Of a DNA stretch of 64,000 bases, positions 1 through 64,000 are shown one piece after another (position 1 is the stretch's first letter; every line of letters begins with the position of its first letter). The DNA is taken from NCBI GenBank assembly GCA_050942615.1, contig JBMNNQ010000001.1, positions 12,385 through 76,384 on the forward strand, in the 5' to 3' direction. This stretch comes from Dethiobacteria bacterium. GTDB taxonomy: Bacteria > Bacillota > Dethiobacteria > DTU022 > UBA8154. The position numbers and the translations under genes were made by a program. The notes under the pieces were generated by a model. The model had not been told where the DNA came from and made no database searches. It saw only the letters and a program-made list of their open reading frames with translations.

Positions 1-431
1 GGCTGTAAGGCAGGAAAATCAACGTTTTTTTCGCTAAAAAATTTCTGCCAGGAACTTGTATCTGCAAACACCAGGGCTTGGTAACTGCAACCGCATAAAT
101 CCAAAAAATCTGCTAAATCTGCAGGCAAATACTCCTGAACGACAACTGTTATTTTTACATTTTCCAGTTTGTCCTGCAATAACAGAGGACTAAGGTGGCT
201 TGCCTCCAGGGCTTCCCAGCGCAAGATCTCGTCCTTCAGGTGTGAGGAAGAAAGAAACTGGGTTTCCACTTCTTCCTGATGACGCCGGATTTCATGCCTC
301 AGTTCTTCTATGACAGCAATTTGACTGGTAATAAGGGCCTTTTCTCCCATGGAAGCGCCAAATAAGATGCCAATACCTAGAGCTAAAAAAACAGCTATTA
401 GGAAAACAATGTGATTTTGTTGCTGATCCAT
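1..431 (-). CDS. Partial CDS, N-terminal part of an MctB/DUF3186-like membrane protein; gene continues beyond the window start
   Basis: Manual minus-strand translation from the ATG at 431: MDQQQNHIVFLIAVFLALGIGILFGASMGEKALITSQIAVIEELRHEI... An N-terminal TM helix followed by a coiled-coil-like region resembles the N-terminus of the copper-transporter/MctB family that often neighbours steA-like genes. Absent from the ORF track because it runs off the window edge. Confidence 0.4.
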   Translation of the reverse strand, partial: MDQQQNHIVFLIAVFLALGIGILFGASMGEKALITSQIAVIEELRHEIRRHQEEVETQFLSSSHLKDEILRWEALEASHLSPLLLQDKLENVKITVVVQEYLPADLADFLDLCGCSYQALVFADTSSWQKFFSEKNVDFPALQ

Positions 432-453
432 GGCCTTATCTGCATCCCTTTAT

Positions 454-1608
454 TTAATGTAGTCCCAACTTCCAGGAAAATAGATAGAGAAAATGGCGTA
501 CCAGGGGTGAAAAGGCAGCCATGACAGCTACGGGAAAAAGAGCTGCCGCCAATAAGGCGGTGAGGTGATGCCACTTTAGCCCTCCCTGATATAAATTGGC
601 CAGGCCTTTGGCGTCAACGAGCTTATGCCCGACCTTAAGACGCACTAAAAAGGTGGAGGCCATCCCCTTGCGTCCTTTTTCCATAAAATCAAGCAGGTGC
701 GAATGGGAACCCACGGCGACTATTAATTCTGCTTTTTTTTCATAAGACAATAAAAAGGCTAAATCCTCGCTTGTACCGGGTGCAGCAATAACCTTCGCTT
801 TTAACCCCAGCTGGGAAATACGCGCCATTCCCGGTGCAAAGCCATTGCGATAGGCATGCACCACAATTTCATCCGCTGCTTTTAAGGTCGCATCTGCTAC
901 ACTGTCCATATCCCCGATAATAAGATGCGGCCTTAAACCTATTTCACACAGTGCGTCGCCCCCACCGTCAACGCCGACCAGTACGGGTTTGATATCCCTG
1001 ATATACGAGCGAATCAGCCTTAGATCCTGTTTGTAATTTTTACCCCTGATGACAATCAGGACATGTTTACCGGCAAACTGGGTTTTAAGTTTTGGTATTT
1101 CCAGTTTGCCCAAAATTAAATGTTTTTCCTTCTTCACATAATCAAGGGTGTTTTGGACAAAAAGATCCAGTTGGCGGTCAATATTTTTTTCAGCCAGTGC
1201 TATTTTGTGCTGCAGAAACTCCCGCCTGACGACCCTGCCCTGGCCAACCTTTTTCCCCCGGCAATAAACGGAATTTCCTTCAATTTTGATCGTTTCCCCC
1301 TCCGGGATAAGAAAAAATATTTTATCGCCAACATCATCAAGGGTATAAACGCCTTTTTCCCAAAGGTATTTGGCTCCTTGGGCGGGATATTTCCCGGTAA
1401 AAATGTGAGAGGCATTGATTACGGCTTTAACCTTTTTTTCGACAAGCTCCTGGGCAGCCAGCTCGTCGAGATCCCGGTGTGCGATCAGGGCGATATCCCC
1501 CGGTTGCAGTCTCTTGCAAAGCCTTTTCGTTTTACGATCTTTTTTTAAGACGCCCTGTACAGCTTTGTCTTTTCCCCTAAATATCATCTCTGTTTGACAA
1601 TGCTCCAA
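454..1608 (-). CDS. steA: SteA-like protein with a thiamine-pyrophosphokinase-like catalytic domain
   Basis: 384-aa ORF. The DMDSVAD/GVDGGGD region looks like a TPK catalytic domain and the C-terminus is hydrophobic. It lies immediately downstream of spo0A, as in many Clostridia. Confidence 0.55.
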   Translation of the reverse strand: MEHCQTEMIFRGKDKAVQGVLKKDRKTKRLCKRLQPGDIALIAHRDLDELAAQELVEKKVKAVINASHIFTGKYPAQGAKYLWEKGVYTLDDVGDKIFFLIPEGETIKIEGNSVYCRGKKVGQGRVVRREFLQHKIALAEKNIDRQLDLFVQNTLDYVKKEKHLILGKLEIPKLKTQFAGKHVLIVIRGKNYKQDLRLIRSYIRDIKPVLVGVDGGGDALCEIGLRPHLIIGDMDSVADATLKAADEIVVHAYRNGFAPGMARISQLGLKAKVIAAPGTSEDLAFLLSYEKKAELIVAVGSHSHLLDFMEKGRKGMASTFLVRLKVGHKLVDAKGLANLYQGGLKWHHLTALLAAALFPVAVMAAFSPLVRHFLYLFSWKLGLH

Positions 1609-1806
1609 TGCTCTAGTTGTTTATAGTTAGTATGTATAATTGACCGCCACTTTATAAGAAAAACATAAAAACAGGACACCTTTTGCTAAAAAGTATCCTG
1701 TTTCAGTTTAAAACAAAGGATTATGTAAGCAAAACTAAACTTTCTCAATAAATAAAATATGCTGCCCTGCCAAGCAGTGGCCATTTAAATATATGTCTGT
1801 CGAGAT

Positions 1807-2604
1807 CTATTGCACTTTATATTCATATTTTTTATTCTTCAAACGGATACGATCGGCAATCAGGGCAATGAATTCAGAATTTGTAGGCTTTCCTTTTTCT
1901 GTATTTATTGTATAACCAAAGAACTTCTTAATTGTTTCAACACTGTTTCTGGACCAGGCCACTTCAATAGCATGGCGGATCGCACGTTCCACCCTGCTCG
2001 GTGTGGTTTCAAATTTTTCAGCAATACGGGGATAGAGAACCTTTGTTACCGAACCTAAAAGTTCTATTTCCTCGACGACCATGGCAATAGCATCGCGCAG
2101 ATAAAGGTAGCCCTTTATATGGGCCGGTATACCAATCTCGTGAATTATTTTGGTAATCTCCTCGATGAAGTTGTTTTTTTCCCTTTGCGGGGCCCTTTCC
2201 AAACTTGCAAGCGGGGCCCTTTGAATGTTAATTTGGTTTCTCCCCAACTGCCGGATTCTTTCTGCTAAAACCTCCAGGTTAAACGGTTTAAGGATGTAAT
2301 ATGAGGCCCCCAGTTCCACCGCTCTTTGTGTAATATTTTCATGTCCGAAGGCTGTTAACATAATCACCTTTGGTTTAGGTGATAAATCCATTCTTCCCAA
2401 CTCTTCCAACACACCGATGCCATCAAGATGCGGCATAATAATATCTAAAAGAACAATATCCGGCACATTTTCCTGCAGGAACGCCAAAGCCTCTTTTCCG
2501 TTATAAACATTGCCAATGACTTCGATATCCGGTTCTTTATTGATGTATTCCGATAAAAGTTCGTTAAATTCTCTATTGTCATCTGCAATTAATACTTTAA
2601 GCAT
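1807..2604 (-). CDS. spo0A: Sporulation master regulator Spo0A (response regulator)
   Basis: 265 aa. N-terminal receiver ([13 protein letters not shown]...[14 protein letters not shown]) and the typical Spo0A C-terminal DNA-binding domain ([12 protein letters not shown]...[15 protein letters not shown]). RBS GGAGG lies upstream. spoIVB is adjacent, as in Bacillus and Clostridium. Confidence 0.95.
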
Positions 2605-2662
2605 ATAAAAGCCCTCCTTAAGAAGTTCAAGATAAATTGTTATATTTCTTACTTATAAATTA

Positions 2663-2669
2663 TTCGACA
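2663..2669 (-). promoter_or_regulatory. Spo0A box (TGTCGAA on the spo0A sense strand) overlapping a sigmaH-like -10 (CGAAT), with AGGAATT as a candidate -35
   Basis: Plus strand reads ttcgaca at 2663-2669, about 60 nt upstream of the spo0A start. The minus strand reads AAGGAATTaccttccaattgTCGAATaa. This is consistent with an autoregulated Ps-type promoter. Confidence 0.45.
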
Positions 2670-2745
2670 ATTGGAAGGTAATTCCTTCTTAAAGGAGGAA
2701 TATTTTAGGCTTTTATATAAAAAATAACAGTTTCAGGTAATTTAA

Positions 2746-4071
2746 TTACGAAACCGGTAAAAGTTCCATCTCTTTAACCATCCATTCTGCAAAAATTCCA
2801 TATCCCCGGGAAGGATCATTTACAAAGACATGTGTTACAGCGCCCACCAGACGCCCGTTTTGAATAATAGGACTGCCGCTCATACCCTGTACGATCCCCC
2901 CGGTCTGGGTCAATAGATCCTCATCGACCACCTTGATAATAATTCCTTTATCCACAGGTTTATTTTGATTAAGCACTTTTTCTATTTCCAGGCAAAAACT
3001 CTGTATTTTATTGCCCTCCACCACGGTGAGCATTTCTGCCGGTCCGGGTTCCACTTCAAAACAAAGCCCCAGCGGAATGGGATTTGGATAGGGGGTTTCA
3101 CAGGCGGCAATATTTTTTAGCCTGCCATAAATACCAAAATCGGTATTTTTATTAATAGTCCCCAGGATATCCCTGCCCTCTCTAAAAACCCCTGCCTTTT
3201 CCCCGGGCTGCCCCCGCTGGGCCATTTTTATATTTACGATATCTGCCCGTACAATCAAACCTTCGTCAATTTCCAATATCGTACGGGTGTCACTGTCGGT
3301 GATAATATGGCCCAGCGCCCCGTAATACTCCCTCTCAGGTTCATAAAAGGTCAGGGTCCCTACGCCGGCGGCAGTGTCGCGGATATAAAGACCGATACGG
3401 TACTCCCGGCTGTCAGGGCACATCCGGGGAACAACCTGCAGCTCCAAATTTTCACCTTTTCTTTTCACAAGAAACTTTAAGGCCCCTTTTTGAGATTCTT
3501 TGCCAATCACTTTTGCAGCTTCATCCAAATCCTTGATATTGATACCATTAACTTCTAGAATAGTATCGCCGATCAATATGCCGCTGTCCTCTGCCGGTGA
3601 GAACTTTCTCCCCCCGTCTTCCAAATAAAAATACCCAACGACCAGTGCCCCTTCTGCATGCAATTTTATGCCGATAGAATGGCCGCCGGGGTGCAGCGTT
3701 ATCTCCGGTAAAACGCTGACGGTGAGCTGCCTGATGGGAATTAGACCTTTGAACAGACTAAATTCTAGTTGAACATGGCCTTTGTTTAAACCGCGTAGAG
3801 AAACACCCTTTTGGGAGTGCAGATGACTGAATTCATTGCTGTTAATCATATCGCCGTTGATATTCAATATATCAGTTTTATCGGCTTTGATATAAAGTTT
3901 TAAAGGAGATTTAACCTGGTAGGAATATTCCTGGCCTTCAAAAAGGCGCAGACTGTCTTCTAGATTATTTTTAATTCCTAAAGAAAAAGATACTGATAGC
4001 AACAGCAAAAAAAACACGATGGTGAAGACTATATTTTTTTTGAAAAAATTACGCACAAAAAAACCCCCCAC
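2746..4071 (-). CDS. spoIVB: SpoIVB serine peptidase (S55)
   Basis: 441 aa with an N-terminal signal/TM segment, a PDZ-like region and a C-terminal GGIVQGMSGSPII..GRLVGAVTHV catalytic region. The apparent start is GTG. It sits between recN and spo0A. Confidence 0.9.
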   Translation of the reverse strand: MGGFFVRNFFKKNIVFTIVFFLLLLSVSFSLGIKNNLEDSLRLFEGQEYSYQVKSPLKLYIKADKTDILNINGDMINSNEFSHLHSQKGVSLRGLNKGHVQLEFSLFKGLIPIRQLTVSVLPEITLHPGGHSIGIKLHAEGALVVGYFYLEDGGRKFSPAEDSGILIGDTILEVNGINIKDLDEAAKVIGKESQKGALKFLVKRKGENLELQVVPRMCPDSREYRIGLYIRDTAAGVGTLTFYEPEREYYGALGHIITDSDTRTILEIDEGLIVRADIVNIKMAQRGQPGEKAGVFREGRDILGTINKNTDFGIYGRLKNIAACETPYPNPIPLGLCFEVEPGPAEMLTVVEGNKIQSFCLEIEKVLNQNKPVDKGIIIKVVDEDLLTQTGGIVQGMSGSPIIQNGRLVGAVTHVFVNDPSRGYGIFAEWMVKEMELLPVS

Positions 4072-4199
4072 AGAGCCATAAAGATTTTAGGTTACAACTT
4101 TAAATTGTCTCGAGGAGGGTTTTTTTATCCCTTTTTATTTACATAATAAAATTGTTTTATTTGGCAGTACTGCAATGAGAGATTTTGTCATTTTAAGCG

Positions 4200-5891
4200 T
4201 TAAGCAAGCTCTTGTCCTTTTTTTAAAAGTTCTGCTGCATGTTTTTTGGTAATTTCGTCTATGTTCCCACCGTTTAAAAGGCGTGCAATTTCCATGATCC
4301 TTTTTTCCCCCTGGAGGTAGCGGACAGCGGTGGCTGTGCGCCCCCCGGAAACCTCTTTAAAAATATAGTATTGATGCGCGGCGGCGCTGGCAATTTGCGG
4401 GCTGTGCGTCACACAGATTACCTGGTGTTTTTTACTTAACCCGACCATTTTTTCCGAAATTTTTTGGATGGTATAGCCGCCGATGCCGCTGTCTATTTCA
4501 TCGAAAATAAGGGTGGGAATTTGATCCTGTTCTGCCAAAATGCTTTTTAAGGCCAGCATTACCCGGGCGGCTTCTCCCCCGGAAATAATGCGTACCAGCG
4601 ACTTTGGAGGTTCACCGGGGTTGGCGGAAAAAAGAAACTCTAGCTCCTCTTGACCTTCTGGTCCCGGCGTCTTTTGTGCCCTGAATTGAATGTCAAAACA
4701 GGCACTTTCCATACTGAGTTCTTGTAAGGCTTCTGTAACAAGCAATTTTAAGTTTTGGGCTGTTTTTTTTCTTTGGGTTGTCAATTGGGCGGCAATTTGT
4801 GCGATTTCCTGCCGAAGGTTTTTTTCTTCTGCTTCCCAACGCAAAATTTCTGTTGCACTGTTTTCTAGCACGGTTATTTCCTGTATACATTTTTCCGCAA
4901 AAGAAAGTACCTCTTCCACCGTAGAACCATACTTTTCTTTTAAACGCCGGTAAATTTCCAAGCGGTTTTCTGTTTCTGTTTTTTCTGCCGCTGAATAGGT
5001 CAAACTGTCTAAATAAGTGTAGAGTTCACGGCTTAATTCGGTGAGGCTTGTACTAATTTCCTGTAAAATTTCTACGAAAGGTACCAGCTGGGGGTCAATT
5101 TCCAATAAAGCAGACATCTCTTTTTCGATACTGCCAATTCGATCCACAATCGGGGGCTGCTGCGCACCTTCACTACTATAAATTTCAAAATAGGCCCGGT
5201 TGGCTAAAGTATGCAACTTTTCCATATTATCAAGCAGCAAAAGCCTTTGTTTCAAAGATTCTTCTTCTGCTGCCGAAAGAGAGGCTTCTAAAATTTCATC
5301 CCTTTGAAAAATGAGCAGTTCCAGCTTTCTTTTTCTCTCTTCAGGAGAAGCCCCCCTGGCTTTTAATTTTTTTTGCACCTGCCGCCAGCGGCGGTAGAAC
5401 TCCTGGTAGCTGTATTTTACATTTAATAGTTCCTTGCCGCCAAATTCATCCAAAAAAAACATGTGTTTCTCCGGTTTCAGGAGTGATTGGTGGTTGTGCT
5501 GACCGTGCAGGTCTACAAGCACACTGCCCAACTCTTTTAATAGTGACAGGGGGACAGCCCTGCCATTGACACGGCAGATATTGCGACCGCTACGGGAAAT
5601 TTCCCGCAGGATAATCAATTCCGTTTCCTGCAGCAGACCGTTTTCCGCTAGTATCCCCCTTAACTGTTTATTATCCGGGGCAACAGTAAAGACAGTTTCA
5701 ATAAAGGCTTGTTCGGTGCCGGAGCGGACCTGTTCACTGGAAGCCCTTTCTCCTAAAATAAGATTTATGGCCCCGATCAACATGGACTTCCCTGCACCTG
5801 TTTCCCCCGTTAAAACATTCATCCCGGGAAAAAACTCCAGGGATAAATCATCGATCAGCGCAAAGTTTTGCATATGTAAATATGCAAGCAT
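4200..5891 (-). CDS. recN: DNA repair protein RecN
   Basis: Walker A LTGETGAGKS close to the N-terminus, a long coiled-coil and a C-terminal SMC-like ATPase signature. The start was chosen at the internal MLAYLHMQNF (position 5891); the 37-residue upstream extension to 6002 has no RecN-like sequence. Confidence 0.9.
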   Translation of the reverse strand: MLAYLHMQNFALIDDLSLEFFPGMNVLTGETGAGKSMLIGAINLILGERASSEQVRSGTEQAFIETVFTVAPDNKQLRGILAENGLLQETELIILREISRSGRNICRVNGRAVPLSLLKELGSVLVDLHGQHNHQSLLKPEKHMFFLDEFGGKELLNVKYSYQEFYRRWRQVQKKLKARGASPEERKRKLELLIFQRDEILEASLSAAEEESLKQRLLLLDNMEKLHTLANRAYFEIYSSEGAQQPPIVDRIGSIEKEMSALLEIDPQLVPFVEILQEISTSLTELSRELYTYLDSLTYSAAEKTETENRLEIYRRLKEKYGSTVEEVLSFAEKCIQEITVLENSATEILRWEAEEKNLRQEIAQIAAQLTTQRKKTAQNLKLLVTEALQELSMESACFDIQFRAQKTPGPEGQEELEFLFSANPGEPPKSLVRIISGGEAARVMLALKSILAEQDQIPTLIFDEIDSGIGGYTIQKISEKMVGLSKKHQVICVTHSPQIASAAAHQYYIFKEVSGGRTATAVRYLQGEKRIMEIARLLNGGNIDEITKKHAAELLKKGQELA

Positions 5892-6016
5892 TCCCAAATA
5901 CCCCCTAAGGAAGTTCGGAAGTTTCCCGTAAAACAAATAAATATATAATGGCAAAAATAACCAGGATTTCAGCAGGATGGTATAAGCTGAGGCCGCCGGC
6001 ATAAACCGGCACGTTG

Positions 6017-6865
6017 TCAGATCAGTTTATCGTGCAGCAGTTTATAGAAATTACTTTCGGGAAAGGTAATCACTTTGGTTTTATAGGCGGCCTTTTTCAC
6101 CCGGACATGATCCTTATAATTCAAGGCAAAACCTTCCTGCCCATCCAGGGTTAAAAATATATCGGCGTATTCTGTGGCAATGCTGACCGTAACAACATCA
6201 TTTTTATCCACAATAACAGAACGTTGATAAAGCAGGTGGGGACAGATCGGTGTGACCACCAAAACATTCAAGGCTGGATGGACCACCGGGCCGCCGGCAG
6301 ACAGGGAATAGCCTGTTGAACCGGTAGGGCTGGAAATAATGACCCCGTCCCCGGGGTAGCTTTCCAAAAAATCATCGTTAATATAGGTGTCCAGCTTAAT
6401 AATCCTGGAAAAAGGACCCCTGGAAATAATAACATCATTGAGACAAAGAGCCGAGGCAAAAGTTTTCCCTGCCCTGATGACTTCTGTTTGCAGCATCATT
6501 CTTTCTTCCAGGCGAAAATTTCCGTCAATTAACTGCTGCAGGGAAAAGGTAAGCTTATCCACCTCTATTTCGGCCAAAAAACCTTTATGCCCCATGTTTA
6601 TGCCCAACAGGGGCAGATCTGTAAAAGTCAGTTCCCGGGCCACCCTTAAGAAAGTGCCGTCACCGCCCAGGACAATCACCAAGTCAGTTTTTTGCGACCA
6701 TTCCTGAATTTCTTTGATGGGTGAGGAAAGATATAAAAGAGGGTCTTTTTCAGGAACAACATATACCGGCACGTCATATTTACCAAAAAAATTTTTGATC
6801 TGTTCAATGACAGCATGCATTTTTTCTTTTTGCCAGTTGGGAACAACCCCAATACCCTTAAACAT
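6017..6865 (-). CDS. nadK: NAD+ kinase
   Basis: 282 aa with a GGDGTFLRVAREL motif and NAD-kinase-like architecture. Confidence 0.9.
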   Translation of the reverse strand: MFKGIGVVPNWQKEKMHAVIEQIKNFFGKYDVPVYVVPEKDPLLYLSSPIKEIQEWSQKTDLVIVLGGDGTFLRVARELTFTDLPLLGINMGHKGFLAEIEVDKLTFSLQQLIDGNFRLEERMMLQTEVIRAGKTFASALCLNDVIISRGPFSRIIKLDTYINDDFLESYPGDGVIISSPTGSTGYSLSAGGPVVHPALNVLVVTPICPHLLYQRSVIVDKNDVVTVSIATEYADIFLTLDGQEGFALNYKDHVRVKKAAYKTKVITFPESNFYKLLHDKLI

Positions 6866-6898
6866 TAATGAACCCCCTTTTCAGATTTCCGTCCCCGC

Positions 6899-7735
6899 TT
6901 ACCGCTTCAATATAGAATGGGCTTGGGTAACTACAGCGTCAACTACAGAGGACAGCTCTTCTGTTTTAACCTGTTTTTTTTCTGATTCCAGCGCATTTTC
7001 GGCGCGAAGGTAAAGAAAGTATTCAATGTTGCCCCGGGGGCCTTTTAAAGGTGAAAAAGTAAGCCCTTCCAGCCTGTAGGAAAGCTGCAGTGCCGTTGAA
7101 ATAATCTTTTCCAAAACCTCCCGGTGGACAGCAGCATCCTTGACTACACCTCTTCTCGCTACTTGTGCGGGTTTTGCTTCGAATTGGGGTTTGATAAGGC
7201 AAATAATTTCTGGAACAAAAAGGGCTGCCACTACGGGTAAAACCAGGCTTAAAGAAATAAACGAAACATCAATTGTTGCCAAATGCGGCCGTTCCTGCAG
7301 ATCTTCCCTTTTCAGGTGGCGGACATTAAAGCGTTCCATGTTGATAATGCGCGGTTCATGGCGTAACTTCCAATCCAGCTGACCGTAGCCGACATCAAGG
7401 GCATAAACCTTTTGGGCCCCGTGTTTTAAAACACAATGTGTAAAGCCCCCTGTGGAAGCGCCGATATCCAAAACAATTTTATTTTCAAGCTTCAGGCTAA
7501 ATTCACGCAGGGCTTTTTCCAGTTTAAGTCCGCCCCGGCTGACATAAGGGTTTTGGGTGGCCAGAATTTCAATTTTTGCCTGAGAAGAGACAGCTTCACC
7601 GGGTTTGTCCTTTTTTATACCGTTAACCAGGACGTTCCCGGCCATAATTTCTGCCCTGGCCCTGCTGCGCGTTGCTATTAGATTTTTTTCAACAAGGAGC
7701 AGATCCAGTCTTTTTTTACTTTTTTCCTTTTTCAT
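6899..7735 (-). CDS. tlyA: TlyA-family rRNA 2'-O-methyltransferase (S4 domain plus FtsJ fold)
   Basis: 278 aa with an N-terminal S4 RNA-binding motif (RLDLLLVEKNLIATRSRARAEIMAGNVLVNG) and an LDIGASTGGFT SAM-binding motif. Confidence 0.85.
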   Translation of the reverse strand: MKKEKSKKRLDLLLVEKNLIATRSRARAEIMAGNVLVNGIKKDKPGEAVSSQAKIEILATQNPYVSRGGLKLEKALREFSLKLENKIVLDIGASTGGFTHCVLKHGAQKVYALDVGYGQLDWKLRHEPRIINMERFNVRHLKREDLQERPHLATIDVSFISLSLVLPVVAALFVPEIICLIKPQFEAKPAQVARRGVVKDAAVHREVLEKIISTALQLSYRLEGLTFSPLKGPRGNIEYFLYLRAENALESEKKQVKTEELSSVVDAVVTQAHSILKR

Positions 7736-9642
7736 CAGTATGGGTAACCTTCATAGACCTTTTCTTTTAGCCGGCAAAGTTTTAATGCCTCGCGGGCGAT
7801 GCCTTCCCCTGAAAGACCGTGCAGGTTTAATAAAAAGTCTCTGCTTCCCTGACCTGTATAAGCATTGGGCAGCCCCAGCCGCTTCAGGTTTATTTCCTGC
7901 AGCTCATTGTCGGCAAACGTTTCCAGGACAGCGCTGCCAAAACCCCCGCTTAAAATATGTTCCTCCACCGTCAAAACCCTGCCGCATTTTTTGGCCCAAT
8001 AACAGATTAGTTCTGTATCCAAAGGTTGAATAAAGCGGGAATTGATGACGCAACTTTCGATGCCCATTTTTAAAAGCAGGGCATGGGCTTCCAAAGCCGG
8101 TAAAACCATGGAGCCGACGGCTAAAATGAGTAGGTCAGGGCCTTCCCTTAAAAGCTGGGCTTTCCCCGCAGTTAAAATACCTGTTTCCGGTGATGAAAAC
8201 GCGGCTGCCTCTCCCCGGGGATAGCGGAGCGCTACCGGGCATTTTAAGGAAAAAGCCATTTTGAGCATTGCATCCAGCTCCCGACCGCTGGCCGGGGCCA
8301 TGAGGACAAGATTGGGCAAATGCCGCAGGTAGGCAAAATCAAACAAGCCGTTGTGGGTTTCCCCGTCTTCCCCCACCAGGCCGGCCCGGTCAACGGCGAA
8401 GACAACAGGCAGGTTTTGCAAACAAACGTCATGCAGGATCTGATCATACGCCCTTTGTAAAAAAGTGCTGTAAATAGCCACCACCGGTTTAAGGCCTTCT
8501 GCAGCCAACCCCGCGGCCATGGTGACAGCGTGTTGTTCGGCAATACCCACGTCAAAGAAACGTTGCGGCCACCGGTGGGCAAAAGGTTCCAAGCCTGTAC
8601 CTGCAGCCATCGCGGCGGTGATCGCAACAATGGAACGATCTTCCGCAGCCAGTTTTTCCAAAGAAGTGCTGAAAACCTTGCTGTATGCCGGTTGATTTTT
8701 TTTATTTACAGCAAGGGGTTCACCGGTCTTTTTACTAAAGGGCCCCACACCGTGAAAAACAAGGGGATTTTTTTCAGCAGGAGCATAGCCCCTGCCTTTT
8801 TTAGTAACAGCATGTATTAAAACCGGTCCGTGAACACTTTTTATTTCACGAAAAAGATTCACCAGTTTGGGAATGGAATGACCATCAATCGGCCCTAAAT
8901 ACTTAAAGCCAAGCTCTTCAAAAAGCATACCGGGTACTAACAGATATTTTAAGCTGTCTTTGAGGCGTTCAGCAGAACGAAGCACGGTCCGGCCAATGGC
9001 CGGTATGCGTTCCAAAATATGTTCTAGGTCTTCTTTCAGGCGAAAATACTTGGGGTCGGTGCGCAGTTTGGCCAGGTAGGAAGGAAGCCCCCCGATATTT
9101 TGGCCGATAGACATTTCGTTATCATTAAGAATAACCAATAGATCAGTTTTTTTCTCCCCTGCAAAATTAAGCGCCTCCAAGGCCATCCCGCCCGTTAAGG
9201 CGCCGTCACCAATAATATTAATGACAAAATTGTTTTTTCCCAGTAAGTCCCGGGCCTGGGCAATCCCCAGGGCTGCTGAAAGGGAGGTGCTGCTGTGCCC
9301 CACACCAAAAACATCGTACAGGCTTTCCCTTCTTTTAGGAAAGCCGCTTATGCCATTATAGCAACGAATCCTTGAAAAATGTTCCTGCCGACCGGTAAGA
9401 ATTTTATGGGTATAGCACTGGTGCCCCACATCCCAAAGAATCTTGTCGTGGGGAGCATTAAAAACAAAATGAAGGGCGATGGTCAGTTCAACAACCCCTA
9501 AGCTGGAGGCAAGATGGCCCCCTCTTTTGGAAACTACCTCAATCATAAATTCCCTTATTTCGCCGGCCAACTGTTCCAATTCTTTTAAAGACAACTTTTT
9601 CAGATCAGCAGGTTCATGAATTTTTTCAAGAATAACACCCAA
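7735..9642 (-). CDS. dxs: 1-deoxy-D-xylulose-5-phosphate synthase
   Basis: 635 aa with a TPP-binding GDGALTGGMA motif and a Dxs-specific N-terminus (LKELEQLAGEIREF...GGHLASSLGVVELTIALH). The apparent start is TTG. Confidence 0.93.
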   Translation of the reverse strand: MGVILEKIHEPADLKKLSLKELEQLAGEIREFMIEVVSKRGGHLASSLGVVELTIALHFVFNAPHDKILWDVGHQCYTHKILTGRQEHFSRIRCYNGISGFPKRRESLYDVFGVGHSSTSLSAALGIAQARDLLGKNNFVINIIGDGALTGGMALEALNFAGEKKTDLLVILNDNEMSIGQNIGGLPSYLAKLRTDPKYFRLKEDLEHILERIPAIGRTVLRSAERLKDSLKYLLVPGMLFEELGFKYLGPIDGHSIPKLVNLFREIKSVHGPVLIHAVTKKGRGYAPAEKNPLVFHGVGPFSKKTGEPLAVNKKNQPAYSKVFSTSLEKLAAEDRSIVAITAAMAAGTGLEPFAHRWPQRFFDVGIAEQHAVTMAAGLAAEGLKPVVAIYSTFLQRAYDQILHDVCLQNLPVVFAVDRAGLVGEDGETHNGLFDFAYLRHLPNLVLMAPASGRELDAMLKMAFSLKCPVALRYPRGEAAAFSSPETGILTAGKAQLLREGPDLLILAVGSMVLPALEAHALLLKMGIESCVINSRFIQPLDTELICYWAKKCGRVLTVEEHILSGGFGSAVLETFADNELQEINLKRLGLPNAYTGQGSRDFLLNLHGLSGEGIAREALKLCRLKEKVYEGYPY

Positions 9643-9742
9643 AAAACCACCGCTTCCCGCATAAATTTGGAGAAATAGTATCTAAACAGTTCTGGACAGC
9701 TTTCATGGTGAAGCGCAGCTTCAAAGGTGTACATGAAATTTT

Positions 9743-9778
9743 CATTATTGTTTCCAGTGTACGCTGGAAACAATAATG
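9743..9778 (-). other. Perfect 15-bp inverted repeat (stem-loop with a 6-nt loop) in the oapA-dxs intergenic region
   Basis: cattattgtttccag tgtacg ctggaaacaataatg. There is no adjacent U-tract on the minus strand. It could be a processing, stability or attenuation element. Confidence 0.5.
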
Positions 9779-9812
9779 CCGGATATAAAGTATTATTTTT
9801 AGCAGGACAATG

Positions 9813-10451
9813 CTATGCATTCCTCTTCCAGATAGAAATGCGCTCCAGGGTTGTTAAAAAACGGGCTACAAATAACACTACATCCGTTGGTCTGTTAATA
9901 GCCAGTGTTTTACCCAATGCCTTGCCGCCCACTGTTAAAGCGGATACCGCTCCTGCCAAAAAAATACTCAAAATAACTTCACTTAGTATTGGGTTACCCC
10001 GGACAAGGTTAACCACGATCACTGTCCCAATGATGCCGCTTACTATGCCGCTGATGTCCCCGATGACATCATTACAAAAGCTGGCCACCAGATCTGCATG
10101 GCGTACGAGAAAAATGCTTTTTTTTGCACCATAAATTTTTTTAGCCGCTTTGGCATGAAAAGGTATCTCCTCTGCCGCAGTAACGGCAGTGCCAATCACG
10201 TCAAAAAAAATGCCCATAAAAATAATGAAAATGAGAAGCATAAAGGAAATCAGCATGGAATGCAGGTTTTGCAACAAGGAGTGTGTGATCAGGGTAAGGG
10301 CTATGGCCAAAAAAAAAGTCCAAATACTGACTAAAACCACCCAGCGTTTATTATTTTTACTTTTCCATTGTTTTTGCCGTTGTTTTTTTGTGCCCAATAA
10401 TATTACGCTCGCTGCCATATAATATGATAATGATAAAAGTGGCAGCTCCAT
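9813..10451 (-). CDS. oapA: OLE-associated membrane protein OapA-like (multi-TM). Start uncertain: 10451 or 10499
   Basis: Polytopic membrane protein encoded immediately downstream of the OLE-like RNA and upstream of dxs. This is the conserved ispA-OLE-oapA-dxs arrangement. Sequence identity to characterised OapA could not be checked here. Confidence 0.6.
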   Translation of the reverse strand: MELPLLSLSYYMAASVILLGTKKQRQKQWKSKNNKRWVVLVSIWTFFLAIALTLITHSLLQNLHSMLISFMLLIFIIFMGIFFDVIGTAVTAAEEIPFHAKAAKKIYGAKKSIFLVRHADLVASFCNDVIGDISGIVSGIIGTVIVVNLVRGNPILSEVILSIFLAGAVSALTVGGKALGKTLAINRPTDVVLFVARFLTTLERISIWKRNA

Positions 10452-10454
10452 GGG

Positions 10455-11065
10455 TAAACTTTGCGGCTTAAGGTCCAGCAGGTTTTCCCAAATGTTCACC
10501 GGCTTGTCACCAAGCGGCAGTTTCCTATTAAGAACATCTCTGCTGTGTTACCACCAACAGGGCTGGATTACCACTTAGACCACACCTTAATCCCCATGGA
10601 GCCTCCCTACGACGGGGAACAGCCTAGGAGTTTTCCTCAATGCCGCAACATCGTTTTCTATCCTTTTTTGCAGCCCTGGTTTCCTAAGGGATGTTCCCTT
10701 CCTCCCCCAAAGCCACTCAAGGCAGGCTACACTGTGCACAGTTTTGACCACACACAGGTTCTATCCTAAGCCGTAACCTTTTACCCCTACAGTAATACGC
10801 CACCAACTTAGGTCTCCACGAAGGCAGGGTCAACGCCTACATGCCTTTGTAGATCGCCCCGTCCTTCTTAACCCCCAGCACCGACCCCCGTCTGGGCTTC
10901 GGCCGCCGGCACCAGGAACTTCATCGATATGCCTTGAGCGGTTTTTCCCGCCCGCTTTCAAAAACGCTTGCGGCAACTAGGATACTGCACCACTATGTCC
11001 AGTTAAATTATAGCATATCATCCCTGGCAACTCAACGCTATTCCCCGGGCGAAAAGTCTAGGGGT
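10455..11065 (-). ncRNA. ole: OLE (ornate, large, extremophilic) RNA candidate
   Basis: About 600 nt with no protein-coding capacity in any frame, GC-rich with many short complementary segments. It lies exactly between ispA (stop at 11066) and a multi-TM gene followed by dxs, which is the diagnostic genomic context of OLE RNA in anaerobic Firmicutes. A TATAAT-like element sits near 10995-11010 on the minus strand. RNase P and tmRNA motifs were not found. Confidence 0.7.
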
Positions 11066-11983
11066 CTAGTAGTCCCGATAGAAAGCCCGGCGGGTAATTT
11101 TCTTCAGGGAAAAACTCTTTTCACCGAATATAGACAGCTCCCCGACGGCCTGTTCATATAGTTGGTCCCTTTTATTTTTTGCGGCAGCCAGACCGTAGTA
11201 GGAAACATAGTTGGCCTTTCCTCTTTGTGCATCCTGCCCACAAATTTTCCCCATTTTTTCAGTGTCACCTTCAACATCCAGCAGATCGTCAACAATTTGG
11301 AAGCCCCTGCCTAACAGGCGGGCATAGGCGGTCAAACCGGCCAGCTCGGCGGCTGTGGCTCCACCCAACAAAGCGCCGGCACGCACAGAGGCTGTGAGCA
11401 GCTTTCCTGTTTTATGGGTATCAATGTATTGCAGGGTTTCCAGGTCAACGGATTTACCTTCGGAGTCAAGATCAACTGCCTGTCCCCCAACCATACCCTG
11501 CACCCCGGCTGAGGTTGCTATTTCCCCGATTATTTTTAATTTAATTTCCGGGCTGGTTTCTAACTGATAATAATTGCAAAAAGCATTTTTCTTTTGCCTG
11601 TCCACAGCCAAAACTTCAAAGGCCAAGGTTAACAATGCATCCCCGGCCAGTATAGCGACGGCTTCACCAAAGACCTTATGCGAAGTGGGCTGCCCCCGCC
11701 TGTAGTCATCATCATCCATGGCCGGCAGATCGTCATGGATTAAGGAATAAGTATGCATGAATTCGAGGGCACAGGCTACCGGCAGGGCGTTTTTCCAGTC
11801 TGCCGTAAAGAGCTCCATTGTGAACAGGACCAGCAGCGGCCGAAGACGCTTGCCGCCGGCAAAAACACTGTAACGCATGGCACGGTGAATGCCTTCGGGG
11901 TACTGATCTTCAGCCGGCAAATAATAATTCAAAGCACTGTCAATTAAAGTTTTTCTGGTTTCCAATAATTCATCAAACTTCAT
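11066..11983 (-). CDS. ispA: Farnesyl diphosphate synthase / (2E,6E)-farnesyl diphosphate synthase
   Basis: First and second aspartate-rich motifs (LIHDDLPAMDDDDYRRG and FQIVDDLLDVEGD). The start was chosen at MKFDELL, which lies downstream of the xseB stop. Confidence 0.9.
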   Translation of the reverse strand: MKFDELLETRKTLIDSALNYYLPAEDQYPEGIHRAMRYSVFAGGKRLRPLLVLFTMELFTADWKNALPVACALEFMHTYSLIHDDLPAMDDDDYRRGQPTSHKVFGEAVAILAGDALLTLAFEVLAVDRQKKNAFCNYYQLETSPEIKLKIIGEIATSAGVQGMVGGQAVDLDSEGKSVDLETLQYIDTHKTGKLLTASVRAGALLGGATAAELAGLTAYARLLGRGFQIVDDLLDVEGDTEKMGKICGQDAQRGKANYVSYYGLAAAKNKRDQLYEQAVGELSIFGEKSFSLKKITRRAFYRDY

Positions 11984-12041
11984 TTTTGGACTCCCCGGCC
12001 AGTTTTCAGCCTCTTTGATTATCTGAGGCACCTTTTAGTAT

Positions 12042-12284
12042 TTATTCTTCTTCAAATACTTCAAATGCCGTTAATTCACCATTTTGTAGTAACGTTTCCA
12101 CCTTATATTCTGCTTTGCTAAGCAGCTTTCGGCAATGCTGGGCCAGCTTCAACCCTTCTTCCAGATGTTGAAGTGACTTTTCCAGGCTAAGTTCACCTTT
12201 TTCCATTTGTTCGCTAATAGCTTCTAACTTTTGTAAGGCTTCTTCAAACTTTAAATTCAAATCCTTGGGTTTTTCCGGGCGCAC
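12042..12284 (-). CDS. xseB: Exodeoxyribonuclease VII small subunit
   Basis: 80-aa helical protein (FEEALQKLEAISEQMEKGELSLEKSL) directly downstream of xseA. Confidence 0.9.
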   Translation of the reverse strand: MRPEKPKDLNLKFEEALQKLEAISEQMEKGELSLEKSLQHLEEGLKLAQHCRKLLSKAEYKVETLLQNGELTAFEVFEEE

Positions 12285-12298
12285 TTTTAAACCCTCTT

Positions 12299-13528
12299 TC
12301 AGCCGTCCTGTAATTTTTTTCTGTGTATATCCTTAACCTCACAATCTGCTTGGCCATCGTGAAAAACAACGTGAATCCTTTGCCCTTTTTTTAGAAAATT
12401 GATGCTGTCTACCGGCAAGCTGTGCTGATCGTTGATCAGAGTAAATCCCCGTTTTAGAACATTTGCAGGATCCAGGGCCTTCAGTTTTTCCTCCGCGCTG
12501 TAAAGTGCCGATTTTTTAAATTTTAAACTGTAGGCCAGGTTTTGTTCCAATCGCTGTCCTATTTCATCAATACGCTGGTAACCCTGGTTAATTCTTTCCT
12601 TTAAATACCTTAAATGTACTGCCGGTGAAAGATTTTTCAGGATAAGCCTTTTTCCCCGCAGGAAGCCTTGCCAGCAGCTTAGCAATTGACGCTCCTGCAT
12701 TTTCAAGTGCTGTAAAAGATCTTTTTTCCGGGGGGCAATTAACTCCGCTGCGGCCGTGGGCGTTGAGGCTCTGATATCTGCTACAAAATCGGCAATTGTA
12801 AAGTCTGTTTCGTGTCCGATAGCGCTGATGACAGGCGTTTTCAGTTTATATAGAGCATAAGCCAGCGCTTCATCGTTGAAAGGCCATAGTTCTTCCAAAG
12901 AACCGCCTCCCCTGGTGATAACGATGACTTCCACACCTGCGTAATCGTCCAGTTTTTTCAAGGCATCTATAATCTGCCCGGGGGCCTCGGGCCCCTGAAC
13001 GGTTACGGGATAGAAAAGAACATGAACACAGGGGAACCTTCTTTCCAAAGTTGTTAAGAAGTCTTTAATTGCCGCCCCGGCAGGGGAGGTAACCAACCCG
13101 ATGCAACGCGGCAGGCGGGGTAAGGATTTTTTCCGGCCGGTATCAAAAATCCCTTCTCTTTTCAGTTTTTCTTTTAACTGTTCAAACGCCAGGTATAGTG
13201 CTCCAATGCCTTCCGGCTTCAATTCTTCAACATATAGTTGGTAATATCCGCTTCGTTCATAAAGTGAAACGTTCCCCCTGGCGACAACCTTCATTCCTTC
13301 TGTCGGCATAAAATTTAACCTTCTATTTTTACTGAGGAAGAAAACGCAGCGGATAACACTATTTTTATCTTTTAAAGTAAAATAAATGTGCCCCGAAGGG
13401 CGGTGACGTTTAAAATTTGAAATTTCACCTAAAATTGAAATGTTTTGCAGCAATCCATCCTGGAACAACAGGCCTTTTATATATCCGTTTACCTGGGAAA
13501 CGGTGTAGATACCTTTTTCCGGGGTCAT
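12299..13528 (-). CDS. xseA: Exodeoxyribonuclease VII large subunit
   Basis: 409 aa with an OB-fold N-terminus (YTVSQVNGYIKGLL...ISNFKRHRPSGHIYFTLKD). Its start overlaps the stop of the third folD paralogue. Confidence 0.9.
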   Translation of the reverse strand: MTPEKGIYTVSQVNGYIKGLLFQDGLLQNISILGEISNFKRHRPSGHIYFTLKDKNSVIRCVFFLSKNRRLNFMPTEGMKVVARGNVSLYERSGYYQLYVEELKPEGIGALYLAFEQLKEKLKREGIFDTGRKKSLPRLPRCIGLVTSPAGAAIKDFLTTLERRFPCVHVLFYPVTVQGPEAPGQIIDALKKLDDYAGVEVIVITRGGGSLEELWPFNDEALAYALYKLKTPVISAIGHETDFTIADFVADIRASTPTAAAELIAPRKKDLLQHLKMQERQLLSCWQGFLRGKRLILKNLSPAVHLRYLKERINQGYQRIDEIGQRLEQNLAYSLKFKKSALYSAEEKLKALDPANVLKRGFTLINDQHSLPVDSINFLKKGQRIHVVFHDGQADCEVKDIHRKKLQDG

Positions 13529-14382
13529 GATGTTCTTGCCGCCGTATCAAGAAGGTTTGTAAGCAACATGGAAATGGTCACCGGGCCAACCCCTCCCGGC
13601 ACCGGTGTTATCCAACCGGCAACTTTTTTTACACCCCAGTAATCGACATCTCCTACCAAACGGGTTCCGATCAAATTAACACCGACATCGATCACAATGG
13701 CACCCTTTCTAACCATTTCAGCGGTAATCAGGCGTGGGTTACCGGTAGCCACAACGAGCAGCTCTGCCCTTTTGGTAAAGGGGATTAGGTCCGGAGTTTG
13801 GGAATGACAGATACTGACGATTGCTTTTTTATTCAAAAGCAGGGCGGCTACAGGTTTGCCGACAAGCTCACTGCGCCCGACAACGACAGCCTGTTTGTTT
13901 TCCAGGTTTACCTCTGTAGCTTCAATTAATTTCATAATCCCTTTGGCTACATAGGGTACCAGCGGAGGGTTGCCCCTGCAAAGGTTCCCCATATTTTGAA
14001 AATGGAGACCTTCAATGTCTTTATGAGGAGCGACCAGTTGAGAAATATATGTGAAGTTAAAATGGGGGGGGAGCGGATGAATATTAATACCGTGGATCCC
14101 CGGGTCAGCGTTTAGCCGTTTAAGCAGTTGGCTGAGCTCTTCTTTGGTGGTTTCTTCCGGCAGGCAATGGATCTGGCAGTTGATACCAAGTTGCCGGCAG
14201 GCCCTTTCTTTCAAGCGGGCTACATGGATGCGGGCGGCAGGATTTTGAAGAACAATGATCGCCAGGCCGGGTGTTGTTTCTTTTTTCTTCAAGGTTGCAA
14301 TTTTTGTTCTTAACTCTTCCCGTACTTTCCTGGTGATCTGAACACCGCTGATTACCCTTGCAGACAAAATTTTCCCCTCCAT
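13525..14382 (-). CDS. FolD-family paralogue 3 (divergent methylene-THF dehydrogenase/cyclohydrolase-like)
   Basis: FolD fold with GLAIIVLQNPAA, DIEG (canonical DVDG) and a conserved PVPGGVGPVT. The catalytic YxxxK region is altered (RIHVARLKER). The start was chosen at MEGKIL. Confidence 0.7.
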   Translation of the reverse strand: MEGKILSARVISGVQITRKVREELRTKIATLKKKETTPGLAIIVLQNPAARIHVARLKERACRQLGINCQIHCLPEETTKEELSQLLKRLNADPGIHGINIHPLPPHFNFTYISQLVAPHKDIEGLHFQNMGNLCRGNPPLVPYVAKGIMKLIEATEVNLENKQAVVVGRSELVGKPVAALLLNKKAIVSICHSQTPDLIPFTKRAELLVVATGNPRLITAEMVRKGAIVIDVGVNLIGTRLVGDVDYWGVKKVAGWITPVPGGVGPVTISMLLTNLLDTAARTS

Positions 14383-14476
14383 AACCATCCAACAAAGTGG
14401 CTGTTTCAAAAAAATAAATAAGGGAAAGAGCACAAGCTATTAACGGGGCAAGTTCTCAATGCTCCTTCCCGCATCA

Positions 14477-15343
14477 TTAGTGTTGCATGCCGAATAATGT
14501 TTGTTTAAAGGCTTGTAACGTATTCTTCATCAGCATGGTAATGGCTAGGGGGCTGTCTTCACCTGCCGGCAGGGTAAAGATACAACCTGCCACTTTTTCA
14601 ACCTCTTTTAGAACAAACCCACTGGCCTGTTCTGGGCCGTCAGGGGTTGTCCCGATGTCCATGACCATGGCTCCCGGTTTAACCCAGTCGCCTTTAATCA
14701 GCCCCGGTTTCCCTGTTTCGGAAACAAGTATATCTGCAGTACGGCAAATTTTGGGCAGATCGCTGCTTAAAACAGGGCAAAAAGTTACCGAAGCATTTTT
14801 TTTGAGCAATGCCAAGGTTAAAGGCCGGCTGACAACGCCCCTGCGGCTGATCAGTACCGCTGTTTTACCCCCGATGGGCTGCCCGGCAAAGTCGAGCACC
14901 TGCATCAGGGCATAAACGTTACAAGGTAAAAACCCTTCGTTTCCACTGAATAGTTTCCCGGCATTAATCGGGTGCCTGCCGCCGACATCCTTCCCGGGAT
15001 CAATAGCGGCTAAGATCTCTCTTTTCTGCAGGGTTTCCGGCAGGGGCAGTTGGCAGAACAGACCCTGAACCCGGCTTTCCTTGTTTAGCTGCCGTATGGT
15101 TATACAGATATCATCCTGGGAAGCAGTTGCAGGTAAATAACGTATATCAGCATAGAAACCTAATTTTTCACATTGTTTCTCTTTACAACGAACTGAGGCT
15201 AAGGAGGCAGGGTCTTCACCCACGACAACCATGCCCAGACCAGGAGCTTTGTCTGTTTTTTGCTTTAGCTCCTTTAATTCTGCGATGATCCCAGCGCAGA
15301 CCTTGCCCCCCACTTCCGCCTCTTTAAGTAACTTCACAGGCAT
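14477..15343 (-). CDS. FolD-family paralogue 2 (highly divergent; catalytic motifs degenerate)
   Basis: 288 aa. GLGMVVVGEDPAS is conserved, but DVGG replaces DVDG and PAGEDSPLAITM replaces PGGVGPMT. The conserved catalytic-motif Tyr is replaced (ASVRCKEK). Confidence 0.65.
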   Translation of the reverse strand: MPVKLLKEAEVGGKVCAGIIAELKELKQKTDKAPGLGMVVVGEDPASLASVRCKEKQCEKLGFYADIRYLPATASQDDICITIRQLNKESRVQGLFCQLPLPETLQKREILAAIDPGKDVGGRHPINAGKLFSGNEGFLPCNVYALMQVLDFAGQPIGGKTAVLISRRGVVSRPLTLALLKKNASVTFCPVLSSDLPKICRTADILVSETGKPGLIKGDWVKPGAMVMDIGTTPDGPEQASGFVLKEVEKVAGCIFTLPAGEDSPLAITMLMKNTLQAFKQTLFGMQH

Positions 15344-15370
15344 AGTAGTTTACTGCCTTGCTTTTTATTT

Positions 15371-16255
15371 TTAGCCTTCGTTCAGTCTGATGGCTGCTTC
15401 AACAGTGTTATAAAGAAGCATGGTTACCGTCATGGGGCCTACGCCACCGGGGACGGGGGTGATAAAGGATGCTTTTTCCTTCACTGTTTCAAAGTCCACA
15501 TCACCGGCCAGGCGGAAACCGCTCTTCCGGGATTCGTCAGGAATTCTGTTTACGCCCACGTCAATCACTACGGTTCCTTCTTTCACCATGTCAGCGGTGA
15601 TGGCATTGGGCCTGCCCATGGCTGCAATCAGAATGTCAGCTTGTTTTGTAAAGTAAGAAATGTCTTTGGCGCCGGTATGCACAACAGTGACCACAGCGTT
15701 GGCACCTTCAGCTTTTTGCATCAGAATTGCGGCCAGCGGTTTGCCGACAATGTTGCTGCGGCCACAAACAACAACGTGTTTGCCTGCCGGATCGTTGCCG
15801 GAACGGAAGAGCAGCTGCTGGACGCCGTGGGGTGTACAGGGCAGCGGGCAGGGCTCGCCCCTGAGCAGTTTACCCACGTTTACCGGGTGGAAACCGTCGA
15901 CGTCTTTTTCCGGGGAAATGAAGCTGATCACTTTTTCAACGCTGATATGATCGGGCAGGGGAAGCTGTACCAAGATGCCGCTAAATTTGGGATCCTTATT
16001 TAGGCCGTCGATAACCTTAAGCACTTCTTCCTCGGGTACATCAGCCGGGAGACGAATTGTTTCTTCAAACATGCCAATTTCCTGGCTGCCCTTGGCTTTA
16101 CTGGTTACATAAGAAATAGATGCCGGATCTTCCCCCACCAAAACCACACCCAAGCCTGGAACAATGCCCTTTTCCTTTAATTCGGCAACCTTTCCTTTAA
16201 GCTCCTGCCTGATCTCCTTGGCCACTTCGTTTCCAGAAATAATCTTTGCCGTCAT
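15371..16255 (-). CDS. folD: Bifunctional 5,10-methylene-THF dehydrogenase / 5,10-methenyl-THF cyclohydrolase (canonical)
   Basis: 294 aa with all FolD hallmarks present: GLGVVLVGEDPASISYVTSKAK, DVDGFHP and PVPGGVGPMTV. Confidence 0.92.
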   Translation of the reverse strand: MTAKIISGNEVAKEIRQELKGKVAELKEKGIVPGLGVVLVGEDPASISYVTSKAKGSQEIGMFEETIRLPADVPEEEVLKVIDGLNKDPKFSGILVQLPLPDHISVEKVISFISPEKDVDGFHPVNVGKLLRGEPCPLPCTPHGVQQLLFRSGNDPAGKHVVVCGRSNIVGKPLAAILMQKAEGANAVVTVVHTGAKDISYFTKQADILIAAMGRPNAITADMVKEGTVVIDVGVNRIPDESRKSGFRLAGDVDFETVKEKASFITPVPGGVGPMTVTMLLYNTVEAAIRLNEG

Positions 16256-16366
16256 ACTAGTATAACCTCCTTATAAAATATCTTAAAAGCCTGGACTAGA
16301 ATACCTTGCATAATACCTGTAAAACCGATCATGCCTGCCGCATAATATTACTATAATGTTTTTAAA

Positions 16367-17785
16367 TTATAATGTTTTTAAATATTCATCCATTGCCCGG
16401 GCCGCGACCTTGCCGGCGCCCATGGCCAGGATTACTGTTGCCGCCCCTGTAACGATATCACCGCCGGCGTAAACCCCTTTGCGGGAGGTGGCTCCTACTT
16501 CGTCAGCCTCGATTGTTCCCCAACGGCTGATTTCCAGATCAGAGGTGGTCTGCGGAATAAGCGGGTTGGGACTCTGGCCGATGGCAATGACAATTGTATC
16601 CACATCAAAAATAAATTCTGAACCTTTAATGGGGACTGGACGTGCCCTGCCGGAATCGTCCGGTTCACCCAGTTCCATCTTGATGCATTCCATACCCTTT
16701 ACCCAACCGTTTTCATCACCGATAATCTTGACGGGGTTGGTTAACAGGTTGAAGACAACGCCTTCTTCTTTAGCGTGTTCAATTTCTTCGGCACGGGCCG
16801 GCATTTCCTTATCTGAACGGCGGTATACAATGTGCACCTCTTCGGCGCCCAGCCGCAAGGAGGTGCGGGCGCTGTCCATGGCTACGTTACCCGCCCCGAC
16901 CACAGCTACTTTTTTACCCAGTTTGATCGGTGTGTCATAGTCGGGGAATAAGTAGGCCTTCATCAGGTTTGCCCTGGTTAAAAATTCGTTTGCAGAAAAA
17001 ACGCCGTTTAGGTTTTCCCCCGGAATGTTCAGGAACATGGGCAATCCTGCCCCGGTGCCGATAAAAACAGCCTGGAAGCCCTCTTCATCAAAGAGTTCAT
17101 CAATTGTTATGGTTTTCCCTACAACAACGTTTGTTTTAATATCAACACCCAGGCTGGCAATATAATCAACTTCCCGCTGGAGAACTTTTTCCTTGGGCAG
17201 CCGGAATTCAGGGATGCCGTAACGGAGGACCCCGCCTGTGGCATGGAAAGCTTCAAAAAGAACAACTTCATGTCCCATCCTGGCTAAGTCGCCGGCAGCA
17301 GTCAACCCGGCTGGGCCGGCACCGACAATGGCCACGCGCTTACCGGTAGAGGGCGGCTTGGGAGGCGTTTCCACCCCTTTGGCCAGTTCATAATCTGCCA
17401 GAAAGCGTTCCAACCGGCCGATGGCCACCGGTTCGCCTCTTTTACCGCGCACACAAAAGGATTCACATTGGCTTTCCTGGGGACAGACACGCCCGCAGAC
17501 TGCCGGCAGGTTATTTTTTTCTTTCAGCTTTTTAATGCCCTCGTCAAATTTTCCTTCAGCAACTAAACCGATAAAACCGGGAATATCCACTTCCACCGGG
17601 CAACCTTCAACACATTCAGCCTCTTTACACTGCAGGCAGCGGTTGGCTTCCTTTATTGCTGTTTCAGCATCATAACCAAAGGGCACCTCATTATAGTTTT
17701 TAACACGATCCTGGGGTGTCTGTTCGGGCATCGGATGCTTTTCTTTCATTCTGCGTAATTGCTTAATTTGGTCTTTGTCCAACAT
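16367..17785 (-). CDS. nfnB: NfnB/SudA-like NADPH-dependent oxidoreductase large subunit (GltD-like, 2x[4Fe-4S] + FAD/NAD(P))
   Basis: CLQCKEAECVEGCP and CGRVCP...C cluster motifs, two GxGxxG dinucleotide folds. The ATG at 17785 overlaps the nfnA stop (TAATG) and follows a GGAGGTG RBS. Confidence 0.8.
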   Translation of the reverse strand: MLDKDQIKQLRRMKEKHPMPEQTPQDRVKNYNEVPFGYDAETAIKEANRCLQCKEAECVEGCPVEVDIPGFIGLVAEGKFDEGIKKLKEKNNLPAVCGRVCPQESQCESFCVRGKRGEPVAIGRLERFLADYELAKGVETPPKPPSTGKRVAIVGAGPAGLTAAGDLARMGHEVVLFEAFHATGGVLRYGIPEFRLPKEKVLQREVDYIASLGVDIKTNVVVGKTITIDELFDEEGFQAVFIGTGAGLPMFLNIPGENLNGVFSANEFLTRANLMKAYLFPDYDTPIKLGKKVAVVGAGNVAMDSARTSLRLGAEEVHIVYRRSDKEMPARAEEIEHAKEEGVVFNLLTNPVKIIGDENGWVKGMECIKMELGEPDDSGRARPVPIKGSEFIFDVDTIVIAIGQSPNPLIPQTTSDLEISRWGTIEADEVGATSRKGVYAGGDIVTGAATVILAMGAGKVAARAMDEYLKTL

Positions 17786-18633
17786 TAACGCCCACCTCCA
17801 CTTCTGCATTCATGTTCATATTTATCCACAGCAACTTTTTCTTCCTGCAGGTACATCTGCCCACGGCGGGTCAGCTCTACAAAATCAACCTCATGTGCAT
17901 CAAAAACAGGGCCGTCCACACAGGTAAACTTGGTCTTGCCGCCAACTGTCACCCGGCAACAGCCGCACATTCCCGTTCCATCCACCATAATGGGGTTTAA
18001 ACTGACCATGGTTTTAACCCCGTACGGTTTTGTTTGGTTGGAAACGGCGCGCATCATGGGCAGCGGTCCGACAGCAATTATTTCGTCTATTTTTTGGCTT
18101 TTATCATCGAGAAATTTTTGCAGGATGTCAGATACAAAGCCGTGATGGCCTTTTGTTCCGTCATCTGTACAAACATGGAGTTCTTTGCTGACCGCCCGCA
18201 TTTCATCCTCTAAAATAAGCAGATCGGCTGTCCGCGCCCCAATAATGGAGATTACCTCCATACCGGCCTCGTGAAAAGCCTTTACCTTCGGGTAGACCGG
18301 GGCAATGCCCACGCCGCCGCCTACAGCGATAATCCGGCCTGTGGTGGGCAATTCCATAGCCTGGCCCAGCGGCCCTACAAAGTCATTCAGGTAATCCCCT
18401 TCTTCAAGAGCCCCCAACTGCATGGTGGTTTTTCCAACTTCCTGGAAGATGATTGTAATGGTTCCTTTTTCCTTATCACTGTCGGCAATGGTTAAAGGGA
18501 TTCTTTCACCATTATCATCAACCCGTAAAATAATAAACTGCCCGGGTTGTGCCTTGCGTGCTACAAGCGGTGCTTCAACTTCCATGAGCTTGGACACATC
18601 GGCTAAAACTCTTTTTTTAACTATTTTGAACAT
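17785..18633 (-). CDS. nfnA: NfnA/SudB-like ferredoxin-NADP+ reductase small subunit (PyrK-like, [2Fe-2S] + FAD)
   Basis: PyrK-like FAD/NAD-binding domain (GRIIAVGGGVGIAPV) and a C-terminal CGCCRV...C cluster. Start at MFKIVKK, preceded by GGAGG. Confidence 0.8.
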   Translation of the reverse strand: MFKIVKKRVLADVSKLMEVEAPLVARKAQPGQFIILRVDDNGERIPLTIADSDKEKGTITIIFQEVGKTTMQLGALEEGDYLNDFVGPLGQAMELPTTGRIIAVGGGVGIAPVYPKVKAFHEAGMEVISIIGARTADLLILEDEMRAVSKELHVCTDDGTKGHHGFVSDILQKFLDDKSQKIDEIIAVGPLPMMRAVSNQTKPYGVKTMVSLNPIMVDGTGMCGCCRVTVGGKTKFTCVDGPVFDAHEVDFVELTRRGQMYLQEEKVAVDKYEHECRSGGGR

Positions 18634-18784
18634 ACAAAAACCTACCTCCTTTACAATGCCCTTTTTTACGATTAGATTCGCCATGATTATAATAAAGTCC
18701 TTTACCAAAAAGGTTGAAAAGAAATATTTATTAATACTGAATATTCTTATAATCAAAAAAACCTTCCTTGCCAGTTGGTTTTTG

Positions 18785-19228
18785 CTAGCAGGAAGGTTTC
18801 GATTCCTGATTTGTTTTCCAGATATTGTCCAGCATACCGTTTACAAAGCGTGCCGCCTCTTCATCCTGGTAAGTTTTGGTCAGCTCTATGGCTTCGTTGA
18901 TGGCCACAGCCGGAGGAGTTTCACCCAAGTAAAGCAGTTCGTAAAGTGCCAGGCGCAGTATATTGCGTACCACTGCTGACAGGCGATCAAATTGCCAGTT
19001 AATCAGGTACAGGGAAAGTGTTTTGTCCAGTTCCCCCCTTTCCTCCAGAACACCTTCGACCAATGATCTGCAAAAAAATTTTTCCTGGTCAGAAAAACCA
19101 TCATCGCCAAGCAGGTAATGAAGCGCGCAAGCAGGGTCATTTTTGCCAACTTCAATCATAAACAGTATTTTAAAGGCGTACTCCCTGGGCAACCTTCTTT
19201 TCAAAGCCTGTACCCCTTTCCAGGGCAA
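18785..19228 (-). CDS. nusB: Transcription antitermination factor NusB
   Basis: About 147 aa. The REYAFKILFMIEV N-terminus and the position downstream of asp23 match the yqhY-nusB-folD order of B. subtilis. Confidence 0.85.
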   Translation of the reverse strand: MPWKGVQALKRRLPREYAFKILFMIEVGKNDPACALHYLLGDDGFSDQEKFFCRSLVEGVLEERGELDKTLSLYLINWQFDRLSAVVRNILRLALYELLYLGETPPAVAINEAIELTKTYQDEEAARFVNGMLDNIWKTNQESKPSC

Positions 19229-19256
19229 GTAGTTTTTGCATACACCAAATTAAAGA

Positions 19257-19517
19257 TCAGTCACGTTCACGTTTAAACCAGAGTTTTTCCAGGTAATTTT
19301 GTATAACTTGGTTCTTTTCTTCCCTGGCGCCCAAATAGATCCCGGCCCCCACGCAAAATAAAACAAAAATCCCCCGCCAAAAACCAAAAGCCATCAGGAT
19401 AATGGCTACCAGCAAGCCCAGAAAACCGCCCAAAATTTTGCCAAGGTTTTCGTTAACCAGCTTTAAAAAATTGTTTCTGTTTAGCATATTCACACCCTCA
19501 ACGAACCTTTTTTTCAA
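19257..19517 (-). CDS. Small integral membrane protein (DUF2273-like) of the asp23 operon
   Basis: 86 aa with two TM helices (ILGGFLGLLVAIILMAFGFWRGIFVLFCVGAGIYLG). It overlaps amaP by 20 nt. Confidence 0.6.
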   Translation of the reverse strand: MKKRFVEGVNMLNRNNFLKLVNENLGKILGGFLGLLVAIILMAFGFWRGIFVLFCVGAGIYLGAREEKNQVIQNYLEKLWFKRERD

Positions 19518-20034
19518 TTGTTTCCTGGGCGATATTCTCCACCAGCACCTTTACCTCGGCTACATTTGCCCCGCTAATTTCCTGCACATAGCGGCGCACT
19601 TTTTCCTGCAGTTCACTTACCAGAGCAGGGACAGGCAGATCGGGAATAATGCGGATGCGCAGGTAGATAACCAGGCCCTGTTCTGTAAAATTAATGCGGG
19701 TGTTAACCTCCCTGATGCCTTTGATTTTGCGGGAGGCCGTTAAAACCATATTTTCAATCGCGCGGAAGGAGATACGGATCTCACCAACTTCTGAAAAGTT
19801 AACGATATTTCCATTTTTTTCTTTTTCCCGGCCCTGTGCAGAAAAAATCAACAAAATAACTCCCACAATTAAAAGCAGGAAACCTGCAAGGGTATAACGC
19901 AGGTCACCGGTAAGCTTGTTAACAAAAAGAAAAAATTCTGTTGTAAAATACCCCAGCGTGATCAAAGCGAGAAAAAGCCCACCCAAAACACCACCGATTC
20001 CCAGAACAGCCAGGGTAATACGTCTTCCCCCCAT
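19498..20034 (-). CDS. amaP: Alkaline-shock-response membrane anchor protein AmaP-like
   Basis: 178 aa with N-terminal TM segments and a soluble Asp23-binding-like domain. It is adjacent to asp23. Confidence 0.65.
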   Translation of the reverse strand: MGGRRITLAVLGIGGVLGGLFLALITLGYFTTEFFLFVNKLTGDLRYTLAGFLLLIVGVILLIFSAQGREKEKNGNIVNFSEVGEIRISFRAIENMVLTASRKIKGIREVNTRINFTEQGLVIYLRIRIIPDLPVPALVSELQEKVRRYVQEISGANVAEVKVLVENIAQETIEKKVR

Positions 20035-20118
20035 TAGAAAAAACCAGCCTCCTTCTACAAAGCAGGAAAAGCTAACCCCCTGTTAAAAAATATTTACAGG
20101 AGGTTAGCCCTGAAAGCG

Positions 20119-20505
20119 CTATTTAGATTCTTCCTCTTCCGATTTTTGTTGTGGAAAACTGACACCCTGAATATGAACATTCACTTTGACAACCTTTAAA
20201 CCCGTCATGTTTTCAACCGCTTTTTTGACATTTTCCTGTACATTCCAGGCCACATCGGGGATGCGGGAACCATAGCCGACGATCATGAACAAATCTACGG
20301 CAGCCTCTTCTTCCCCGACTTCCACTTTTACTCCCTTGGATAAATTTTTACGCCCCAGGGCTTCGGCAATACCCCCGGCAATACCCCCGCTCATGCTGGC
20401 CACGCCATCAACTTCTGTAGCTGCCAACCCGGCAATAATTGAAACAACCTCATCAGCAATGCGAATTGATCCCAGTTCAGAAGGAAGAGCACGGTTTTCA
20501 GTCAT
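20119..20505 (-). CDS. asp23: Asp23/Gls24-family alkaline shock protein
   Basis: 128 aa (IRIADEVVSIIAGLAATEVDGVASMSGG). Confidence 0.85.
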   Translation of the reverse strand: MTENRALPSELGSIRIADEVVSIIAGLAATEVDGVASMSGGIAGGIAEALGRKNLSKGVKVEVGEEEAAVDLFMIVGYGSRIPDVAWNVQENVKKAVENMTGLKVVKVNVHIQGVSFPQQKSEEEESK

Positions 20506-20646
20506 TTTTATTCCTCCTTTTTTAAACCTTTAAATCTAGAAGACTCATTTTTAATTATACCAAATATTAACTACATTTATCAAATAAATATTTCCTTAAG
20601 TTACAGCTTTCCCGGCATTTTTATGAGAAAAACAAAGAATGTATGC

Positions 20647-21177
20647 CTATTTGTGTTGTATAACCTGTACCTCTTCCCGGGGAATTTCAATGGTTGCGGC
20701 CACCGTTTCGGTGACTCGCAAAAAATCCTCCGCCTCCAGTTTTTCAGTTTCAACCATCACTATTGTACCCTTCCTGCAGGAAAATAAAAGGGCGTCTTTA
20801 TACCCCTGCGCCTTAAGCAGGTTTTCAGCAAGCAGTTCTTTTTCCATCAAATTGACCAGTTGTAAAAGCTGTTGTTCCGCCTCCAGCCTGGCTTCCGATC
20901 CCACCTGGGGATTGTTGATCATTTCGTTGAGCATTTCTGTTTCCTGGCTCCTGATCCGCTCCCTTTCCAGGCGGTATTCCATAAAAAATTCCTGGGAACT
21001 GTCAAAACTCCAACTTTCCGGTCCAGCGTTAAGGCCCGCAGTGGTCAGAGGCTGAAATACTTCTTCATCAGGTATTATCTCTATCCTGCACATTTCCTTT
21101 TCTACCCCGCTTAAGAACATATAGGTTACAGCTGCCACCAAAAGGAGACTAAAAACCCAAACCATTTTCCTGTTCAT
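20647..21177 (-). CDS. spoIIIAH: Stage III sporulation protein AH
   Basis: 176 aa with an N-terminal TM helix and a YscJ/FliF-like C-terminal domain. It is the last gene of the spoIIIA operon. Confidence 0.8.
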   Translation of the reverse strand: MNRKMVWVFSLLLVAAVTYMFLSGVEKEMCRIEIIPDEEVFQPLTTAGLNAGPESWSFDSSQEFFMEYRLERERIRSQETEMLNEMINNPQVGSEARLEAEQQLLQLVNLMEKELLAENLLKAQGYKDALLFSCRKGTIVMVETEKLEAEDFLRVTETVAATIEIPREEVQVIQHK

Positions 21178-21205
21178 TGTTTTAAAAATTCACCACCTTT
21201 TATTT

Positions 21206-21838
21206 TCAGTTCTTGCCCAGGGGTAAAACAGCTATCCTGTGTACCGGCAGGTTCAAAACGCTTTGGATGGCGCGGATTACCCTTAAACGCAGACCACTGT
21301 TTTCCACGCCCTGCGCTACCACCAGCACTCCCGTAATCCGGGGCATACTTTCACTTAAAAGCAGGGGTTTTTCCCCCCCGTTTGCTTCCCGTAACAGGAT
21401 ATAATTTTCTTTACTGTTGTTTTCCAGGATTTCTCTTTGCCCCCCCTCCCGATCACTTTCTGCGGTTTGCTTACTGTTTTCTTCATGAACCAGGCCATAG
21501 GTTGACTCCTTACTACCGGCAAAATTGATAAATACCTGTACCTGACTGATTCCATCTATATGCTCCAGGACCTGTTGTAATGATTGGCACAAATCTTTTT
21601 CATATGTATTTGCAACCATGAAGGAAACCTCTGTTTCTTCCGGTGGTTGCCCGTTGGGTAAAGAAGCTTTTTTGAACGGCGTAAAAAGTGAACCGGCAAA
21701 CATTAGTATTATCCCCAGGAGGAGTAAGGATAATAGAAAATAATTTTTCCTTTTATCCCTGAAAAATTTTCCCGTAAAAAAATCCTTGAACAAAGCAAAC
21801 GTCTTATTTTTGGGTTCTTTACTGGACATGGTCCCCAC
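21206..21838 (-). CDS. spoIIIAG: Stage III sporulation protein AG
   Basis: 210 aa with an N-terminal TM helix; assigned by operon position. Confidence 0.75.
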   Translation of the reverse strand: MGTMSSKEPKNKTFALFKDFFTGKFFRDKRKNYFLLSLLLLGIILMFAGSLFTPFKKASLPNGQPPEETEVSFMVANTYEKDLCQSLQQVLEHIDGISQVQVFINFAGSKESTYGLVHEENSKQTAESDREGGQREILENNSKENYILLREANGGEKPLLLSESMPRITGVLVVAQGVENSGLRLRVIRAIQSVLNLPVHRIAVLPLGKN

Positions 21839-21841
21839 CTT

Positions 21842-22519
21842 TCAAGGCCGAATTTCGACTTCAACATTTTCAGGGGGAAGTCGAAAATAGGCGGCCAGAT
21901 ACTTTTCAACTTCCCTTGTTTGGCCCCCGTTGCTGCCCGGGGAAACCCTGCCTTCACCTGTATTGTTTACGCTGCTGTTTTCCCGGGAGGCCCCTTTGTT
22001 TGAGGAGGCCACCTCCACAGCAATATTTACCTCCTCAAATTTTCCGGGGGCAGAAACCTCCTTGACAAATTTTTTTTCCTGCACAACTGCATAAATATGT
22101 TTGAACAAACCAAATTCCTTGCTGTCAGGGTTATCCTCCGTTGTAATCTGCAGGTCAAGTAAATCCTGTTGAAATTCCCGGGCCAGCTCCGCTGTTAATA
22201 GGTCGTATACTTTGGCTTGGTATTCTTCCAGGGCATTTTTCATTTTTTCTTTATACAGCTGTTCTCCACGACCCAGGATCGCCTCCAATTCTGCCCTGTT
22301 TTCATTTTCCATATTGTTCACCAGGGGAGGAATTTCCCAATATGGTGCCAGGTGCATTATTTTTTGCAGGGGGGTGATCAGTGTAAAAATAAGCAGTATC
22401 CCGATGAGCATGCGTAAATAACGGCGAAAAACCCCTTGCGGCAAAATCATTTCCAAAAGGGTGCTGATAAAAATGAGGATGACAATGTAACGGATAAGCC
22501 CCCCGATTGTTTCCATCAT
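21842..22519 (-). CDS. spoIIIAF: Stage III sporulation protein AF
   Basis: 225 aa with two N-terminal TM helices; assigned by operon position. Confidence 0.75.
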   Translation of the reverse strand: MMETIGGLIRYIVILIFISTLLEMILPQGVFRRYLRMLIGILLIFTLITPLQKIMHLAPYWEIPPLVNNMENENRAELEAILGRGEQLYKEKMKNALEEYQAKVYDLLTAELAREFQQDLLDLQITTEDNPDSKEFGLFKHIYAVVQEKKFVKEVSAPGKFEEVNIAVEVASSNKGASRENSSVNNTGEGRVSPGSNGGQTREVEKYLAAYFRLPPENVEVEIRP

Positions 22520-22545
22520 CTTTATTCATCCTTCCAGCCGGTTTT

Positions 22546-23772
22546 TCAGCGCAGCATGATCGTGGCGTTACTGATGCCGATGATGATGGCCACACCGATA
22601 AAAAAGACGAGGGCTACCGCGGCTACAGCAGCAAAAATCATCGTCAGGCATTTGCTCATGGATTCCAGGGCACCGCCCAGGGTAGTTTCCCCCAGGGGTT
22701 GAATTAAAGCGCTGCAGACCTTGTAGATACTGATGACAGCCAGTATTTTCAGTAAGGGAAAAACCGTAATCAGGGCCAATATAACCAGGCCCATAATAGT
22801 TGCACTGTTTTTAATTAACATGGAATAGCCAAGGACGGTTTCTATTGCATCGGCAAGCTTGCCTCCCACTACCGGAATAAAAGCACCGGTCATAAATTTA
22901 GCTGTTTTCAGCGTCAAGGCATCACCAATGCCCCCGGCTACCCCCTGAATAGACATAAAACCGGTAAATAGTGTTAACAAAAGCCCCAAACTTATGATAC
23001 TGATATCTTTAAATAGATCAGCCAGGCGGTTGATCTTGAAATGCGGCGAAAAATGATCTACCAAGTACAGAATAGTTGCCAGGAAAATCAGGGGAAAAAT
23101 TATATTATTAATCAGGGAAGCGCTGAAATTAACGGCAAAGATGATCAAGGGATGAAAAAGGCTGACCGAGGCAACATGGCCCAAGGAGGCCATTAAAGTT
23201 AACAAAACCGGCAGCAGGGCAAGCATAAAGTTTACCATGTTTTCTACAGTATGTTTCCCGGTTTCAGCAACCATTGTAAAACTTTTCATAGCCAGTCCCA
23301 ACAGCACGAAAAAGGCAACGGCTTCCGTCAACCGTGCAACTTCTTCAGAACTAAAAGCCCCCTGCAAACTTTTTAAAAGTGCGGCAGCTACCGCTAAAAA
23401 AAGGAGCTGGCCCAGCAGGCCCAAGTTGGTGATTACCTCTGCCAACAGGTAGCGGCCCAGTCCTGCGCATATTTCCCGAAAAGGAACCAGGCCCCCCTCC
23501 CCCTTTTTCCAGATATCCCTGATGTTCCAGGAGGGTAAAAATTCGCCCATTTCGTCTTCCAATTCATACCAATATTTTTCTACCTGCTCCCAACCTTCCA
23601 AAGGAGGGGCCTCTTCATCCTCGCCTGCCATCAAAACACCTGCCGGGGCCGCCCCCTGCCGGGCCATAACCCCCCCGGGGGATGTCCAAATCAGCACCAC
23701 TAGAAAAAAGGTCAGGAAAACTTTTGTCGGTGAAAATTTTTCCGTACCCATCCTGTTGCACCCTGCCTCCAT
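22546..23772 (-). CDS. spoIIIAE: Stage III sporulation protein AE
   Basis: 408 aa with a signal peptide and a polytopic membrane domain. Confidence 0.85.
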   Translation of the reverse strand: MEAGCNRMGTEKFSPTKVFLTFFLVVLIWTSPGGVMARQGAAPAGVLMAGEDEEAPPLEGWEQVEKYWYELEDEMGEFLPSWNIRDIWKKGEGGLVPFREICAGLGRYLLAEVITNLGLLGQLLFLAVAAALLKSLQGAFSSEEVARLTEAVAFFVLLGLAMKSFTMVAETGKHTVENMVNFMLALLPVLLTLMASLGHVASVSLFHPLIIFAVNFSASLINNIIFPLIFLATILYLVDHFSPHFKINRLADLFKDISIISLGLLLTLFTGFMSIQGVAGGIGDALTLKTAKFMTGAFIPVVGGKLADAIETVLGYSMLIKNSATIMGLVILALITVFPLLKILAVISIYKVCSALIQPLGETTLGGALESMSKCLTMIFAAVAAVALVFFIGVAIIIGISNATIMLR

Positions 23773-23779
23773 ATTTTAC

Positions 23780-24166
23780 CTATGGTATAAAATTGATAAT
23801 TCCTTCTAAAATAGCCACAAGTATAGGTATGGCCATGATTAAAATCAGTATTTTGCCGGCGAATTCAATTTTAGCAGCAATGTTAACGTCACCTGCATCT
23901 TTACATATCTGTGCCCCAAATTCAGCAAGGTAGGCGACACCGATTACACGCATCAGAATTCTTAAAAAAACAGTATTTATTTCCGCTTGCAGGGCTAAAT
24001 CAGTTATTACATCAATAATCATTTTTAAATACCCTAAAACGTATACAACAATTGCTATTCCTACGCCGATCGATAATAGCTGGGCCAGTTCGGGCCGGCT
24101 TTGACGAATAAAAAGGATAAAAATTGTGGCGATTACCCCAAATACCATGACCTGTGCAATTTCCAC
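23780..24166 (-). CDS. spoIIIAD: Stage III sporulation protein AD
   Basis: 128-aa four-TM protein. Confidence 0.85.
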   Translation of the reverse strand: MEIAQVMVFGVIATIFILFIRQSRPELAQLLSIGVGIAIVVYVLGYLKMIIDVITDLALQAEINTVFLRILMRVIGVAYLAEFGAQICKDAGDVNIAAKIEFAGKILILIMAIPILVAILEGIINFIP

Positions 24167-24183
24167 GGAGCAGCAACACCCAC

Positions 24184-24390
24184 TTAATATAAATTAAAAA
24201 TGTCGCGGATACTGGTAAAAAGATCTCCCAAGAGTTGTAAAACCAGGAGAAGCACAATTACGACACCAACCAAGGTCAGCATTTGTGCCTGTTCCTCCTT
24301 ACCGGCTTGTTTGAGGACAATGTTTAAAACAGAAATAAAAATACCAATGCCGGCGATCTGAAAAAGGAGATCGACCCTCAAAACATGCAT
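24184..24390 (-). CDS. spoIIIAC: Stage III sporulation protein AC
   Basis: 68 aa from the ATG at 24390 (MHVLRVDLLFQIAGIGIF...), similar to B. subtilis SpoIIIAC. Confidence 0.85.
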   Translation of the reverse strand: MHVLRVDLLFQIAGIGIFISVLNIVLKQAGKEEQAQMLTLVGVVIVLLLVLQLLGDLFTSIRDIFNLY

Positions 24391-24453
24391 TTTCAACCCC
24401 CTTCCTCCCTGCAAAGCCCCGGGTTTTAGACACCCGGGCTGTTTGCCCGGCCC

Positions 24454-24978
24454 CTAAAGAAGAAAAATAACCAAAGTGATACCGCCCAGCAACCCTAAAT
24501 ATTTCCAAACCTTATCATTCTTTTGTAGTTCATCCTGTGCCTCCCGGTGAACCTGCCGCAACAGCTCTTTAACTAATTTAATTTGTCGCAGTTGATCATT
24601 TTTATCGCCCTTTCCCCAGGCCAGTCCCAGTCTTTCCAACAGCTGGCTGCCGGCAGGGGAAAGGGATAAGCGGGCTGCGCTGTTTTTCAAGGCCTTTTGC
24701 CAGCATTCCCCGGCACTCAGGCCCCTGTTTTTTTGCATTTCCCCGGCTGCATCACGAAAGACAGCCCCCACCGGCCCTTTCAATTTTGCGCCGATGTTTA
24801 TAAAAGCCCGCGGCAGGGGGGTCAGACCATAGCTTACTTCCGTGGAAAACAGTTCCAACCCGACCAGGAGTTCTTCCAGTTGAAGAACGCGCTGCCGGTA
24901 ATAAAAAGAAACGCCATTTCCATAAAGATAGGCAGCAGTAATAATCAAAGCTGCTCCCAAACCCTTGAGGTAGATCAT
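24454..24978 (-). CDS. spoIIIAB: Stage III sporulation protein AB
   Basis: 174 aa with a GspF-like fold. Confidence 0.8.
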   Translation of the reverse strand: MIYLKGLGAALIITAAYLYGNGVSFYYRQRVLQLEELLVGLELFSTEVSYGLTPLPRAFINIGAKLKGPVGAVFRDAAGEMQKNRGLSAGECWQKALKNSAARLSLSPAGSQLLERLGLAWGKGDKNDQLRQIKLVKELLRQVHREAQDELQKNDKVWKYLGLLGGITLVIFLL

Positions 24979-25982
24979 TTGGCTTTTTCTTCACCCCCGT
25001 AGCGGGCAGAATAAAGGGGCAGTCCTTTTTCCCCTTCAATGATCATCTCCAGGGTCCCCGGCCCCTTGTTGTTATTCAGGAAAATAAGGCGTTCAAAAAT
25101 ATTTTCCTGTAATAGTTCACCTAGAACGGGCCGTTGGCAGAGCTCCTCCAGCGAGGAACCATGGACAGAAGCAATAACGGATACCCCTGCAGATACAGCC
25201 TCAGCAAGAGCCTGTACATCCTCTTCCCTGCCGATTTCATCTGTAATAATTACCTGTGGTGAAAGTGAACGCAGCATGAGCATAATTCCTTCTGCTTTGG
25301 GGCAGGCGTCCAAAACGTCTGTCCTGATGCCAACATCCAACTGCGGAACCCCCTGGAAACAGCCGGCAATCTCGGAACGTTCATCAATAACGCCCACTTT
25401 TTGCCCCGCTTGGCCCAAAATCCCGGCACCGTTGCTGATTAAGCGAGCTAAATCCCTGAGCAGTGTTGTTTTCCCCCCCTGGGGAGGAGAAATAATCAGG
25501 GTATGAAAAATACGCCAGGTTTGCCGGTCAAACAGAAAACCGAGCACTTTTTCGCCCGCCCCTTTGATCTGACGAGCTACACGAAAATTAAGGGAACTGA
25601 TGTCCCGCAAGATCCTGATCTTGCCATTTTCCAGCACTGCCCTTCCGGCCAGGCCTACACGGTGCCCGCCAGGAAGGGTCAGGTAACCCTGTTTTAGTTC
25701 TTCCTCAAAGGCATAAAGGGAATAACTGCTGATCAGTTCTACTGTCTTCTCTAAATCCTCACCAAAAACATGGTAAGCCTCCTTGGCTGTCAGGACAGGC
25801 CCCTTTGTCCCAAGAAAGACTTCCCCCCCCGCCCAATAGATAATAAGAGGCCGGGAATGCCGCAAACGTATTTCTTCTGTTTTATTTAAAACCTCCGCCG
25901 GCAATTTTTCGATAATAGCGCGGATCGGCAGGGTCAGAAAAGGGCAGATCTGTTTTATAATATTATTCCGGGCTTTCCCCAT
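24975..25982 (-). CDS. spoIIIAA: Stage III sporulation protein AA (secretion-type ATPase)
   Basis: 335 aa with Walker A PPQGGKTT. Confidence 0.9.
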   Translation of the reverse strand: MGKARNNIIKQICPFLTLPIRAIIEKLPAEVLNKTEEIRLRHSRPLIIYWAGGEVFLGTKGPVLTAKEAYHVFGEDLEKTVELISSYSLYAFEEELKQGYLTLPGGHRVGLAGRAVLENGKIRILRDISSLNFRVARQIKGAGEKVLGFLFDRQTWRIFHTLIISPPQGGKTTLLRDLARLISNGAGILGQAGQKVGVIDERSEIAGCFQGVPQLDVGIRTDVLDACPKAEGIMLMLRSLSPQVIITDEIGREEDVQALAEAVSAGVSVIASVHGSSLEELCQRPVLGELLQENIFERLIFLNNNKGPGTLEMIIEGEKGLPLYSARYGGEEKAK

Positions 25983-26145
25983 TTATAATTTCACCTTTCA
26001 AAAACTAATGGCAGCAAAATGTTTACCTTATAGAAATAAGTATTGCAGAAAAGATCTGTTTATGAATGGCAAACCGGTTTTTTTAAAATAAATCCTTCGG
26101 GAAAAAATATTTGTTTGGCAGCTGGTTGCCAATTACTGCCATTAA

Positions 26146-26245
26146 AAAAGCCGGGAAAGGAAAGTTTCCTCCGGCTGACTAATATTTTTTACACACCTTG
26201 AAACCAAAAAACTCCCGGTTATGAAATTAAACCAGGAGTTTAATA
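26146..26245 (-). terminator. Two tandem intrinsic terminators downstream of the acidic Zn-ribbon gene and upstream of the spoIIIA promoter
   Basis: Minus-strand hairpins ACUCCUGG...CCGGGAGU followed by UUUUUUGG (26206-26245), and AGCCGG...CCGGCU followed by UUUUUUAA (26146-26180). Confidence 0.55.
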
Positions 26246-26403
26246 GCAATAAAAATTAGTCAGATATTTGAATGAAAAAACGGGTTAAATAAAAATGTTT
26301 AGCTCTGTTTTACCGGCCAAAATTAGCTTACAGAAACTACAGTTCTGCATGAACTATATTTGTTGGGAATCAGGATGCAGATCCCCTTGGCTAAACAGTT
26401 TGC

Positions 26404-26940
26404 TTATGCTTCCGGAGGATGGTTCTCTCCCTCGTCATTTATTTCTTCCAGCTCTTCTTCCCATTCCTCATCATTGATAAAAACAACTTTCCCGCAGTTA
26501 GGGCAGAGTACCTCCAGGGAATCTTCATTTTCCAGGATATCGTTGTCAATTGGCACCTCCTGATGACATTCCGGGCATTCTATTGAAAAGCTGACTTCAT
26601 ACTCATCAAGATCGTCCAAGTCATCGTGATCATCAGGATCGCCATCGTCGTCAAAATCGTCAAAATCATCGAAGTCGTCGTCATCGTCATCAAAGTCATC
26701 ATCGTCATCGTCATCATCGTCAAAACTGTCATTTTCCAGGTCGGTCAGATCTTCATCAATGGCTTCAACATAGGAAAAAAGTTCTTCATAATCATCTTTT
26801 AAGGTATTGATAGAGCTGACAATATCATCGAGCACAGCTATGATTTGGTGAAAAACCTTGCCTTCTTTTTTGTCATCCGAAACCCCCAGCCCTTCGACCA
26901 AACCCTTTAAGTATCCCATCCTGGCATCAAGATTTTCCAT
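26404..26940 (-). CDS. Highly acidic poly-Asp protein with a C-terminal double CxxC zinc ribbon (CD1247-N-domain-like)
   Basis: 178 aa. A run of more than 40 Asp-rich residues (DDDDDDDDDFDDDDDDFDDFDDFDDDGDPDDHDDLDD) and C-terminal CPEC...CPNC. RBS AAGGAGGG. It occupies the slot between efp and spoIIIAA. Confidence 0.7.
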   Translation of the reverse strand: MENLDARMGYLKGLVEGLGVSDDKKEGKVFHQIIAVLDDIVSSINTLKDDYEELFSYVEAIDEDLTDLENDSFDDDDDDDDDFDDDDDDFDDFDDFDDDGDPDDHDDLDDLDEYEVSFSIECPECHQEVPIDNDILENEDSLEVLCPNCGKVVFINDEEWEEELEEINDEGENHPPEA

Positions 26941-27027
26941 TTAAAAACCCTCCTTAGATATAATCGGGAGATATAATCGGGCAAAAATAAAAATTACCGC
27001 CCTGGGTAGCTTTTTCCCCTGTCTATG

Positions 27028-27585
27028 TTAAACACGTTCTATATAGGTGCCATCACGTGTATCAATTTTCAGTAAGTCCCCTTCGCTAATAAAAAAGGGC
27101 ACCTGCACAACAAGGCCTGTTTCCAGCTTGGCAGGCTTGCCACCGCCGGCAGCGGTATCCCCCTTAAAACTAGGATCAGTTTCAGCCACCTTCAGCTCTA
27201 CAAAGTGGGGCAGTTCCAGGCCGATAACCTCATTCTTGTAAAAAAGCACCTGTAAGCGCAGGTTTTCTTTTAGGTAGTTAATGCTATCTTCAACTTGCCG
27301 GCGATCCAGGGAAAGCTGTTCATAGCTTTCCGTATCCATAAAAATATATTCTTCCCCGGTATTATAAAGATATTCCATTTCCTTCCGTTCAATAATGGCC
27401 CGGGGGACCTTTTCCCCTGCCCGAAAGGTTTTTTCCACGACTGCCCCGCTGCGCATATTTTTTAAACGGGAACGCACAAAAGCAGAACCTTTACCTGGTT
27501 TAACGTGCTGGAATTCTACAACTGTAAAGATATTCCCCTCCAACTCGATTGTTAACCCTGTATGAAAGTCATTACTGGATATCAT
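27028..27585 (-). CDS. efp: Elongation factor P
   Basis: 185 aa with a [15 protein letters not shown] loop and a three-domain EF-P architecture. Confidence 0.95.
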
Positions 27586-27647
27586 CTCCGCATCACTCCT
27601 TGCTTGCTAATACCTTGCGGGCTATTTTACCTCCATAGTTTCCATAG

Positions 27648-28733
27648 TTAATATACAAATTTTTTTTCACTGTTTGTCAAAACCTGTACCCCGTCAGCAC
27701 GCAGAACAACCAAGTCTTCGATCCGGACCCCTCCCCAATTTTCAATATAAAGGCCCGGCTCGATAGTAAAGACCATTGTTTCTGCCAACACACCCTGTCC
27801 CCGGGGCGCCAGGGTCGGCAGTTCATGGATTTCCAGCCCCACACCATGGCCCAACCCGTGGCCAAAATATACACCGTAGCCCTCCTGTTGAAAATATTGG
27901 CGCACCATCGCGTCCAGGGCAGCACATTCCTGCCCGGCCTTTGCTGCCCGCAGAGCCATTTCCTGGGCGGCCAGCACCAGGTTATAAATTTCAGACTGCT
28001 TGGCAGTCGGCTCGCCAAAAATAAAGGTCCGGCTCATATCAGAAGAATAGCCGTTATAAACTGCTCCAAAGTCAACAGTAACCAGTTCTCCGGCAGCAAT
28101 TGTTTTAGAACTGGCTACGCCATGGGGCAAGGCAGAACGTTCTCCGGAGGCAACAATGGTTTCAAAAGCCAATTTTTCCGCACCCAATTTACGCATCTGA
28201 AATTCCAGTTCGTCGGCCACCTCCCGTTCACTGATGCCCGGTTTGAGCAAAGGCAGCACCCTTTGCCAGGCATCGTCTGCTATGCGGGCGGCCCCGGCAA
28301 TCAGTTCAATCTCGGCTTCTTCTTTTTGGGCCCTGATTTCTTCAAAAAAATTATAAACAGGCCGGAGTTCGCTGCCGGGAACAGCTTTTTGCAGGATCCG
28401 GTATTCCCGCCAGGATAAATATGCTTCTTCCAATGCGATTTTTTTAAAACCCTTTTGGCTGATAAACCCAGCCAGTTTGGAATAATCCATGCTGCCCCCC
28501 ACAGGCACAATTTCAAAGGCGGGGGCTTCCTGGCCGGCCTGTTCCAAATAACGAAAATCGGTATAAAGCTGCGCTTCCCGGCCGGTTAGCAGTAAAAAAC
28601 CGCTGCTGCCGGAAAATCCGCTGAGATAGAAAATATTGGGATGGTGGGTAACCAGAACAGCTTCAAGGTTGTTTTCCTCCATTTTTTGACGGGCTTTTTT
28701 CAGTCTGTTTAAAATAACGCCACCTCCACACAC
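27648..28733 (-). CDS. Xaa-Pro aminopeptidase / M24 family peptidase (YqhT-like)
   Basis: M24 metal-binding residues (HGLGHGVGLEIHE, ...IEPGLY) and a creatinase-like N-terminal domain. The exact start is uncertain. Confidence 0.85.
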   Translation of the reverse strand: MCGGGVILNRLKKARQKMEENNLEAVLVTHHPNIFYLSGFSGSSGFLLLTGREAQLYTDFRYLEQAGQEAPAFEIVPVGGSMDYSKLAGFISQKGFKKIALEEAYLSWREYRILQKAVPGSELRPVYNFFEEIRAQKEEAEIELIAGAARIADDAWQRVLPLLKPGISEREVADELEFQMRKLGAEKLAFETIVASGERSALPHGVASSKTIAAGELVTVDFGAVYNGYSSDMSRTFIFGEPTAKQSEIYNLVLAAQEMALRAAKAGQECAALDAMVRQYFQQEGYGVYFGHGLGHGVGLEIHELPTLAPRGQGVLAETMVFTIEPGLYIENWGGVRIEDLVVLRADGVQVLTNSEKKFVY

Positions 28734-28982
28734 TTTTTGCGTTAAAAAAGATCAGGGGTGTTGCTGTGATTAAATCATCCTGCATTTATTATTTACTATT
28801 TTTTCGCAAGCACTCTTAAAATTTAAGCCTTATTGCGGTTAGTTCCACTTTCAGGGAAAAAATCCTGCCTTGACCGGTAAAAATAAATAAACTTACCTTG
28901 TTTCCTTTTGTGCAAGCGCGGGCGCGGGTAACAAGCGCTGCTGCAGTCTGCAGAATCTAGGCCCGCCTTTAATACTTTAATG

Positions 28983-29504
28983 CTACCAATTTGCAGGGGG
29001 ATTCCGGGAAACCCTGACCCTGCCGGTTACAGGTAGAACTATAACATAAAGTTTATCCCCTTTTTCAGATTTTAAAACAACTGTCCCACCACCGCTGCGG
29101 CAGGGATGCCCTAAATTATTGAAGGCTGCAACAGGAGGATTGCCACCGAAAGTGGTTAATCCTTCAAAATAAATACCCTCCGGCAAATTAATAAACAGCT
29201 GTCTGTTTTCCGGCAGCAAAAGCTGGTAGCGCTCTGTTTTAATAAGAAATTTTACCAGGCACTCTTCTCCGCTGGTAATTGCCTCCTGGCGCAACAGGCG
29301 CAGATCACTCCTTAAATTATGGGCTGCCGCCTCCAGTTTCCAGCGCGCAGAGATGTCCAGGCGGGGCAGGAGCAACCCTGCAAAAAGAGAAATGATAGCC
29401 ATCACTGCCAGCAGTTCAACAAGCGTGAAACCGCCGCTGGCGCAGCAATGTTTATTTATCGGAAATATTTTGTCTGATTTGCGACATTGCACCGGGTTTT
29501 GCAC
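28983..29504 (-). CDS. Pseudopilin with a prepilin-type N-terminal cleavage/methylation domain (GspH/FimT-like)
   Basis: Contains GGFTLVELLAVMAIISL. Confidence 0.7.
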   Translation of the reverse strand: MQNPVQCRKSDKIFPINKHCCASGGFTLVELLAVMAIISLFAGLLLPRLDISARWKLEAAAHNLRSDLRLLRQEAITSGEECLVKFLIKTERYQLLLPENRQLFINLPEGIYFEGLTTFGGNPPVAAFNNLGHPCRSGGGTVVLKSEKGDKLYVIVLPVTGRVRVSRNPPANW

Positions 29505-29553
29505 TTGGAATCACTGCTCCTGCTATTTTCTACATGCCCTGTTGGGGGGGGAC

Positions 29554-30093
29554 CTAGTAACCGTAAAACCCATGGATAATAATGCCTGTTTCTGCAGTAT
29601 CATCGTTTTCTTCCCCATTTTCCTTCTCAACAATGTCTATAAATATTTTGATGACAGCCTGCGCGCTTCTTTCCCCGGGGGCAGATCTGTAATAACCGCG
29701 CACAACAAGTGTGTGGTAATGCTCGTAACCGTATAAATGACCCGGGGGCAGCCACTCCAGGGTAAAATATTCTTCTGCCGGCCCAGTACCGACATAAACC
29801 GGCATCCCCCCGGTATTATGCAGAAAGTATTCCGGCTGTTCATTTAAGAGGGCCAGGGCCGCCTCTACCCCTGCTTCGGCAATATAGTGTGCCTTAATTT
29901 TTTGGGTGTAACCTTTGGCAATGAACCTTTCCTGTTGGGAACCTTGCAAAAAAACAGCCCCGAGCAGCAGCAGTGCAGTAGTTATAAATATAACTAAAAA
30001 TAATATAGAGCCTTTTTCTTCTTTAAGGAAAAGAAAAATTGTTTTTTTTGTCTGGATAAGGTTAAGATTAAACCTTTTACACAGGTGGAACAT
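29554..30093 (-). CDS. Minor pilin / pilus assembly protein (ComGG/PilX-like; no canonical G-F-T-L-x-E motif)
   Basis: N-terminal hydrophobic anchor (SILFLVIFITTALLLLGAV) and operon position. Confidence 0.5.
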   Translation of the reverse strand: MFHLCKRFNLNLIQTKKTIFLFLKEEKGSILFLVIFITTALLLLGAVFLQGSQQERFIAKGYTQKIKAHYIAEAGVEAALALLNEQPEYFLHNTGGMPVYVGTGPAEEYFTLEWLPPGHLYGYEHYHTLVVRGYYRSAPGERSAQAVIKIFIDIVEKENGEENDDTAETGIIIHGFYGY

Positions 30094-30109
30094 TTTTTTG
30101 CTTCCCCCG

Positions 30110-30757
30110 TCACTTGATCGGCAAAACCAGATTCTGCAACCGCACTACGCTTTGCAAAACGCAGGAAACCCCGCGGGCCGGATCCGGATCCTTTTCCTGT
30201 ATTCTTAAAACCACCAAAATCATGGGGGGTAAGTCCAGGCTGTTGCCCGCCTGTGAATCCTCCGGGGGAAGGTAACGGAAAAAATCAAGCCCGGCTATAC
30301 AGTAGGCAATTTCATTATATGGTCCTGTTCCACTTCTGAGTTCAAGGGCTTTTTTTGTTTTGTTAAATTTAAGGGTATAAGTGGTAATTACTTTTTCTTC
30401 GTTTTTTTTGGTAAATCCGGTCAAAGTCAGGCTGGCAGCCCCCTGCTGCAGTTCATCACCGGGGCAGTATAAAGGGAGGGCTTGGACGTCTTTTAGGGTG
30501 CAGGCATAACGCAGTATCCCCGTTATTTTATCCATGGCAATCCTGGCATTTTGCTGGACATCCACGGCGGCTAAACTGCGCTTATAGCCTTGCAGGTTGC
30601 CGTAATAAAAAGTCAGCAGAGTTGTCAGCAACAGACTAAAAATAGCTGTTGCCAAAACAATTTCTATTAAGGTGGCACCATGTTCCAGCCCCAACCTTTT
30701 TTTCCAAGCCTGCCAGGTTTTCAGGAGCCGCCCCGGCGCAATTTTACCACAAGTCAT
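30110..30757 (-). CDS. Pseudopilin (prepilin-type N-terminal domain, GspJ/PilW-like)
   Basis: Contains HGATLIEIVLATAIFSLLL. Confidence 0.65.
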   Translation of the reverse strand: MTCGKIAPGRLLKTWQAWKKRLGLEHGATLIEIVLATAIFSLLLTTLLTFYYGNLQGYKRSLAAVDVQQNARIAMDKITGILRYACTLKDVQALPLYCPGDELQQGAASLTLTGFTKKNEEKVITTYTLKFNKTKKALELRSGTGPYNEIAYCIAGLDFFRYLPPEDSQAGNSLDLPPMILVVLRIQEKDPDPARGVSCVLQSVVRLQNLVLPIK

Positions 30758-30793
30758 GTTATACCGCCAAATTTTATTTTCAAGGCCATCTGA

Positions 30794-31417
30794 TCAACAT
30801 TTCATGATCAACGTCCCTACATTTTGAAACCTTCTGGAACCCCCTGGAAATATTTTAAGCCTTCCTGAACCCTCTGGAATCTTAAAACTGTACCTTTTTT
30901 TGGCATTAAAAACCTTTAGGGAAATCCCCCCGGCTGTGGCCCTACAGGTTTTAGTTTCAGTTTCGATTTCATCAATGTCAGTATCAGAACCAGTTTTTGC
31001 CTTGCAACCTTCCCCTAAATAAGAAACCAGGGAAACAGTACGGGGGTTTTCTGAATTCCCCCAGGAAACGAGTACCTTCAGAAATAATATTTCCCCCACT
31101 GCATCGGGGAACAGGTCTGATAAAGGTACAGGCATAATTTTTGTTTCCCGGGTATAATCCCCTCTTGCTTCTTGCCAGCAGGCTTCTTCTTCCCCCTGCA
31201 GGCAGTTTTTAAGCGCTGCATAACCCCTGCCCTTGAGTATCTCCATCCCCTCCTGGGCCAGAGTTGCAGCCTCTGTTTCCTGGCGGCTGAAACGAATGAA
31301 GGCTGCAGAACTTGTAAACAGGGAAGAAATGGGCATGATCAGGATGCCCACCATGGCAACTGCCGCCAGAACTTCAATTAAACTGAAACCATCCTCTTTT
31401 TTCAAGAAAAAAAACAT
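30794..31417 (-). CDS. Pseudopilin (prepilin-type N-terminal domain, PilV/GspI-like)
   Basis: Contains DGFSLIEVLAAVAMVGIL. Confidence 0.7.
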   Translation of the reverse strand: MFFFLKKEDGFSLIEVLAAVAMVGILIMPISSLFTSSAAFIRFSRQETEAATLAQEGMEILKGRGYAALKNCLQGEEEACWQEARGDYTRETKIMPVPLSDLFPDAVGEILFLKVLVSWGNSENPRTVSLVSYLGEGCKAKTGSDTDIDEIETETKTCRATAGGISLKVFNAKKRYSFKIPEGSGRLKIFPGGSRRFQNVGTLIMKC

Positions 31418-31423
31418 TTTTCC

Positions 31424-31951
31424 CTATTCCGCAAGGTAAATATAAATATTGTTGTGGTCATCCCCTGTTGCCTTGGTAACATCTTTTCCGAGTTTATCTT
31501 CTAGTTTGTCAACAGCACTTTCAGGCACCTTACTTAATTTTAGGTACAGTTTGTCCCCGTTGCCCCCACCTTCCTCACCTTCTACATTTTTTGTTAACGT
31601 ATAGGTGCCGCCCCAGGGGTTTTTTTCAGGCCATCTGTCCAGGTAGGGGCCGTTCCAACCTTCGAGATCTGAACCTTCACTAGGCTTTTCAGCAAGGCCG
31701 GGATCCTTTCCCCCGGTTTCACCGCTTTCACCGCTTTCACTGCTTGCGGTGCTTTCCGGCCACGCTCCGGTATCGGCATGGTAGGCCAGGGCTGCGCTTT
31801 GAATGCTTTTGCTGTCTGCCACCACCGCAACCACCCGGCTGCTTTCAATGGCCTTCAAAATATTGGGGGTTACTACAGCTCCTAAAATAGCAATAATGGC
31901 TACCACAATAATCAGTTCGATCAGGGTAAAACCATCCTCTTTCCTTAACAC
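31424..31951 (-). CDS. Major type IV pilin / ComGC-GspG-like pseudopilin
   Basis: Contains EDGFTLIELIIVVAIIAILGAVVTPN followed by a Gly/Glu-rich variable region and an NPWGGTYT motif. Confidence 0.8.
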   Translation of the reverse strand: MLRKEDGFTLIELIIVVAIIAILGAVVTPNILKAIESSRVVAVVADSKSIQSAALAYHADTGAWPESTASSESGESGETGGKDPGLAEKPSEGSDLEGWNGPYLDRWPEKNPWGGTYTLTKNVEGEEGGGNGDKLYLKLSKVPESAVDKLEDKLGKDVTKATGDDHNNIYIYLAE

Positions 31952-32034
31952 CTGTATACAACCTCCTTATTTTAATTTATTTCCCTGCAGAAACAGGCAG
32001 GAAAAAAGTTTAAGCAACTAATAATTACAGTTTG

Positions 32035-33114
32035 CTAAAGTATCTGGTAGATCTCAAAGACAGGCAAAATAACAGCCAGGACAATAAAAGTAACTATTGT
32101 CGCCATGACCAAAATCAGCGCCGGTTCCAGCATGGCATGCAGGCGTGAAACGGCGTAGGAAACGTCCATTTCATAAAATTCTGCTGTTTTTAAAAGCAGG
32201 TGCCCCAGGTTGCCTGTCTGTTCCCCGATATGAACTTTTTCTACAAGCATTGGCGGGAAAAAATTGAAGGTTGCTAAATTTTCAGCTAGGGAGCGCCCCC
32301 GGACAACGCCCCTTTCAACCTGCTTGATATTTGCAGAAATAATCCTGTTTTCCATAACTGCCTGAAGCAAATTCAATGCGGGCAACAAAACCATGCCGCT
32401 TTCCAAAAGGGTTCCCAGTATCCGGCAAAAACGGGCCAACATGATTTTCCTATAGACAGAACAAAAGAAAGGAAAGTCAAGGCGCAGCCGATCAGCCAAG
32501 TGGGCACCCTGTTCTGTCTGCAGGCACCTTCCCAGGATCAAACAAAATATCATTAACACCAGTAAAAGCAGATACCAGTGGGCTACGAAAATTCTGCCCA
32601 GGCTAAAAAATACTTTTGTAAGCAGCGGTATTTCCAGGCCCAGGTTTTCAAAAACCCGCATAAAGTTGGGTAAAACAAACACCAATATAAAAATTACAAT
32701 TAAAAAAACAACCCCCACTAAAAATTTGGGGTAGAAGGTGGCCGTCTTGATTTTTTGTTCCAAATCATACTGTTTTTCAAAATGCCGGGCCAGTTGTTCT
32801 AAAACAGTATCTAAAACTCCCCCCTCTTCACCGGCCCTTACCATGCTGAGCAGGATGTCCGGAAAAATATCACTGTGTTCAGCCAGAGAATCAGCCAAGA
32901 GATGCCCGCTTTCCAGCCTTGCGGCTACTATCCGCAGTCTTTCCCTGATTACAGGCTGTTCTGTTTGTTCACCCAGCAGCTGCAGGCTGTGGAGAAAGGT
33001 AATCCCGGCAGCATTCAGAACGGCAAGCTGCCGGCAAAATGTCATCAAGTCCCTGGTTTTCGGACGGGAATGAAAAAAGAAAGGACTGTGTTTATGTTCA
33101 GCATTGAATGACAT
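32035..33114 (-). CDS. Type II secretion / type IV pilus platform protein (GspF/PilC/ComGB family)
   Basis: 359 aa with a duplicated GspF domain and three TM helices. Confidence 0.85.
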   Translation of the reverse strand: MSFNAEHKHSPFFFHSRPKTRDLMTFCRQLAVLNAAGITFLHSLQLLGEQTEQPVIRERLRIVAARLESGHLLADSLAEHSDIFPDILLSMVRAGEEGGVLDTVLEQLARHFEKQYDLEQKIKTATFYPKFLVGVVFLIVIFILVFVLPNFMRVFENLGLEIPLLTKVFFSLGRIFVAHWYLLLLVLMIFCLILGRCLQTEQGAHLADRLRLDFPFFCSVYRKIMLARFCRILGTLLESGMVLLPALNLLQAVMENRIISANIKQVERGVVRGRSLAENLATFNFFPPMLVEKVHIGEQTGNLGHLLLKTAEFYEMDVSYAVSRLHAMLEPALILVMATIVTFIVLAVILPVFEIYQIL

Positions 33115-33209
33115 CTCATCCCCCCCTCCAGCCTGTAACAGCGCCTAAACGACAGACCAGCCAGATCCACTAAAAAAGTTAAAATATTCTGCCTTATAAA
33201 AACCTGTTT

Positions 33210-34526
33210 TTAGAGAACTGTGTAGGTCACCTGCAGCACCTCCTGCAGGGTGGTCAGGCCTTCCCGGACCCTGTCCAGTCCATCCTGTAAAAGCGTTTGC
33301 ATGCCCTGGTTAACGGCATGGTGCCGGATTTCTTCTGTGCTGCCGGACCTAAGAATAATTTTGCGCATTGTATTGTCTACCGGCATGACCTCATGTATAG
33401 CAGTTCGCCCGGCATAGCCGGTAAAATGGCACCTTTCACACCCCTTGCCTTTGGTAAAGATTATATTTTGCACACTGTTGCCGCCGGCTTCTTCATAAAA
33501 AGCCAGTTCTGCAGCAGGGGGGGTATATTTTTCACGGCAATAGTTACAGGTAAGGCGGCATAAACGTTGGGCAACTACTCCGACTAAGGCAGAGGCCAGC
33601 AGAAAGGGCTTCACGCCCATATCCAAAAGACGGGTTGCGGCTCCCGGGGCATCATTGGTATGAAGGGTGGAAAATACCTGGTGGCCGGTCAGAGCTGCCC
33701 TGGTGGCAATTTCAGCTGTTTCATTGTCACGGATCTCACCGAGCATCACAATGTCAGGATCCTGGCGCAAAATATGGCGCAACGCCCGGGCAAAAGTCAG
33801 CCTCACCTTGTCGTTTACCTGGACCTGGTTAATACCGTCCAGCCTGTACTCCACGGGATCTTCTATAGTAATGATATTACGACTGGGGTTGTTGAGGTGG
33901 TGCAGGGTGGAATAAAGGGTTGTCGTCTTGCCACAACCGGCTGGCCCGGTAACCAGCACCATGCCGTGGGGGCTTCTGAGAAAACGAAGGTAACTGCAAT
34001 ATTTTTCATCTTTGAAACCCAAGGCATCAAGGGGTATCACAATTTTATCCGGACGGAGCAGGCGTACCACTATTTTTTCACCATGAATGGTTGGCAGGGT
34101 GGAAAGGCGAACGTTTACGGTCAGTTCACCCCACTGTACCTGAATGTTTCCGTCCTGGGGCAGCCTTTTTTCCGCAATGTCCATCCCGGCCAGTATTTTC
34201 AGGCGGGAAACAACTAAAGGAGCAATTTCCCAGGAGAATATATCCAACCCCCTTAGTTTACCATCCACGCGCATCCGGGCCCGTAAACCTTCCTCTGCCG
34301 GCTCCAGGTGAATATCGCTGGCATCCTCGTTTATGGCAAGGGTTAACAAGGAATCAGTCAGCTGTGCTGCAGAAAGATCACTACTGTCTTCAGTCTGGTA
34401 AACTACAGCGCTTTCTTTAATTTCAAGCGGTAAACGCATGGGGAACGAATTTTTTTTGCTGCGCTGTTCGGAATGTTTTACAGAATGCCCCCACAGTCCC
34501 CCTTTTAAGGTAAAGGTTTTTTCCAT
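33210..34526 (-). CDS. Type IV pilus / T2SS assembly ATPase (GspE/PilB/ComGA family)
   Basis: Walker A VLVTGPAGCGKTT and the tetracysteine motif CxxC...CERCHFTGY. Start at MEKTF, preceded by GGAGG and immediately after the peptidase stop. Confidence 0.9.
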   Translation of the reverse strand: MEKTFTLKGGLWGHSVKHSEQRSKKNSFPMRLPLEIKESAVVYQTEDSSDLSAAQLTDSLLTLAINEDASDIHLEPAEEGLRARMRVDGKLRGLDIFSWEIAPLVVSRLKILAGMDIAEKRLPQDGNIQVQWGELTVNVRLSTLPTIHGEKIVVRLLRPDKIVIPLDALGFKDEKYCSYLRFLRSPHGMVLVTGPAGCGKTTTLYSTLHHLNNPSRNIITIEDPVEYRLDGINQVQVNDKVRLTFARALRHILRQDPDIVMLGEIRDNETAEIATRAALTGHQVFSTLHTNDAPGAATRLLDMGVKPFLLASALVGVVAQRLCRLTCNYCREKYTPPAAELAFYEEAGGNSVQNIIFTKGKGCERCHFTGYAGRTAIHEVMPVDNTMRKIILRSGSTEEIRHHAVNQGMQTLLQDGLDRVREGLTTLQEVLQVTYTVL

Positions 34527-34552
34527 ATAATTACCTCCCCACCTTATAGAAT

Positions 34553-35083
34553 TTAAAGAAAAGATAGATACCACTGCCAGATCTCTCGTCCCCAAAAGGC
34601 TGTTAAAAAATAGGCCAGTGAAAGAATAGGGGCAAAAGGCAACGCAGCATGCCATGTTTTCTTTTTAAAAAGAAGTAACACCATCCCGATTACGGCGCCG
34701 GAAATAAAAGCTAACATAAAAACAAGCAGGACAGAAGGCCAACCGATGGCCAGACCTAGAACAGCCGTCAACTTAACGTCTCCCGCCCCCAGGCCACCCT
34801 TGCTTAAAAAGGCAACCAGATAAAAAAGGCCGCCCCCGGCCAGAAAACCTGCCAAGGATGACCCATGTGGAAAGCGGGGACAAAGGAGTTGCCAGAGAAA
34901 AACCCAAAAAAAAAGCAACAAAACCAAAAAATTAGGGATCATCATTTTTTGCAGATCCTTTACAGATATTAAAAACAGAAAAAGCAGGATTATAACATCA
35001 CGCAAGAAATTTGCAGCAAAAAAACTGGTACACAAAAAAGATTCCCCCTTGATAATTTTCCTTCCCGCCTCCCTGCGGCCCAA
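34553..35083 (-). CDS. A24-family prepilin peptidase, short form (no N-terminal Zn-binding or methyltransferase domain)
   Basis: Catalytic Asp motifs ...VKDLQKMMIPN and GGLGAGDVKL. The start is uncertain. Confidence 0.75.
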   Translation of the reverse strand: MGRREAGRKIIKGESFLCTSFFAANFLRDVIILLFLFLISVKDLQKMMIPNFLVLLLFFWVFLWQLLCPRFPHGSSLAGFLAGGGLFYLVAFLSKGGLGAGDVKLTAVLGLAIGWPSVLLVFMLAFISGAVIGMVLLLFKKKTWHAALPFAPILSLAYFLTAFWGREIWQWYLSFL

Positions 35084-35435
35084 GTTTCAGGGTCTACCAT
35101 CTATAACCAATACACCCTGGAACCATGCTATCTTTAGCAGCAACCAGAAACCTTACCATAGGCGTTATTTTACGCTTTTTACGCTAATAAATTACAAAAA
35201 ACGGTGGTTTTATTACTATTAATTCAACACAAATAGACCTTTTCCTTTTTTTATAAATTTTATTAAGAAGATTCTTTTCTTTTTTTACCCTGTAACTTTT
35301 TAAAGAAGTATTTTTTATTTACATTTTGTGGACATAATATGAGCAAAAGCATAGCCTCTAGGGCGGATTCCCTATTTAACCTTTTATTTTTCTGTTAGTG
35401 GCAGCAATGAAATAATTCAATAAAGGGGGTTTAAA

Positions 35436-35669
35436 ATGAAACGATTGGAACAAAATGTTGTCAGCAAAGAATTGGCACCCTATCTTAAAGGGAAGGGAAT
35501 TAAGGATGCCGGTTCCCTGTTAAAAATAGTCCGCAGGGCGCTGGAAGATATAAAAAAAGAAGAGCCCTGCCTGGCAGAGCTGAATATCGGTGAAATTTCC
35601 TTTTTGCAGGATCAAAAAAGCGGGATCACCTTGAAAGTATATTTTGATGATTACCCTCCGGGTTTTTAA
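35436..35669 (+). CDS. Hypothetical small protein (77 aa)
   Basis: Strong RBS AAAGGGGG at the right spacing from the ATG. It is one of only two plus-strand genes in the window and is divergent from the pilus operon. No recognisable domain. Confidence 0.45.
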   Translation: MKRLEQNVVSKELAPYLKGKGIKDAGSLLKIVRRALEDIKKEEPCLAELNIGEISFLQDQKSGITLKVYFDDYPPGF

Positions 35670-35696
35670 TACCTCCCGCCGGCATTGCCCGGCAGG

Positions 35697-36269
35697 CTAT
35701 TCCAAATAACCCTTGCGCTTGAGGCCGGAAAGCACAATTTTTTCAACCTTGCGCACACACATTGTCCCTAAAAATTCACGTTTATTGATAGGATGGACAA
35801 GTATTGTATAGAGCCCCAAACGGTTTCCCCCCAGGATATCGGTAAAAATCTGATCTCCGACCACTGCCACCTGCGGCGGCGTAAGTTCCATCAGGGCCAG
35901 CGCCTTGCGAAAAGTGCGGCGACGTGGTTTTACTGCCTTCCAGAAAGCCGGTAAATCAAATATTTTCTGTACTTTCTCACCCCGGCGGGCATCGTTGTTG
36001 GAGACGATGCAGGCATTGAAACCCGAATTTTTCACTTCATCAATCCAGGATCTTACTTCTGGAAAAACAGCGTGTTCGTTCCAGGGCACAAGGGTATTAT
36101 CTAAATCCAAAATCAGTCCCTCAATGCCTTTTCCTTTTAAATTCTGCAAATCTATTTGATGAACATCCTTGACAAACTGTTTGGGACACAAGTAACTTAG
36201 CACTGCCATAATCCTCCTAGAATCCACAAGCGCACTTTCCTTATAAAATGAAAAATGCACTAAGAGCAT
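35697..36269 (-). CDS. yqeG: YqeG-family HAD-IIIA phosphatase
   Basis: HAD motifs LILDLDNTL and VVGDQIFTDILGGN. Confidence 0.75.
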   Translation of the reverse strand: MLLVHFSFYKESALVDSRRIMAVLSYLCPKQFVKDVHQIDLQNLKGKGIEGLILDLDNTLVPWNEHAVFPEVRSWIDEVKNSGFNACIVSNNDARRGEKVQKIFDLPAFWKAVKPRRRTFRKALALMELTPPQVAVVGDQIFTDILGGNRLGLYTILVHPINKREFLGTMCVRKVEKIVLSGLKRKGYLE

Positions 36270-36540
36270 GCTGGTTTTCTTATTTTAGAAACTGCCGCTT
36301 ACCAGTATACCAGAAAAAAAACCTTTAACAAAGACGAGCAGGAAAGTAAAACAGGCGGAAAATTTATAGGGTTTAGGGGGGGCTACCCATTATTTAGCAG
36401 TACCCAAAAGCAGAAGAAAGAGGTGATCTACAAAACAGGGTAAAAGGACATCCACCGGGTGGATTTAAACCGTTTTGGAGATCATTTTGTTTTGAAGATC
36501 ATTTTCCGGGTAATAGTGTTTGTTCGACATTTTGCAGGTT

Positions 36541-37230
36541 TTAAGGCTGAAATTCTTCAGCAATCTGGCCCAGGATCCTTTTTTCGATCCGGGAAACATA
36601 AGAACGAGAGATGCCCAACTCGCCGGCCACTTCACGCTGTGTATATTTCTTCCTGCCCTCCAGTCCGTAGCGCATCACTAAAACTTTCTGATCCCTGATT
36701 TTTAACTTTTTAATAATTCTCTTCAGTTTTTCATTGAAAAGGATTATCTCCACTTCATCCAACACTATTTCCGGGCTGCTGCCCAGGATATCCTCAAAGG
36801 TAATTTCATTGCCGTCTTTATCGGCGCCAATCGGTTCGCTGATGGAGACCTCCTGCCTGACCTTCCTGTTGGCCCGGATGTGCATCAAAATTTCGTTCTG
36901 AACACATTTGGCAGCATAAGTAGCCAGACGGGCCCCCTTGGTGCCATCATAGGTGTTAATCGCCTTAATAAGGCCGATTGTACCGATCGAGATCAGATCA
37001 TCCTTGCTTTCCCCCGTATTTTCAAATTTTTTTACCACATGGGCTACCAGCCTTAAGTTACGTTCGATCAAAACCTGCCGCGCTTCCCTGTTTCCCCTGC
37101 TTAAAAGTTCCAGGTAATGTTTTTCCTCCTGTTTGTTCAGGGGCTGGGGAAAAGAATCGCTGGTGATGTAAGACACAAGAAGCATGATGCCCCTTAGAAC
37201 CAGGGCAACTGTTGCCATTAAAGAAAACAT
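36541..37230 (-). CDS. sigK: Sporulation sigma factor SigK (pro-sigmaK, uninterrupted)
   Basis: Pro-sequence junction ...SYITSDSFPQPLNKQEEKHYLE (B. subtilis has YVKNNAFPQPLSSSEEKKYLE). Regions 2.x and 4.2 match sigmaK closely, including ELGISRSYVSRIEKR. Confidence 0.85.
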   Translation of the reverse strand: MFSLMATVALVLRGIMLLVSYITSDSFPQPLNKQEEKHYLELLSRGNREARQVLIERNLRLVAHVVKKFENTGESKDDLISIGTIGLIKAINTYDGTKGARLATYAAKCVQNEILMHIRANRKVRQEVSISEPIGADKDGNEITFEDILGSSPEIVLDEVEIILFNEKLKRIIKKLKIRDQKVLVMRYGLEGRKKYTQREVAGELGISRSYVSRIEKRILGQIAEEFQP

Positions 37231-37314
37231 CCCTTTTTTCCCACCTTCTCATAACTTAAAAGGTCACCTTTTAAGTATATGGGTTAAAAAGGGATTTCGT
37301 GCGTGTCCAAATTG

Positions 37315-38214
37315 TTAAAGCCCGCGTAAATATTCCGGCCGCAGACTGCCGGTATCTCTTTGTTGATATACTGCGTCCAGGGCTTGCAGCAGTGCTTTTT
37401 TGTCCCGGGGCAGGGTGCCCTTCAGGGGCAGGTAATTGGAGGCATGGTTACAGCGGAAAACACAGTTGGAAAGCGCCAACGGTTCCAACATCAGCCTGAT
37501 TTCATGCAGCATTTCCAGCGGTGCCAGCACTGCAAACTGTCCCCTTTCCACCCGTCTGGCCAGCGGTGTGTTCTGGCAAACCATCAGGGTTAGCAGGCCC
37601 AAATATTCGGGATCGATCTCATTTAAAAGGGTAGCTGTATCATGCGCATGGGCAGCCATCTTTTCATAACCGCCCAGGCCGTTGATAACGGTCACAGAAA
37701 GCGTCAGGCCCGCCTTCCGGGCGCGCTGCCCGGCCTTGCTAACCTCTTCCCGCGTGGCTCCCTTGCGGATCCAGGCTAAGAGTTCTTCATTTCCTGTTTC
37801 CACACCCATGTAGACAATGCCCATCCCCGCCTTTTTCAAGGCTTCCAATTCCCGGGGCTCTTTATGCAAAAGATCCTGGGGCGTAGCATAAACACTGACC
37901 CGTTCCAGCTGGGGAAAGGTTTTGTAAAGCTTGTTCAAAATGGCCAGTAACTTGGGGGCATCCATGGCCATGGCATTGCCATCAGCCAAAAATACCCGTC
38001 TGATGTTTCGGTAATAACCGGCGGCACTGTCTATGTCTTCAAAAATATCCTGTAAATCCCTCTCGCGGTATTTTTTATCCTTAAAAGTGATACAGAATAT
38101 GCATTTATTGTGAGAACAGCCAATTGTCGCCTGCAAAATTAAACTCCCGGCTTCACTGGGTGGACGATATATTGCACCTTCGTAACGCACTAAGCTTAAA
38201 CCCCCTTCAGGCAA
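37315..38214 (-). CDS. Radical SAM domain protein
   Basis: 299 aa with cluster motif GCSHNKCIFC (Cx4Cx2C spacing) and TIM-barrel-like glycine motifs. Confidence 0.7.
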   Translation of the reverse strand: MPEGGLSLVRYEGAIYRPPSEAGSLILQATIGCSHNKCIFCITFKDKKYRERDLQDIFEDIDSAAGYYRNIRRVFLADGNAMAMDAPKLLAILNKLYKTFPQLERVSVYATPQDLLHKEPRELEALKKAGMGIVYMGVETGNEELLAWIRKGATREEVSKAGQRARKAGLTLSVTVINGLGGYEKMAAHAHDTATLLNEIDPEYLGLLTLMVCQNTPLARRVERGQFAVLAPLEMLHEIRLMLEPLALSNCVFRCNHASNYLPLKGTLPRDKKALLQALDAVYQQRDTGSLRPEYLRGL

Positions 38215-38383
38215 AAAGCTGCCAAATCCATTTATAATATTATATCACAAATTTTACAAAATGTTAGGCAGCTTTTAAAACCGCCCATTTACCTTGTCAG
38301 CGGTCCTTTGGAAACCGGCATTAGCCAGGCCGCCCGTTTCATCCGCCAGGTGCCCGGGGAACAGTAGGGCCTGCGGTTGGGAT

Positions 38384-41300
38384 TTAAAGGCTGCCGTCCA
38401 CGGCAACAACCTTGGGGCCCCGGAAAAAATAAAGATACTTCCCCTTGATTTTTTCTTTCCAGATTGTCTCCAGGGCCTGTGTATAATATTTCATCTGCAG
38501 CCGGTAACGTTTTTGGAGTTCTTCTGCTGTCAGGCCGGCAATATAATCAGTTTTGTAATCGATCAGCAGCAGCCCGTCCTTTTCCCAGGCTAGGCAGTCA
38601 ATTACGCCCTGGATGAGCACCGGCTCCTGTAAGGGCAGTAAGCTCCCAGGATCCACACCGGTTTCATTGCCGGGCGGGCCGGGATATACTTCGGACGCCG
38701 GCAGCGCCAGGCTGAAGGGTATCTCCCGCCGGATACGGGTTGCCTGCAATACCCTTTTCCCCAGCGCGGTGTAAAAAAATGCTGCGATGGCCGCCGGATC
38801 GACGGTTTCCTTTTCTTCCCCGGTCAGGTAGCCTTGTGCGACCATTTCTTTTAACTGCCGGGAGACATTTGCTTCGTCCGGAAAGGGTTTGAATTTCAGG
38901 TGCTGCATCACCGTGTGATAAGCTGTACCCCGTTCCGTGGCGGTCAGCCTGCTTTCTCCTAAAAAACGCGGGTTCGGCCCCCCGGCAAAAGCGGGTTCCA
39001 GCCAAGGCGCGGTCTGGGCATTTTCCCCCTCCAGGCCGGCAGCAAAAAGTTTTTGCAGTTCAGAAACAGAAACCTTGACAAAAGAGGACTCTGCTGTGCG
39101 GTGGGGGTAGCGCCACGCAAGACGCCGGTCAACTTCCCCGGCCCAGCGGCTGCTGCCTGCAGCAACTGTTTCCAGGCGGGCAACTTTTGCAGCAAGGTCT
39201 GTCTGTTGTGCACTGTCCAAAACCCTTTCCGCCGGTTCTGTTGCCGCTGTTACTTCCCGGGCGGCAATGACCTTCACGTTCCAGGCAGCAGGTTCTTCTT
39301 CTGTCAGGCAGGGAACACTGCCCGGCTCTTTTAGCATGGCCCGCAGCGGGGATGCCCCGGGGTGCCGCAGTAAGGCCGGCCCCAACCAGTCCAGGCATCT
39401 CTTGGCCCGGCGGCGTTCATAGGCCGGCAGGAGCAGCTCCCCGGCAGAAGCACATTCTGCCCAGCGTTGCACCTCCCCGGCCAGGTTATTGACAGTCGCC
39501 ACCAGGAAAAGTTTTTCCTGGGCCCGCGTTAAAGCTACATATAGAATGCGCAGTTCTTCAGCCAGCAGTTCCAGGTCCAGCCGGTTGTTTATCGCCAGCC
39601 AGGGCAGGGTGGGATAGATCTGGCGCGACGCAGTATCGATATACTTGGGGCCAAAACCCAGCTTTTTATGTAAAAGAAAGTTCTGCCTGAGGTCCTGCCG
39701 GTTAAACTGTTTGGCCAGCCCGGCCACAAAGACGATCGGAAATTCAAGCCCCTTGCTTTTATGCACAGTGATAATGCGCACAACATCCTCCTGTTCACCC
39801 AACGCCCGGGCCACCCCTAAATCACCGCCCTGTTCCTGCAGCCGTTCAATGAACCGCAGGAAGCGGAACAGACCCCTGAAAGAAGTGGCTTCATACTGGC
39901 GGGCGCGATCATACAGGGCCCGCAGGTTGGCCTGGCGCTGGTTTCCCCCGGGCATACCGCCGGCCAAGTCATAATAGCCGGTATCCCTGTAGATCTGCCA
40001 GATTAACCCGGCCAGGGAACCTTCCCGGGCCTCTTCTCGCCAGCGCAGCAGGTTTTCCCTGAAAAGGGCCAGGTGCGCAAACAGCGCCGGTGCATGGTCA
40101 TCTGCCTTCCGGGAACAAAAAAACTGCAGGGCTTCGTAGTAATTTACCCCGGGGGCGGCAGCACGGATTTGGGCCAATTCTGTGGCGTCAAGCCCGACTA
40201 AAGGCGAACGCAGCACGGCCGCCAGGGGAATCTCCTGGTAGGGGTTGTCGATGACCTTTAAAAGGGAAAGCATTACTTCAACCTCGGTCGCCGCAAAGTA
40301 ACCTGTGCCCAGTTCGGCATAGGCGGGAATCCCGGCCCGGCGCAGCTCTTCCAGGATGGGGATGGCCCAGTGGCGTGCAGTGCGCAATAAGATTACAATA
40401 TCCCGGCAGGCAGCCGGACGCATTTTTCCTGTTTCCCGTTCATAAATGGCGAAAGGTTTTTTACCGCTCGCCCCCAAAAGTTCTTTGATTTTGCCTGCCA
40501 GCAGGCGCCCTTCCAGCTCCGCCCGGTCCAGTTCTTCCTCCTCCCCCGTTTCTTCATCAAATTCCTTTTCACCCGGCGAAAAATTTCCGGCTTCCCCGGC
40601 TGTATCTGCTACCGGAATTTCATTTTCCCCGCCTGTTGCCGTGCCGTTTCCATTTACACCGTTATCCTCAGCGGTGCGGGTAATAAAAATAGCTTCCAGC
40701 GCCCGGGGGTTGGAAACAGTTTTTCCCTCTTCGGCAGTAGGGGGTTCAGCCGGGCAGGCAGCGGGATAGGCAGCACCGTAATGCAGCCAGGCCTCCCGGT
40801 CATAGGCCATCTCCCCGACAGCCTCGTCCATAATTTGACTGAAAAGAAAATTTACCCCCGCCAGGATCTCCCGCCGGCTGCGAAAATTATGCATCAGGGC
40901 CAGGCAGGTTCCCGGCAGGGTCCCTTTGTTATAGGCGTGGTATTTCTCTAAAAACAGCTCCGGTGCAGCCAGGCGAAAGCGGTAAATACTCTGCTTGACA
41001 TCCCCGACCATAAAAGTATTTCCCCCCGGTTCCGGCCGGGAAGCCAAGGTTAAAATAGCCTCCTGGACCGGGTTAATATCCTGGTACTCATCGATCAGCA
41101 CCTCGGCAAACTGTGCCCGGTATTGCAGAGCTGCTGCCGAGGGTAAAAGGCTGCCGGCGGTGCTTTCCGGGCAGCTTAGAATTTCCAGGGCATAATGTTC
41201 CAGATCGTTAAAATCAAGGGCGCCTTTTTCCGCCTTGGCCCGGCGATAGCGCCGGGCAAAGTCCTCCACAATTTCCACCAAAAAATGGTACAGGGGTGCC

Positions 41301-42343
41301 AGCGAACCAAGTTCTGCCGCCTGTTCCGCCAGCGGGCGCTGAAAAAGTGTTTCTTTCAGTTTCTGCAGCTCTTCCTTGCATGCGTTGCGCTTTTGTTGCA
41401 CACTTTCGATTAAAAACTGGCTGTAGTTTTCGCCGCGGCAGGGTTTCAACCGCGCAAAAACCGGCCGCTGCAGCGCTGCGTAAAGCTCTGTCCAGGAGCG
41501 CTGTGCCGCATTTTCGATCTGCTGCAAGGCAGACAGTTCTGTCTGCAGGTTGGCGAGATAGGGCGCCGGGCCCTCCGGCCTGCCGGCCAGCGCCAAGGCC
41601 TCCTGCAGACGGCCTGCCAGGCCTGCTGTTGCCTGCCGGCAGTGCAGCAGCATTTCTCCGGCCCAGGGGGTCTGCTCCAATTCTGCAGCCCCCTCCACTG
41701 CAAAAGCGGCGGCCTGTTCCTGCAGCCACAGATCTGGCTGCCGGTGGCTGCGGGAAAAGCTGTAGAGGCGCAACAGCAACGCAGACAGGGCCTCATCCCC
41801 GCGGTGGCTGCTGTACATGTCCACCAGGCGGTAAAAAAGGCTATCGGCTTCTTCCCGATCATAATAGGTTTCCAGTACTTCCTCTATAACTTCCTGCTGC
41901 AGGAGTGCAGCTTCTGTTTCTTCCAGAATGCGGCAGGAGGGATCAAGATCCCGCAGGTAATAGTAGCGCTTAATCACCTGCAAACAGAAAGAATGGACGG
42001 TGCTGATCGCCGCTTTGTTCAGAAGTAAAAGCTGGCGGCGTAAAAAAACCTGGCGCGGGTTTTTCTGCAGGGCCTTTTCCAAGGCGGCAGCAAGGCGCTG
42101 TTTCATTTCCGCAGCGGCGGCTTTAGTGAAGGTGACCACCAATAACCGGTCGATCTCCACCGGATTTTCCCGGTCCATAATGTGCTGCAGAATCCGTTCC
42201 ACGAGCACGCTGGTTTTACCTGAGCCGGCCCCGGCGGTGACCAGCACATTTCCCCCCCGGCAGGTAATGGCCTGCCATTGTTTGTCCGTCCAGTTGCTGC
42301 CCGCCGGTTTTGGCTGCCGGTTTTTATTTTTCCCGTTCTGCAC
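38384..42343 (-). CDS. addA: ATP-dependent helicase/nuclease subunit A (AddA)
   Basis: 1319 aa with UvrD-like motifs (TAGAGSGKTS, DEYQDINPVQ) and a C-terminal RecB-type nuclease (GVIDCLAWE...IDYKTD). It carries an acidic low-complexity insertion of about 55 aa at residues ~557-610. Confidence 0.93.
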   Translation of the reverse strand: MQNGKNKNRQPKPAGSNWTDKQWQAITCRGGNVLVTAGAGSGKTSVLVERILQHIMDRENPVEIDRLLVVTFTKAAAAEMKQRLAAALEKALQKNPRQVFLRRQLLLLNKAAISTVHSFCLQVIKRYYYLRDLDPSCRILEETEAALLQQEVIEEVLETYYDREEADSLFYRLVDMYSSHRGDEALSALLLRLYSFSRSHRQPDLWLQEQAAAFAVEGAAELEQTPWAGEMLLHCRQATAGLAGRLQEALALAGRPEGPAPYLANLQTELSALQQIENAAQRSWTELYAALQRPVFARLKPCRGENYSQFLIESVQQKRNACKEELQKLKETLFQRPLAEQAAELGSLAPLYHFLVEIVEDFARRYRRAKAEKGALDFNDLEHYALEILSCPESTAGSLLPSAAALQYRAQFAEVLIDEYQDINPVQEAILTLASRPEPGGNTFMVGDVKQSIYRFRLAAPELFLEKYHAYNKGTLPGTCLALMHNFRSRREILAGVNFLFSQIMDEAVGEMAYDREAWLHYGAAYPAACPAEPPTAEEGKTVSNPRALEAIFITRTAEDNGVNGNGTATGGENEIPVADTAGEAGNFSPGEKEFDEETGEEEELDRAELEGRLLAGKIKELLGASGKKPFAIYERETGKMRPAACRDIVILLRTARHWAIPILEELRRAGIPAYAELGTGYFAATEVEVMLSLLKVIDNPYQEIPLAAVLRSPLVGLDATELAQIRAAAPGVNYYEALQFFCSRKADDHAPALFAHLALFRENLLRWREEAREGSLAGLIWQIYRDTGYYDLAGGMPGGNQRQANLRALYDRARQYEATSFRGLFRFLRFIERLQEQGGDLGVARALGEQEDVVRIITVHKSKGLEFPIVFVAGLAKQFNRQDLRQNFLLHKKLGFGPKYIDTASRQIYPTLPWLAINNRLDLELLAEELRILYVALTRAQEKLFLVATVNNLAGEVQRWAECASAGELLLPAYERRRAKRCLDWLGPALLRHPGASPLRAMLKEPGSVPCLTEEEPAAWNVKVIAAREVTAATEPAERVLDSAQQTDLAAKVARLETVAAGSSRWAGEVDRRLAWRYPHRTAESSFVKVSVSELQKLFAAGLEGENAQTAPWLEPAFAGGPNPRFLGESRLTATERGTAYHTVMQHLKFKPFPDEANVSRQLKEMVAQGYLTGEEKETVDPAAIAAFFYTALGKRVLQATRIRREIPFSLALPASEVYPGPPGNETGVDPGSLLPLQEPVLIQGVIDCLAWEKDGLLLIDYKTDYIAGLTAEELQKRYRLQMKYYTQALETIWKEKIKGKYLYFFRGPKVVAVDGSL

Positions 42344-45300
42344 CCTGTTCCCCTCCTCCCTGTTCTTTTTCTTGGTCGTCTTTTTTTACGGAAGCCCCGG
42401 CTAGTTCAGACCAGATTTTGGCCGCCGGTTCGTTTGTAAAGATACGAAAATCATTTTCCTGCAGCGCCAAATCAAACTGGCAGATGGCCCGGTGGGGACA
42501 ATAGGTGCAGGCTGTATTTTTTCCCAGGCGGTAAGGGGCAATGGCCACTTCGCCCCCGGTGATGGCCTCTGCCGTTGTTTTCAGCAGCCGGCGCAGGTAG
42601 TCCCGCAGCAGGGCATAGTGTTCTGCCTGAAAAATTGCTGAATTGCGGTAAAAACCGCCCTTTTTATTTAGTCCCACCGGGATAAATGCTGAATGCCCTG
42701 TCTGCAGAGAGCTGTCCATCAAACGGGCCACCTCTGTATCTTGCAGGATGAGGCCCTTCATCTTATATGCTTTACGGATTTCTTTTTCAACTGCCGGCGG
42801 TGACAAGGGATGCGGCGTGCTGATCAGGGGGGCGTGCACCCGAAAATAAAGGATGCCGCCCGGCAGGGCCTCTACCTGCAGCCATTCCGGGGTAGAATGC
42901 AATACCACATCCAAATAGGTAAACAGCTGCAGGGCCAGCCCGTGATAGACCTCTGCTAAATGAAGCCCGGTTGGCCCTGTTTTATAGTCAAGGATGCGTA
43001 TGTAGGCCCGGCCCCCCCGATCAAAAGCCAAGTCCACACGGTCGATGCGTCCGCTCAGCTCCATCCGGCGGCCCGCAGACAGCTTCAGGTTTATTCCGGG
43101 CAGGGTTCCCCCGCTGCCAAAGGAAAGCTCTGCCCCCACGGGTTTAAAACTGCTGCACCGATCCTGTTCTCCCAAGATCAGGGCGGCCTCACCCACCGTC
43201 TCTTTAAGTTTCCCGGCCAGGTAACGGTAGCGTTCGGAACTAAAAAGGATCCTTTGCTGCAGTTTGGGCATCAGTTGTTCAACCTCTGTTTCCACCAACT
43301 GCAGGCACTCCTCCTTGCTGAGTTCTCCCCAGGTGAGGTTTTGTTTCTGTAAAGAAAGGGTGAAATTGCGCAGGACTGCGTGAAAGAATCGCCCGACATC
43401 CGGTGCCTCCAGGCGGTAAACCTGCCGTTCCCGCAGGCGCAGGCCATAGGTTACAAAATGAGCAAAAGGGCAGGCCCGGAACAGCTCCAGGCGGGATATA
43501 CTGGCCTGCAGCGCTGCCCCGTAAAGCTGCAGGCCGGCAGTAGCGTGCAGCGGTTTTTCCCTGTTCTGATAAAATATTCCGCCCAGCAGCCTGCTTGCCC
43601 CGGCATGCCAGGATTTTTCAGCAGCATACCAGTTGTAAACAGCCCACCAGAAAGGGTGCAGGGCCGCCCCCTTTTGCCACCGGCTAAGCTGTACCGCCAA
43701 GTGCGAAAGTGCCCGGCGGGGATGGGCCAAAAAGGGCAGTAAAGCAGTGGCGGGGTATTCCAAGCCGCCTGTGGTCTCTTCAACCCCCCCGGGGCAGGGT
43801 TCCAGGGCCAGGGATTCCTCCGGCAAAGACGGGAACAGCTCCTGGAAATGTGCAATTAGCAAAGAGGGCAGCAGCGCCCGGCCCTCCTCATCGGCCAGGG
43901 GATAGCTGACCCAGAGGCCGTCCGTAGCCTGGGTCAGTGCCCTGTAGATAAAGAACTGCCCGTCCAAAAGGCGGCGTCGCCCCCCGGCGGCCAGTTCCAG
44001 CCCCCAACGGCCGGCGATCTCCCGTTCTTCATCAGAAAAAATGCCGTCCTCCGGAGGAGGGGCGGGCAGCAAGCCCTCATTGGCCCCTAAAAGGAAAACA
44101 AATTTTACCGGACCGGGCCTGCTGCGCTCCAAATCCCCCACAAAGACCTGGTCCAGGGAAGGCGGCACCAGGGTCAGTCGCAGGTTTTCCAGCCCCGTTT
44201 CCACGAGGCGTGCGTAAAGGGATACAGTTATCCTTTCTTCACCCATAATTTCCACCAGCTGATCAAAAAGGTCGATTACCCCTTTGTAAACCTGCAGGTG
44301 GGCACGGGCCTTCTCCGGGTTTCCCCTTTCCAGGGCCTGCTTGCTCCAAAACTCCAGGCGCTCCCAGGCACCGGTTTCCATTAAAAGTTCATAGAGGGCG
44401 GTTGTCTTCCCTTTAACCGTGGGCGAGGTTTTAAACTTTTCTTCCAGGCGCAGCAGCGGCCTGCTAAGTTTTTCCCGCGTGGTCTGCAGCAGTTGCAGAT
44501 ATGCTGCCTCTGCCTTCCCGGGCGCCTCCCCCGCCCGTTCTTCCACAGCATCTATGGTATCGCGTCCCCAAAATCCCCAGGGCGCCTCTGCGCGCCAGAG
44601 CCCCCCCTGTATGCCGAAGGCCAGCACATAATTTTCCAACTGGTCTGTTCTTTCCCGCCACTTTTGCTGCACCGCCTCATCCCCGGCTGAAGGGAAAAGA
44701 AATTCCGTTTTAAAACAGCGGAAAACAGCGCTGTAACGCCAGTTGCGGTTGATAATCTCCAGGGCGGAACGCATAAATTCAACAAGCGGGTGGTGTAAAA
44801 CAGTGCGCTTTTGATCAAGAAAAAAAGGAATATCGTAGTCGCCAAAAGTGGTGGCGATCATGTCCCGGTAGTTGTCCAGGCCGCTGCTGATGACAGCCAT
44901 GTCCCGCCAGCGGTAACCCCCGTCCCGGCAGCGCCGGATCATCTCCCGGGCCAGGGACTCCACTTCACAGCGGCGGTTGGGGGCGGCTGCTAAATATAGG
45001 GAATCCGGTTGTTCCCGGTAAGCCTTTTCCGGATAACGAAACAGGTTTCGTTCCAAATGGGCCAGCGCGGGGTGATCGTTAAAACGGGAGTAGTGGCGAT
45101 CTTTAAGGAAAATTTTCTTTACGGGGATGCGGGAATCCAGGGCCTGCTGCAGCAACTTCCGGCAGGTCAGGGCTGCAGGGTAAAAAGGATCGAGCTCGTC
45201 CAACTCCTCGCCGGGCAAAACCTCACGATCAAGACAAAGCGAAACCGTCACCGCCCGGGAAATGCTTAACAATGCTGCCAACACGCTATGTTCCTGGTTG

Positions 45301-45941
45301 CTAAAGTGTGCAAAACCATCTACCCAGAGCGCAGCCCCTTTTAAAAGAGAGGAACGTGCAGCCTGTGCAGCCAGTAAATCCAGATAGTCTTCAGCATCCC
45401 AGTACTGAGCGCCCATTTCTTTAGCGGCTGTTTCCAGGATGAAAAGCAGGTCGCCAACTTTTTCCTTAAATAAAACCGGCAGTTTTCCCCCGGCCCGGAT
45501 GCGCTGTTCATAGGTTTGCCTGAACTGTGCAACGGTAATGCCGGCACGCTTCAGCTCGTTGGCTACCTCCACAAGGTTTTCTAGCACCCCGCCCTGTTCC
45601 CCGGCATGCTTGAAAACCCGCAGTGCAGAGCGGTGTTTTTCCAGCACCTTGCGCAAAACCATACTTTTGCCCAGGTCATCAATAAAAAGACGGTTGCCCC
45701 CGCCAACCTCCTGCAGCACTTTCCAGGCCAGGCGGCGAAAGCTGAGCACCTGCGCCCGCATGGCCCCGCCCAACCCGGAGGCGGCAAACAGGGCATATTC
45801 CGCCTGAAAAGTGGCCTGTTCAGGCACGATGTATAAAAGCGGGTAACCCGCCTGGCTTTTCCTTAATGCCGCAATAATTTCCTGCCGGCAAAGCCTGCTC
45901 TTGCCCATCCCGGCCCGGCCGTAAACAAGCCGCAGACCCAT
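42324..45941 (-). CDS. addB: ATP-dependent helicase/nuclease subunit B (AddB)
   Basis: 1205 aa with N-terminal Walker A GRAGMGKS and a C-terminal Fe-S nuclease (...ACTYCPHRAICQFD). It overlaps addA by 20 nt. Confidence 0.92.
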   Translation of the reverse strand: MGLRLVYGRAGMGKSRLCRQEIIAALRKSQAGYPLLYIVPEQATFQAEYALFAASGLGGAMRAQVLSFRRLAWKVLQEVGGGNRLFIDDLGKSMVLRKVLEKHRSALRVFKHAGEQGGVLENLVEVANELKRAGITVAQFRQTYEQRIRAGGKLPVLFKEKVGDLLFILETAAKEMGAQYWDAEDYLDLLAAQAARSSLLKGAALWVDGFAHFSNQEHSVLAALLSISRAVTVSLCLDREVLPGEELDELDPFYPAALTCRKLLQQALDSRIPVKKIFLKDRHYSRFNDHPALAHLERNLFRYPEKAYREQPDSLYLAAAPNRRCEVESLAREMIRRCRDGGYRWRDMAVISSGLDNYRDMIATTFGDYDIPFFLDQKRTVLHHPLVEFMRSALEIINRNWRYSAVFRCFKTEFLFPSAGDEAVQQKWRERTDQLENYVLAFGIQGGLWRAEAPWGFWGRDTIDAVEERAGEAPGKAEAAYLQLLQTTREKLSRPLLRLEEKFKTSPTVKGKTTALYELLMETGAWERLEFWSKQALERGNPEKARAHLQVYKGVIDLFDQLVEIMGEERITVSLYARLVETGLENLRLTLVPPSLDQVFVGDLERSRPGPVKFVFLLGANEGLLPAPPPEDGIFSDEEREIAGRWGLELAAGGRRRLLDGQFFIYRALTQATDGLWVSYPLADEEGRALLPSLLIAHFQELFPSLPEESLALEPCPGGVEETTGGLEYPATALLPFLAHPRRALSHLAVQLSRWQKGAALHPFWWAVYNWYAAEKSWHAGASRLLGGIFYQNREKPLHATAGLQLYGAALQASISRLELFRACPFAHFVTYGLRLRERQVYRLEAPDVGRFFHAVLRNFTLSLQKQNLTWGELSKEECLQLVETEVEQLMPKLQQRILFSSERYRYLAGKLKETVGEAALILGEQDRCSSFKPVGAELSFGSGGTLPGINLKLSAGRRMELSGRIDRVDLAFDRGGRAYIRILDYKTGPTGLHLAEVYHGLALQLFTYLDVVLHSTPEWLQVEALPGGILYFRVHAPLISTPHPLSPPAVEKEIRKAYKMKGLILQDTEVARLMDSSLQTGHSAFIPVGLNKKGGFYRNSAIFQAEHYALLRDYLRRLLKTTAEAITGGEVAIAPYRLGKNTACTYCPHRAICQFDLALQENDFRIFTNEPAAKIWSELAGASVKKDDQEKEQGGGEQGAEREK

Positions 45942-46119
45942 AGGTATGTCCTCCTTTGACCGATTTTAAAGGGTGCTGAAAATTACCCGGCACCCCTGTT
46001 TGTGCTCAAACAGTGTTAACCATGATGAATGATGAAAATGCAGGCTGCAAGACAGTGCCCCTTTGGGTATGACATTTTCGTGTGAACAACACCTGCGGTT
46101 AATTTAAAATGCAGTTATT

Positions 46120-47589
46120 TTACGAAGTCACAAAATGAAAATAAAAGGTTGTGCCCCGGCCGGGTTCGCTGCGCACTTCTATGGTGACGCCGTGTCTTGC
46201 AGCAATCTGTTTGGCAATTGCCAGGCCCAACCCGGTACCGGTTTTATTTTCTTCCGATCGCTGCCGATGAAAACGCTCGAAAATATGGGGCAGTTCAGCA
46301 GGCGGTATGCCGGGGCCGTTATCATGGACAGAAAGTGTAAAGCCTTTTGCCGCTTGTTTTATTTGCAGGCCCACTGTTGCACCGGCCGGTGAAAACTTGA
46401 TGGCGTTGTCTAATACAATCATCAGCATCTGCCGCAGCCGGCCGTAGTCACCCTGCAGGGTAAAACCCCCGCCGTTTGTATCCAGTTCCTGTTTTAGTGC
46501 CACATTTTTTGCCTGGGCCCCGCGCCTCATGCCCCGCAAAGCATCGGCAGCTATTTCCGGCAGGTTAACCGCCTGCATATCCATTACAAAATCAGGGTTT
46601 TGCAGCCGCGCCAAATTAAGCAGATCGGTAATCAGCCGTTCCAGGTAGATGCTCTCTGTCAGCATCTGCCGGTGATAATCGGCCACCGTATCCGGTTCCG
46701 AAACCACACCATCGTGCAGGGCCTCCAGCGAACCGCGGATAACAGTAACCGGCGTACGCAGTTCATGGGAAATATTAGCCACAAAATCCCGCCGCAGCTT
46801 TTCAAGCTTGGCGCTTTCCCGGGAAGCAAGGTCTAACTTTGCCGCCATCCTGTCCAGGGCGCCGGCCAGCTCGCCGATTTCGTCGTCCTGGGCCACACCG
46901 GTTGCAGCCCGGTAGTCACCGCCGCTAATTTTCAGGGCAGCAGTTTTCATTTTGCGCAGCGGTCTTGTAAAGTGCCGCGCCAAAATACCGGCGATGAAAA
47001 AGGAAACGACAATTGCCGTCCCCATGCTGAACAGCAAAATGAGCAGGCCGCTTCTGGTTGTCTGCCAAATACTTTCGATCTGTTCGTGCAACACCACAGC
47101 ACCGGCGATTTCACCGCCGGGCAGGATAATGGGCGTCGCTACCGTAAGGGAAGGTTGGCCTAAAAACGCCCCGAAATTTTCACTAAATGTAGGGCGGCCG
47201 TCCAGCGCCGCCAAAATGACATTTTCAGCCCCGGGCGGCAAGTCCTGGTAGGCGAGGCTTGCCTGCCCGTGACCGCGCTCAATCTGTTTTAAACTGAGAT
47301 CGACAATCCACACATCGGCCTCGGTGAGATCGTTTAAAAACCGGAGATGACTGCCATAACCCCGGCCCCGGCCCATTTTACCGTGATTCGGCCCGTGTTC
47401 CGGGCTGTCCGTTTCCAGCCCGGCCAGAGAATGGGCAATGCGCCGGGCTTGATTTCCCAGTTCAGTTTTATGAAGATCCATGCTGTGGCGTGAAAAAAGG
47501 GAAAAAAATACGAGGCCGATCAGGAGTGAAAAGGTCAGCAGCGATCCTGAGAAATACAGCAGCAGGCGAAAATAAATTTTATTTTTCAC
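46120..47589 (-). CDS. Sensor histidine kinase (TM-sensor-HAMP-HisKA-HATPase)
   Basis: H-box ISHELRTPVT and N/G1/G2 boxes. Confidence 0.9.
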   Translation of the reverse strand: MKNKIYFRLLLYFSGSLLTFSLLIGLVFFSLFSRHSMDLHKTELGNQARRIAHSLAGLETDSPEHGPNHGKMGRGRGYGSHLRFLNDLTEADVWIVDLSLKQIERGHGQASLAYQDLPPGAENVILAALDGRPTFSENFGAFLGQPSLTVATPIILPGGEIAGAVVLHEQIESIWQTTRSGLLILLFSMGTAIVVSFFIAGILARHFTRPLRKMKTAALKISGGDYRAATGVAQDDEIGELAGALDRMAAKLDLASRESAKLEKLRRDFVANISHELRTPVTVIRGSLEALHDGVVSEPDTVADYHRQMLTESIYLERLITDLLNLARLQNPDFVMDMQAVNLPEIAADALRGMRRGAQAKNVALKQELDTNGGGFTLQGDYGRLRQMLMIVLDNAIKFSPAGATVGLQIKQAAKGFTLSVHDNGPGIPPAELPHIFERFHRQRSEENKTGTGLGLAIAKQIAARHGVTIEVRSEPGRGTTFYFHFVTS

Positions 47590-48281
47590 AGCGTCGCCTC
47601 AAATTTATAGCCCACGCCCCAGACGGTTTTAATTTCCCAGTTTTCGTGAGAAACCTGTTCCAATTTGGCCCGCAACCTTTTAATGTGGGAATCAACCGTG
47701 CGGGTATCTCCTGCATAGTCATAGCCCCAGAGGCTGTTTAACAGATTATCGCGGGTAAACACCTTATCTTTGTTGATCGCCAGCGTCCACAAGATTTCAG
47801 TTTCCTTTTTGGTGAGGGGAATGCGGGTACCGTCAATTTCTGTACGGTATTCATCCAGGTTGATCAGCAGGTTCCCAAAGGTAAAAATTTGTGCCTGCGT
47901 ATCATCTTCCTGTGCAACGCGGCGCAAAACGGCCCGCACACGCGCCATCACCTCAGCCGGCGAAAAAGGTTTGACGATATAATCATCGGCACCAATATCC
48001 AAACCCATGATGCGTTCAAAATCTTCTCCCCGGGCCGTAATCATAATCACAGGCACACTGCTCTGCCGGCGAATTTCCCGGCAGACTGTAAAACCATCCA
48101 GGCCGGGCATCATAACATCAAGCAGGATTATGGCAAAGTTTCCCGCGCGTGTTTTTTCCAGCGCACCGGTTCCGTCAAAGGCTGTCGTGACAGTAAAGCC
48201 TTCCTTGACAGCGTAGGCCTTTAAGACCGCAACGATCTGCCGGTTGTCGTCAGCGATTAGCATTTCCAGCACCGCCCTCAC
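47586..48281 (-). CDS. OmpR-family response regulator
   Basis: Receiver domain (ILLDVMMPGLDG) and winged-helix C-terminus (TRTVDSHIKRLRAKL). Confidence 0.9.
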   Translation of the reverse strand: MRAVLEMLIADDNRQIVAVLKAYAVKEGFTVTTAFDGTGALEKTRAGNFAIILLDVMMPGLDGFTVCREIRRQSSVPVIMITARGEDFERIMGLDIGADDYIVKPFSPAEVMARVRAVLRRVAQEDDTQAQIFTFGNLLINLDEYRTEIDGTRIPLTKKETEILWTLAINKDKVFTRDNLLNSLWGYDYAGDTRTVDSHIKRLRAKLEQVSHENWEIKTVWGVGYKFEATL

Positions 48282-48609
48282 CCCCTGTATAATAGCATGG
48301 GCAAAGCATTATGTAAAAAACCCCTACACTCCCGCCTTAACAGCAACGGCCCTCCTTGCTATTAAACCGGTGGTTCATTTTATCCCTTGCCGGTTTGCTT
48401 TCTGCCCATCAGACTGTATGCCTGAAGTTGGGCAGGAAAAAATGTTCTTATGGTTTTTGTTACAGATACTGTTTATGGAAATTATTTTTAATGGGCTGAT
48501 TATAACTATTTTAACACGAAAAAAAGTTTAAAAAACACACTTTTGTCAAAACTAAGGGCTATGATCAGCTTTGCAACAACAAAAAATAAGGTTGAAAGGA
48601 GGTTGGAGC

Positions 48610-49191
48610 ATGAAAACTATAAAAAAATTTGTAATTGCCGGTATTATGGTGTTGGTTTTACTGGCCGGCACGGTTGCAGCATTTGCCACCGCACAGTACG
48701 CCACTCCGGCAGAGGCAGTTGCCGGGTTAACGGGGCGGGAGGTGCAATCCGTTAGCGACGAACGTGCACAAACAGGGAAAACCTATGGCACCATCGCCCG
48801 GGAGGCGGGTGTCCTGGCTGCATTTAAAGCCGAAATGCTGGAGATGAAAAAGGATACACTGGCCGCGCGCGTCGCCGAAGGCCGGATGACCCGGGAACAA
48901 GCTGACGCTGTCCTTGCTAAAATAGTTTCCCACCAGGCTACCTGTGACGGCAGCGGTGCAGGCTGCGAACTGCACGGCGCCGGCCTGGAAGGCGGGGCAG
49001 GCTTTGGCCGGGGCTGCCAGGGCCGGGCTGAGAAGCAAGACGGCCGGAACCCTGCACAACACGGCCTGGGCCGGCAACAGGAAAGCCGGGGGCAGGGACA
49101 AGGCACACATAACTGCCGGCAACAGGGCTGTGGGCAAGATGGTCAGGGCCACGGCCACGGCCTGCGTGACGGTTCCTGCCTGAACAATTAA
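48610..49191 (+). CDS. Secreted DUF2680-like helical protein with a Gly/Gln/His-rich C-terminal tail
   Basis: Start at the ATG at 48610, preceded by GGAGG. Signal peptide MKTIKKFVIAGIMVLVLLAGTVAAFA. Divergent from the two-component operon. Confidence 0.6.
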   Translation: MKTIKKFVIAGIMVLVLLAGTVAAFATAQYATPAEAVAGLTGREVQSVSDERAQTGKTYGTIAREAGVLAAFKAEMLEMKKDTLAARVAEGRMTREQADAVLAKIVSHQATCDGSGAGCELHGAGLEGGAGFGRGCQGRAEKQDGRNPAQHGLGRQQESRGQGQGTHNCRQQGCGQDGQGHGHGLRDGSCLNN

Positions 49192-49223
49192 TAGAAACTA
49201 AGCCGAAAAGCCGAAATATCAAG

Positions 49224-49260
49224 CTGTGCCTGCCCGGCGGAACAGCCCGGGCAGGCACAG
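49224..49260. terminator. 14-bp perfect inverted repeat (ctgtgcctgcccgg...ccgggcaggcacag) about 30 nt after the DUF2680-like gene; putative bidirectional intrinsic terminator
   Basis: GC-rich perfect stem with a 9-nt loop and a modest U-content on both flanks. Confidence 0.5.
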
Positions 49261-49486
49261 CTATGTCTTTAAAAGATTATGGTTTCAAAATGTAGTCATC
49301 AATTTTTTTATCCAGAAGGCCGTCACCTGCGTGCGCGGTAATTATAGTAACTGCATCCCCGTCCATGAACTTTTCCAATTGCCCGGGCGCAGGGTGCAGG
49401 TTCTTCCCGGTAAAACTTTTTGTTTTTCGTGCCCGGTCTATAGTTTATTCTGTCTTTACGCTTGCTATGGCCTTTTTAATTGCTGT

Positions 49487-50692
49487 TTATCTTGCAAGGA
49501 AATGATCCATTAAGGTGTAGCCTCTAGCGATGTATTTCCCTTGGGCTGCAAAACTTTCATTGAATGCACCCTGCGGATTTTTTAAGGAGTCCCCTTTACG
49601 GTAGATGCAATAAGGCACGGGATCTGCGGTGTGGGTACGTAAACGCACGGGGGTGGGGTGGTCTGCCAAAACCATCAGCTTATAATCCTGAAATTCCTCC
49701 AACCCGCTGAGTATTTCCCCAATAACCTGGTCTTCAATAGCCTCTATGGCCTGCACCTTAACCTTAAATTCCCCTTGGTGACCGGCCTCGTCCGGGGCCT
49801 CTATATGGATAAAAACAAAATCACAGCCTTCCTGCAACGCCTTCAGGGCTCCCCGAGCCTTGCCCTTAAAATTGGTATGCATATTTCCCGTAGCACCGGG
49901 AACCTCCACCACCTTCAAACCTGCTAACATCCCCAGGCCTTTAATCAGATCCACGGCGGAAACTACCGCGCCTGCCAGGCCATATTTGACTGCAAAACTA
50001 TCCAGGTGGGGCTTGCGGCCCTCACCCCACAACCAGATGGAATTTGCCGGCTGCAGCCCCCGGGCCCGGCGTTTCTTATTGACGGGGTGATCAGGTAAAA
50101 AAGTGCTGCTTGTTTGCATAAATTTACTTAACAGCGGGCTGTTTTTACCCCGGGGCAGGTAGGCGGCAATTTTTTGCCCTGTAATATCATGGGGTGGTGT
50201 CAGCCTAAAACCGTCAGCCCCGCCCCGCCAGACCAGAAGGTGCCGGTAGCTTACCCCGGCGTGGAAATGAAAGGTTCCGCTGCCAAGTTTTTGCCTCACG
50301 GTGATCAGCAGCTCACCGGCCTCAGCGGTACTGATTTCACCAGCGCTGTAATCCAGCATCCTGCGTTCTTCATAAGGTTCCTCTTCCGAAAGTGTCACTA
50401 AGTTGCAGCGCAAAGCCAAGTCATCTGCAGCCAGTTCTACACCCATGGCCACTGCTTCCAAAGGTGAACGCCCTGTATAATATTTTTCCGGATCATACCC
50501 CAGTACCGCCAGATTGGCCACGTCACTTCCCGCCGGCATCCCTGGCGGCACAGTCCGTGCCAGGCCTACTTCACCGCAGCGGGCCAGCTGATCCAACCGG
50601 GGCGTCCGGGCATATTGCAGGGGTGTTTTTCCCCCTAGTTCCTCCAACCTTTCATCAGGCATACCATCCCCCAGAACCACTGCATATTTCAA
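49487..50692 (-). CDS. apgM: Cofactor-independent phosphoglycerate mutase, archaeal-type (ApgM family)
   Basis: 401 aa; the N-terminus MKYAVVLGDGMPDE...TPLQYARTP and overall conservation match the ApgM family. Confidence 0.8.
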   Translation of the reverse strand: MKYAVVLGDGMPDERLEELGGKTPLQYARTPRLDQLARCGEVGLARTVPPGMPAGSDVANLAVLGYDPEKYYTGRSPLEAVAMGVELAADDLALRCNLVTLSEEEPYEERRMLDYSAGEISTAEAGELLITVRQKLGSGTFHFHAGVSYRHLLVWRGGADGFRLTPPHDITGQKIAAYLPRGKNSPLLSKFMQTSSTFLPDHPVNKKRRARGLQPANSIWLWGEGRKPHLDSFAVKYGLAGAVVSAVDLIKGLGMLAGLKVVEVPGATGNMHTNFKGKARGALKALQEGCDFVFIHIEAPDEAGHQGEFKVKVQAIEAIEDQVIGEILSGLEEFQDYKLMVLADHPTPVRLRTHTADPVPYCIYRKGDSLKNPQGAFNESFAAQGKYIARGYTLMDHFLAR

Positions 50693-50828
50693 AGTAAAAC
50701 CCCTTTCCCTTCCCTTTTAAACTTTCCTTAGACGGTTTACAAAAATTATATCACTTGTCCTGTAGGAAAAAAAGCCCTCCAGCAGCAAACTGCTTTGCTA
50801 GTCAGGCTTCTGTTTGAACAGTAATTTT

Positions 50829-50861
50829 ATTTTTTTAGAAAAAAGTAGCAAGCGTCTGCTA
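50829..50861 (-). terminator. Putative intrinsic terminator at the end of the Tad operon (5-bp stem plus U6, overlapping the DUF192 stop)
   Basis: Minus-strand uagca-gacgcu-ugcua followed by cuuuuuucu. Confidence 0.35.
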
Positions 50862-51224
50862 GCTTCCCCATTTCTCCAGTTTTATTTGATCACCGCACTG
50901 TGTTTGTGTTTGCCGGAAGGTACCTGCAGTGGCTTCAATCACATAACCTGCCTTTTTAATTACCGGGCTGCAGCGGCAGGGACCCATCCCTTCCATCAGG
51001 TAACAGATACAATCCCCCGGGTCTACAAAAGCAACATCCAGGGGAAAAAACATGCCCCAGGTATGCACTGCCTGGCAGGGTCTGATGATCAGGCCCTCCC
51101 CCGGCAGGAGGCCTTTACAGCCCAGTAAGCCCCGGAGGCGTTGAAAAAAAGTGTCTGCCACTGCTGCCTTCTGTAAAATAACAGTATTTCGGGAAAGGTT
51201 GACTACCTGTACCTTTTTTGTCAT
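50859..51224 (-). CDS. DUF192 (COG1430) domain protein
   Basis: 121-aa ORF with no recognised catalytic motif, directly downstream of tadC; the DUF192 (COG1430) family assignment is a recollection and could not be checked here. Confidence 0.6.
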   Translation of the reverse strand: MTKKVQVVNLSRNTVILQKAAVADTFFQRLRGLLGCKGLLPGEGLIIRPCQAVHTWGMFFPLDVAFVDPGDCICYLMEGMGPCRCSPVIKKAGYVIEATAGTFRQTQTQCGDQIKLEKWGS

Positions 51225-51234
51225 TAAAAACTCC

Positions 51235-52155
51235 TTACATACTTTGAAATGTCTGCATAATACGAATTAAGGCCGGCCCCAACAGAACAACAAACAGGGT
51301 TGGAAAAATAAAAAATACCAGGGGGAAAAGCATTTTGATCGGTGCTTTCATCGCTGCCTCTTCAGCACGCTGGCGCCGTTTTCGCCGCATGGCTTCAGCC
51401 TGGATACGCAAGGTGTTGGCAATGTTACTGCCTAATTGTTCAGACTGAATTACAGCGCTGATAAAGCTGCTCAGGTCCTGCACCCCCGTGCGCCCGACGA
51501 TGCTGCGCAGGGCCTCTTCCCGGGTCTTGCCCAGCCGCATTTCCTCCAGGGCCCGCGCTATTTCCTGGCCCAGAATACCGGGCGCCTGTTCAGTAACCCG
51601 CTTCAAAGCCATATCAAAACCCAACCCTGCTTCCGCACTGACCAACAGCAGGTCAAGGGTATCCGGTAAACTTTTTTGAATTTCATGCTGGCGCTTTGCC
51701 GCCCGTGAATTTAGCAGTCCCACGGGCAGCGTTGCCCCGCTGGAAAAGGCCAGGAACAAGAAAAACACAGTTCTTTGTTCCCCCCAACCGGCAAGCCGGA
51801 TCGCCATCCCCGCCAGGAAAACAAAAAAAACAGCCAGCAGGGCCTGCAGGGAAATTAAACTGTTAAAGTTCATCTTGCCGGGGTTTCCCGCATAGCCGAT
51901 CTTTTTTTCCAAACCCTGGCGGATTTCCCGGGGAGTTAAATTGCCCAAAGCGGCACCTAGTTTACGGAAGACTGGTTGAATTATTCTTTCAAAAAACGGT
52001 TTCCGCAGCTCATCTTCTGTGGCATTTTCTGCCATTTTCCTAATGGTTTGCAGCCGCAGGGCAACCTGTTTTTGGGGGCCCCAAAAAACTTCATAAAAAG
52101 CAGTCACCAGGAGAACAACGGTGGCAAAAAGCAGAACGTTGACCAGCAATAACAT
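51235..52155 (-). CDS. tadC: Tad pilus platform protein TadC (GspF family)
   Basis: 306 aa with three TM helices and a GspF-like domain. Confidence 0.8.
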   Translation of the reverse strand: MLLLVNVLLFATVVLLVTAFYEVFWGPQKQVALRLQTIRKMAENATEDELRKPFFERIIQPVFRKLGAALGNLTPREIRQGLEKKIGYAGNPGKMNFNSLISLQALLAVFFVFLAGMAIRLAGWGEQRTVFFLFLAFSSGATLPVGLLNSRAAKRQHEIQKSLPDTLDLLLVSAEAGLGFDMALKRVTEQAPGILGQEIARALEEMRLGKTREEALRSIVGRTGVQDLSSFISAVIQSEQLGSNIANTLRIQAEAMRRKRRQRAEEAAMKAPIKMLFPLVFFIFPTLFVVLLGPALIRIMQTFQSM

Positions 52156-52170
52156 TTTTTCACCCCTGAA

Positions 52171-53139
52171 TCAAACTTCGATATTGACAATTTTACGAAT
52201 CACGATAATCCCGGCAATTTGCAACACCACAGCCAAACCCAACAGGATCAGGCCCAGTGTGTCCCGGACCAGCGTCAACATATATTCCGGGTTCATAAGC
52301 ATCAGAAAAGCAGCCACACCAAGGGGTAACAGGATGATAATCAGGGCCGATAACCGGCCTTGTGCGGTCAGTGTTTTAATTTCCCCCTTAATACGTACAC
52401 GTTCACGGATAGTCTGTGAAATATTATCAAGAATTTCTGCAAGGTTGCCCCCAACCTGCCTTTGAATAAGCAAAGCGGTAATCATTAAGTTAAGATCCTC
52501 ATTCCCGGCTCTTTCCCCAAGGTTATGCAGCACTTCTTCCAAAGGTTTGCCCATCTGGTTTTCCCAGATCGCCCGGGAAAATTCCTCCCCTATTGGCGGT
52601 CCCATTTCCCGGCCGACCACGGACATTGCCTGGGGAAAACTATAACCGGCCCGCAATCCGTTGGAAACTATCGTCAGCGCCTCCGGCAACTGTTGGGTCA
52701 AAGCATTGATGCGCCGGCTTCTTTTCATCCCGATGACAAGATCAGGAACTTTGTAACCCACCAACCCGGCCGGTAAAGCCAAAAAAAAGTGTCCTGTAAT
52801 CAGGTAAAAGAAAATAAAAACGGCTGTTCCAACACAGACTGCCAAGCCGATAAGCTCTTCTGCACGCATTAAGACATGAGCCTGCAGCAGTTTTTGCTGT
52901 ATACCCTGCAGATTGGCCCGGCGCGAGGGCATGGTTCCCAATAGCCTCAAAAAACGCCGAAACCCTTTTTTTAAACCTTCGGCCCCAGCCTCCTCCGGTT
53001 GCTGATAGTCCGGAGACAATATGCCGGTTTTTAATCTTTCCAAAACAAGGTTACGGGAGGCAAACAACGTATAATAAAGACCTGTAAATAAGAAAACCAC
53101 AGTTAGAAAAGCGCCGCCCAGAACAGCTAGTTGCAACAT
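52171..53139 (-). CDS. tadB: Tad pilus platform protein TadB (GspF family)
   Basis: Start at MLQLAVLGG. GspF-like domain. Confidence 0.8.
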   Translation of the reverse strand: MLQLAVLGGAFLTVVFLFTGLYYTLFASRNLVLERLKTGILSPDYQQPEEAGAEGLKKGFRRFLRLLGTMPSRRANLQGIQQKLLQAHVLMRAEELIGLAVCVGTAVFIFFYLITGHFFLALPAGLVGYKVPDLVIGMKRSRRINALTQQLPEALTIVSNGLRAGYSFPQAMSVVGREMGPPIGEEFSRAIWENQMGKPLEEVLHNLGERAGNEDLNLMITALLIQRQVGGNLAEILDNISQTIRERVRIKGEIKTLTAQGRLSALIIILLPLGVAAFLMLMNPEYMLTLVRDTLGLILLGLAVVLQIAGIIVIRKIVNIEV

Positions 53140-53140
53140 T

Positions 53141-54526
53141 TCAGTGCCTCCTAAAGGCCGTTTCAAAATTTTTCGCCCCGAATAAGCCCTTGGGTAGCTT
53201 TTCCCCAAAAGTTTGCAGTTTTTCCATGTTGCGGGGAATAATGCCGGTGGGCACATGTTTTCCGGCAATGCGGCCCCTTTCATTAAATCCCGTTTGTTCA
53301 AAAATAAAAATGTCCTGCAAGGTAATAATATCCCCCTCCATCCCTGCTACCTCCGATACTTTGACAATCTTGCGGCTGCCATCAGGAAGGCGGGACTGTT
53401 GAATAATCAGGTCAATAGCCGAGGCAACCTGCTCACGGATCGCCCGCAAAGGCAGGTTTATGCCTGCCATAAGCACCATGGTTTCCAGGCGCGCCAGCGC
53501 GTCCCGGGGGTTGTTGGCATGCAGGGTGGAAATGGAGCCGTCGTGGCCGGTATTCATTGCCTGCAGCATGTCAAGTGCCTCGCCTCCCCGCACCTCTCCA
53601 ACCACAATGCGGTCCGGGCGCATACGCAGTGAGTTAATCACCAGATCACGAATTGTGATTTCCCCATGGCCTTCAATGTCTGGAGGGCGGCTTTCCAGGG
53701 TAACAACATGTTCCTGATGCAGTTGTAGTTCTGCGGCATCCTCGATGGTTACAATTCTTTCCTGTTCGGGGATAAAACCGGAGAGCACATTTAAGGTCGT
53801 CGTTTTGCCGCTGCCGGTCCCCCCGGAAACAATAATATTGAGGCGGGCCAGCACTGCAGACTTGAACAGGCGGGCAATCTCCCCGGTCATGGTCCCGAAA
53901 TTAATCAGATCCCCGGGGGTCAAGGGCTTTGCCGCAAACTTACGGATAGTCAAGGCAGGCCCTTTTAAGGCCAACGGCGGAATGATGGCGTTAACACGGG
54001 AACCGTCCGGCAGGCGGGCGTCAACCATGGGCGACTTTTCATCCAGCCTTCTGCCCAAAGGGGTTACAATTTTATCGATAGTTTCAAGCAGATGTGCATT
54101 ATCACAAAAAGTAATCCCTGTTTTGATGATCTTCCCCTTTTGCTCCACATAAACCAACCCGGGGCCGTTAACCATAATTTCTGAAATGGTGGGATCCCGG
54201 AGCAGCGGGTTAATTGGCCCGTAACCACAGGCTTCGTCATAAATATGCCCGGCAATTTTTTCCTTGTCAGCCCGGGAAAGTTCAAGCCCGGAATCTTTGA
54301 GTACCGCTTCCAAGGCTACACTGATCTGCGCTGAATACTTTATTTTCTGTTGGGCATCCATTTTTCCGACAACAGGTGTCTTGCCTGGGCTTTCAAGAAC
54401 CCTGCGCAAAGTTGCGGTGATCAGGCCCTCCCATTCCTTTTTCCTGTTGAGGCCGTAATTTTCAGTTACAGGTTCTTTCCCCCCAGGGGCGAAGGCCCAT
54501 TGTGGCGGCAATTTCATTTTTCTCAC
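53141..54526 (-). CDS. tadA: Tad pilus assembly ATPase CpaF/TadA
   Basis: Walker [13 protein letters not shown], Asp box, Walker B and His box ([15 protein letters not shown]). Confidence 0.92.
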
Positions 54527-55728
54527 CTTTCCATTTCCTTTACTTCTGCAGCCTGCTTTTCCAGCCCTTCTGCTACCACCTGGCGTGCCAGTCTTATAAA
54601 GCCGCGGCTGACTTTGGATCGGGGGAAAAGCATTACTGCCGGAATACCTTTATTCAAGGACGAAGAAGTTAACCTGTATTCAGCCGGCAGAACGCCAAAA
54701 AGATCTTGTTCAAGGGTTGTTTCCACATCCCGCCTTTTGATTTCACTGCGGGATACTGCCTTGTTCAGCAGTAACTTAATCTTCTGCCGGGGGTAATTCA
54801 GGGAGTCAAGCATTACCCGGCAGGCTTTAACATTGCGGATGGCAGCCACATCCTGGGTGGTAACCAAGAGGAGCAGCCCTGCCTCCTGCAGGGCCGGATT
54901 AACTGGTTCAGAAAAACAGGCCGGCATATCCACCACTACATATTCAAAATTATTCTGCAGCGCTTGCAGAATCAGTCTGACCTGTTCTGCGTTAATAAAC
55001 CCGGCTGCCTGCGGGTGTGCTCCGGATGCCAACAACTTGATTCCGGAGCGGTGTGCAATAAGATATTCACCGATCAAATCCTGATCAGGATTATGAATTT
55101 CATTAAGTACATCATAGATCGTATAACGGGGAAGGATGTTTAAAGCCAAGGCTGCATTACCAAAATCCAGATCCAGATCGACCAGTGCAACTGTATTTTT
55201 GGTGTGCTGTGCCAAAGCTATTGCCAGGTTTGTGGCAATAAACGTTTTTCCCACACCCCCTTTGGTGCTGAAAACTGTTACAATTCTGCCCTGGCGGGGT
55301 TTTTTAGGCCCGACAGGTCTATTGTTCTGCAGGCTGGCCAGTTTTTTTTTCGCAGACTGGTAACAGTGGTAGATGGAAGCAGCCAGTTCAGCCGGTGTAA
55401 AGGGTTCGACAAGCACATCGCCGGCCCCGGCCAGGATGGCTTTGCGCATCGATTCCCCCTGGAGTTCAGTTTCCAGCAGGATCGGGGCGATCCAGGGGTA
55501 AACAGTGGCGATTTCTTCCGACAGCAAGTATCCATTGCCTGCTACAAGGCGCCCGATGACCAGTACGTCGGGTTCAAGCTCTTCAACTCCCTCTAAAGCC
55601 TCTTCCCTCGCTTCTGCTCCACCGATCACCCGTATATATTCCACTGCAGAAAGCGCTCCTATAATATCGGATCTTTTTTCATCGTCTTCCTCTACTACCA
55701 GTACTTTGATATGCTCCATATTCATCAC
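54523..55728 (-). CDS. tadZ: CpaE/TadZ: receiver-like domain fused to a ParA/MinD-type ATPase
   Basis: Deviant Walker A FSTKGGVGKT and an N-terminal REC-like fold. Confidence 0.85.
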   Translation of the reverse strand: MMNMEHIKVLVVEEDDEKRSDIIGALSAVEYIRVIGGAEAREEALEGVEELEPDVLVIGRLVAGNGYLLSEEIATVYPWIAPILLETELQGESMRKAILAGAGDVLVEPFTPAELAASIYHCYQSAKKKLASLQNNRPVGPKKPRQGRIVTVFSTKGGVGKTFIATNLAIALAQHTKNTVALVDLDLDFGNAALALNILPRYTIYDVLNEIHNPDQDLIGEYLIAHRSGIKLLASGAHPQAAGFINAEQVRLILQALQNNFEYVVVDMPACFSEPVNPALQEAGLLLLVTTQDVAAIRNVKACRVMLDSLNYPRQKIKLLLNKAVSRSEIKRRDVETTLEQDLFGVLPAEYRLTSSSLNKGIPAVMLFPRSKVSRGFIRLARQVVAEGLEKQAAEVKEMER

Positions 55729-56447
55729 CTTTCCCGGAAAGAACCTAGGTTGGCAGCATTGTAATGCTGTAAGTGCATTTTTTCCTCATCCAAAGGTGAA
55801 CGCAGAGTAAAATAAAAAGAGCCTTTCAGCTGGGCATAGGCCAAAACTTCAGCCTGTCCCGGTGTCACAGCCAGGGTGATGGTGCCAACCGGCTGCTGTT
55901 CGTCAGTATCCTGTTCCCGGGTAAGTTCCCCTGCAGCCATCACAGGGGCGTTTTGTATAATAGTATAGGTTACGGCAGCGCCACCGTTAATTTCTTCATC
56001 AGAATAGGTTACCAGCACGTCAACCTTGTCCCCAGGGGAGATATACCCTGAGACCCCTGTAATTTCATTCACGGGAAGCGAGATCGCCCGCCTTTTTTCA
56101 GGTACCCGGTAAGAAAAACTGCCCTGTCCCTCCATAGCTATCCTGGCAGTCAACAGCTGTTCCCCCTCCACGATTTCAGCGCGGGAAATGCTGCCTGCTG
56201 CTGCCTCCAAATCCCCAAAGGCCTCCGGATGAACGGCCCCCGCGGGGAGGGATTCCACTGCAAGCATCTCTGCCGTAATCCGGGTATGTTTTGGAATAGT
56301 ACTTTTAGCTACAACTACATCTGTATAGGCCGTTACCTCTACAGCCTGTGCACCGGAGGCAAGACTTTGCAGGTAGCAATTCAGAGCCAGGACGGTGCCC
56401 AGAGCAAAAATAACAGCCGCCAAAAGAAGAAGCCTGCCGTTTTTCAA
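55725..56447 (-). CDS. cpaB: Flp pilus assembly protein CpaB (SAF/RcpC domain)
   Basis: N-terminal TM helix, SAF domain and a conserved C-terminus (GTITLAVTPGQAEVLAYAQLKGSFYFTLR). Confidence 0.85.
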   Translation of the reverse strand: MKNGRLLLLAAVIFALGTVLALNCYLQSLASGAQAVEVTAYTDVVVAKSTIPKHTRITAEMLAVESLPAGAVHPEAFGDLEAAAGSISRAEIVEGEQLLTARIAMEGQGSFSYRVPEKRRAISLPVNEITGVSGYISPGDKVDVLVTYSDEEINGGAAVTYTIIQNAPVMAAGELTREQDTDEQQPVGTITLAVTPGQAEVLAYAQLKGSFYFTLRSPLDEEKMHLQHYNAANLGSFRER

Positions 56448-56519
56448 CGTACTTACGCCCCTCTCAAAAAAACAGTTTCCTGATTGAACTGCTCAACTAG
56501 TACTTGGTTTCCAAACAAA

Positions 56520-57530
56520 TTATTCTATTAACCGGGCGGCACGCACCCCGTCTGCAGGCAGTTCATCATCAGGTGCTGCTGCCTCAACAATTGTTTTGGT
56601 TCCCGGTGGCGGGGCAATTGATAAAAACCGGCCCTGCACCTTACATTCATTTCCCGACCCCACAGATTTCTCAAGAAGCATGGCCGCAAACCTTGCTATT
56701 TCCACTTCGTCCCTGCCCCTTAAATCTGCCGGTTTATATACCGGTACAATAATCACCCGCGGGCAATCCGGGTGATAGCCGCCGTCGTATGTACATTTAG
56801 GCGTATGCGGGCATTGATCAAGGCGATATTGTATACCCCCCCGAGTCATCCTGGACATATTTCCGGGCTCTGTGGTAACTAAGGATCCCACACTTAAAAC
56901 GCCCTTATAACCATACCTAATATTATATCCATAGTTTCTTGCACCCCTGCCCCCCAGGGCAAGACCACCGAAGTTACCGTGAATTTCAGGAATCCCGGCA
57001 CCAAATTTAAGCATAACCTCTTCCCCGGGTTGGAATCCCCCGGCACGATCTGGAACGCCAAAAGGAACCAGCGGTGAACATGCACACTCGCTGCAGTCAA
57101 TTATAGTTGCAGTACCAAAAACAGCCTTGGCCCCGGCTGTCACCACCCCGGTGTTCACCCCCAATACCCGTGCAAACGTCAAATCTTTATTACATGCAGA
57201 GGAAACCCCAACCATTTTTGTAGACATATCCACTGTAATTGCCGGCGTTTCATTAATATTATTATTTTCCAGGTATTCCACAGCCTTCTGGCGTGTCGAG
57301 GATTCGTCTCCGGTATAATATAATTCCTGCGCAGCAGCCAATGCTGCTGCATCACAAGCATTCTGCAGTCGCCTTTTTTCCAGTGCCAGGATGCCCGTAT
57401 CAACCACAAGCGCCGTCATCCCCAGCAGGGCCAGCATTCCTGCAGCAACAAAAACCATTGCCAAACCGTCCTCTTCACCTAATAAAGTTTTTACTTTTTT
57501 ACAAACAAGCCGGAACAACTTAGCAAGCAT
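56520..57530 (-). CDS. tadG: TadG-like pilus-associated protein (Tad_N / TadE-G-like N-terminal segment)
   Basis: N-terminus ...EEDGLAMVFVAAGMLALLGMTALVVDTG and a Cys-rich C-terminal domain. Confidence 0.65.
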   Translation of the reverse strand: MLAKLFRLVCKKVKTLLGEEDGLAMVFVAAGMLALLGMTALVVDTGILALEKRRLQNACDAAALAAAQELYYTGDESSTRQKAVEYLENNNINETPAITVDMSTKMVGVSSACNKDLTFARVLGVNTGVVTAGAKAVFGTATIIDCSECACSPLVPFGVPDRAGGFQPGEEVMLKFGAGIPEIHGNFGGLALGGRGARNYGYNIRYGYKGVLSVGSLVTTEPGNMSRMTRGGIQYRLDQCPHTPKCTYDGGYHPDCPRVIIVPVYKPADLRGRDEVEIARFAAMLLEKSVGSGNECKVQGRFLSIAPPPGTKTIVEAAAPDDELPADGVRAARLIE

Positions 57531-57619
57531 ATCATTTCTCCCGCAATGATCTATTTGGTACAGATACAAGCCCGGTAAACAAAGTTGGCTGCTAAAGCCG
57601 CAAAAAGGCGCACTGTGTG

Positions 57620-58045
57620 TTAATCAGGCACGGGGTAAGATTCGCACCGCATCTCGGCCTTGGCAGACAAAATGAACAGATCCTTGTTAAGAACCCGGTC
57701 AAAAAAGGGCACTGCCCCGACAGCAGCAGTAAATTCCACTGTAACATCCCCATCCTCATACCTGGCTGCAGGCGCCGGTTCTATTTCTATCCCGGCCGGG
57801 TCGATTCTGATAAAAGGCATCAGTGAAGAAACTGCCATTACCTTGTCCTTTACTGCAGCGTCTGATTTACCTACAACAGCCAGCCTCGCCCCTTCCTTAG
57901 CTGCGCTGGCAATGACAATCTGGCCGCTGAAAATCATGGCAAACTGAATCAGACCCAATACCGCTAATAGCATTATCGGTAAAAGGAGGGCTGTTTCCAC
58001 CAGAGACTGGCCTTTCTTGTTATTATTAAGACGACTGACAGCCAT
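57620..58045 (-). CDS. tadE: TadE/TadF-family pseudopilin
   Basis: Contains GQSLVETALLLPIMLLAVLGLIQF. Confidence 0.75.
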   Translation of the reverse strand: MAVSRLNNNKKGQSLVETALLLPIMLLAVLGLIQFAMIFSGQIVIASAAKEGARLAVVGKSDAAVKDKVMAVSSLMPFIRIDPAGIEIEPAPAARYEDGDVTVEFTAAVGAVPFFDRVLNKDLFILSAKAEMRCESYPVPD

Positions 58046-58082
58046 TTCATGCTTTCTCCTAACCGGGACGTTAATCAAAAAA

Positions 58083-58490
58083 TTAGAATGGGTTTTGAAT
58101 GCGCATGGTACATTGGGCGCACAGGGGATATACCCTGTTGCCTTCCTTACCTAAGAAGGGCATGATCAGATCTGCATTGGCCGGAACAGTAACGGTGATC
58201 GCTTGTCCCCCGGCAGCTAGCACCTCAATTGGTCTCCCGGCATCCGGTTCCAAAAAAGGGGTGGAGGCAATAGTATTGTTAATCTTCGTTTCAACCGCTG
58301 TGTCAGGTTTCCCCACCGCAGCCATGCGTGCCCCTTCCCTCGCAGCACCGGTAATTGCTATCTGCCCGTAAAACAAAATACCACATTGCAAAACGCCCAG
58401 GATTAACAATAGAATCAGGGGTAAAGACAGGGCAAATTCCACCATGGATTGGCCCCTTTCATTTTTTATGGAATGAAAAAACCTGGACAA
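58083..58490 (-). CDS. tadE: TadE-family pseudopilin
   Basis: Contains GQSMVEFALSLPLILLLILGVLQ. Confidence 0.75.
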   Translation of the reverse strand: MSRFFHSIKNERGQSMVEFALSLPLILLLILGVLQCGILFYGQIAITGAAREGARMAAVGKPDTAVETKINNTIASTPFLEPDAGRPIEVLAAGGQAITVTVPANADLIMPFLGKEGNRVYPLCAQCTMRIQNPF

Positions 58491-58536
58491 AGGATCTCAC
58501 CTGCAAAATAAAAATTTATAATAAACCGGTATTATT

Positions 58537-59130
58537 TTAAAACAGGGCAGCCAGCGGCAAAATTCGTTCCCCAAAGCTGCTAATAACAAGTAATGTTCCC
58601 ATTACAATGGCCACACCGTAAGGCATGTAGACCTTGTTCCCCGGGTTATTACCCCTGCAGGAAAAAAAATAGAAAGAAAACCTGTTTAAAAAAGGGTAGC
58701 CATACCGGAAATAAAGCACATTAAAAAAGGGAACAGCCACAATGCCTATGATTTTTTTCAAAGTGTTCCCCAGCTGCCTGTTGACCAACAGATAACCCAG
58801 GGCCAAAATTCCCCCGCAAAAAGCGGTAAAAAGTGCAACCTGAAAAACAAACTGTACACCCTGCAGCGCCCCGATAGCCCCCATCAGCTTCACATCCCCA
58901 CCGCCCATACCCCCCAGTATAAAAGGGATAAAAAAAAGGGCCAACCCCAACAAAAGGCCATAAAGGCCGAACAAAAACCCTGCCCCTCCGCCCATAATTG
59001 TATTGGCAACCAACCCCCAAAGCATAACCGGGAAAGTCAGGAAGTTAGGTATTCTTTTCTGTATCAGGTCGAAATAAAGGGTTAGTAGCAGCAAGGTTAA
59101 AAGAAGGTAATTATTGAGTTGAATAAACAT
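58537..59130 (-). CDS. tadV: A24-family prepilin peptidase TadV/CpaA (short form)
   Basis: Catalytic Asp motifs YFDLIQKRIPN and GGMGGGDVKL. Confidence 0.85.
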   Translation of the reverse strand: MFIQLNNYLLLTLLLLTLYFDLIQKRIPNFLTFPVMLWGLVANTIMGGGAGFLFGLYGLLLGLALFFIPFILGGMGGGDVKLMGAIGALQGVQFVFQVALFTAFCGGILALGYLLVNRQLGNTLKKIIGIVAVPFFNVLYFRYGYPFLNRFSFYFFSCRGNNPGNKVYMPYGVAIVMGTLLVISSFGERILPLAALF

Positions 59131-59487
59131 TTTTTCCTCCAAAGAATTTATATAAAATGACTGTGTACAGTAAAAATTCAATAATAAACTGTATTAAATG
59201 TAACTATAACTACCACCGTAAACAATAATATACTGCTGTTTTAATAATGATTCCGAACTATTTTCTGCAAAAAAGATTAAAGTATTATTATCTGAAATAC
59301 AATAATTATTTACCCTATAAAAAGAAACACCTGCTGTTTATAATCAGCACATTCCTTCTATATCCTTAATTTATTTGTTTAAGGCCTGCCCAAGGGAACC
59401 TAACTCAAAAGGTAAAAGCTGGTTCCCTTGCAGGTTCTATCTTTTGTAGAAAAGCCTTTGTTATGTTTTAACCTGTTTGTTTAACTG

Positions 59488-59679
59488 TTATTCACTAAAG
59501 TCGACTCCTACCCCCTTTATTCCTTCCCCGATTGTCTTAAATTTATCAGCAATATTTGTACCCAATGCTCTCAAACCAACAATAACAACCGCAGCAATTA
59601 GGACTATAATTAAAGCATATTCTACTAAACCTTGGCCTTCTTCGTCCTTAATAAACCTAGTAAAAAGCTGCTTTAGCAT
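59488..59679 (-). CDS. flp: Flp-family type IVb pilin
   Basis: 63 aa. GGAGG RBS. Flp motif ...EEGQGLVEYALIIVLIAAVVIVG with the processing site after G. Confidence 0.85.
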   Translation of the reverse strand: MLKQLFTRFIKDEEGQGLVEYALIIVLIAAVVIVGLRALGTNIADKFKTIGEGIKGVGVDFSE

Positions 59680-60031
59680 TTTAGTTTGCCTCCAATTCAA
59701 AGATAAATTAAAAATCAGGCCTTTATAAAAATCTACCTTTCACCTGCCCCCTTTCTTCCTTACTGCTGGCGAATACTTCCCCCCTACCGTTTTTTCCCCA
59801 ATTGTACACCCCCCAACAAATAACTTAGCAAAGCATTGATAAAATTTGCCGCCTTAATAACATTTATGAAAAAAATTGCTAAGCTTTGAATTTGCATTAT
59901 CACCTAGAACTTTTTTGTAAAATGTCAACATTACATAAATTATTTACAGGATAAATCACCCGGGTGTTTCTTAATGCTGAAAATATGTAAAAAAACCTGC
60001 TTCAAATGGTTACCTTTTCACTACCGCCTTG

Positions 60032-62450
60032 TTACACAGGCTTCCCCACCGGACACAGGGTCAGGTAAAAAACACCCTGGAAACAGGCGTAGGCGAGCAG
60101 TTCGGCTTGGGCAGGGGTTACCGCCAATGTTATGGAACGGGGGGCGGATGGGTTGTTTTCTACATTGTTTTGAATGTTGTTTCTTGGGATTTCCAGCACG
60201 ACAGCATTTTGGGCAACGGTGCGGGCAGCCTGTTGCATGTGGGCTGCCTGGTTGTTATAGATTACTAGGACGTCAACCTGATCGCCCGGCTGTAGATGAC
60301 TGTAAAGTCCGCCGCTTTCATTTATGGGCAGAGCCATGCCCCGCCGGCCGGGTGGTATGGAAACGGCCCAGCCGTTTGGCCTTCTTACATCTGCCGCAGC
60401 ATTTTTTGCAGGGGCAGCTGAAGCTGTGTTTTGCGTCTTTGCCGCTCTGTCAGCTGGCATGACTGCATATTCTGCTGTCGTAGCCAATCTGGCATCCTCT
60501 TCTTTCCAGGTGTTTGTCCCCTGCTTTACATCCGACGGATGGAATCCACCTTCCCCTTTTTCCCCCATAGCATCCCCGGACCGGCTTTCACTTTCCTTTA
60601 CCTTCCCTGCAATATCCAACGGCTGATCTTCGTTGTCCTTTACCTCCCCTGCAAACCCCTGCAGCAGGAGCCTCCTTGACCCCCTTTTTTCCGCAGTAGC
60701 GGGCTCAAAGGCCTCTTCCTCACTATAATTAACTGTGGGCTGAGGGCCTGCACCTGTTTTAGCCGCAATATCCCCTGAACTATGGGCATAATTGCCGGGG
60801 ATATCTGCCAGAAAACCAATCCTCCTTTCTGGAATTTTTGTTGCATAAACTGTATTTTCAGTTGAAACAGCAACATCACTGAGTATCAGATTGTTAGCAG
60901 TCAGCACTGCAGCACTGCCTGCCCTTTTTTCAGCATCCGTTCCCAACCCTTTTTCTATTAATGGATATTTCTTTTTTAAGTCCCCTTTCAGGGCAGGGAA
61001 GCTCTCTTCCGGGGTGGGGTAGGCAAAGGTCCCGTCTGTAGCGATCTCTTCCCCACAGGCCTTCAGTTTTTCCAGGCAACGGGGCACGACACCTGTGGGT
61101 CGGTATTCACCTTTGATGCGCCCCTCTTCATCTATGGATGACTGCTGAAAAACAAAGATATCGTTGACTACCAATTTGTCTTTCTTCAGGCCTGCTACTT
61201 CGCTGATTTTTGTGATTTTACGGCTGCCGTCACTAAGGCGGGACTGTTGCACAACTAGCTCCACCGCCGAGCCAATCTGTTCACGGATGGCCCGCAGGGG
61301 CAGTTCGATGCCCGCCATGAGGATCATGGTTTCCAGCCTCGCCAGGGCATCCTGGGGGTTGTTGGCGTGCAGGGTGGATATAGAGCCATCGTGCCCGGTG
61401 TTCATAGCCTGCAGCATGTCAAAGGCTTCGCCGCCCCGGACTTCCCCCACGATTATCCGATCCGGGCGCATACGCAGGGAATTGATCACCAGTTCCCGGA
61501 TGGTAAACTGCCCTTTGCCTTCAATGTTTGCCGGGCGGCTTTCCAGGGTAACAAGGTGATCCTGCTGCAGCTGCAGTTCGGCGGTGTCTTCAATAGTGAC
61601 AATACGTTCACTGCCGGGGATAAAACTGGAGAGGACGTTTAAGGTTGTAGTCTTGCCGCTGCCGGTTCCACCGGAAACTACGATGTTAAGCCGTGCCCGT
61701 ACACAGGCGGCCAGGAAGCGGGCCATTTCCCGGCTCAGCGTACCAAAGTTAATCAGGTCGTCGGCAGTGAAAGGATCGGCAGCAAACTTGCGAATCGTCA
61801 GGGATGGGCCACGCAGGGCCAGGGGGGGGAATGATAGCATTTACCCGGGAACCATCAGGCAGACGGGCGTCAACAGTGGGGGAACTTTCGTCAATCCTTC
61901 TGCCTAAAGGGGTAATAATCTTATTAATAACATGCAGGACATGGTTGTCATCACGAAAGGTTGCCCCTGTTTTGCTGATTTTTCCCTTCCGTTCAACGTA
62001 AACATTGGCATAGCCGTTGACCATAACCTCCGTTACACAGGGATCCTGCAACAGAGAGGTTATCGGCCCATAGCCAAATATTTCATCAGCAACATATTCG
62101 ATAACCTTTTTCCTGTCATCCTGAGAAAGAAGCTGTCCACTTTCTTCCAGCAGCCCCGCAAGGGTATTACAAATCTGTTCATCAAACTGTTTTTTTTGAA
62201 GGGGGTTCAGTTTATCCAGTTCCAGCTGCTTATCAAAGCTGTCAATTACCCGCCGCAAGGTTTGGGCAGCAATCTCCTCTAACCTTTTTTTCTTGCTCAC
62301 ACCCTTTTTGGGAATTGATGATGCCTTTGCCCGGGTTTTTGCAGTGCTGTTTCGTCCTGGAAGTATAAACACTTTTTTATGCCACCTTTTCAGCCCCCTA
62401 ATACCCCCAGGGCTGATTTTTTGAAGGTAAGAATTAAAATGAAAACACAA
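60032..62450 (-). pseudogene. Second cpaF/tadA-like ATPase gene split by a +1 frameshift in a C8 homopolymer (G8 on the plus strand, 61822-61829). Its downstream reading frame continues without a stop into a complete CpaB-like SAF domain that lacks a TM helix
   Basis: ORF 61749-62450 encodes the CpaF N-terminus and ends ...[15 protein letters not shown] 60032-61840 starts ...[15 protein letters not shown] with Walker [10 protein letters not shown] and the full ATPase core. Removing one C from the tract restores IIPPLAL, identical to the intact tadA at 53141-54526. The C-terminal ~300 aa align to CpaB (...[28 protein letters not shown] versus TITLAVTPGQAEVLAYAQLKGSFYFTL). Confidence 0.6.
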
Positions 62451-62483
62451 AAATCCCTGGTTGCCGGGTATGCGAACCAGGGA
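62434..62483 (-). terminator. Intrinsic terminator (10-bp stem AUCCCUGGUU...AACCAGGGAU followed by UUUUUGUGUUUUCAUUUU); likely the expression platform of the upstream riboswitch
   Basis: Perfect 10-bp inverted repeat at 62452-62483 and a U-run of about 5 followed by GUGUUUUCAUUUU on the minus strand that extends into the first codons of the downstream ORF. Confidence 0.7.
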
Positions 62484-62524
62484 TCAAGATACCAAAAGGT
62501 GCAGAACGACACAATCGTTCTTAT

Positions 62525-62645
62525 TTAGAACCCTGTCTTCGGCAGCCTGGCAATCCTAGCCTGCTTTGGCAGGCCTTAGACCCATAGCTTTGCGTCCCTT
62601 TCTTTCAAAAGGTTTGCCTTTATCGGTCAGTAAGCTGGTTACTTT
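62525..62645 (-). promoter_or_regulatory. GEMM-I (c-di-GMP-I) riboswitch aptamer candidate
   Basis: Minus strand reads AAAGGCAAACCUUUUGAAAGAAAGGGACGCAAAGCUAUGGGUCUAAGGCCUGCCAAAGCAGGCUAGGAUUGCCAGGCUGCC. This matches the GEMM-I core GGCAAACC-(GAAA hairpin)-GGGACGCAAAGC (compare Vc2 GGCAAACCAUUCGAAAGAGUGGGACGCAAAGCC) and is followed by a second hairpin and then a terminator. Located 5' of the tad/flp genes. Confidence 0.65.
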
Positions 62646-62842
62646 TGTAAGTCAGGTGAATGGTCTTATTTCAACAAAAGTTGTTTTTGGACATTTGCTC
62701 CTAACAAAACTGGTAATTTCTACACAGTTCTACAAAGAAGTTCTACATGGATTTGGTTTTTCCTGCAAATAATAATAATTTTTCATAATAAATTTATTAA
62801 AATTTGATAACATGATTGTCTTTACTACATTGTTTAAAAACA

Positions 62843-63874
62843 TTATAGCCGGGGGTTCCGGGCAGGAAGGTTAACTTCTAGGGCTATTTCTGCAACCTGT
62901 GGATCAAATTGGGTGCCGGCACAGCGGCGCAGCTCCTCCCGTACCTGCACCGGGGTTTTTGCCGGGGCATAGGGTCGGTTGGAAAGCATGGCATCAAGGG
63001 CATCGGCAACGGCAATAATCCGTGCCCCGTAAGGGATCTGTTTGCCCCGGAGACCTTCCGGGTAACCTGTCCCGTCAAATTTTTCATGGTGATAGAGGAT
63101 GATGGGCCGTTCTTTCTGCAAGAACCCAACAGGGGAAATGATTTCTGCGCCGATGACAGGATGTTGTTTAATAATTTTAAATTCCTGTTCTGTCAGCCGG
63201 CCGGTTTTTCTAAGAATCTGTTCGGGCACACCTATTTTTCCGATGTCATGCAAAATTGCTGCCTGCCATAAAACCTTTTTTTCCTCCTCCGGAAGGCCTA
63301 TTTTCTCCCCCAGGATCCCTGTAAAAAAAGCAACCCTTTCCTGATGCCCTTTGGTATAGGAATCTTTGGCATCAATTGCAGCCACCAGGGATCGCACTGT
63401 TTCCAGGTAATGATTTTGGATGTTCTGGCGGGCATTATCTATTTTTGTCCGGAGGGAGGCGTTGACCACCTGCAGCTCACTCTGCTTTTTCAACAGGGCA
63501 GCCTGCCTGGTACGGCGAACCAGCCCTTTTTTAACAACTTCTTTCACCGCACTACTGTCAAACGGTTTGATCAGATAATCCAGGGCACCCCGGCGCAGGG
63601 CGTTGGTGGCCGTTTCCACAGAAGCATAGGCGGTAATCATCACCACTTCTGTTTCCGGCACCTTGCTTTTGACCAAGGCAAGAAGATCTATGCCGTTAAT
63701 GTCGGGCATCCTGATATCCAGGATCACCAGATCAAATTCCTCAGCATCCAAATGGGCCAAAGCCTCGGCGCCACAGCTCGCCGTAGAAACTTCATAGTCA
63801 TCCCGCAGGATCATTTTCAGGGCTTCCCTAGGGCCCAGTTCATCATCAACAACCATTATTTTGGGGGTATTCAT
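62843..63874 (-). CDS. Response regulator with an HD-GYP c-di-GMP phosphodiesterase domain
   Basis: Receiver domain (KIMVVDDE...DLVILDIRMPDING) and an HD-GYP domain (HDIGKIGVP...HHEKFDGTGYPEGL). Start at MNTPKIM, preceded by GGAGAGGAG. Confidence 0.85.
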   Translation of the reverse strand: MNTPKIMVVDDELGPREALKMILRDDYEVSTASCGAEALAHLDAEEFDLVILDIRMPDINGIDLLALVKSKVPETEVVMITAYASVETATNALRRGALDYLIKPFDSSAVKEVVKKGLVRRTRQAALLKKQSELQVVNASLRTKIDNARQNIQNHYLETVRSLVAAIDAKDSYTKGHQERVAFFTGILGEKIGLPEEEKKVLWQAAILHDIGKIGVPEQILRKTGRLTEQEFKIIKQHPVIGAEIISPVGFLQKERPIILYHHEKFDGTGYPEGLRGKQIPYGARIIAVADALDAMLSNRPYAPAKTPVQVREELRRCAGTQFDPQVAEIALEVNLPARNPRL

Positions 63875-64000
63875 CTTTCCAGCACTCCTCTCCGGAAAAG
63901 ATCGGTAAAAATACTTCAATTTCAAGGTAATGATCCCTTGTTAAGGAGGCCCTGACCTGCCCGCCGTGATCCTCAATAATTTTTCGGCTGACCGGCGGCC

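Follow-up and report, generated by a model that had tools for sequence, protein, structure and literature searches.

The OLE (ornate, large, extremophilic) RNA is among the largest and most conserved of the bacterial non-coding RNAs that have yet to be assigned a biochemical function, so that any copy placed correctly is of use for comparison. The palindromes CUAG in P2 and AUCGAU in P4a are mapped sites of the membrane protein OapA, and the P3/P3.1 stem has been proposed to cross the membrane (PMC12265935). The GAUGAAG sequence of J4a/5 is the k-turn strand bound by OapC (PMC12265935, PMC9723947), and binding of OapB requires the GNRA tetraloop of P13 together with a single-nucleotide bulge in its stem (PMC7936274). 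In the dimers seen by cryo-EM, the A-rich loop L4 forms bridge B1 (PMC12286853), and L9.3, which caps a long arch, makes the symmetric kissing contact B3 (PMC12286853, PMC12265935). OapA itself has been published as weakly related to the CNNM proteins (PMC11332333), with four transmembrane (TM) helices and cytoplasmic basic clusters (PMC12265935, PMC11332333), and the literature proposes that the OLE RNA supplies the regulatory function of the CBS/CorC domains that OapA is missing. Two variants of the RNA have been described: variant 1, mostly from TANB77, has shorter P9, P7 and P8 and is often without the OapB site that terminates P13, and variant 2, mostly from RF39, is without P7 and P8 entirely (Fernando and Breaker 2024, PMC11332333).

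Here, we analyzed a 64-kb stretch of DNA (the window) in which a sequence-only reading had proposed an OLE RNA gene. The Rfam OLE model (RF01071) matched 11009..10423 on the minus strand with a score of 443.2 bits (gathering score 50, E = 7.6e-127). The match included model positions 1–616 of 616 and was not truncated, corresponding to an RNA of 587 nt in the window, and it confirmed that a long, non-coding, structured RNA gene lies between ispA and a multi-TM gene on their coding (minus) strand, and that this RNA is OLE, as had been proposed. We found no evidence contrary to the OLE identity, and we regard it as almost certain that 11009..10423 (minus strand) encodes OLE RNA and that 10418..9813 encodes its membrane partner OapA. 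The span originally assigned to the RNA, 10455–11065, covers 555 of the 587 nt. It omits the last 32 nt (10423–10454), because the open reading frame (ORF) 9813–10499 had been taken as oapA, and its top 56 nt (11010–11065) are the spacer between ispA and OLE, which holds the promoter-like site described below. The Rfam scan of the whole window gave two matches above the gathering score, OLE and a c-di-GMP-I riboswitch, the latter near 62.6 kb and unrelated to OLE. RNase P, tmRNA, raiA, GOLLD and ROOL were ruled out by the same scan, the first two having already been noted as absent from the letters alone.

The order on the minus strand is xseA-xseB-ispA-OLE-oapA-dxs-tlyA-nadK-recN. The ispA-OLE-oapA-dxs context that had been recognized at first reading was thus borne out: ispA (12031–11066), encoding farnesyl diphosphate (FPP) synthase, matched NF045485 with 349.8 bits, and dxs (9642–7735), encoding 1-deoxy-D-xylulose-5-phosphate synthase, matched TIGR00204 with 821.5 bits. 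Family searches also confirmed xseA (13528–12299), xseB (12284–12042) and tlyA (7735–6899). Upstream of xseA, and likewise on the minus strand, are genes for an Asp23 family protein (yqhY-like, 20505–20119), an Asp23-like membrane protein (20034–19498), a DUF2273 protein (19517–19257), nusB (19228–18785), two oxidoreductase subunits (18756–16367) and three folD paralogues (16255–13525). Downstream of tlyA, the same strand carries nadK (6865–6017), recN (6002–4200), spoIVB (4071–2746) and spo0A (2604–1807). The genes found here are the set most often clustered with ole according to the Breaker laboratory (PMC12265935). An ORF block at 20647–25982 was provisionally read as spoIIIA. For oapB and oapC, no small KOW-like or L7Ae-like ORF was recognized within the 64-kb window; neither oapB (ybzG) nor oapC (ybxF) is expected near ole.

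A scan with an OapA alignment, using one genome per GTDB species, yielded 80 loci. A full-length OLE RNA was located directly upstream of the OapA homologue, on the same strand, in 76 of these 80 species-representative genomes. The RNA was confirmed by Rfam in 29 loci, with scores of 404–558 bits, and by an nhmmer profile in the remainder. This occurrence of OLE upstream of OapA homologues is the strongest evidence that the putative partner protein in the window is a member of the OapA family. Three of the four loci without OLE had almost no upstream sequence before the end of the contig. Locus L030, considered as an OapA homologue without OLE, was uninformative, as only ≈430 nt of upstream sequence precede it on the contig, which opens with a fragment of an IS-like ORF.

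The calculated minimum free energy of the 587 nt was −224 kcal/mol, compared to −197.5 ± 7.0 kcal/mol for dinucleotide shuffles (z = −3.8), and none of 100 shuffles was as stable. When the cmscan alignment was checked base for base against the window, 130 of the 143 consensus pairs were found to be canonical. For covariation, all 169 pairs were counted in 21 OLE RNAs, drawn from different families and aligned with MAFFT. Standard pairs occupied 89.1% of the cells, compared to 74.6% in shuffled alignments and 40–48% when the partners were slid by 1–3 columns. Both sides had changed in 113 of the 169 pairs, and none of 500 shuffles reached the observed values on any measure.

The Rfam consensus carries no annotation of the long-range stems P1, P2 and P3/P3.1, which in OLE are expected to enclose domain 1, P3 and P3.1 typically summing to 12 bp; these stems were located here from the sequence. 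P1 consists of AGUGGU paired with GCCACU (6 bp), the 5′ strand at 10994–10989 and the 3′ strand at 10443–10438, and delimits a structured core from 10994 to 10438. P2 is formed by CAGU/GCUG plus CUAG/CUAG (4 + 4 bp), with its 5′ strand, which contains the CUAG palindrome, at 10987–10977. P3 is UGCCGCAA/UUGCGGCA (8 bp) and P3.1 is CGUU(UU)/(AA)AACG (4–6 bp), and their 5′ strands occupy 10975–10961. In the 21 OLE RNAs, 18 of the 20 pairs in P1, P3 and P3.1 showed compensatory changes; P2 is almost invariant across the set and hence uninformative on pairing. The P4 hairpin with its A-rich loop L4 lies at 10937..10956, and is followed by the P4a palindrome AUCGAU and the GAUGAAG of J4a/5 (10919..10928), in columns that are invariant or nearly so. 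P5/P5.1, J5/6, P6/P6.1 and J6/7 (10811..10918) have loop nucleotides that are invariant in the 21 RNAs, and covariation supports their helices (7–9). P7 (10812–10765) and P8 (10757–10732) are both present and likewise supported (helices 10 and 11), and a short P9 occupies 10661..10723. The remaining 10438..10660 holds the 3′ strands of P3.1, P3 and P2 and domain 2 (P10–P15), in which helices 15–22 are supported by covariation. An invariant GGAUUAAGGUGUGGUCUAAGUGGUAAUCCAG is found in the domain 2 region at 10593–10563, and P14.1, with a GUGA (GNRA) loop, at 10518–10498. All of these elements are on the minus strand.

A promoter-like site, TTGAGT-17 nt-TGcTATAAT, comprising a −35 hexamer and a TG-extended −10 hexamer, was found at 11035..11007 on the minus strand. 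With 10 of 12 matches and the TG present, it is the best promoter-like site in 9500–12400. Its −10 hexamer shares 3 nt with the start of the Rfam OLE match, and 12 nt separate the end of the hexamer from P1. Among eight Dethiobacteria-type loci, the TTG and T.TG.TATA.T columns do not vary, while the flanking spacer diverges. Of 73 loci, 40 had a comparable site (at least 10 of 12 matches plus the TG) in the 90 nt preceding OLE, compared to 9 of 7031 random 90-nt windows from the same loci and strand, an enrichment across Bacillota which suggests that ole-oapA often constitutes its own transcription unit. The minus strand showed no terminator-like site anywhere from ispA to dxs, including the interval between OLE and oapA; an 18-nt inverted repeat between oapA and dxs has no T-run. 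From the conservation of the promoter-like site we infer that transcription of OLE starts at a TG-extended −10, sigma-A-type promoter of its own and, since no terminator-like site separates the two, that it would continue into oapA.

The P1 end is only ≈20 nt before the oapA start, and with this close junction, the lack of a terminator-like site in it and a promoter upstream of OLE, the RNA and oapA are probably carried on one transcript. The same arrangement could be expected if OLE were mainly a cis-acting structured 5′ leader controlling oapA, rather than a trans-acting component of a ribonucleoprotein (RNP). We consider this to be very unlikely, however. The H. halodurans OLE RNA is stable and abundant, binds OapA, OapB and OapC, and is localized at the membrane (PMC12265935, PMC7936274, PMC9723947), while 570 nt with ≈25 conserved helices and conserved protein sites exceed what a leader would need. 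Co-transcription is in any case compatible with the role as an RNP component, which we prefer.

The window OLE keeps all of the published protein-contact sequences, those for OapA, OapC/bS21 and OapB alike. The OapA palindromes CUAG (10980–10977, in P2) and AUCGAU (10928–10923, in P4a) are both present, in invariant or near-invariant columns. The predicted k-turn strands are UCGAUGAAG in J4a/5, GUUAAG in J5/6 and GUGGAGAC in J6/7, the whole of J6/7 reading CGUGGAGACC (10820–10811, minus strand). Conservation in the 21 OLE RNAs extends to the C of UCGAUG and to the G with which it pairs, and the base pairs flanking the k-turn are retained, with U-A and U-G in place of U-G and U-A. P13, CUGUUGGUG-GUAA-CACAGCAG (10560–10540), has a GNRA tetraloop, and its stem strands of 9 nt and 8 nt imply a single bulge on the 5′ strand, three nucleotides before the loop. 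The loops of dimer bridge B2 are also in place, GCCCA in L5.1 (10897–10893) and the GGC-bearing CAAAGGCAUG in L6.1 (10849–10840), and the columns of both are invariant in the 21 RNAs.

Loop L4 is altered. It reads GCGGGAAAAA in the window, in place of the G(C/G)CUAAAAAU common to almost all of the other OLE RNAs. Set against GCCUAAAAAU, it differs at four near-invariant positions, and the run of five A residues is kept, but shifted by one. This altered loop is confined to the window and L005, the closest species-representative genome (see below).

The most extensive change is in P9. In the RF01071 alignment, 39 distal P9 model positions are replaced by 4 nt in the window OLE. The basal stems and the internal loop are retained, and the distal part consists only of AAGGG-AACAU-CCCUU (10700–10686), with AACAU as the loop; the long arch and the palindromic GGCC loop (L9.3, bridge B3) are both absent. 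The length of the P9 region, measured in all loci from GCCUGCCUUG to UGCAAAA, had a bimodal distribution, with a short group of 46–58 nt (55 nt in the window) compared to 85–106 nt in 65 other loci. The short group comprises the window, four metagenome duplicates of it, and loci L005–L010, L014, L015 and L056, and has no palindromic loop. Among the 65 long-P9 loci, GGCC is present in 61, and two of the remaining four have another palindrome (GAGCUC, GUCGAC). The short P9 region, at 51–55 nt, was also present in three further relatives, a Dethiobacter sp. MAG, a widespread Dethiobacteria MAG and Ca. Syntrophonatronum acetioxidans. Inspection of P7 and P8 in the short-P9 group revealed no compensating palindromic loop. 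With the distal P9 arch and the palindromic kissing loop missing, the third dimer contact, B3, cannot form in this lineage of Dethiobacter relatives. Given the altered L4 as well as the absent L9.3 loop, dimerization of the kind seen by cryo-EM may be weaker or different here.

We considered the possibility that the missing distal P9 and kissing loop, along with the changes at near-invariant positions of L4 in the window and L005, mark a decaying or partly disabled OLE remnant that has lost its function. This is very improbable. The short P9 is common to 13 distinct sequences that are 71–97% identical to the window overall and keep the pairing and all of the other conserved blocks, and the group has an intact oapA, a conserved promoter and Rfam scores of 449–505 bits, far above the threshold. 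That 13 sequences so divergent keep the other conserved blocks indicates that the P9 truncation is an old and selected lineage trait under purifying selection, and neither an assembly artefact nor decay.

Shorter P9 stems are already known from the OLE variants (PMC11332333). Since they occur in accepted variants, the P9 arch with L9.3 describes the common form of the RNA and is not defining for the family, and we regard the short P9 as a small, lineage-specific variation within an established family. A stronger proposal, which we put forward only tentatively and think rather doubtful, is that the Dethiobacter-type OLE represents a so-far undescribed natural form in which P7, P8 and the mapped protein sites are kept, the P9.2/P9.3 arch is lost along with its kissing loop, and L4 is remodelled in the window and its closest relative. 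If this were true, the third dimer bridge would be dispensable for OLE function, or, alternatively, the Dethiobacter-type RNA might adopt another quaternary arrangement, such as weaker dimers or dimers held by OapA. Such RNAs would also be compact, naturally occurring constructs with which the membrane-spanning model could be studied structurally. That a whole lineage is without the P9 arch and L9.3, with the rest kept, bears on the argument that the conserved dimer contacts are universally needed.

We place oapA at 9813..10418 on the minus strand. The assignment of ORF 9813–10499 to oapA had been right about the family and wrong about the start, as the first 27 codons of that ORF overlap the 3′ end of OLE. 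The long ORF begins at GTG 10499, encodes 228 aa and is 100% identical to the public JGI gene call P0001. Homologues, however, align only from about residue 28 onward, which is at or after residues 1–8 of the 201-aa form, and the start of oapA is therefore likely to be ATG 10418 (201 aa) or TTG 10397 (194 aa). No Shine–Dalgarno sequence was evident before either codon, and the 201-aa form had no exact match in the databases, where the public call is the 228-aa ORF. The JGI call thus begins inside OLE and should be shortened. That the RNA stretch is instead protein-coding, or a 5′ extension of oapA, has a negligible probability: the 228-aa ORF from GTG 10499 and a 102-aa plus-strand ORF (10461–10769) do exist, and the long one is used in call P0001, but its first 27 codons have no counterpart in any homologue and coincide with invariant parts of OLE helices that show RNA-type compensatory changes, and the plus-strand ORF falls wholly within the RNA.

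The encoded protein has four hydrophobic segments, at ≈25–50, 47–83, 117–141 and 143–168. Its N-terminus is basic, with 8 K/R and no acidic residue among the first 27 residues, and the loop between TM2 and TM3 is also basic, with 6 K/R. The Pfam CNNM/DUF21 family matched with 27.9 bits, slightly below the cutoff of 28.4, and no other domain was found. No NCBIfam model matched the protein, and a sequence search of the PDB returned no relative (best E 0.48, to unrelated enzymes). An AlphaFold model generated from 61 homologues had a pLDDT of 83.6 and a pTM of 0.71. The six best fold matches of this model in the PDB were to the archaeal CNNM protein MtCorB and the CorC transmembrane domain; these matches were weak (E 0.02–1, TM ≈0.5, probabilities 0.94–1.00). 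The four TM helices, the weak CNNM similarity and the presence of OLE upstream of the homologues together uphold the sequence-only reading of this membrane protein as OapA.

Identical copies of the OapA ORF are carried by JGI metagenome contigs, the longest of 93 kb. The closest named OapA homologues are from Dethiobacter, Dethiobacteria MAGs and Ca. Syntrophonatronum. Among the species-representative genomes, the closest is that of the MAG 'Bacillota bacterium AS23ysBPME_228' (JAAYRR010000052.1, L005), in which OLE is 97.4% and OapA 90% identical (best tblastn segment) to those of the window. It has the short P9, the altered L4 and the promoter-like site, all as in the window, and since its OLE differs by only a few substitutions, the two probably belong to the same genus or species group. 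From the closest named proteins and this genome, the host is thus an uncultured, spore-forming relative of Dethiobacter, which fits the distribution of OLE in anaerobic and extremophilic Bacillota. An anaerobic spore-former had been anticipated, in agreement with the Dethiobacter-type homologues and with the presence of spo0A and spoIVB in the window.

For the mechanism at this locus we draw on experimental work in H. halodurans and on the cryo-EM structures of two Clostridium OLE RNAs (PMC12265935, PMC7936274, PMC9723947, PMC12054373, PMC12286853). By analogy with these RNAs, the OLE RNA and a dimer of OapA would assemble at the cell membrane, and OapB and OapC, encoded elsewhere, would join the complex. 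The RNA would dimerize through an A–A contact of L4 and the kissing loops L5.1 and L6.1, and would be held at the membrane, and possibly through it, by P3. OapB would be expected to clamp the P12.2/P13 junction, and OapC and bS21 to bind the k-turn region. The resulting particle would support growth and adaptation under stresses such as an excess of Mg2+, exposure to short-chain alcohols, cold and a poor carbon source. OapA itself would probably act as a CNNM-like transporter of divalent ions, in which the RNA would functionally replace the missing CBS/CorC regulatory domains.

The window OLE is an ordinary representative of an RNA family that has been studied closely, and existing tools would annotate it automatically. 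Recognized by Rfam, set in a textbook context and present in a 97% identical version in a public MAG, this copy adds little alone; the only features that merit some attention are that the P9 arch and B3 have been lost throughout the lineage, that L4 is altered and that the promoter-like site occurs family-wide. On the protein side, OapA has the DUF21/CNNM transmembrane fold in common with the CNNM-family Mg2+ transporters MpfA, CorB and CorC, as suggested by the weak Pfam and fold matches, but is without their CBS pair and their CorC/HlyC domain. Compared to the full-length OLE RNAs of Halalkalibacterium halodurans and Clostridium acetobutylicum, the window RNA likewise has P1–P8 and P10–P15, the contact sequences for OapA, OapB and OapC/bS21, and the L5.1 and L6.1 nucleotides, as well as an adjoining downstream oapA and the ispA/dxs/xseAB/folD/nusB/yqhY neighbourhood. 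It departs from the full-length form in P9, which is 55 nt without the palindromic L9.3 rather than 85–106 nt with it, and in L4, where GCGGGAAAAA takes the place of G(C/G)CUAAAAAU. The score of 443 bits would fall inside the 'full-length' band of at least 390 bits (PMC11332333), although another model was used there. Of the variants described in the same paper, variant 1 has the short P9 in common with the window, whereas the P7, P8 and P13 of the window, the last with its GNRA loop and bulge, are intact, in contrast to variants 1 and 2. The hosts differ as well, those of variants 1 and 2 being gut symbionts with reduced genomes, and those of the short-P9 RNAs described here free-living relatives of Dethiobacter.

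In the public JGI annotation, oapA, which encodes the membrane partner of the structured OLE RNA, is called as a 228-aa protein (P0001) that begins at GTG 10499. Its extra N-terminal stretch (10419-10499, minus strand) shares 77 nt with the 3' end of OLE. Alignments of homologues instead favour ATG 10418 or TTG 10397 as the start codon, and no obvious Shine-Dalgarno sequence was found before either codon.

Some OLE genes from other genomes contain large insertions. In locus L024 (OLE at 1667-2497) and locus L059 (1829-2496), insertions of ≈240 nt and ≈76 nt, respectively, split the profile match near P7, while the Symbiobacteriaceae copy (L031, 1738-2421) has ≈40 extra nt between P5 and P6. 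At locus L030 (1-1086), an OapA homologue adjoins dxs, and no OLE was found in the ≈430 nt of contig that precede the ORF. The contig starts with an IS-like ORF fragment, and the locus could reflect either an insertion that displaced ole or a break in the assembly.

Elsewhere in the window, three tandem paralogues of folD (methylene-THF dehydrogenase/cyclohydrolase; 13525-16255, minus strand) lie upstream of xseA; folD is normally present as a single copy in this neighbourhood. A c-di-GMP-I riboswitch (62538-62628, minus strand; Rfam match, 85.8 bits) is flanked by a response-regulator/HD-GYP-type gene (62843-63925) and a Tad/Flp pilus cluster on the same strand as the riboswitch (51235-61840), comprising T2SSE, RcpC/CpaB, two TadE genes, Tad, a ParA-like response regulator, a second T2SSE and T2SSF. 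The cluster is probably a pilus operon under c-di-GMP control. An odd-looking ORF of 602 aa links a partial T2SSE domain to an RcpC domain.

The 170-nt oapA-dxs spacer includes an 18-nt repeat (9743-9778) with directly abutting arms that are 94% complementary, and no T-run was present on either strand. Immediately behind the ispA stop codon, and ahead of the promoter-like site of OLE, lies a short G+C-rich palindrome, CGCCCGGGG (11040-11060, minus strand), which was also noted in L010 and in the closest relative, L005, where it reads UUCCCCCGGGGAA. No U-tract is associated with this palindrome, which may act either as a processing hairpin or as a weak terminator for ispA.

A promoter-like site with a TG-extended -10 element (at least 10 of 12 matches plus TG, within 90 nt upstream of OLE) was found directly upstream of OLE at 40 of 73 loci (L005-L087), distributed across Bacillota, compared to 9 of 7031 random windows. 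This difference points to ole-oapA often being transcribed from a promoter of its own, even though the cluster has been described as polycistronic in H. halodurans.

Follow-up and report, generated by a model that had tools for sequence, protein, structure and literature searches.

Why would an uncultured anaerobic lineage of Bacillota from biogas digesters carry folD in three adjacent copies? The original prediction, made on a 64,000-nucleotide stretch of DNA (the window), saw here three paralogues that degenerate progressively along the array and may have acquired new functions. We favour, with moderate confidence, an account in which the array would combine one working FolD, a specialised derivative that binds NADP and probably favours the dehydrogenase reaction, and a probable pseudoenzyme, and would have arisen in two steps.

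Organisation of the locus

Three open reading frames, co-oriented on the minus strand (15371-16255, 14477-15343 and 13525-14433), each contain both FolD domains, PF00763 and PF02882 (profile search, E-values 1e-26 to 1e-65), which bears out the tandem arrangement. None of copies 1, 2 and 3 reaches the NCBIfam FolD equivalog cut-offs; copy 2 shares 37% identity with copy 1, and copy 3 shares 41%. The array was found again on contigs of independent JGI, ENA, Logan and NCBI assemblies, and this recurrence on independent metagenome contigs rules out an assembly artefact. The block to which it belongs is an ordinary housekeeping one (spo0A...dxs-ispA-xseBA-folD-nusB-spoIIIA), with the following features:

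18785-19228, minus strand: nusB (PF01029 NusB, E 4e-35), the upstream boundary of the locus
18750-18804, minus strand: terminator-like hairpin with U7 directly after the nusB stop (dG -22.2 kcal/mol, z -5.7)
17785-18633, minus strand: NfnA/SudB-type FAD/NAD-binding small subunit (NF004862, 423 bits, cut-off 220; PF10418, PF00175)
16367-17785, minus strand: NfnB/SudA (GltD-like) NADPH-binding large subunit (TIGR01316, 603 bits, cut-off 471.75; PF14691, PF07992)
15371-16255, minus strand: folD copy 1, canonical long-type FolD, 294 aa (PF02882, 217.6 bits; PF00763, 135.1 bits)
14477-15343, minus strand: folD copy 2, degenerate FolD paralogue, 288 aa (PF02882, 130 bits; PF00763, 92.5 bits)
14408-14475, minus strand: terminator- or attenuator-like hairpin (14417-14475) with a U-rich run (to 14408), between copies 2 and 3
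13525-14367, minus strand: folD copy 3, remodelled FolD paralogue, 280 aa (PF02882, 199.7 bits; PF00763, 91.3 bits)
12299-13528, minus strand: xseA, exonuclease VII large subunit (PF02601, PF13742)
12042-12284, minus strand: xseB, exonuclease VII small subunit (PF02609, E 3e-17)
11066-12031, minus strand: ispA-type polyprenyl synthetase (PF00348, E 1.5e-55), the downstream end of the conserved block

The position of nusB is identical across all related loci. The likely start of nfnA is ATG 18633 (AGGAGG upstream; orthologues called at 282 aa), and its stop is overlapped by the start of nfnB (472 aa as called in orthologues). The most probable start of copy 3 is TTG 14367, not 14433, as judged from GGAGGGG 6 nt upstream and from orthologues of 279-280 aa. 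Its stop overlaps the xseA start (ATGA at 13525-13528); the same overlap is read in L011, L034, L007, L014 and L033, and the genes overlap in L039 too. By this arrangement xseA is translationally coupled to copy 3. Coupling of all copies into xseA, as originally proposed, holds for copy 3 only, since gaps of 27 nt (copy 1 to copy 2) and 109 nt (copy 2 to copy 3) lie elsewhere.

The hairpin at the end of nusB, which none of 200 shuffles matched in RNA folding, is a putative terminator. The one within the 109-nt gap (dG -20.5, z -1.9 in the window) is retained in L011, where a G-C pair has become A-U by compensatory change (z -3.0), and in L034, L007 and L014 the gap is unalignable yet folds (z -3.6, -3.7 and -5.3). 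It was overlooked by the consensus scanner because its loop exceeds 8 nt. Hairpin and U-run elements are thereby present on both sides of an nfnAB-folD1-folD2 cassette. The NfnAB-type neighbours, like the FDH/NuoEF-type complex found in relatives, are compatible with a C1/NADP(H) redox setting. To that extent the C1/Wood-Ljungdahl-type metabolism suggested earlier fits, but no Wood-Ljungdahl genes were found within the 64-kb window.

All three copies are under purifying selection

The three copies were aligned with 264 canonical FolDs and solved structures, with contact residues taken from published work (PMC3368264, PMC3338484). Tyr52, Lys56, Gln100 and Asp125 are invariant in the canonical set bar one sequence, itself from the sister clade of copy 3. 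Not every catalytic residue is conserved in all three copies, and the earlier by-eye reading of the motifs proved largely right. Between the window and L011, dN/dS is 0.022 for copy 1, 0.153 for copy 2 and 0.097 for copy 3 (Fisher p against neutrality 3e-33, 1.9e-24 and 2e-37, respectively), so that all three are under purifying selection. The extra copies as redundant duplicates or pseudogenes are argued against by the same values (p <1e-23 each). Between the window and L007, identity is 91% for copy 1, 53% for copy 2 and 65% for copy 3. Clade members are without exception metagenome/MAG proteins under a generic FolD label.

Copy 1 is a canonical FolD

Copy 1, preceded by a strong ribosome-binding site (AAGGAGG), retains YxxxK, DVDG and PGGVGP, as first read and now confirmed by the alignment. 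Its substrate-contact and NADP 2'-phosphate residues are canonical with the exception of Ser197, which is Thr as in 78 of 78 clade members; relative to the human enzyme it differs at the more variable NADP contacts 216, 218, 221, 236 and 238. It evolves very slowly (between-lineage identity 90-98%, dN/dS 0.02-0.04). Sequences of its type form more than 120 clusters at ≥76% identity and occur elsewhere in a thyX-folD-fhs context. Codon-usage measures gave no sign of higher expression of copy 1 than of the others.

Copy 3 carries a rebuilt folate pocket

In all 56 members of the copy-3 clade Gln100 is replaced by His, Leu101 is deleted and Asp125 is replaced by Glu. Tyr52 is likewise absent from 56/56, with His there in 55 (in the window, His or Val depending on the alignment register, with neighbours changed too), and Cys-Thr-Pro at 147-149 has become Phe/Tyr-Val-Ala. 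Invariant across the clade are Lys56, Arg173, His196, Gly273 and Gly276, plus His100 and Glu125. The DIEG motif and intact PGGVGP described before are confirmed; the altered Lys region stands as regards Tyr52 and its neighbours, but the catalytic Lys56 itself is conserved in all three copies. After clustering at 50% identity the clade leaves one representative; dN/dS is 0.05-0.10, and the AF2 model is confident (pLDDT 91.2; TM ~0.9 to solved FolDs). Judged by these residues, copy 3 is remodelled, not degenerate, and its invariant derived active-site signature supports a changed function, being the pattern expected of one. Degeneration does not progress along the array as proposed: the middle copy is the most degenerate, and the distal copy has a signature fixed clade-wide.

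Copy 3 has retained Lys56, the loop with Gly273/Gly276 and the binders of the NADP 2'-phosphate (Arg173, His196 and Ser197); it therefore most likely still binds NADP(H) and most likely works as an enzyme on a folate or pterin. A changed cofactor specificity, one of the functions suggested earlier, is not indicated for it, given those same binders. In E. coli FolD, Q98H (PDB 5O2A) leaves ~8% of dehydrogenase and ~1% of cyclohydrolase activity with the structure unchanged, and K54N leaves 19% of dehydrogenase and no cyclohydrolase (PMC5688156); in the silkworm enzyme, the Y49A and D120A mutants are impaired in catalytic efficiency with methylene-THF (PMC6443876). By analogy, copy 3 is probably dehydrogenase-biased with little cyclohydrolase, or binds its substrate differently.

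Single mutants of the E. coli and silkworm enzymes may not transfer to a pocket with at least 6 co-evolved changes, and copy 3 could therefore be fully bifunctional. It might then be a divergent ordinary isozyme whose changes are tolerated and mutually compensating, with the array serving dosage or differential regulation. Consistent with this, copy 3 has preserved its entire fold together with Lys56, a carboxylate at 125, Gly273/Gly276 and Arg173/His196/Ser197, the gene sits in its normal housekeeping position coupled to xseA, and the hairpin between it and the upstream cassette would permit separate regulation. We nevertheless regard this as possible but unlikely: the replaced Tyr52, Gln100, Leu101, Asp125 and Thr148 are invariant in 264/264 canonical FolDs outside these clades, Q98H alone nearly removes cyclohydrolase activity in E. 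coli, and Tyr-to-Ala abolishes substrate affinity in silkworm. Moreover, a second FolD (canonical, near-canonical or copy 1) stands beside copy 3 in every locus examined, which would be needless if copy 3 did the standard job. Copy 3 never stands without another FolD, and where a copy has been lost it is not this one; its role would therefore be non-redundant with canonical FolD.

The same His suggests another explanation, that copy 3 is an inhibitor-insensitive FolD shielding C1 metabolism from carolacton-like natural products. Carolacton makes key contacts with Tyr50, Lys54 and Gly261 of E. coli FolD, and Q98H was selected in the laboratory for resistance (PMC5688156); the change fixed in copy 3 is identical, the contacting Tyr is also lost, and PDB 5o2a is among the fold matches. 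This is extremely unlikely. The surroundings are housekeeping, without biosynthetic or resistance genes, the clade is old and its signature holds many other changes, the sensitive canonical copy 1 is kept alongside, and such inhibitors are not known to occur in anaerobic digesters. A specialised NADP-binding enzyme remains our preferred reading of copy 3.

Copy 2 has lost its NADP site

Copy 2 carries Tyr52 to Ser, Asp125 to Gly, Thr148 to Asn, Gly172 to Ser, Ser174 to Arg, His196 to Pro, Ser197 to Val, Ala215 to Glu and Gly274 to Glu, and keeps Lys56 and Gln100; the Tyr loss, DVGG and PAGEDSP reported earlier are thus confirmed. In its derived subclade Pro196, Glu/Asp215 and a non-acidic residue 125 are fixed in 8/8 and Glu274 is found in 7/8, Lys56 and Gln100 in 7/8 each, and Ser49 is kept. 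Across its clade, some members carry Ile, Thr or Glu in place of Lys56, and position 125 varies among Gly, Ser, Cys, Glu and Gln. Copy 2 is a probable pseudoenzyme on this evidence, most plausibly a non-catalytic subunit of the normally dimeric FolD. For copy 2, which has lost its NADP and pterin contacts, the regulatory or non-catalytic subunit of the original prediction is thus a reasonable reading.

The best conserved part of derived copy 2 is the dimer-interface segment (0.69 versus 0.58 for the N-domain, a small difference), the sole hint towards a heterodimer.

Alternatively, copy 2 could be a functionless relic of a redundant duplicate heading for deletion, only copies 1 and 3 mattering. 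Of the three copies it evolves fastest (51-53% identity, against 91-92% for copy 1), positions 56 and 125 vary within its clade, its ribosome-binding site is weak, and it is missing from L031/L032; its loss in L031 shows that at least one lineage can do without it. A relic is still quite improbable, as dN/dS is 0.15 with strong departure from neutrality, the frame is intact in every lineage (synonymous sites being saturated between lineages), the substitutions at 196, 215 and 274 are fixed in the derived subclade and not random, and the AF2 model is confident (pLDDT 94.3; TM ~0.9 to solved FolDs).

With Lys56 and Gln100 kept, copy 2 could therefore retain a cofactor-independent cyclohydrolase-type activity, and the FolD reactions might be split, for example between a dehydrogenase (copy 3) and an NADP-independent cyclohydrolase (copy 2). 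Monofunctional enzymes are known from acetogens and yeast. The split would agree with the kept cyclohydrolase pair and Ser49 beside a lost NADP site in derived copy 2, with a retained NADP site but a lost Gln100 in copy 3, and with Lys56 to Ile in the upstream copy of L033, which may be dehydrogenase-only by analogy with K54N. We consider it very unlikely, however: copy 2 lacks Asp125 and Tyr52, both required for folate substrate binding, it is dispensable in L031, and a split is needless in triplet lineages because the canonical bifunctional copy 1 is present. The pseudoenzyme subunit remains the role we favour for copy 2.

A two-step history

Relatives form a synteny series: nusB-tsaD-folD(canonical)-folD-B-xseA in L039; an FDH/NuoEF-like complex, near-canonical folD-A, folD-B and xseA in L014 and L033; and the triplet in L007, where copy 2 still has its NADP site, and in the window, L011 and L034, where that site is lost. 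The best match of L039_A is to less-degenerate copy-2 forms (56%). Copy 3 occupies the ancestral housekeeping folD slot. Gene anatomy, substitutions, conservation, selection and this series are observed; we infer the direction of events from the series and a rough neighbour-joining tree rather than a rooted species tree.

In the first step, the resident folD between nusB and xseA would have duplicated in tandem, giving a canonical copy A on the upstream side and, downstream, a copy B still joined to xseA; copy B, the window's copy 3, would have gained and then frozen its rebuilt folate pocket. In the second, genes for an NfnAB-type NADPH:ferredoxin/NAD oxidoreductase and a strongly conserved canonical FolD (copy 1) would have been inserted upstream as a cassette. 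Copy 1 would now provide the standard bifunctional activity and be tied genetically to the balancing of NADP(H) redox. Partner A of the older folD-A/folD-B pair, the window's copy 2, would thereby have been freed of its job; it appears to have been deleted in one lineage and, in the window's, to have lost Tyr52, Asp125 and the NADP site while being retained as a well-folded protein under purifying selection, plausibly as a pseudoenzyme subunit. The locus is thus a clear case of enzyme duplicates acquiring putative new roles. The neofunctionalisation proposed at the outset agrees with selection on all copies and with the invariant signature of copy 3 in 56 sequences; the functions themselves, that is, all enzymatic properties and the heterodimer role, are predicted from sequence.

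Comparison with known systems

The copies share two-domain fold and length with canonical bacterial FolD (E. coli 1B0A/5O28, P. aeruginosa 4A5O, T. thermophilus 6V6Y), with sequence E-values of 1e-42 to 1e-66 and TM-scores of ~0.9. Copy 1 agrees with these at catalytic and 2'-phosphate contact residues, whereas copy 3 differs at Tyr52, Gln100, Leu101, Asp125, Cys147, Thr148 and Pro149, and copy 2 at Tyr52 and Asp125, with its NADP site dismantled. Yeast MTD1 (PDB 1EDZ), a monofunctional NAD-dependent methylene-THF dehydrogenase, has the FolD fold and has lost cyclohydrolase through changes at the Lys56 and Gln100 positions. Copy 3 may be its functional counterpart; however, MTD1 is NAD-specific and distant (E 3e-06 to copy 2), whereas Lys56 and the residues for the NADP 2'-phosphate are retained in copy 3. 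E. coli Q98H has the Gln-to-His change fixed in the copy-3 clade, but as a single laboratory mutation in a canonical enzyme, whereas copy 3 is a natural conserved paralogue with at least 6 further pocket changes.

For copy 2, the model proposed is that of the trypanosomatid AdoMetDC prozyme and deoxyhypusine synthase, where a dead paralogue is reported to be retained under selection and to serve as an oligomer subunit (PMC5201418, PMC3663545); these are other enzyme families. Its nearest precedent is the FolD-homologous N-terminal dehydrogenase/cyclohydrolase-like domain of vertebrate MTHFD1L, which carries inactivating substitutions and yet is retained (PMC11064299). In MTHFD1L the dead module shares a polypeptide with an active formyl-THF synthetase, whereas copy 2 is a separate bacterial protein encoded next to an active paralogue.

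A conserved array of three FolD-family genes

Three co-oriented ORFs lie on the minus strand before xseA, and in all three the predicted products carry both FolD Pfam domains, PF00763 (catalytic) and PF02882 (NAD(P)-binding), well above the gathering scores.

15371-16255, minus strand: copy 1 (folD1), ORF of 294 aa
14477-15343, minus strand: copy 2 (folD2), ORF of 288 aa
13525-14433, minus strand: copy 3 (folD3) as an ORF, with the likely start at TTG 14367

Copy 1 shares 37% identity with copy 2 and 41% with copy 3, while copies 2 and 3 share ~29%. All three score below every NCBIfam FolD equivalog or subfamily cut-off (see table), and all database members are labelled only as generic bifunctional FolD. 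The AF2 models of copy 2 (pLDDT 94.3, pTM 0.91; top structural matches all FolD) and copy 3 (pLDDT 91.2, pTM 0.89) superimpose on solved FolDs with TM ~0.9, and the FolD fold is predicted with high model confidence for both proteins. The same array is found again in metagenome contigs of JGI, ENA, Logan and NCBI origin, and the labels of several of these contigs name biogas-fermenter samples. The three genes of the original prediction are thus real and their triplet is shared by relatives; its presence in independent assemblies from four sources rules out an assembly or binning artefact.

Family scores, conservation and selection of the three copies (L011, L034 and L007 are related loci in other contigs; dN/dS and Fisher p against neutrality are for the window versus L011)
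Measure	Copy 1	Copy 2	Copy 3
PF00763, N-domain (bits)	135.1	92.5	91.3
PF02882, C-domain (bits)	217.6	130.0	199.7
Best NCBIfam score/cut-off (bits)	365/530	225/411	295/421
Identity, window vs L011/L034/L007 (%)	98/92/91	82/51/53	85/69/65
dN/dS	0.022	0.153	0.097
Fisher p	3e-33	2e-24	2e-37

The start of copy 3 is most likely TTG 14367, judging from the sequence around it: a GGAGGGG ribosome-binding site lies 6 nt 5′ of this codon, the N-terminus read from it lines up with MTAKIISG of copy 1, and copy 3 orthologues are 279-280 aa long. Copy 1 is preceded by a 111-nt gap with a strong AAGGAGG site, copy 2 by a 27-nt gap with a weak ribosome-binding site, and copy 3 by a 109-nt gap. A true ATGA overlap is found only at the copy 3/xseA junction, where it is present in every lineage checked. 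The proposal that all three genes are translationally coupled into xseA therefore holds for copy 3, but not for the other junctions, with their gaps of 27 and 109 nt.

Selection acts on all three copies

We estimated dN/dS by the Nei-Gojobori method for the window and L011, the least saturated pair (dS 0.34-0.80). The ratios, and the Fisher tests against neutrality (see table), show that selection maintains all three genes, including copy 2, the most degenerate. The dN/dS values, together with intact ORFs, rule out pseudogene status for copies 2 and 3. Codon bias, taken as ENC and GC3, showed no consistent difference among the three copies. Copy 1 falls in a group of long-type FolDs whose conservation is unusually high (more than 120 clusters at ≥76% identity), which suggests strong constraint or lateral spread of this subtype.

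Two irregular sequences were seen among the relatives. At L010 (1951-4037), the folD3 and xseA reading frames are fragmented, giving several short ORFs, on a contig covered 1.5x, most likely through sequencing error and not real pseudogenisation. A 385-aa FolD representative, P0386, has an internal tandem repeat of ~95 residues over the end of the Rossmann domain; this duplication could be real or could stem from the assembly.

Residue-level comparison with canonical FolDs

We tabulated the published folate and NADP contacts in 264 canonical FolDs, using as numbering reference a human MTHFD1 DC-domain sequence that agreed with 30 of the 30 residue numbers printed in PMC3368264. Folate is contacted by Tyr52, Lys56, Gln100, Leu101, Asp125, Gly273 and Gly276; cyclohydrolase activity depends on Gln100, which positions Lys56, and the pterin head is bound by Asp125 (PMC3368264, PMC3338484). 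The NADP contacts include Thr148, Arg173, Ser174, Ile176, His196, Ser197 and Ala215, with Arg173, His196 and Ser197 binding the 2′-phosphate (PMC3368264, PMC3338484). Tyr52, Lys56, Gln100 and Asp125 are invariant in the canonical set (Tyr52 in 263/264, Lys56 in 264/264) bar one sequence, which is itself a member of the copy 3 sister clade.

Copy 1 has canonical substrate contacts and 2′-phosphate residues, with Thr for Ser197, and departs from the human protein only at the more variable NADP contacts 216, 218, 221, 236 and 238. It alone has an intact YxxxK motif and both Gln100 and Asp125. The features of the NADP site, G172-R-S-x-I-V-G178, His196/Ser197, Ala215 and the PGGVGP loop, appear to be kept in copies 1 and 3. 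The initial by-eye reading of the motifs was right in finding DVDG and PGGVGP intact in copy 1 and altered in copy 2, but Lys56 is conserved in all three copies. The idea of progressive degeneration was mistaken, as the middle copy is the most degenerate and the distal copy carries a fixed derived pocket.

Copy 3 has a rebuilt folate pocket

Copy 3 retains Lys56, Arg173, Ser174, His196, Ser197, Gly273 and Gly276. It differs in having His100 and Glu125, in lacking Leu101, and in carrying Tyr/Phe-Val-Ala instead of Cys-Thr-Pro147-149. At position 52, Tyr gives way to Val when the sequences are aligned without gaps, and to His when the register moves by one residue. Because these derived states are fixed in 55-56 of 56 clade members, the aligned sequences argue for a conserved derived pocket and against decay. 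At 90% identity the clade forms ~50 clusters, with a small sister clade besides, and an exhaustive profile search of 1.84 billion representatives places it in a single 50%-identity representative; the copy 3 signature was present in one of the 16 top matches inspected from that search, the other 15 being canonical.

The 2′-phosphate binders, whose loss would mark NAD specificity, persist across the clade (Arg173 and His196 in 56/56, Ser197 in 50/56). A monofunctional, MTD1-like methylene-THF dehydrogenase would be expected to lose the Lys56/Gln100 cyclohydrolase pair while keeping the dinucleotide site; in copy 3 Gln100 is changed to His but Lys56 is kept, and the NADP site appears to be retained. 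Copy 3 has thus kept Lys56, the residues of the NADP site and a carboxylate at position 125, and the most fitting reading is of an enzyme that binds NADP(H) but whose folate pocket is altered. By analogy with characterized mutants, above all E. coli Q98H (see Discussion), it is probably dehydrogenase-biased or changed in substrate binding. E. coli K54N has 19% dehydrogenase and no cyclohydrolase activity (PMC5688156), and in the silkworm enzyme Y49A and D120A each abolish measurable efficiency with methylene-THF (PMC6443876). Copy 3 is never lost and always stands beside another FolD, which argues for a non-redundant role.

Copy 2 is a probable pseudoenzyme

Copy 2 keeps Ser49, Lys56 and Gln100. 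The conserved Tyr52, Asp125, His196, Ser197, Gly172, Gly178 and Gly274 are all replaced, and the protein has Ser52, Gly125, Asn148, Ser172, Arg174, Pro196, Val197 and Glu215, with SRRGVVS for G172-R-S-x-I-V-G178 and PAGEDSP for PGGVGP. All members of the subclade that holds copy 2 (n=8) have Pro196, Glu or Asp at 215 and a non-acidic residue at 125, and 7/8 have Glu274; the whole clade comprises ~11 clusters at 90% identity. Because it lacks the Tyr52 and Asp125 anchors, the 2′-phosphate binders and the glycine loops, and has acidic residues in the cofactor site, copy 2 should not run the canonical NADP-dependent reaction.

The copy 2 ORF is nevertheless intact in all lineages and, between the window and L011, has 57.5 nonsynonymous differences (Nd) over 657 sites versus 83.5 synonymous differences (Sd) over 201 sites (Fisher p 1.9e-24). 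It thus shows sequence-level features expected of a pseudoenzyme: a predicted FolD fold, replaced catalytic and cofactor residues, and purifying selection. That selection maintains it suggests a non-catalytic role. FolD is dimeric, so copy 2 could possibly serve as a dimer partner, and its best-conserved region is the interface segment (0.69 versus 0.58 for the N-domain), a weak hint in this direction.

Transcription layout and the nfnAB neighbourhood

The form of an intrinsic terminator, a stable GC-containing hairpin followed by a U-run, is predicted after nusB and after copy 2.

~18750-18804, minus strand: hairpin and U7 after the nusB stop (dG -22.2 kcal/mol, z -5.7)

The element after copy 2 (dG -20.5, z -1.9) contains UUAUUUAUUUUUUU and has structural equivalents in four other lineages. 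It is retained in L011 with a compensatory G-C to A-U change, and the same site in L034, L007 and L014 (a further related locus) is occupied by sequences with no relation to it, which likewise give stable folds (z -3.6 to -5.3). Given these two elements, nfnA-nfnB-folD1-folD2, bracketed by the hairpins like an inserted cassette, seems to form a unit with at least partial insulation from folD3-xseAB-ispA. A scan with consensus promoters and terminators returned counts at shuffle level and missed the long-loop hairpins; a search of the whole operon against Rfam gave no match to any family, including ZTP, THF and T-box, even at E≤1.

The two genes upstream of copy 1 are adjacent and overlapping, and encode a small FAD/NAD subunit of the NfnA/SudB type (NF004862, 423 bits against a curated cut-off of 220) and a GltD-like large subunit of the NfnB/GltD type (TIGR01316, 603 bits against 471.75). 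From established knowledge of these families, we take them to be Nfn, an NfnAB/SudAB-type NADPH:ferredoxin/NAD oxidoreductase. Copy 1, a canonical NADP-type FolD, would then plausibly link methylene-THF/methenyl-THF interconversion to NADPH:ferredoxin/NAD exchange. The Wood-Ljungdahl-type setting proposed at first finds no such genes within the window, where the neighbours are sporulation, DNA repair, isoprenoid and pilus genes.

Two RNA elements were noted elsewhere in the window, which has no 16S rRNA gene. A full-length OLE (ornate large extremophilic) RNA (RF01071, 443 bits; 10423-11009, minus strand) lies between ispA and dxs, and after it comes an ORF for an OapA-like membrane protein that matches CNNM weakly (9813-10499, minus strand); together they are the classic OLE locus of anaerobic Bacillota. 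A c-di-GMP-I riboswitch (62538-62628, minus strand; 85.8 bits) lies upstream of a T2SSE ATPase/T2SSF/RcpC/CpaB-domain gene cluster, which is a Flp/Tad-type pilus cluster.

Synteny and history of the array

The gene order in the window is spo0A, spoIVB, recN, nadK, tlyA, dxs, OLE, ispA, xseB, xseA, folD, nusB, asp23, spoIIIA, which we take to be the usual Bacillota housekeeping block, as in Bacillus subtilis, and copy 3 holds the ordinary folD position. At the sister-clade locus L039 the order is nusB, tsaD, folD-A, folD-B, xseA, where A is fully canonical and B has His100, the Leu101 deletion and Glu125 but keeps Thr148 and Pro149. At L014 and L033, a near-canonical folD-A (Lys56 to Ile in L033; Tyr to Phe and Asp to Glu in L014) and a folD-B carrying the complete signature come directly after genes for NuoE-like and NuoF-like proteins and a fusion protein of 1241 aa. 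L007 has the triplet with an NADP site still intact in the middle copy, and L031 has nfnAB, folD1 and folD3 with the middle copy absent. The best match of L039 folD-A is to the less-degenerate copy 2 forms (56%), and in a neighbour-joining tree all middle copies form one clade with the near-canonical forms closest to the base. Elsewhere, copy-1-type FolD occurs in a thyX-folD-fhs context (L041 and L042 6001-8722; 78% identical to window copy 1).

On the basis of these layouts, the L039 folD-A match, the tree and the thyX-folD-fhs context, we propose that an old tandem duplication would have produced folD-A and folD-B, that folD-B was then remodelled, that an nfnAB-folD1 cassette was inserted later, and that folD-A finally degenerated or was lost. 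The direction of the duplication, insertion and loss events is inferred from the synteny series and the neighbour-joining tree.

In L014 (16-5978) and L033 (1-6025) the NuoE-like product is a 2Fe-2S protein and the NuoF-like product a flavoprotein, and the fusion joins a 2Fe-2S domain, a GltD-like NADPH module, ferredoxin domains and a molybdopterin oxidoreductase; the predicted complex is an unusual one of Bfu type that resembles a formate dehydrogenase. In L036 (7001-10219 of GCA_900198705.1, one 3.3-Mb record), folD1-folD2 is preceded by unrelated genes and followed by an MTTB-family methyltransferase gene, without folD3-xseA; this junction may be artificial, the record resembling concatenated MAG contigs.

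Discussion

FolD is a near-universal central enzyme of one-carbon metabolism and an antibacterial and anticancer drug target. The array described here is a clade-restricted variation on this well-known family and opens no new field, but a natural clade that rewrites near-invariant FolD positions by fixed changes while keeping the cofactor site offers a test of the residues needed for dehydrogenase activity, cyclohydrolase activity and inhibitor binding; its changes include a known carolacton-resistance substitution. The copy 2 lineage provides a series from a canonical enzyme to a cofactor-less protein under selection, useful for studying the origin of bacterial pseudoenzymes. Given the anaerobic digester habitat and the adjoining NADPH-linked electron-bifurcating oxidoreductases, the specialized copies may bear on NADP(H) balance in C1 oxidation and reduction in this lineage.

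Neofunctionalization, as first suggested, is supported at the level of sequence evolution by selection and the fixed copy 3 signature, but its details need correcting. We give only a small chance to a stronger version, in which the copy 3 clade would be an unrecognized FolD-derived enzyme of new substrate or reaction specificity and copy 2 a non-catalytic heterodimer subunit tuning C1 flux. One possibility would then be that copy 3 is an NADP(H)-dependent dehydrogenase whose substrate is a modified C1-pterin or one bound differently, or which works in one direction only; copy 2 might heterodimerize with either of the other two copies in Bacillota that are syntrophic or acetogenic. If true, this would be a bacterial "prozyme"-type regulatory system made of FolD paralogues.

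A survey of the family found a single folD in most bacteria and no ancient duplications in prokaryotes (PMC11064299). Literature searches on repeated folD genes (tandem ones included), on pseudoenzymes of the FolD family and on folD-NfnAB associations in syntrophs turned up no account of these clades or of the array. For the key substitution of copy 3 there is a precedent in E. coli FolD Q98H, which keeps its structure, has ~8% dehydrogenase and ~1% cyclohydrolase activity and binds carolacton poorly (PMC5688156). The monofunctional MTD1 of yeast is a possible functional analogue of copy 3, yet it is NAD-specific and only distantly related. For copy 2, the models are the inactivated FolD-like domain of vertebrate MTHFD1L (PMC11064299) and dead paralogues of the "prozyme" type.

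Follow-up and report, generated by a model that had tools for sequence, protein, structure and literature searches.

The window, a stretch of 64,000 nucleotides from a Dethiobacteria bacterium, carries on its minus strand a complete Tad/Flp (type IVc) pilus locus, a riboswitch aptamer, and a gene for a putative c-di-GMP phosphodiesterase. The larger part of the pilus cluster (51235-59678), identified by Pfam matches, encodes the Flp pilin (59678-59488), a prepilin peptidase, two TadE proteins, a TadG-like protein, CpaB, CpaE/TadZ, a canonical CpaF, and TadB and TadC, the last two being T2SSF proteins; the pilin shows a G/LVEYAL motif by reading and is named Flp_Fap in L001. Upstream of the aptamer is the putative phosphodiesterase, a response regulator with an HD-GYP domain (62843-63925; Response_reg 8e-28, HD_5 1.7e-36) that carries the motif HHEKFDGTGYP. 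A first-pass annotation had placed a GEMM-I-like element between this regulator and the tad/flp gene set. Both neighbours are present, but the gene that adjoins the element is a CpaF-RcpC fusion and not flp.

Judged from its sequence, the gene directly under the riboswitch (60032-62372) is a second, paralogous ATPase of the CpaF type that carries a fused RcpC/CpaB domain at its C terminus, with flp lying past it across 353 nt of intergenic DNA. The gene begins with a GTG start at 62372, preceded at 9 nt by the Shine-Dalgarno sequence AAAGGUGG (62382-62389), and the same ribosome binding site and start appear in the gene calls of the orthologous loci L002 and L090. It is presently read as two open reading frames (62372-61749 and 61840-60032), split by a +1 frameshift at a run of eight C residues (61829-61822); removal of one C gives a continuous protein of 779 amino acids and restores the reading shared by the paralogue and every orthologue. 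The NCBI annotation covers just a 178-aa "CpaB" piece of the gene. An assembly error was considered as the source of the frameshift and rejected, since the same split recurs in independent assemblies: L001 has it, as do five or more assemblies from the 90% cluster, and no intact copy occurs among them. Nor does a general artefact of assembly account for it, because reading frames elsewhere in the window run unbroken through three other G8/C8 tracts.

The element itself was confirmed as a canonical c-di-GMP-I (GEMM-I) aptamer (62538-62628). An Rfam cmscan search of the 64 kb window matched RF01051 on the minus strand at 62628-62538 with 85.8 bits, well over the gathering score of 35; the match spans the whole model (positions 1-87 of 87) and, with E=1.5e-15 for a window of this size, is far above chance. 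The core elements quoted in the first-pass annotation, GGCAAACC, the hairpin CCUUUUGAAAGAAAGG, GGGACGCAAAGC and the apical hairpin GCCUGCCAAAGCAGGC, were all found on the minus strand as placed, and the G, A and C residues of GEMM-I that contact the ligand are present. The closing helix P1 is made up of an outer part with the 5' strand CUG (62628-62630), limited to 3 bp in the window, and of inner pairs between CG at 62625-62624 and CG at 62541-62540. Within it are arranged the equivalent of G20 (62618, by the model alignment), the tetraloop hairpin (62597-62612, with its GAAA loop at 62606-62603), the equivalent of A47 (62591), which is the first A of an invariant AAA linker, the receptor hairpin (62544-62589) with the apical stem GCCUGCC/GCAGGC, and the equivalent of C92 (62542). 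At the level of sequence, the second hairpin also contains bulges like those of a tetraloop receptor, CUAAG on the 5' strand and UAGG/UAUG on the 3' strand. The roles of these positions are taken from the structure of Vc2, the Vibrio cholerae tfoY leader, in which G20 contacts one guanine of c-di-GMP and C92 is the Watson-Crick partner of the second. Vc2 shares the three-helix architecture, the GAAA tetraloop with its receptor, and the ligand contacts at G20, A47 and C92; it differs in controlling another gene and in having no known intrinsic-terminator platform of the kind found here.

Comparison of orthologous leaders gave further evidence for this structure. The set comprised 11 leaders, that is, the window together with L002, L083-L090 and L215, which are all of the fusion-gene loci with upstream sequence. 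When the aptamer structure was laid over them, 92% of cells were paired and nine pairs had changed on both sides, a covariation score reached by none of 500 shuffles, and slid controls were at most 53% paired. The covariation covers the inner closing pairs and both hairpins, with compensatory changes in helix 3 (the tetraloop hairpin) and helix 4 (the receptor hairpin). The outer closing helix also covaries among the orthologues (CCUG/CAGG, AACCUU/AAGGUU, AUUCCUG/CAGGAAU and CUCC/GGGG; Stouffer z -5.1), whereas in the window itself it is CUG/CAG only (z +0.75). The GC-AAA-GC linker is invariant across the 11 sequences, and the GEMM linker is almost always AAA (Weinberg 2007, PMC1950547). The GEMM-I fold was not reproduced by unconstrained RNAfold, and in the folds described below as having the aptamer forced, the Rfam-derived structure was imposed as a constraint.

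Between the aptamer and the gene lies a predicted intrinsic terminator (62452-62485). The perfect 10-bp stem with a U-tract noted in the first pass is indeed there, with the arms AUCCCUGGUU (62484-62475) and AACCAGGGAU (62462-62453), and with RNAfold the stem lengthens to 13 pairs (-18.6 kcal/mol); the U-tract UUUUUGUGUUUUC (62441-62453) comes next. In sequence, this is what is expected of a Rho-independent terminator, a GC-rich hairpin directly 5' of UUUUUGUGUUUU. The distance of about 40 nt first given for it does not hold as a figure, the hairpin being 53 nt from the end of the Rfam aptamer and 46-47 nt from the closing helix. A simple terminator scan, requiring an uninterrupted stem and a loop of 3-8 nt, did not list the hairpin at 62485-62452, presumably because an interior bulge in the fold is barred by that rule. 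The possibility that the hairpin instead terminates the upstream HD-GYP gene was rejected, as it lies 357 nt past the stop of that gene and 3' of the aptamer, and orthologues keep the arrangement after different upstream genes. The spacer (62487-62531) can form either of two mutually exclusive small hairpins, GUUCU/AGAAC (62531-62517) or AGAACG/CGUUCU (62521-62503), and contains GCACCUUUUGGUAUCU (62502-62487), a stretch able to base-pair with the receptor hairpin's 3' strand. For the promoter, a scan gave a sole consensus-like site (62800-62772), weak and no commoner than in shuffled sequence.

The association of aptamer and fusion gene is constant among the loci compared. A GEMM-I aptamer stands directly upstream of the CpaF-RcpC fusion gene in 11 of 11 loci, and in every one of these leaders a GC-rich hairpin and then a run of U residues come after it. 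A scan of genome contigs with the frame-corrected fusion protein was of no use for finding orthologous leaders, being dominated by a single generic peptide pattern; it gave only distant CpaF proteins, which were reused as a negative control. No aptamer (model R1) was found at these 80 loci around distant CpaF homologues from other phyla, which are 48-60% identical to the query and whose match reaches the C-terminal RcpC region in two cases. Rfam likewise matched no aptamer at two fusion-like loci from Chloroflexi or at six loci from Bacillales (Bacillaceae-type). Conversely, when metagenomes were scanned for the aptamer core CGCAAAGCYATGGGTCTAARG, 120 GEMM-I loci were recovered upstream of many unrelated genes, mostly encoding signal-peptide proteins and including two Flp pilins (L146 and L153). 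None of the 120 carries the fusion gene, and the core pattern is therefore not specific for the subfamily.

Riboswitches of this class act in both directions, and how ligand binding would be coupled to the terminator was considered from predicted folds. The element, whose direction the first pass left undecided, is best read as a transcriptional OFF switch in which the ligand favors the terminator, and we give this reading a probability of about 0.6. Without ligand, the 3' part of the aptamer, GCCGAAGACAGGGUUC (62528-62543), which includes the 3' strand of P1, would pair with the terminator 5' arm GAUCCCUGGUUCG (CGAA..CAGGG with CCCUG.UUCG) as the proposed 5' half of an antiterminator, and RNA polymerase would read into the ATPase gene, possibly on to flp and the other Tad genes. 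With c-di-GMP bound, the closing helix and junction would be locked and the tail sequestered; a terminator of 10-13 bp could then form, and transcription would stop at the U-tract near 62441-62453. The prediction is drawn from two observations, that the terminator 5' arm complements the 3' part of the aptamer in 11 of 11 leaders and that forcing the aptamer never lowers the probability of the terminator.

As for the first of these, the duplex between aptamer tail and terminator arm is worth -16.7 kcal/mol in the window, within a range of -13 to -19 kcal/mol for the 11 leaders, and it beats the mean for shuffled arms in every leader (mean z -1.9), the z-scores at single loci being modest because GC-rich arms form strong duplexes even when shuffled. 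The mutually exclusive aptamer and terminator pairings that the first pass proposed to look for were seen in predicted folds, with the tail competing for the terminator 5' arm. When transcripts were cut before the terminator 3' arm, 10 of the 11 leaders had the 5' arm joined by one or more pairs to the aptamer tail or to sequence upstream of it, although three of those had just 2-3 such pairs. In the window transcript so cut (with 15 nt of 5' flank), the pairing is partly to an upstream AACCAG (62640-62635) and not to the tail; this short sequence can pair with the terminator 5' arm whether the aptamer is folded or not, and it is not conserved in L002. As for the second observation, the terminator is missing from the unconstrained full-length minimum free energy fold in four of the 11 leaders, and it forms in all 11 with the aptamer forced. 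Its probability with the aptamer forced equals or exceeds that in the free fold throughout, rising from 0.00 to 0.85 in L083, from 0.02 to 0.99 in L088, from 0.004 to 0.89 in L086 and from 0.10 to 0.57 in L002. The window shows a small equilibrium effect, from 0.56 to 0.70, and these directions come from nearest-neighbor folding, in which tertiary contacts and kinetics do not enter.

The predicted polarity would probably parallel that of the class I switches of Clostridioides difficile, of which the functional ones are transcriptional OFF switches in 7 of 7 cases (PMC6366702). Among these is Cd1 (Cdi-1-3) in the C. difficile flgB leader, which has in common with the window a class I aptamer, a Firmicute host, an intrinsic terminator and a surface appendage, and in which ligand raises termination ahead of a surface-appendage operon (PMC6366702). 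Cd1, however, controls flagellar genes and is experimentally validated, whereas here the gene is a Tad-type ATPase and the OFF polarity is predicted. Cdi-2-4, upstream of C. difficile pilA1, is also a c-di-GMP riboswitch at a Gram-positive type IV pilus locus working by termination and antitermination, but it is a class II, ON switch on a T4aP locus, against a class I, predicted OFF switch on a Tad/T4cP locus. Bc2 of Bacillus thuringiensis (cap gene), which shares class I, a Firmicute host and control of transcription read-through with the window element, is ON, the opposite of the prediction, and polarity can therefore not be assumed from class alone.

The opposite direction was accordingly weighed with the same aptamer. 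In an ON switch, the spacer GCACCUUUUGGUAUCU and its neighbors would capture the 3' half of the aptamer in the absence of ligand and the terminator would form, while with ligand the freed spacer or another element would keep the terminator from forming, and expression of the Tad ATPase gene and the pilus genes would be induced. The unconstrained fold of the window has something of this character, as it keeps the terminator and has the spacer paired to the receptor hairpin's 3' strand. Pili and adhesion are, moreover, more often induced by c-di-GMP, Bc2 and the class II switch of C. difficile pilA1 both being ON (PMC6366702), and an ON mechanism was proposed by Weinberg 2007 for GEMMs having a terminator that overlaps the second hairpin (PMC1950547). 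Here, however, the terminator stands apart as a hairpin lying 46-53 nt downstream of the aptamer, which it does not overlap but whose tail it complements, and forcing the aptamer lowers the terminator probability in none of the 11 leaders. Folds with the aptamer forced show no pairing of the spacer to the terminator 5' arm, save three pairs in L084 and L089, and the spacers of about 10-25 nt in L087, L215, L088 and L089 are too short for an anti-aptamer element, yet these leaders keep the complementarity of tail and arm. An ON switch is on balance improbable, if still the strongest competitor to the OFF reading.

Two other explanations concern the ligand and the target. That the aptamer senses another cyclic dinucleotide, either c-AMP-GMP (GEMM-Ib) or whatever the "GGC" or "UAU" variants bind, is very improbable. 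The label c-di-GMP-I-GGC was given to L002, L087 and L215 by Rfam clan competition, but this comes from the calibration of E-values, in which 74 bits with RF03167 yield a smaller E than about 86 bits with RF01051, and the GGC variant (RF03167, A47G) was rejected for these three on reading the model alignment. The RF03167 consensus has G at this position (GACGC-G-AAGC, written GACGCGAAgC in the model), whereas A is found there, within GACGCAAA, in the window and in each of the 10 orthologues, and for the window RF01051 is the best family. An A at position 20 reportedly marks the c-AMP-GMP variants; the window has G there (62618) and C at position 92, and the G is present in 11 of 11 leaders (the invariant G23 of the first sequence). 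Such a c-AMP-GMP variant of GEMM-I does exist (PMC7266159), but the ligand here is inferred to be c-di-GMP, with binding itself predicted. As to the target, the controlled gene is frameshifted in this organism, and the switch may therefore regulate a pseudogene; an intact riboswitch would then be idle, with flp and the other Tad genes served by a separate promoter within the 353 nt that follow the fusion gene. The shared C8 split described above, the short annotated piece and a nonsynonymous to synonymous ratio of 12:5 relative to L001 would fit such decay. Against it, aptamer, terminator, ribosome binding site and start have all been kept whole, the 11 amino-acid differences from L001 are confined to the linker or the RcpC loop with none in the ATPase core of about 270 aa, the sole indel relative to L001 keeps frame, and the other G8/C8 runs of the window lie within unbroken frames. 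The sequence CCC CCC C is also a classic +1-slippery, proline-stalling context, so that recoding or phase variation may operate. An idle switch is unlikely, and it would in any case bear on the target gene and not on the RNA element.

With respect to earlier work, GEMM elements upstream of cpaA (Flp/Tad-related), pil and HD-GYP gene families were listed by Weinberg et al. 2007 (Table 2, PMC1950547), so that pilus and HD-GYP contexts have been known since 2007. The riboswitch itself is a routine example of a very well-characterized class and no new kind of element. That list does not name a CpaF-RcpC fusion ATPase as a target, which is the target in the window. A literature search found no riboswitch before a Tad ATPase and no description of a CpaF-RcpC fusion, absence there not being proof. 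A more far-reaching proposal, offered as speculation with the odds well against it, is that the Dethiobacteria-related clade uses a c-di-GMP OFF riboswitch on an undescribed second Tad motor, made only at low c-di-GMP and altering pilus dynamics (e.g., extension versus retraction). The motor would consist of CpaF with a cytoplasmic RcpC-like domain and no membrane segment, and in this organism the C8 tract, phase-variable or recoded by +1 slippage, would form a second gate.

In summary, the element would widen the c-di-GMP regulon to Tad (type IVc) pili in an anaerobic, uncultured lineage of Firmicutes that bears OLE RNA, and it singles out a conserved target, the CpaF-RcpC fusion ATPase, always with the riboswitch upstream. 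If the predicted OFF polarity is true, the second motor would be licensed by low and not by high c-di-GMP, and the leader would offer a testable handle on the switching of monoderm Tad pili.

The elements listed in the first-pass annotation for a c-di-GMP-I (GEMM-I) riboswitch, from the conserved core and its two hairpins to a terminator, were all found on the minus strand of 62434-62645. In an Rfam cmscan of the whole window, the aptamer (62628-62538, minus strand) matched RF01051 over model positions 1-87 of 87, with 85.8 bits against a gathering score of 35 (E=1.5e-15), in agreement with the family first proposed. The only other Rfam family above threshold in the window is the distant OLE (ornate large extremophilic) RNA, full-length at 10423-11009 on the minus strand (RF01071, 443 bits), which fits an anaerobic extremophile-type Firmicute; a permissive Rfam re-scan of 62400-62720 gave no other credible match. 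Ligand positions were mapped onto the Rfam consensus and onto RF03167, a closely related model that covers the closing helix, and placed G20 (Vc2 numbering; the G preceding the first GC pair) at 62618, A47 (immediately 3' of GACGC) at 62591 and C92 (unpaired, past the second hairpin) at 62542, all on the minus strand. The conserved G, A and C presupposed by the initial assignment are thus present; in the Vc2 structures, nucleotides at these positions make the canonical contacts with c-di-GMP. The c-AMP-GMP (A20) variant is ruled out by the G at position 20. Three orthologues received the 'GGC' variant label (RF03167) in Rfam's clan competition, because a score of 74 bits on that model has a lower E-value than one of about 86 bits on RF01051; the variant consensus is GACGC-G-AAGC, yet A occupies that position in the window and in every orthologue.

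Upstream is a gene for an HD-GYP response regulator (62843-63925, minus strand; Response_reg 8e-28, HD_5 2e-36). The position first described, between this regulator and the tad/flp set, was borne out; the gene under direct control, however, is that of a CpaF-RcpC fusion ATPase (60032-62372), a paralogue of the cluster's canonical CpaF (53141-54526). The fusion protein is 53% identical to canonical CpaF in its N-terminal part and 70% in the ATPase core, and the CpaF part is followed by a hydrophilic linker of about 220 aa and an RcpC/CpaB domain (PF16976, 5e-19). Because the fusion protein contains no hydrophobic segment like the canonical CpaB membrane anchor (best 19-mer 1.51 vs 2.49 in canonical CpaB), the RcpC-like domain would, judging from sequence, be cytoplasmic. 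A gap of 353 nt separates the fusion gene from flp, which encodes a Flp pilin with a G/LVEYAL motif (59678-59488, minus strand) and is followed by genes for a prepilin peptidase, two TadE, a TadG-like protein, CpaB, CpaE/TadZ, canonical CpaF, TadB and TadC. Right behind the flp stop is a hairpin, GGGAACC...GGUUCCC (59390-59425, minus strand), with no clear U-tract, which may be an attenuator setting the pilin-to-machinery ratio.

The terminator arms, AUCCCUGGUU (62484-62475) and AACCAGGGAU (62462-62453) on the minus strand, form a perfect 10 bp within a hairpin of 13 pairs at 62485-62452 (-18.6 kcal/mol, RNAfold) that is followed by UUUUUGUGUUUUC. The perfect 10-bp stem with U-tract noted at first reading is therefore present at 62484-62453, and it lies downstream of the aptamer as described, but 53 nt from the Rfam aptamer end and not about 40 nt. 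A consensus terminator scan of the window did not list this hairpin, presumably because the fold has an interior bulge, a limit of that scan. Downstream of the terminator are a Shine-Dalgarno sequence, AAAGGUGG (62389-62382, minus strand), and the GTG start of the fusion gene at 62372 (minus strand), the RBS and start being shared with the gene calls of two relatives' loci, L002 and L090. Immediately 5' of the RBS, the hairpin CAGCCCUGGGGGUAUUAGGGGGCUG (62391-62415), followed by TTTTTT when read on the plus strand, resembles a terminator of antisense transcripts. In the spacer that separates aptamer from terminator, the window and L002 have one copy of an approximately 45-nt module (hairpin plus UUUUGUAYCUUU), and L090 has three tandem copies (about 100-230). 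Three direct repeats of TGTAGAA(C), spaced 13 and 10 nt, occur at 62718-62747 (minus strand), some 90-120 nt 5' of the aptamer. They may be a transcription-factor array, the motif resembling the Spo0A box, TGTCGAA; it occurs just 12 times over both strands of the window, where about 5 occurrences would be expected.

A protein-collection search with the frameshift-corrected 779-aa fusion protein found many CpaF-RcpC fusions, with relatives named Dethiobacteria, Candidatus Contubernalis and Syntrophonatronum. Eleven relatives' loci were examined, and in all ten that include upstream DNA a GEMM-I aptamer (60-88 bits) lies directly upstream of the fusion gene, each followed by a GC-rich hairpin and U-run. 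The family has a variable low-complexity linker, a C-terminal RcpC/CpaB part without a membrane segment, a total length of 629-1203 aa and, in some members, a CLIPPER_2 domain; in this clade (window, L002, L083-L090, L215) it is always riboswitch-led. Since the riboswitch is kept in L086 (Ca. Contubernalis alkalaceticus) and L087, where the fusion gene stands by itself with no flp or tad genes, it tracks the fusion gene and not the Tad operon. A covariance model from the 11 leaders gave no matches in 80 loci around distant CpaF homologues of other phyla (48-60% identical to the query, the match extending to the C-terminal RcpC region in two), and Rfam GEMM was absent from two Chloroflexi fusion-like loci and six Bacillales (Bacillaceae-type) loci. 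Further same-subfamily GEMM-I copies with the same tail and terminator design occur at L002 4218-4319, L083 2977-3063, and L084 2024-2109 and 7424-7511; they precede EAL-HDOD genes (L002, L083), flp (L084) and an unknown 400-aa gene, and several are labelled 'GGC' by Rfam despite A47. In metagenomes, the same core pattern lies upstream of Flp pilins (loci L146 and L153) and of many signal-peptide proteins, methyl-accepting-type proteins and response regulators.

Alignment of the 11 leaders supports the aptamer fold. In the two hairpins and inner closing pairs, 92% of cells are paired and nine pairs are changed on both sides; the covariation score of 0.325, against 0.199 in shuffles, was reached by 0/500 shuffles, and slid controls scored far lower than the true register. 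The outer closing helix also covaries (Stouffer z -5.1; CCUG/CAGG, AACCUU/AAGGUU, AUUCCUG/CAGGAAU, CUCC/GGGG) and is weakest in the window, with CUG/CAG only. In eight of the 11 leaders (L083-L089, L215), though not in those of the window, L002 and L090, a U4-U6 run begins 0-4 nt past the closing-helix 3' strand; it may mark a pause site, or else the closing helix, once locked by ligand, may itself act as a weak terminator there.

Terminator and aptamer have no nucleotides in common. In 11/11 leaders, however, the aptamer 3' part, comprising the end of the receptor hairpin (the second hairpin), the GCCGAAG tail and the closing-helix 3' strand, is complementary to the terminator 5' arm or to the few nucleotides just ahead of that arm; the window pairing is CGAA-GA-CAGGG with CCCUG-G-UUCG. 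These duplexes have energies of -13 to -19 kcal/mol and are better than the composition-matched shuffle mean at every locus (mean z -1.9). Where the closing-helix strand changes, the arm complement changes with it: GGGGAU/AUCCCC in L084 and L085, AGGAC/GUCCU in L083, AAGGUU/AACCUU in L088 and UACAGG/CCUGUA in L086. When the bound state was approximated by imposing the aptamer fold, all 11 leaders formed the terminator; it is absent from the unconstrained full-length MFE in four. When the transcript is truncated ahead of the 3' arm, the 5' arm makes at least one pair with the aptamer tail or with sequence 5' of it in 10/11 leaders, three of which have only 2-3 such pairs. Imposing the aptamer never lowers the equilibrium terminator probability and often raises it greatly (L083 0.00 to 0.85, L088 0.02 to 0.99, L086 0.004 to 0.89, L002 0.10 to 0.57), the shift being small in the window (0.56 to 0.70).

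By this modeling the aptamer 3' part would serve as antiterminator, a classical OFF architecture, and we put the probability that c-di-GMP favours the terminator at about 0.6. An ON switch, in which c-di-GMP blocks the terminator, appears unlikely. Besides the small equilibrium shift, two features of the window qualify the OFF reading: spacer 62502-62487 can pair with the receptor-hairpin 3' strand and leave the terminator intact, and AACCAG (62640-62635, minus strand), which lies 5' of the closing helix and has the same letters as part of the terminator 3' arm, can pair with the 5' arm and thereby enclose the entire aptamer. AACCAG takes part of the 5'-arm pairing in the window transcript cut before the 3' arm, and is missing from L002, the closest relative. 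The predicted OFF polarity has its match in C. difficile, where every functional class I switch is OFF (PMC6366702).

The controlled gene is itself split, since a C8 run at 61829-61822 (minus strand), a homopolymer with one base inserted, shifts its frame; removal of one C restores the reading found in the paralogue and all orthologues. The orthologues encode PPL at this site with interrupted codons. Random assembly error was rejected as the source: the identical C8 is present in L001, an independent Logan assembly (99.3% identical), and the three other G8/C8 runs in the window all lie within uninterrupted ORFs. The 90% cluster, spanning Logan, JGI and NCBI assemblies with contigs up to 93 kb and one NCBI record named 'Dethiobacteria bacterium', contains only post-frameshift ORFs (564-603 aa) and two short fragments (55 and 178 aa), with no intact ORF. 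Recurring across assemblies, with the other runs in frame, the frameshift is therefore genomic. The fusion gene here is possibly a pseudogene; between window and L001, all 11 amino-acid differences fall in the linker or an RcpC loop and none in the ATPase core, which is weak evidence of continued constraint. It is also possible that C8 is a phase variation site, or that +1 recoding takes place at CCC-CCC-C.

The first observation was thus confirmed overall, and its interpretation supported with refinements. A 2007 tabulation (PMC1950547) already lists GEMM elements ahead of HD-GYP genes and of pilus genes, cpaA among them, and Gram-positive type IV pili are under c-di-GMP riboswitch control in the case of C. 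difficile pilA1, which has a class II ON switch, whereas the element here is class I and predicted OFF. As these contexts and pilA1 control are already established, the element belongs to a known kind. Among the papers searched, none described the CpaF-RcpC fusion or a riboswitch before a Tad ATPase, and the newer points are the strict pairing of the riboswitch with the fusion ATPase, the predicted OFF polarity at a Tad-related gene and the fixed C8 frameshift.
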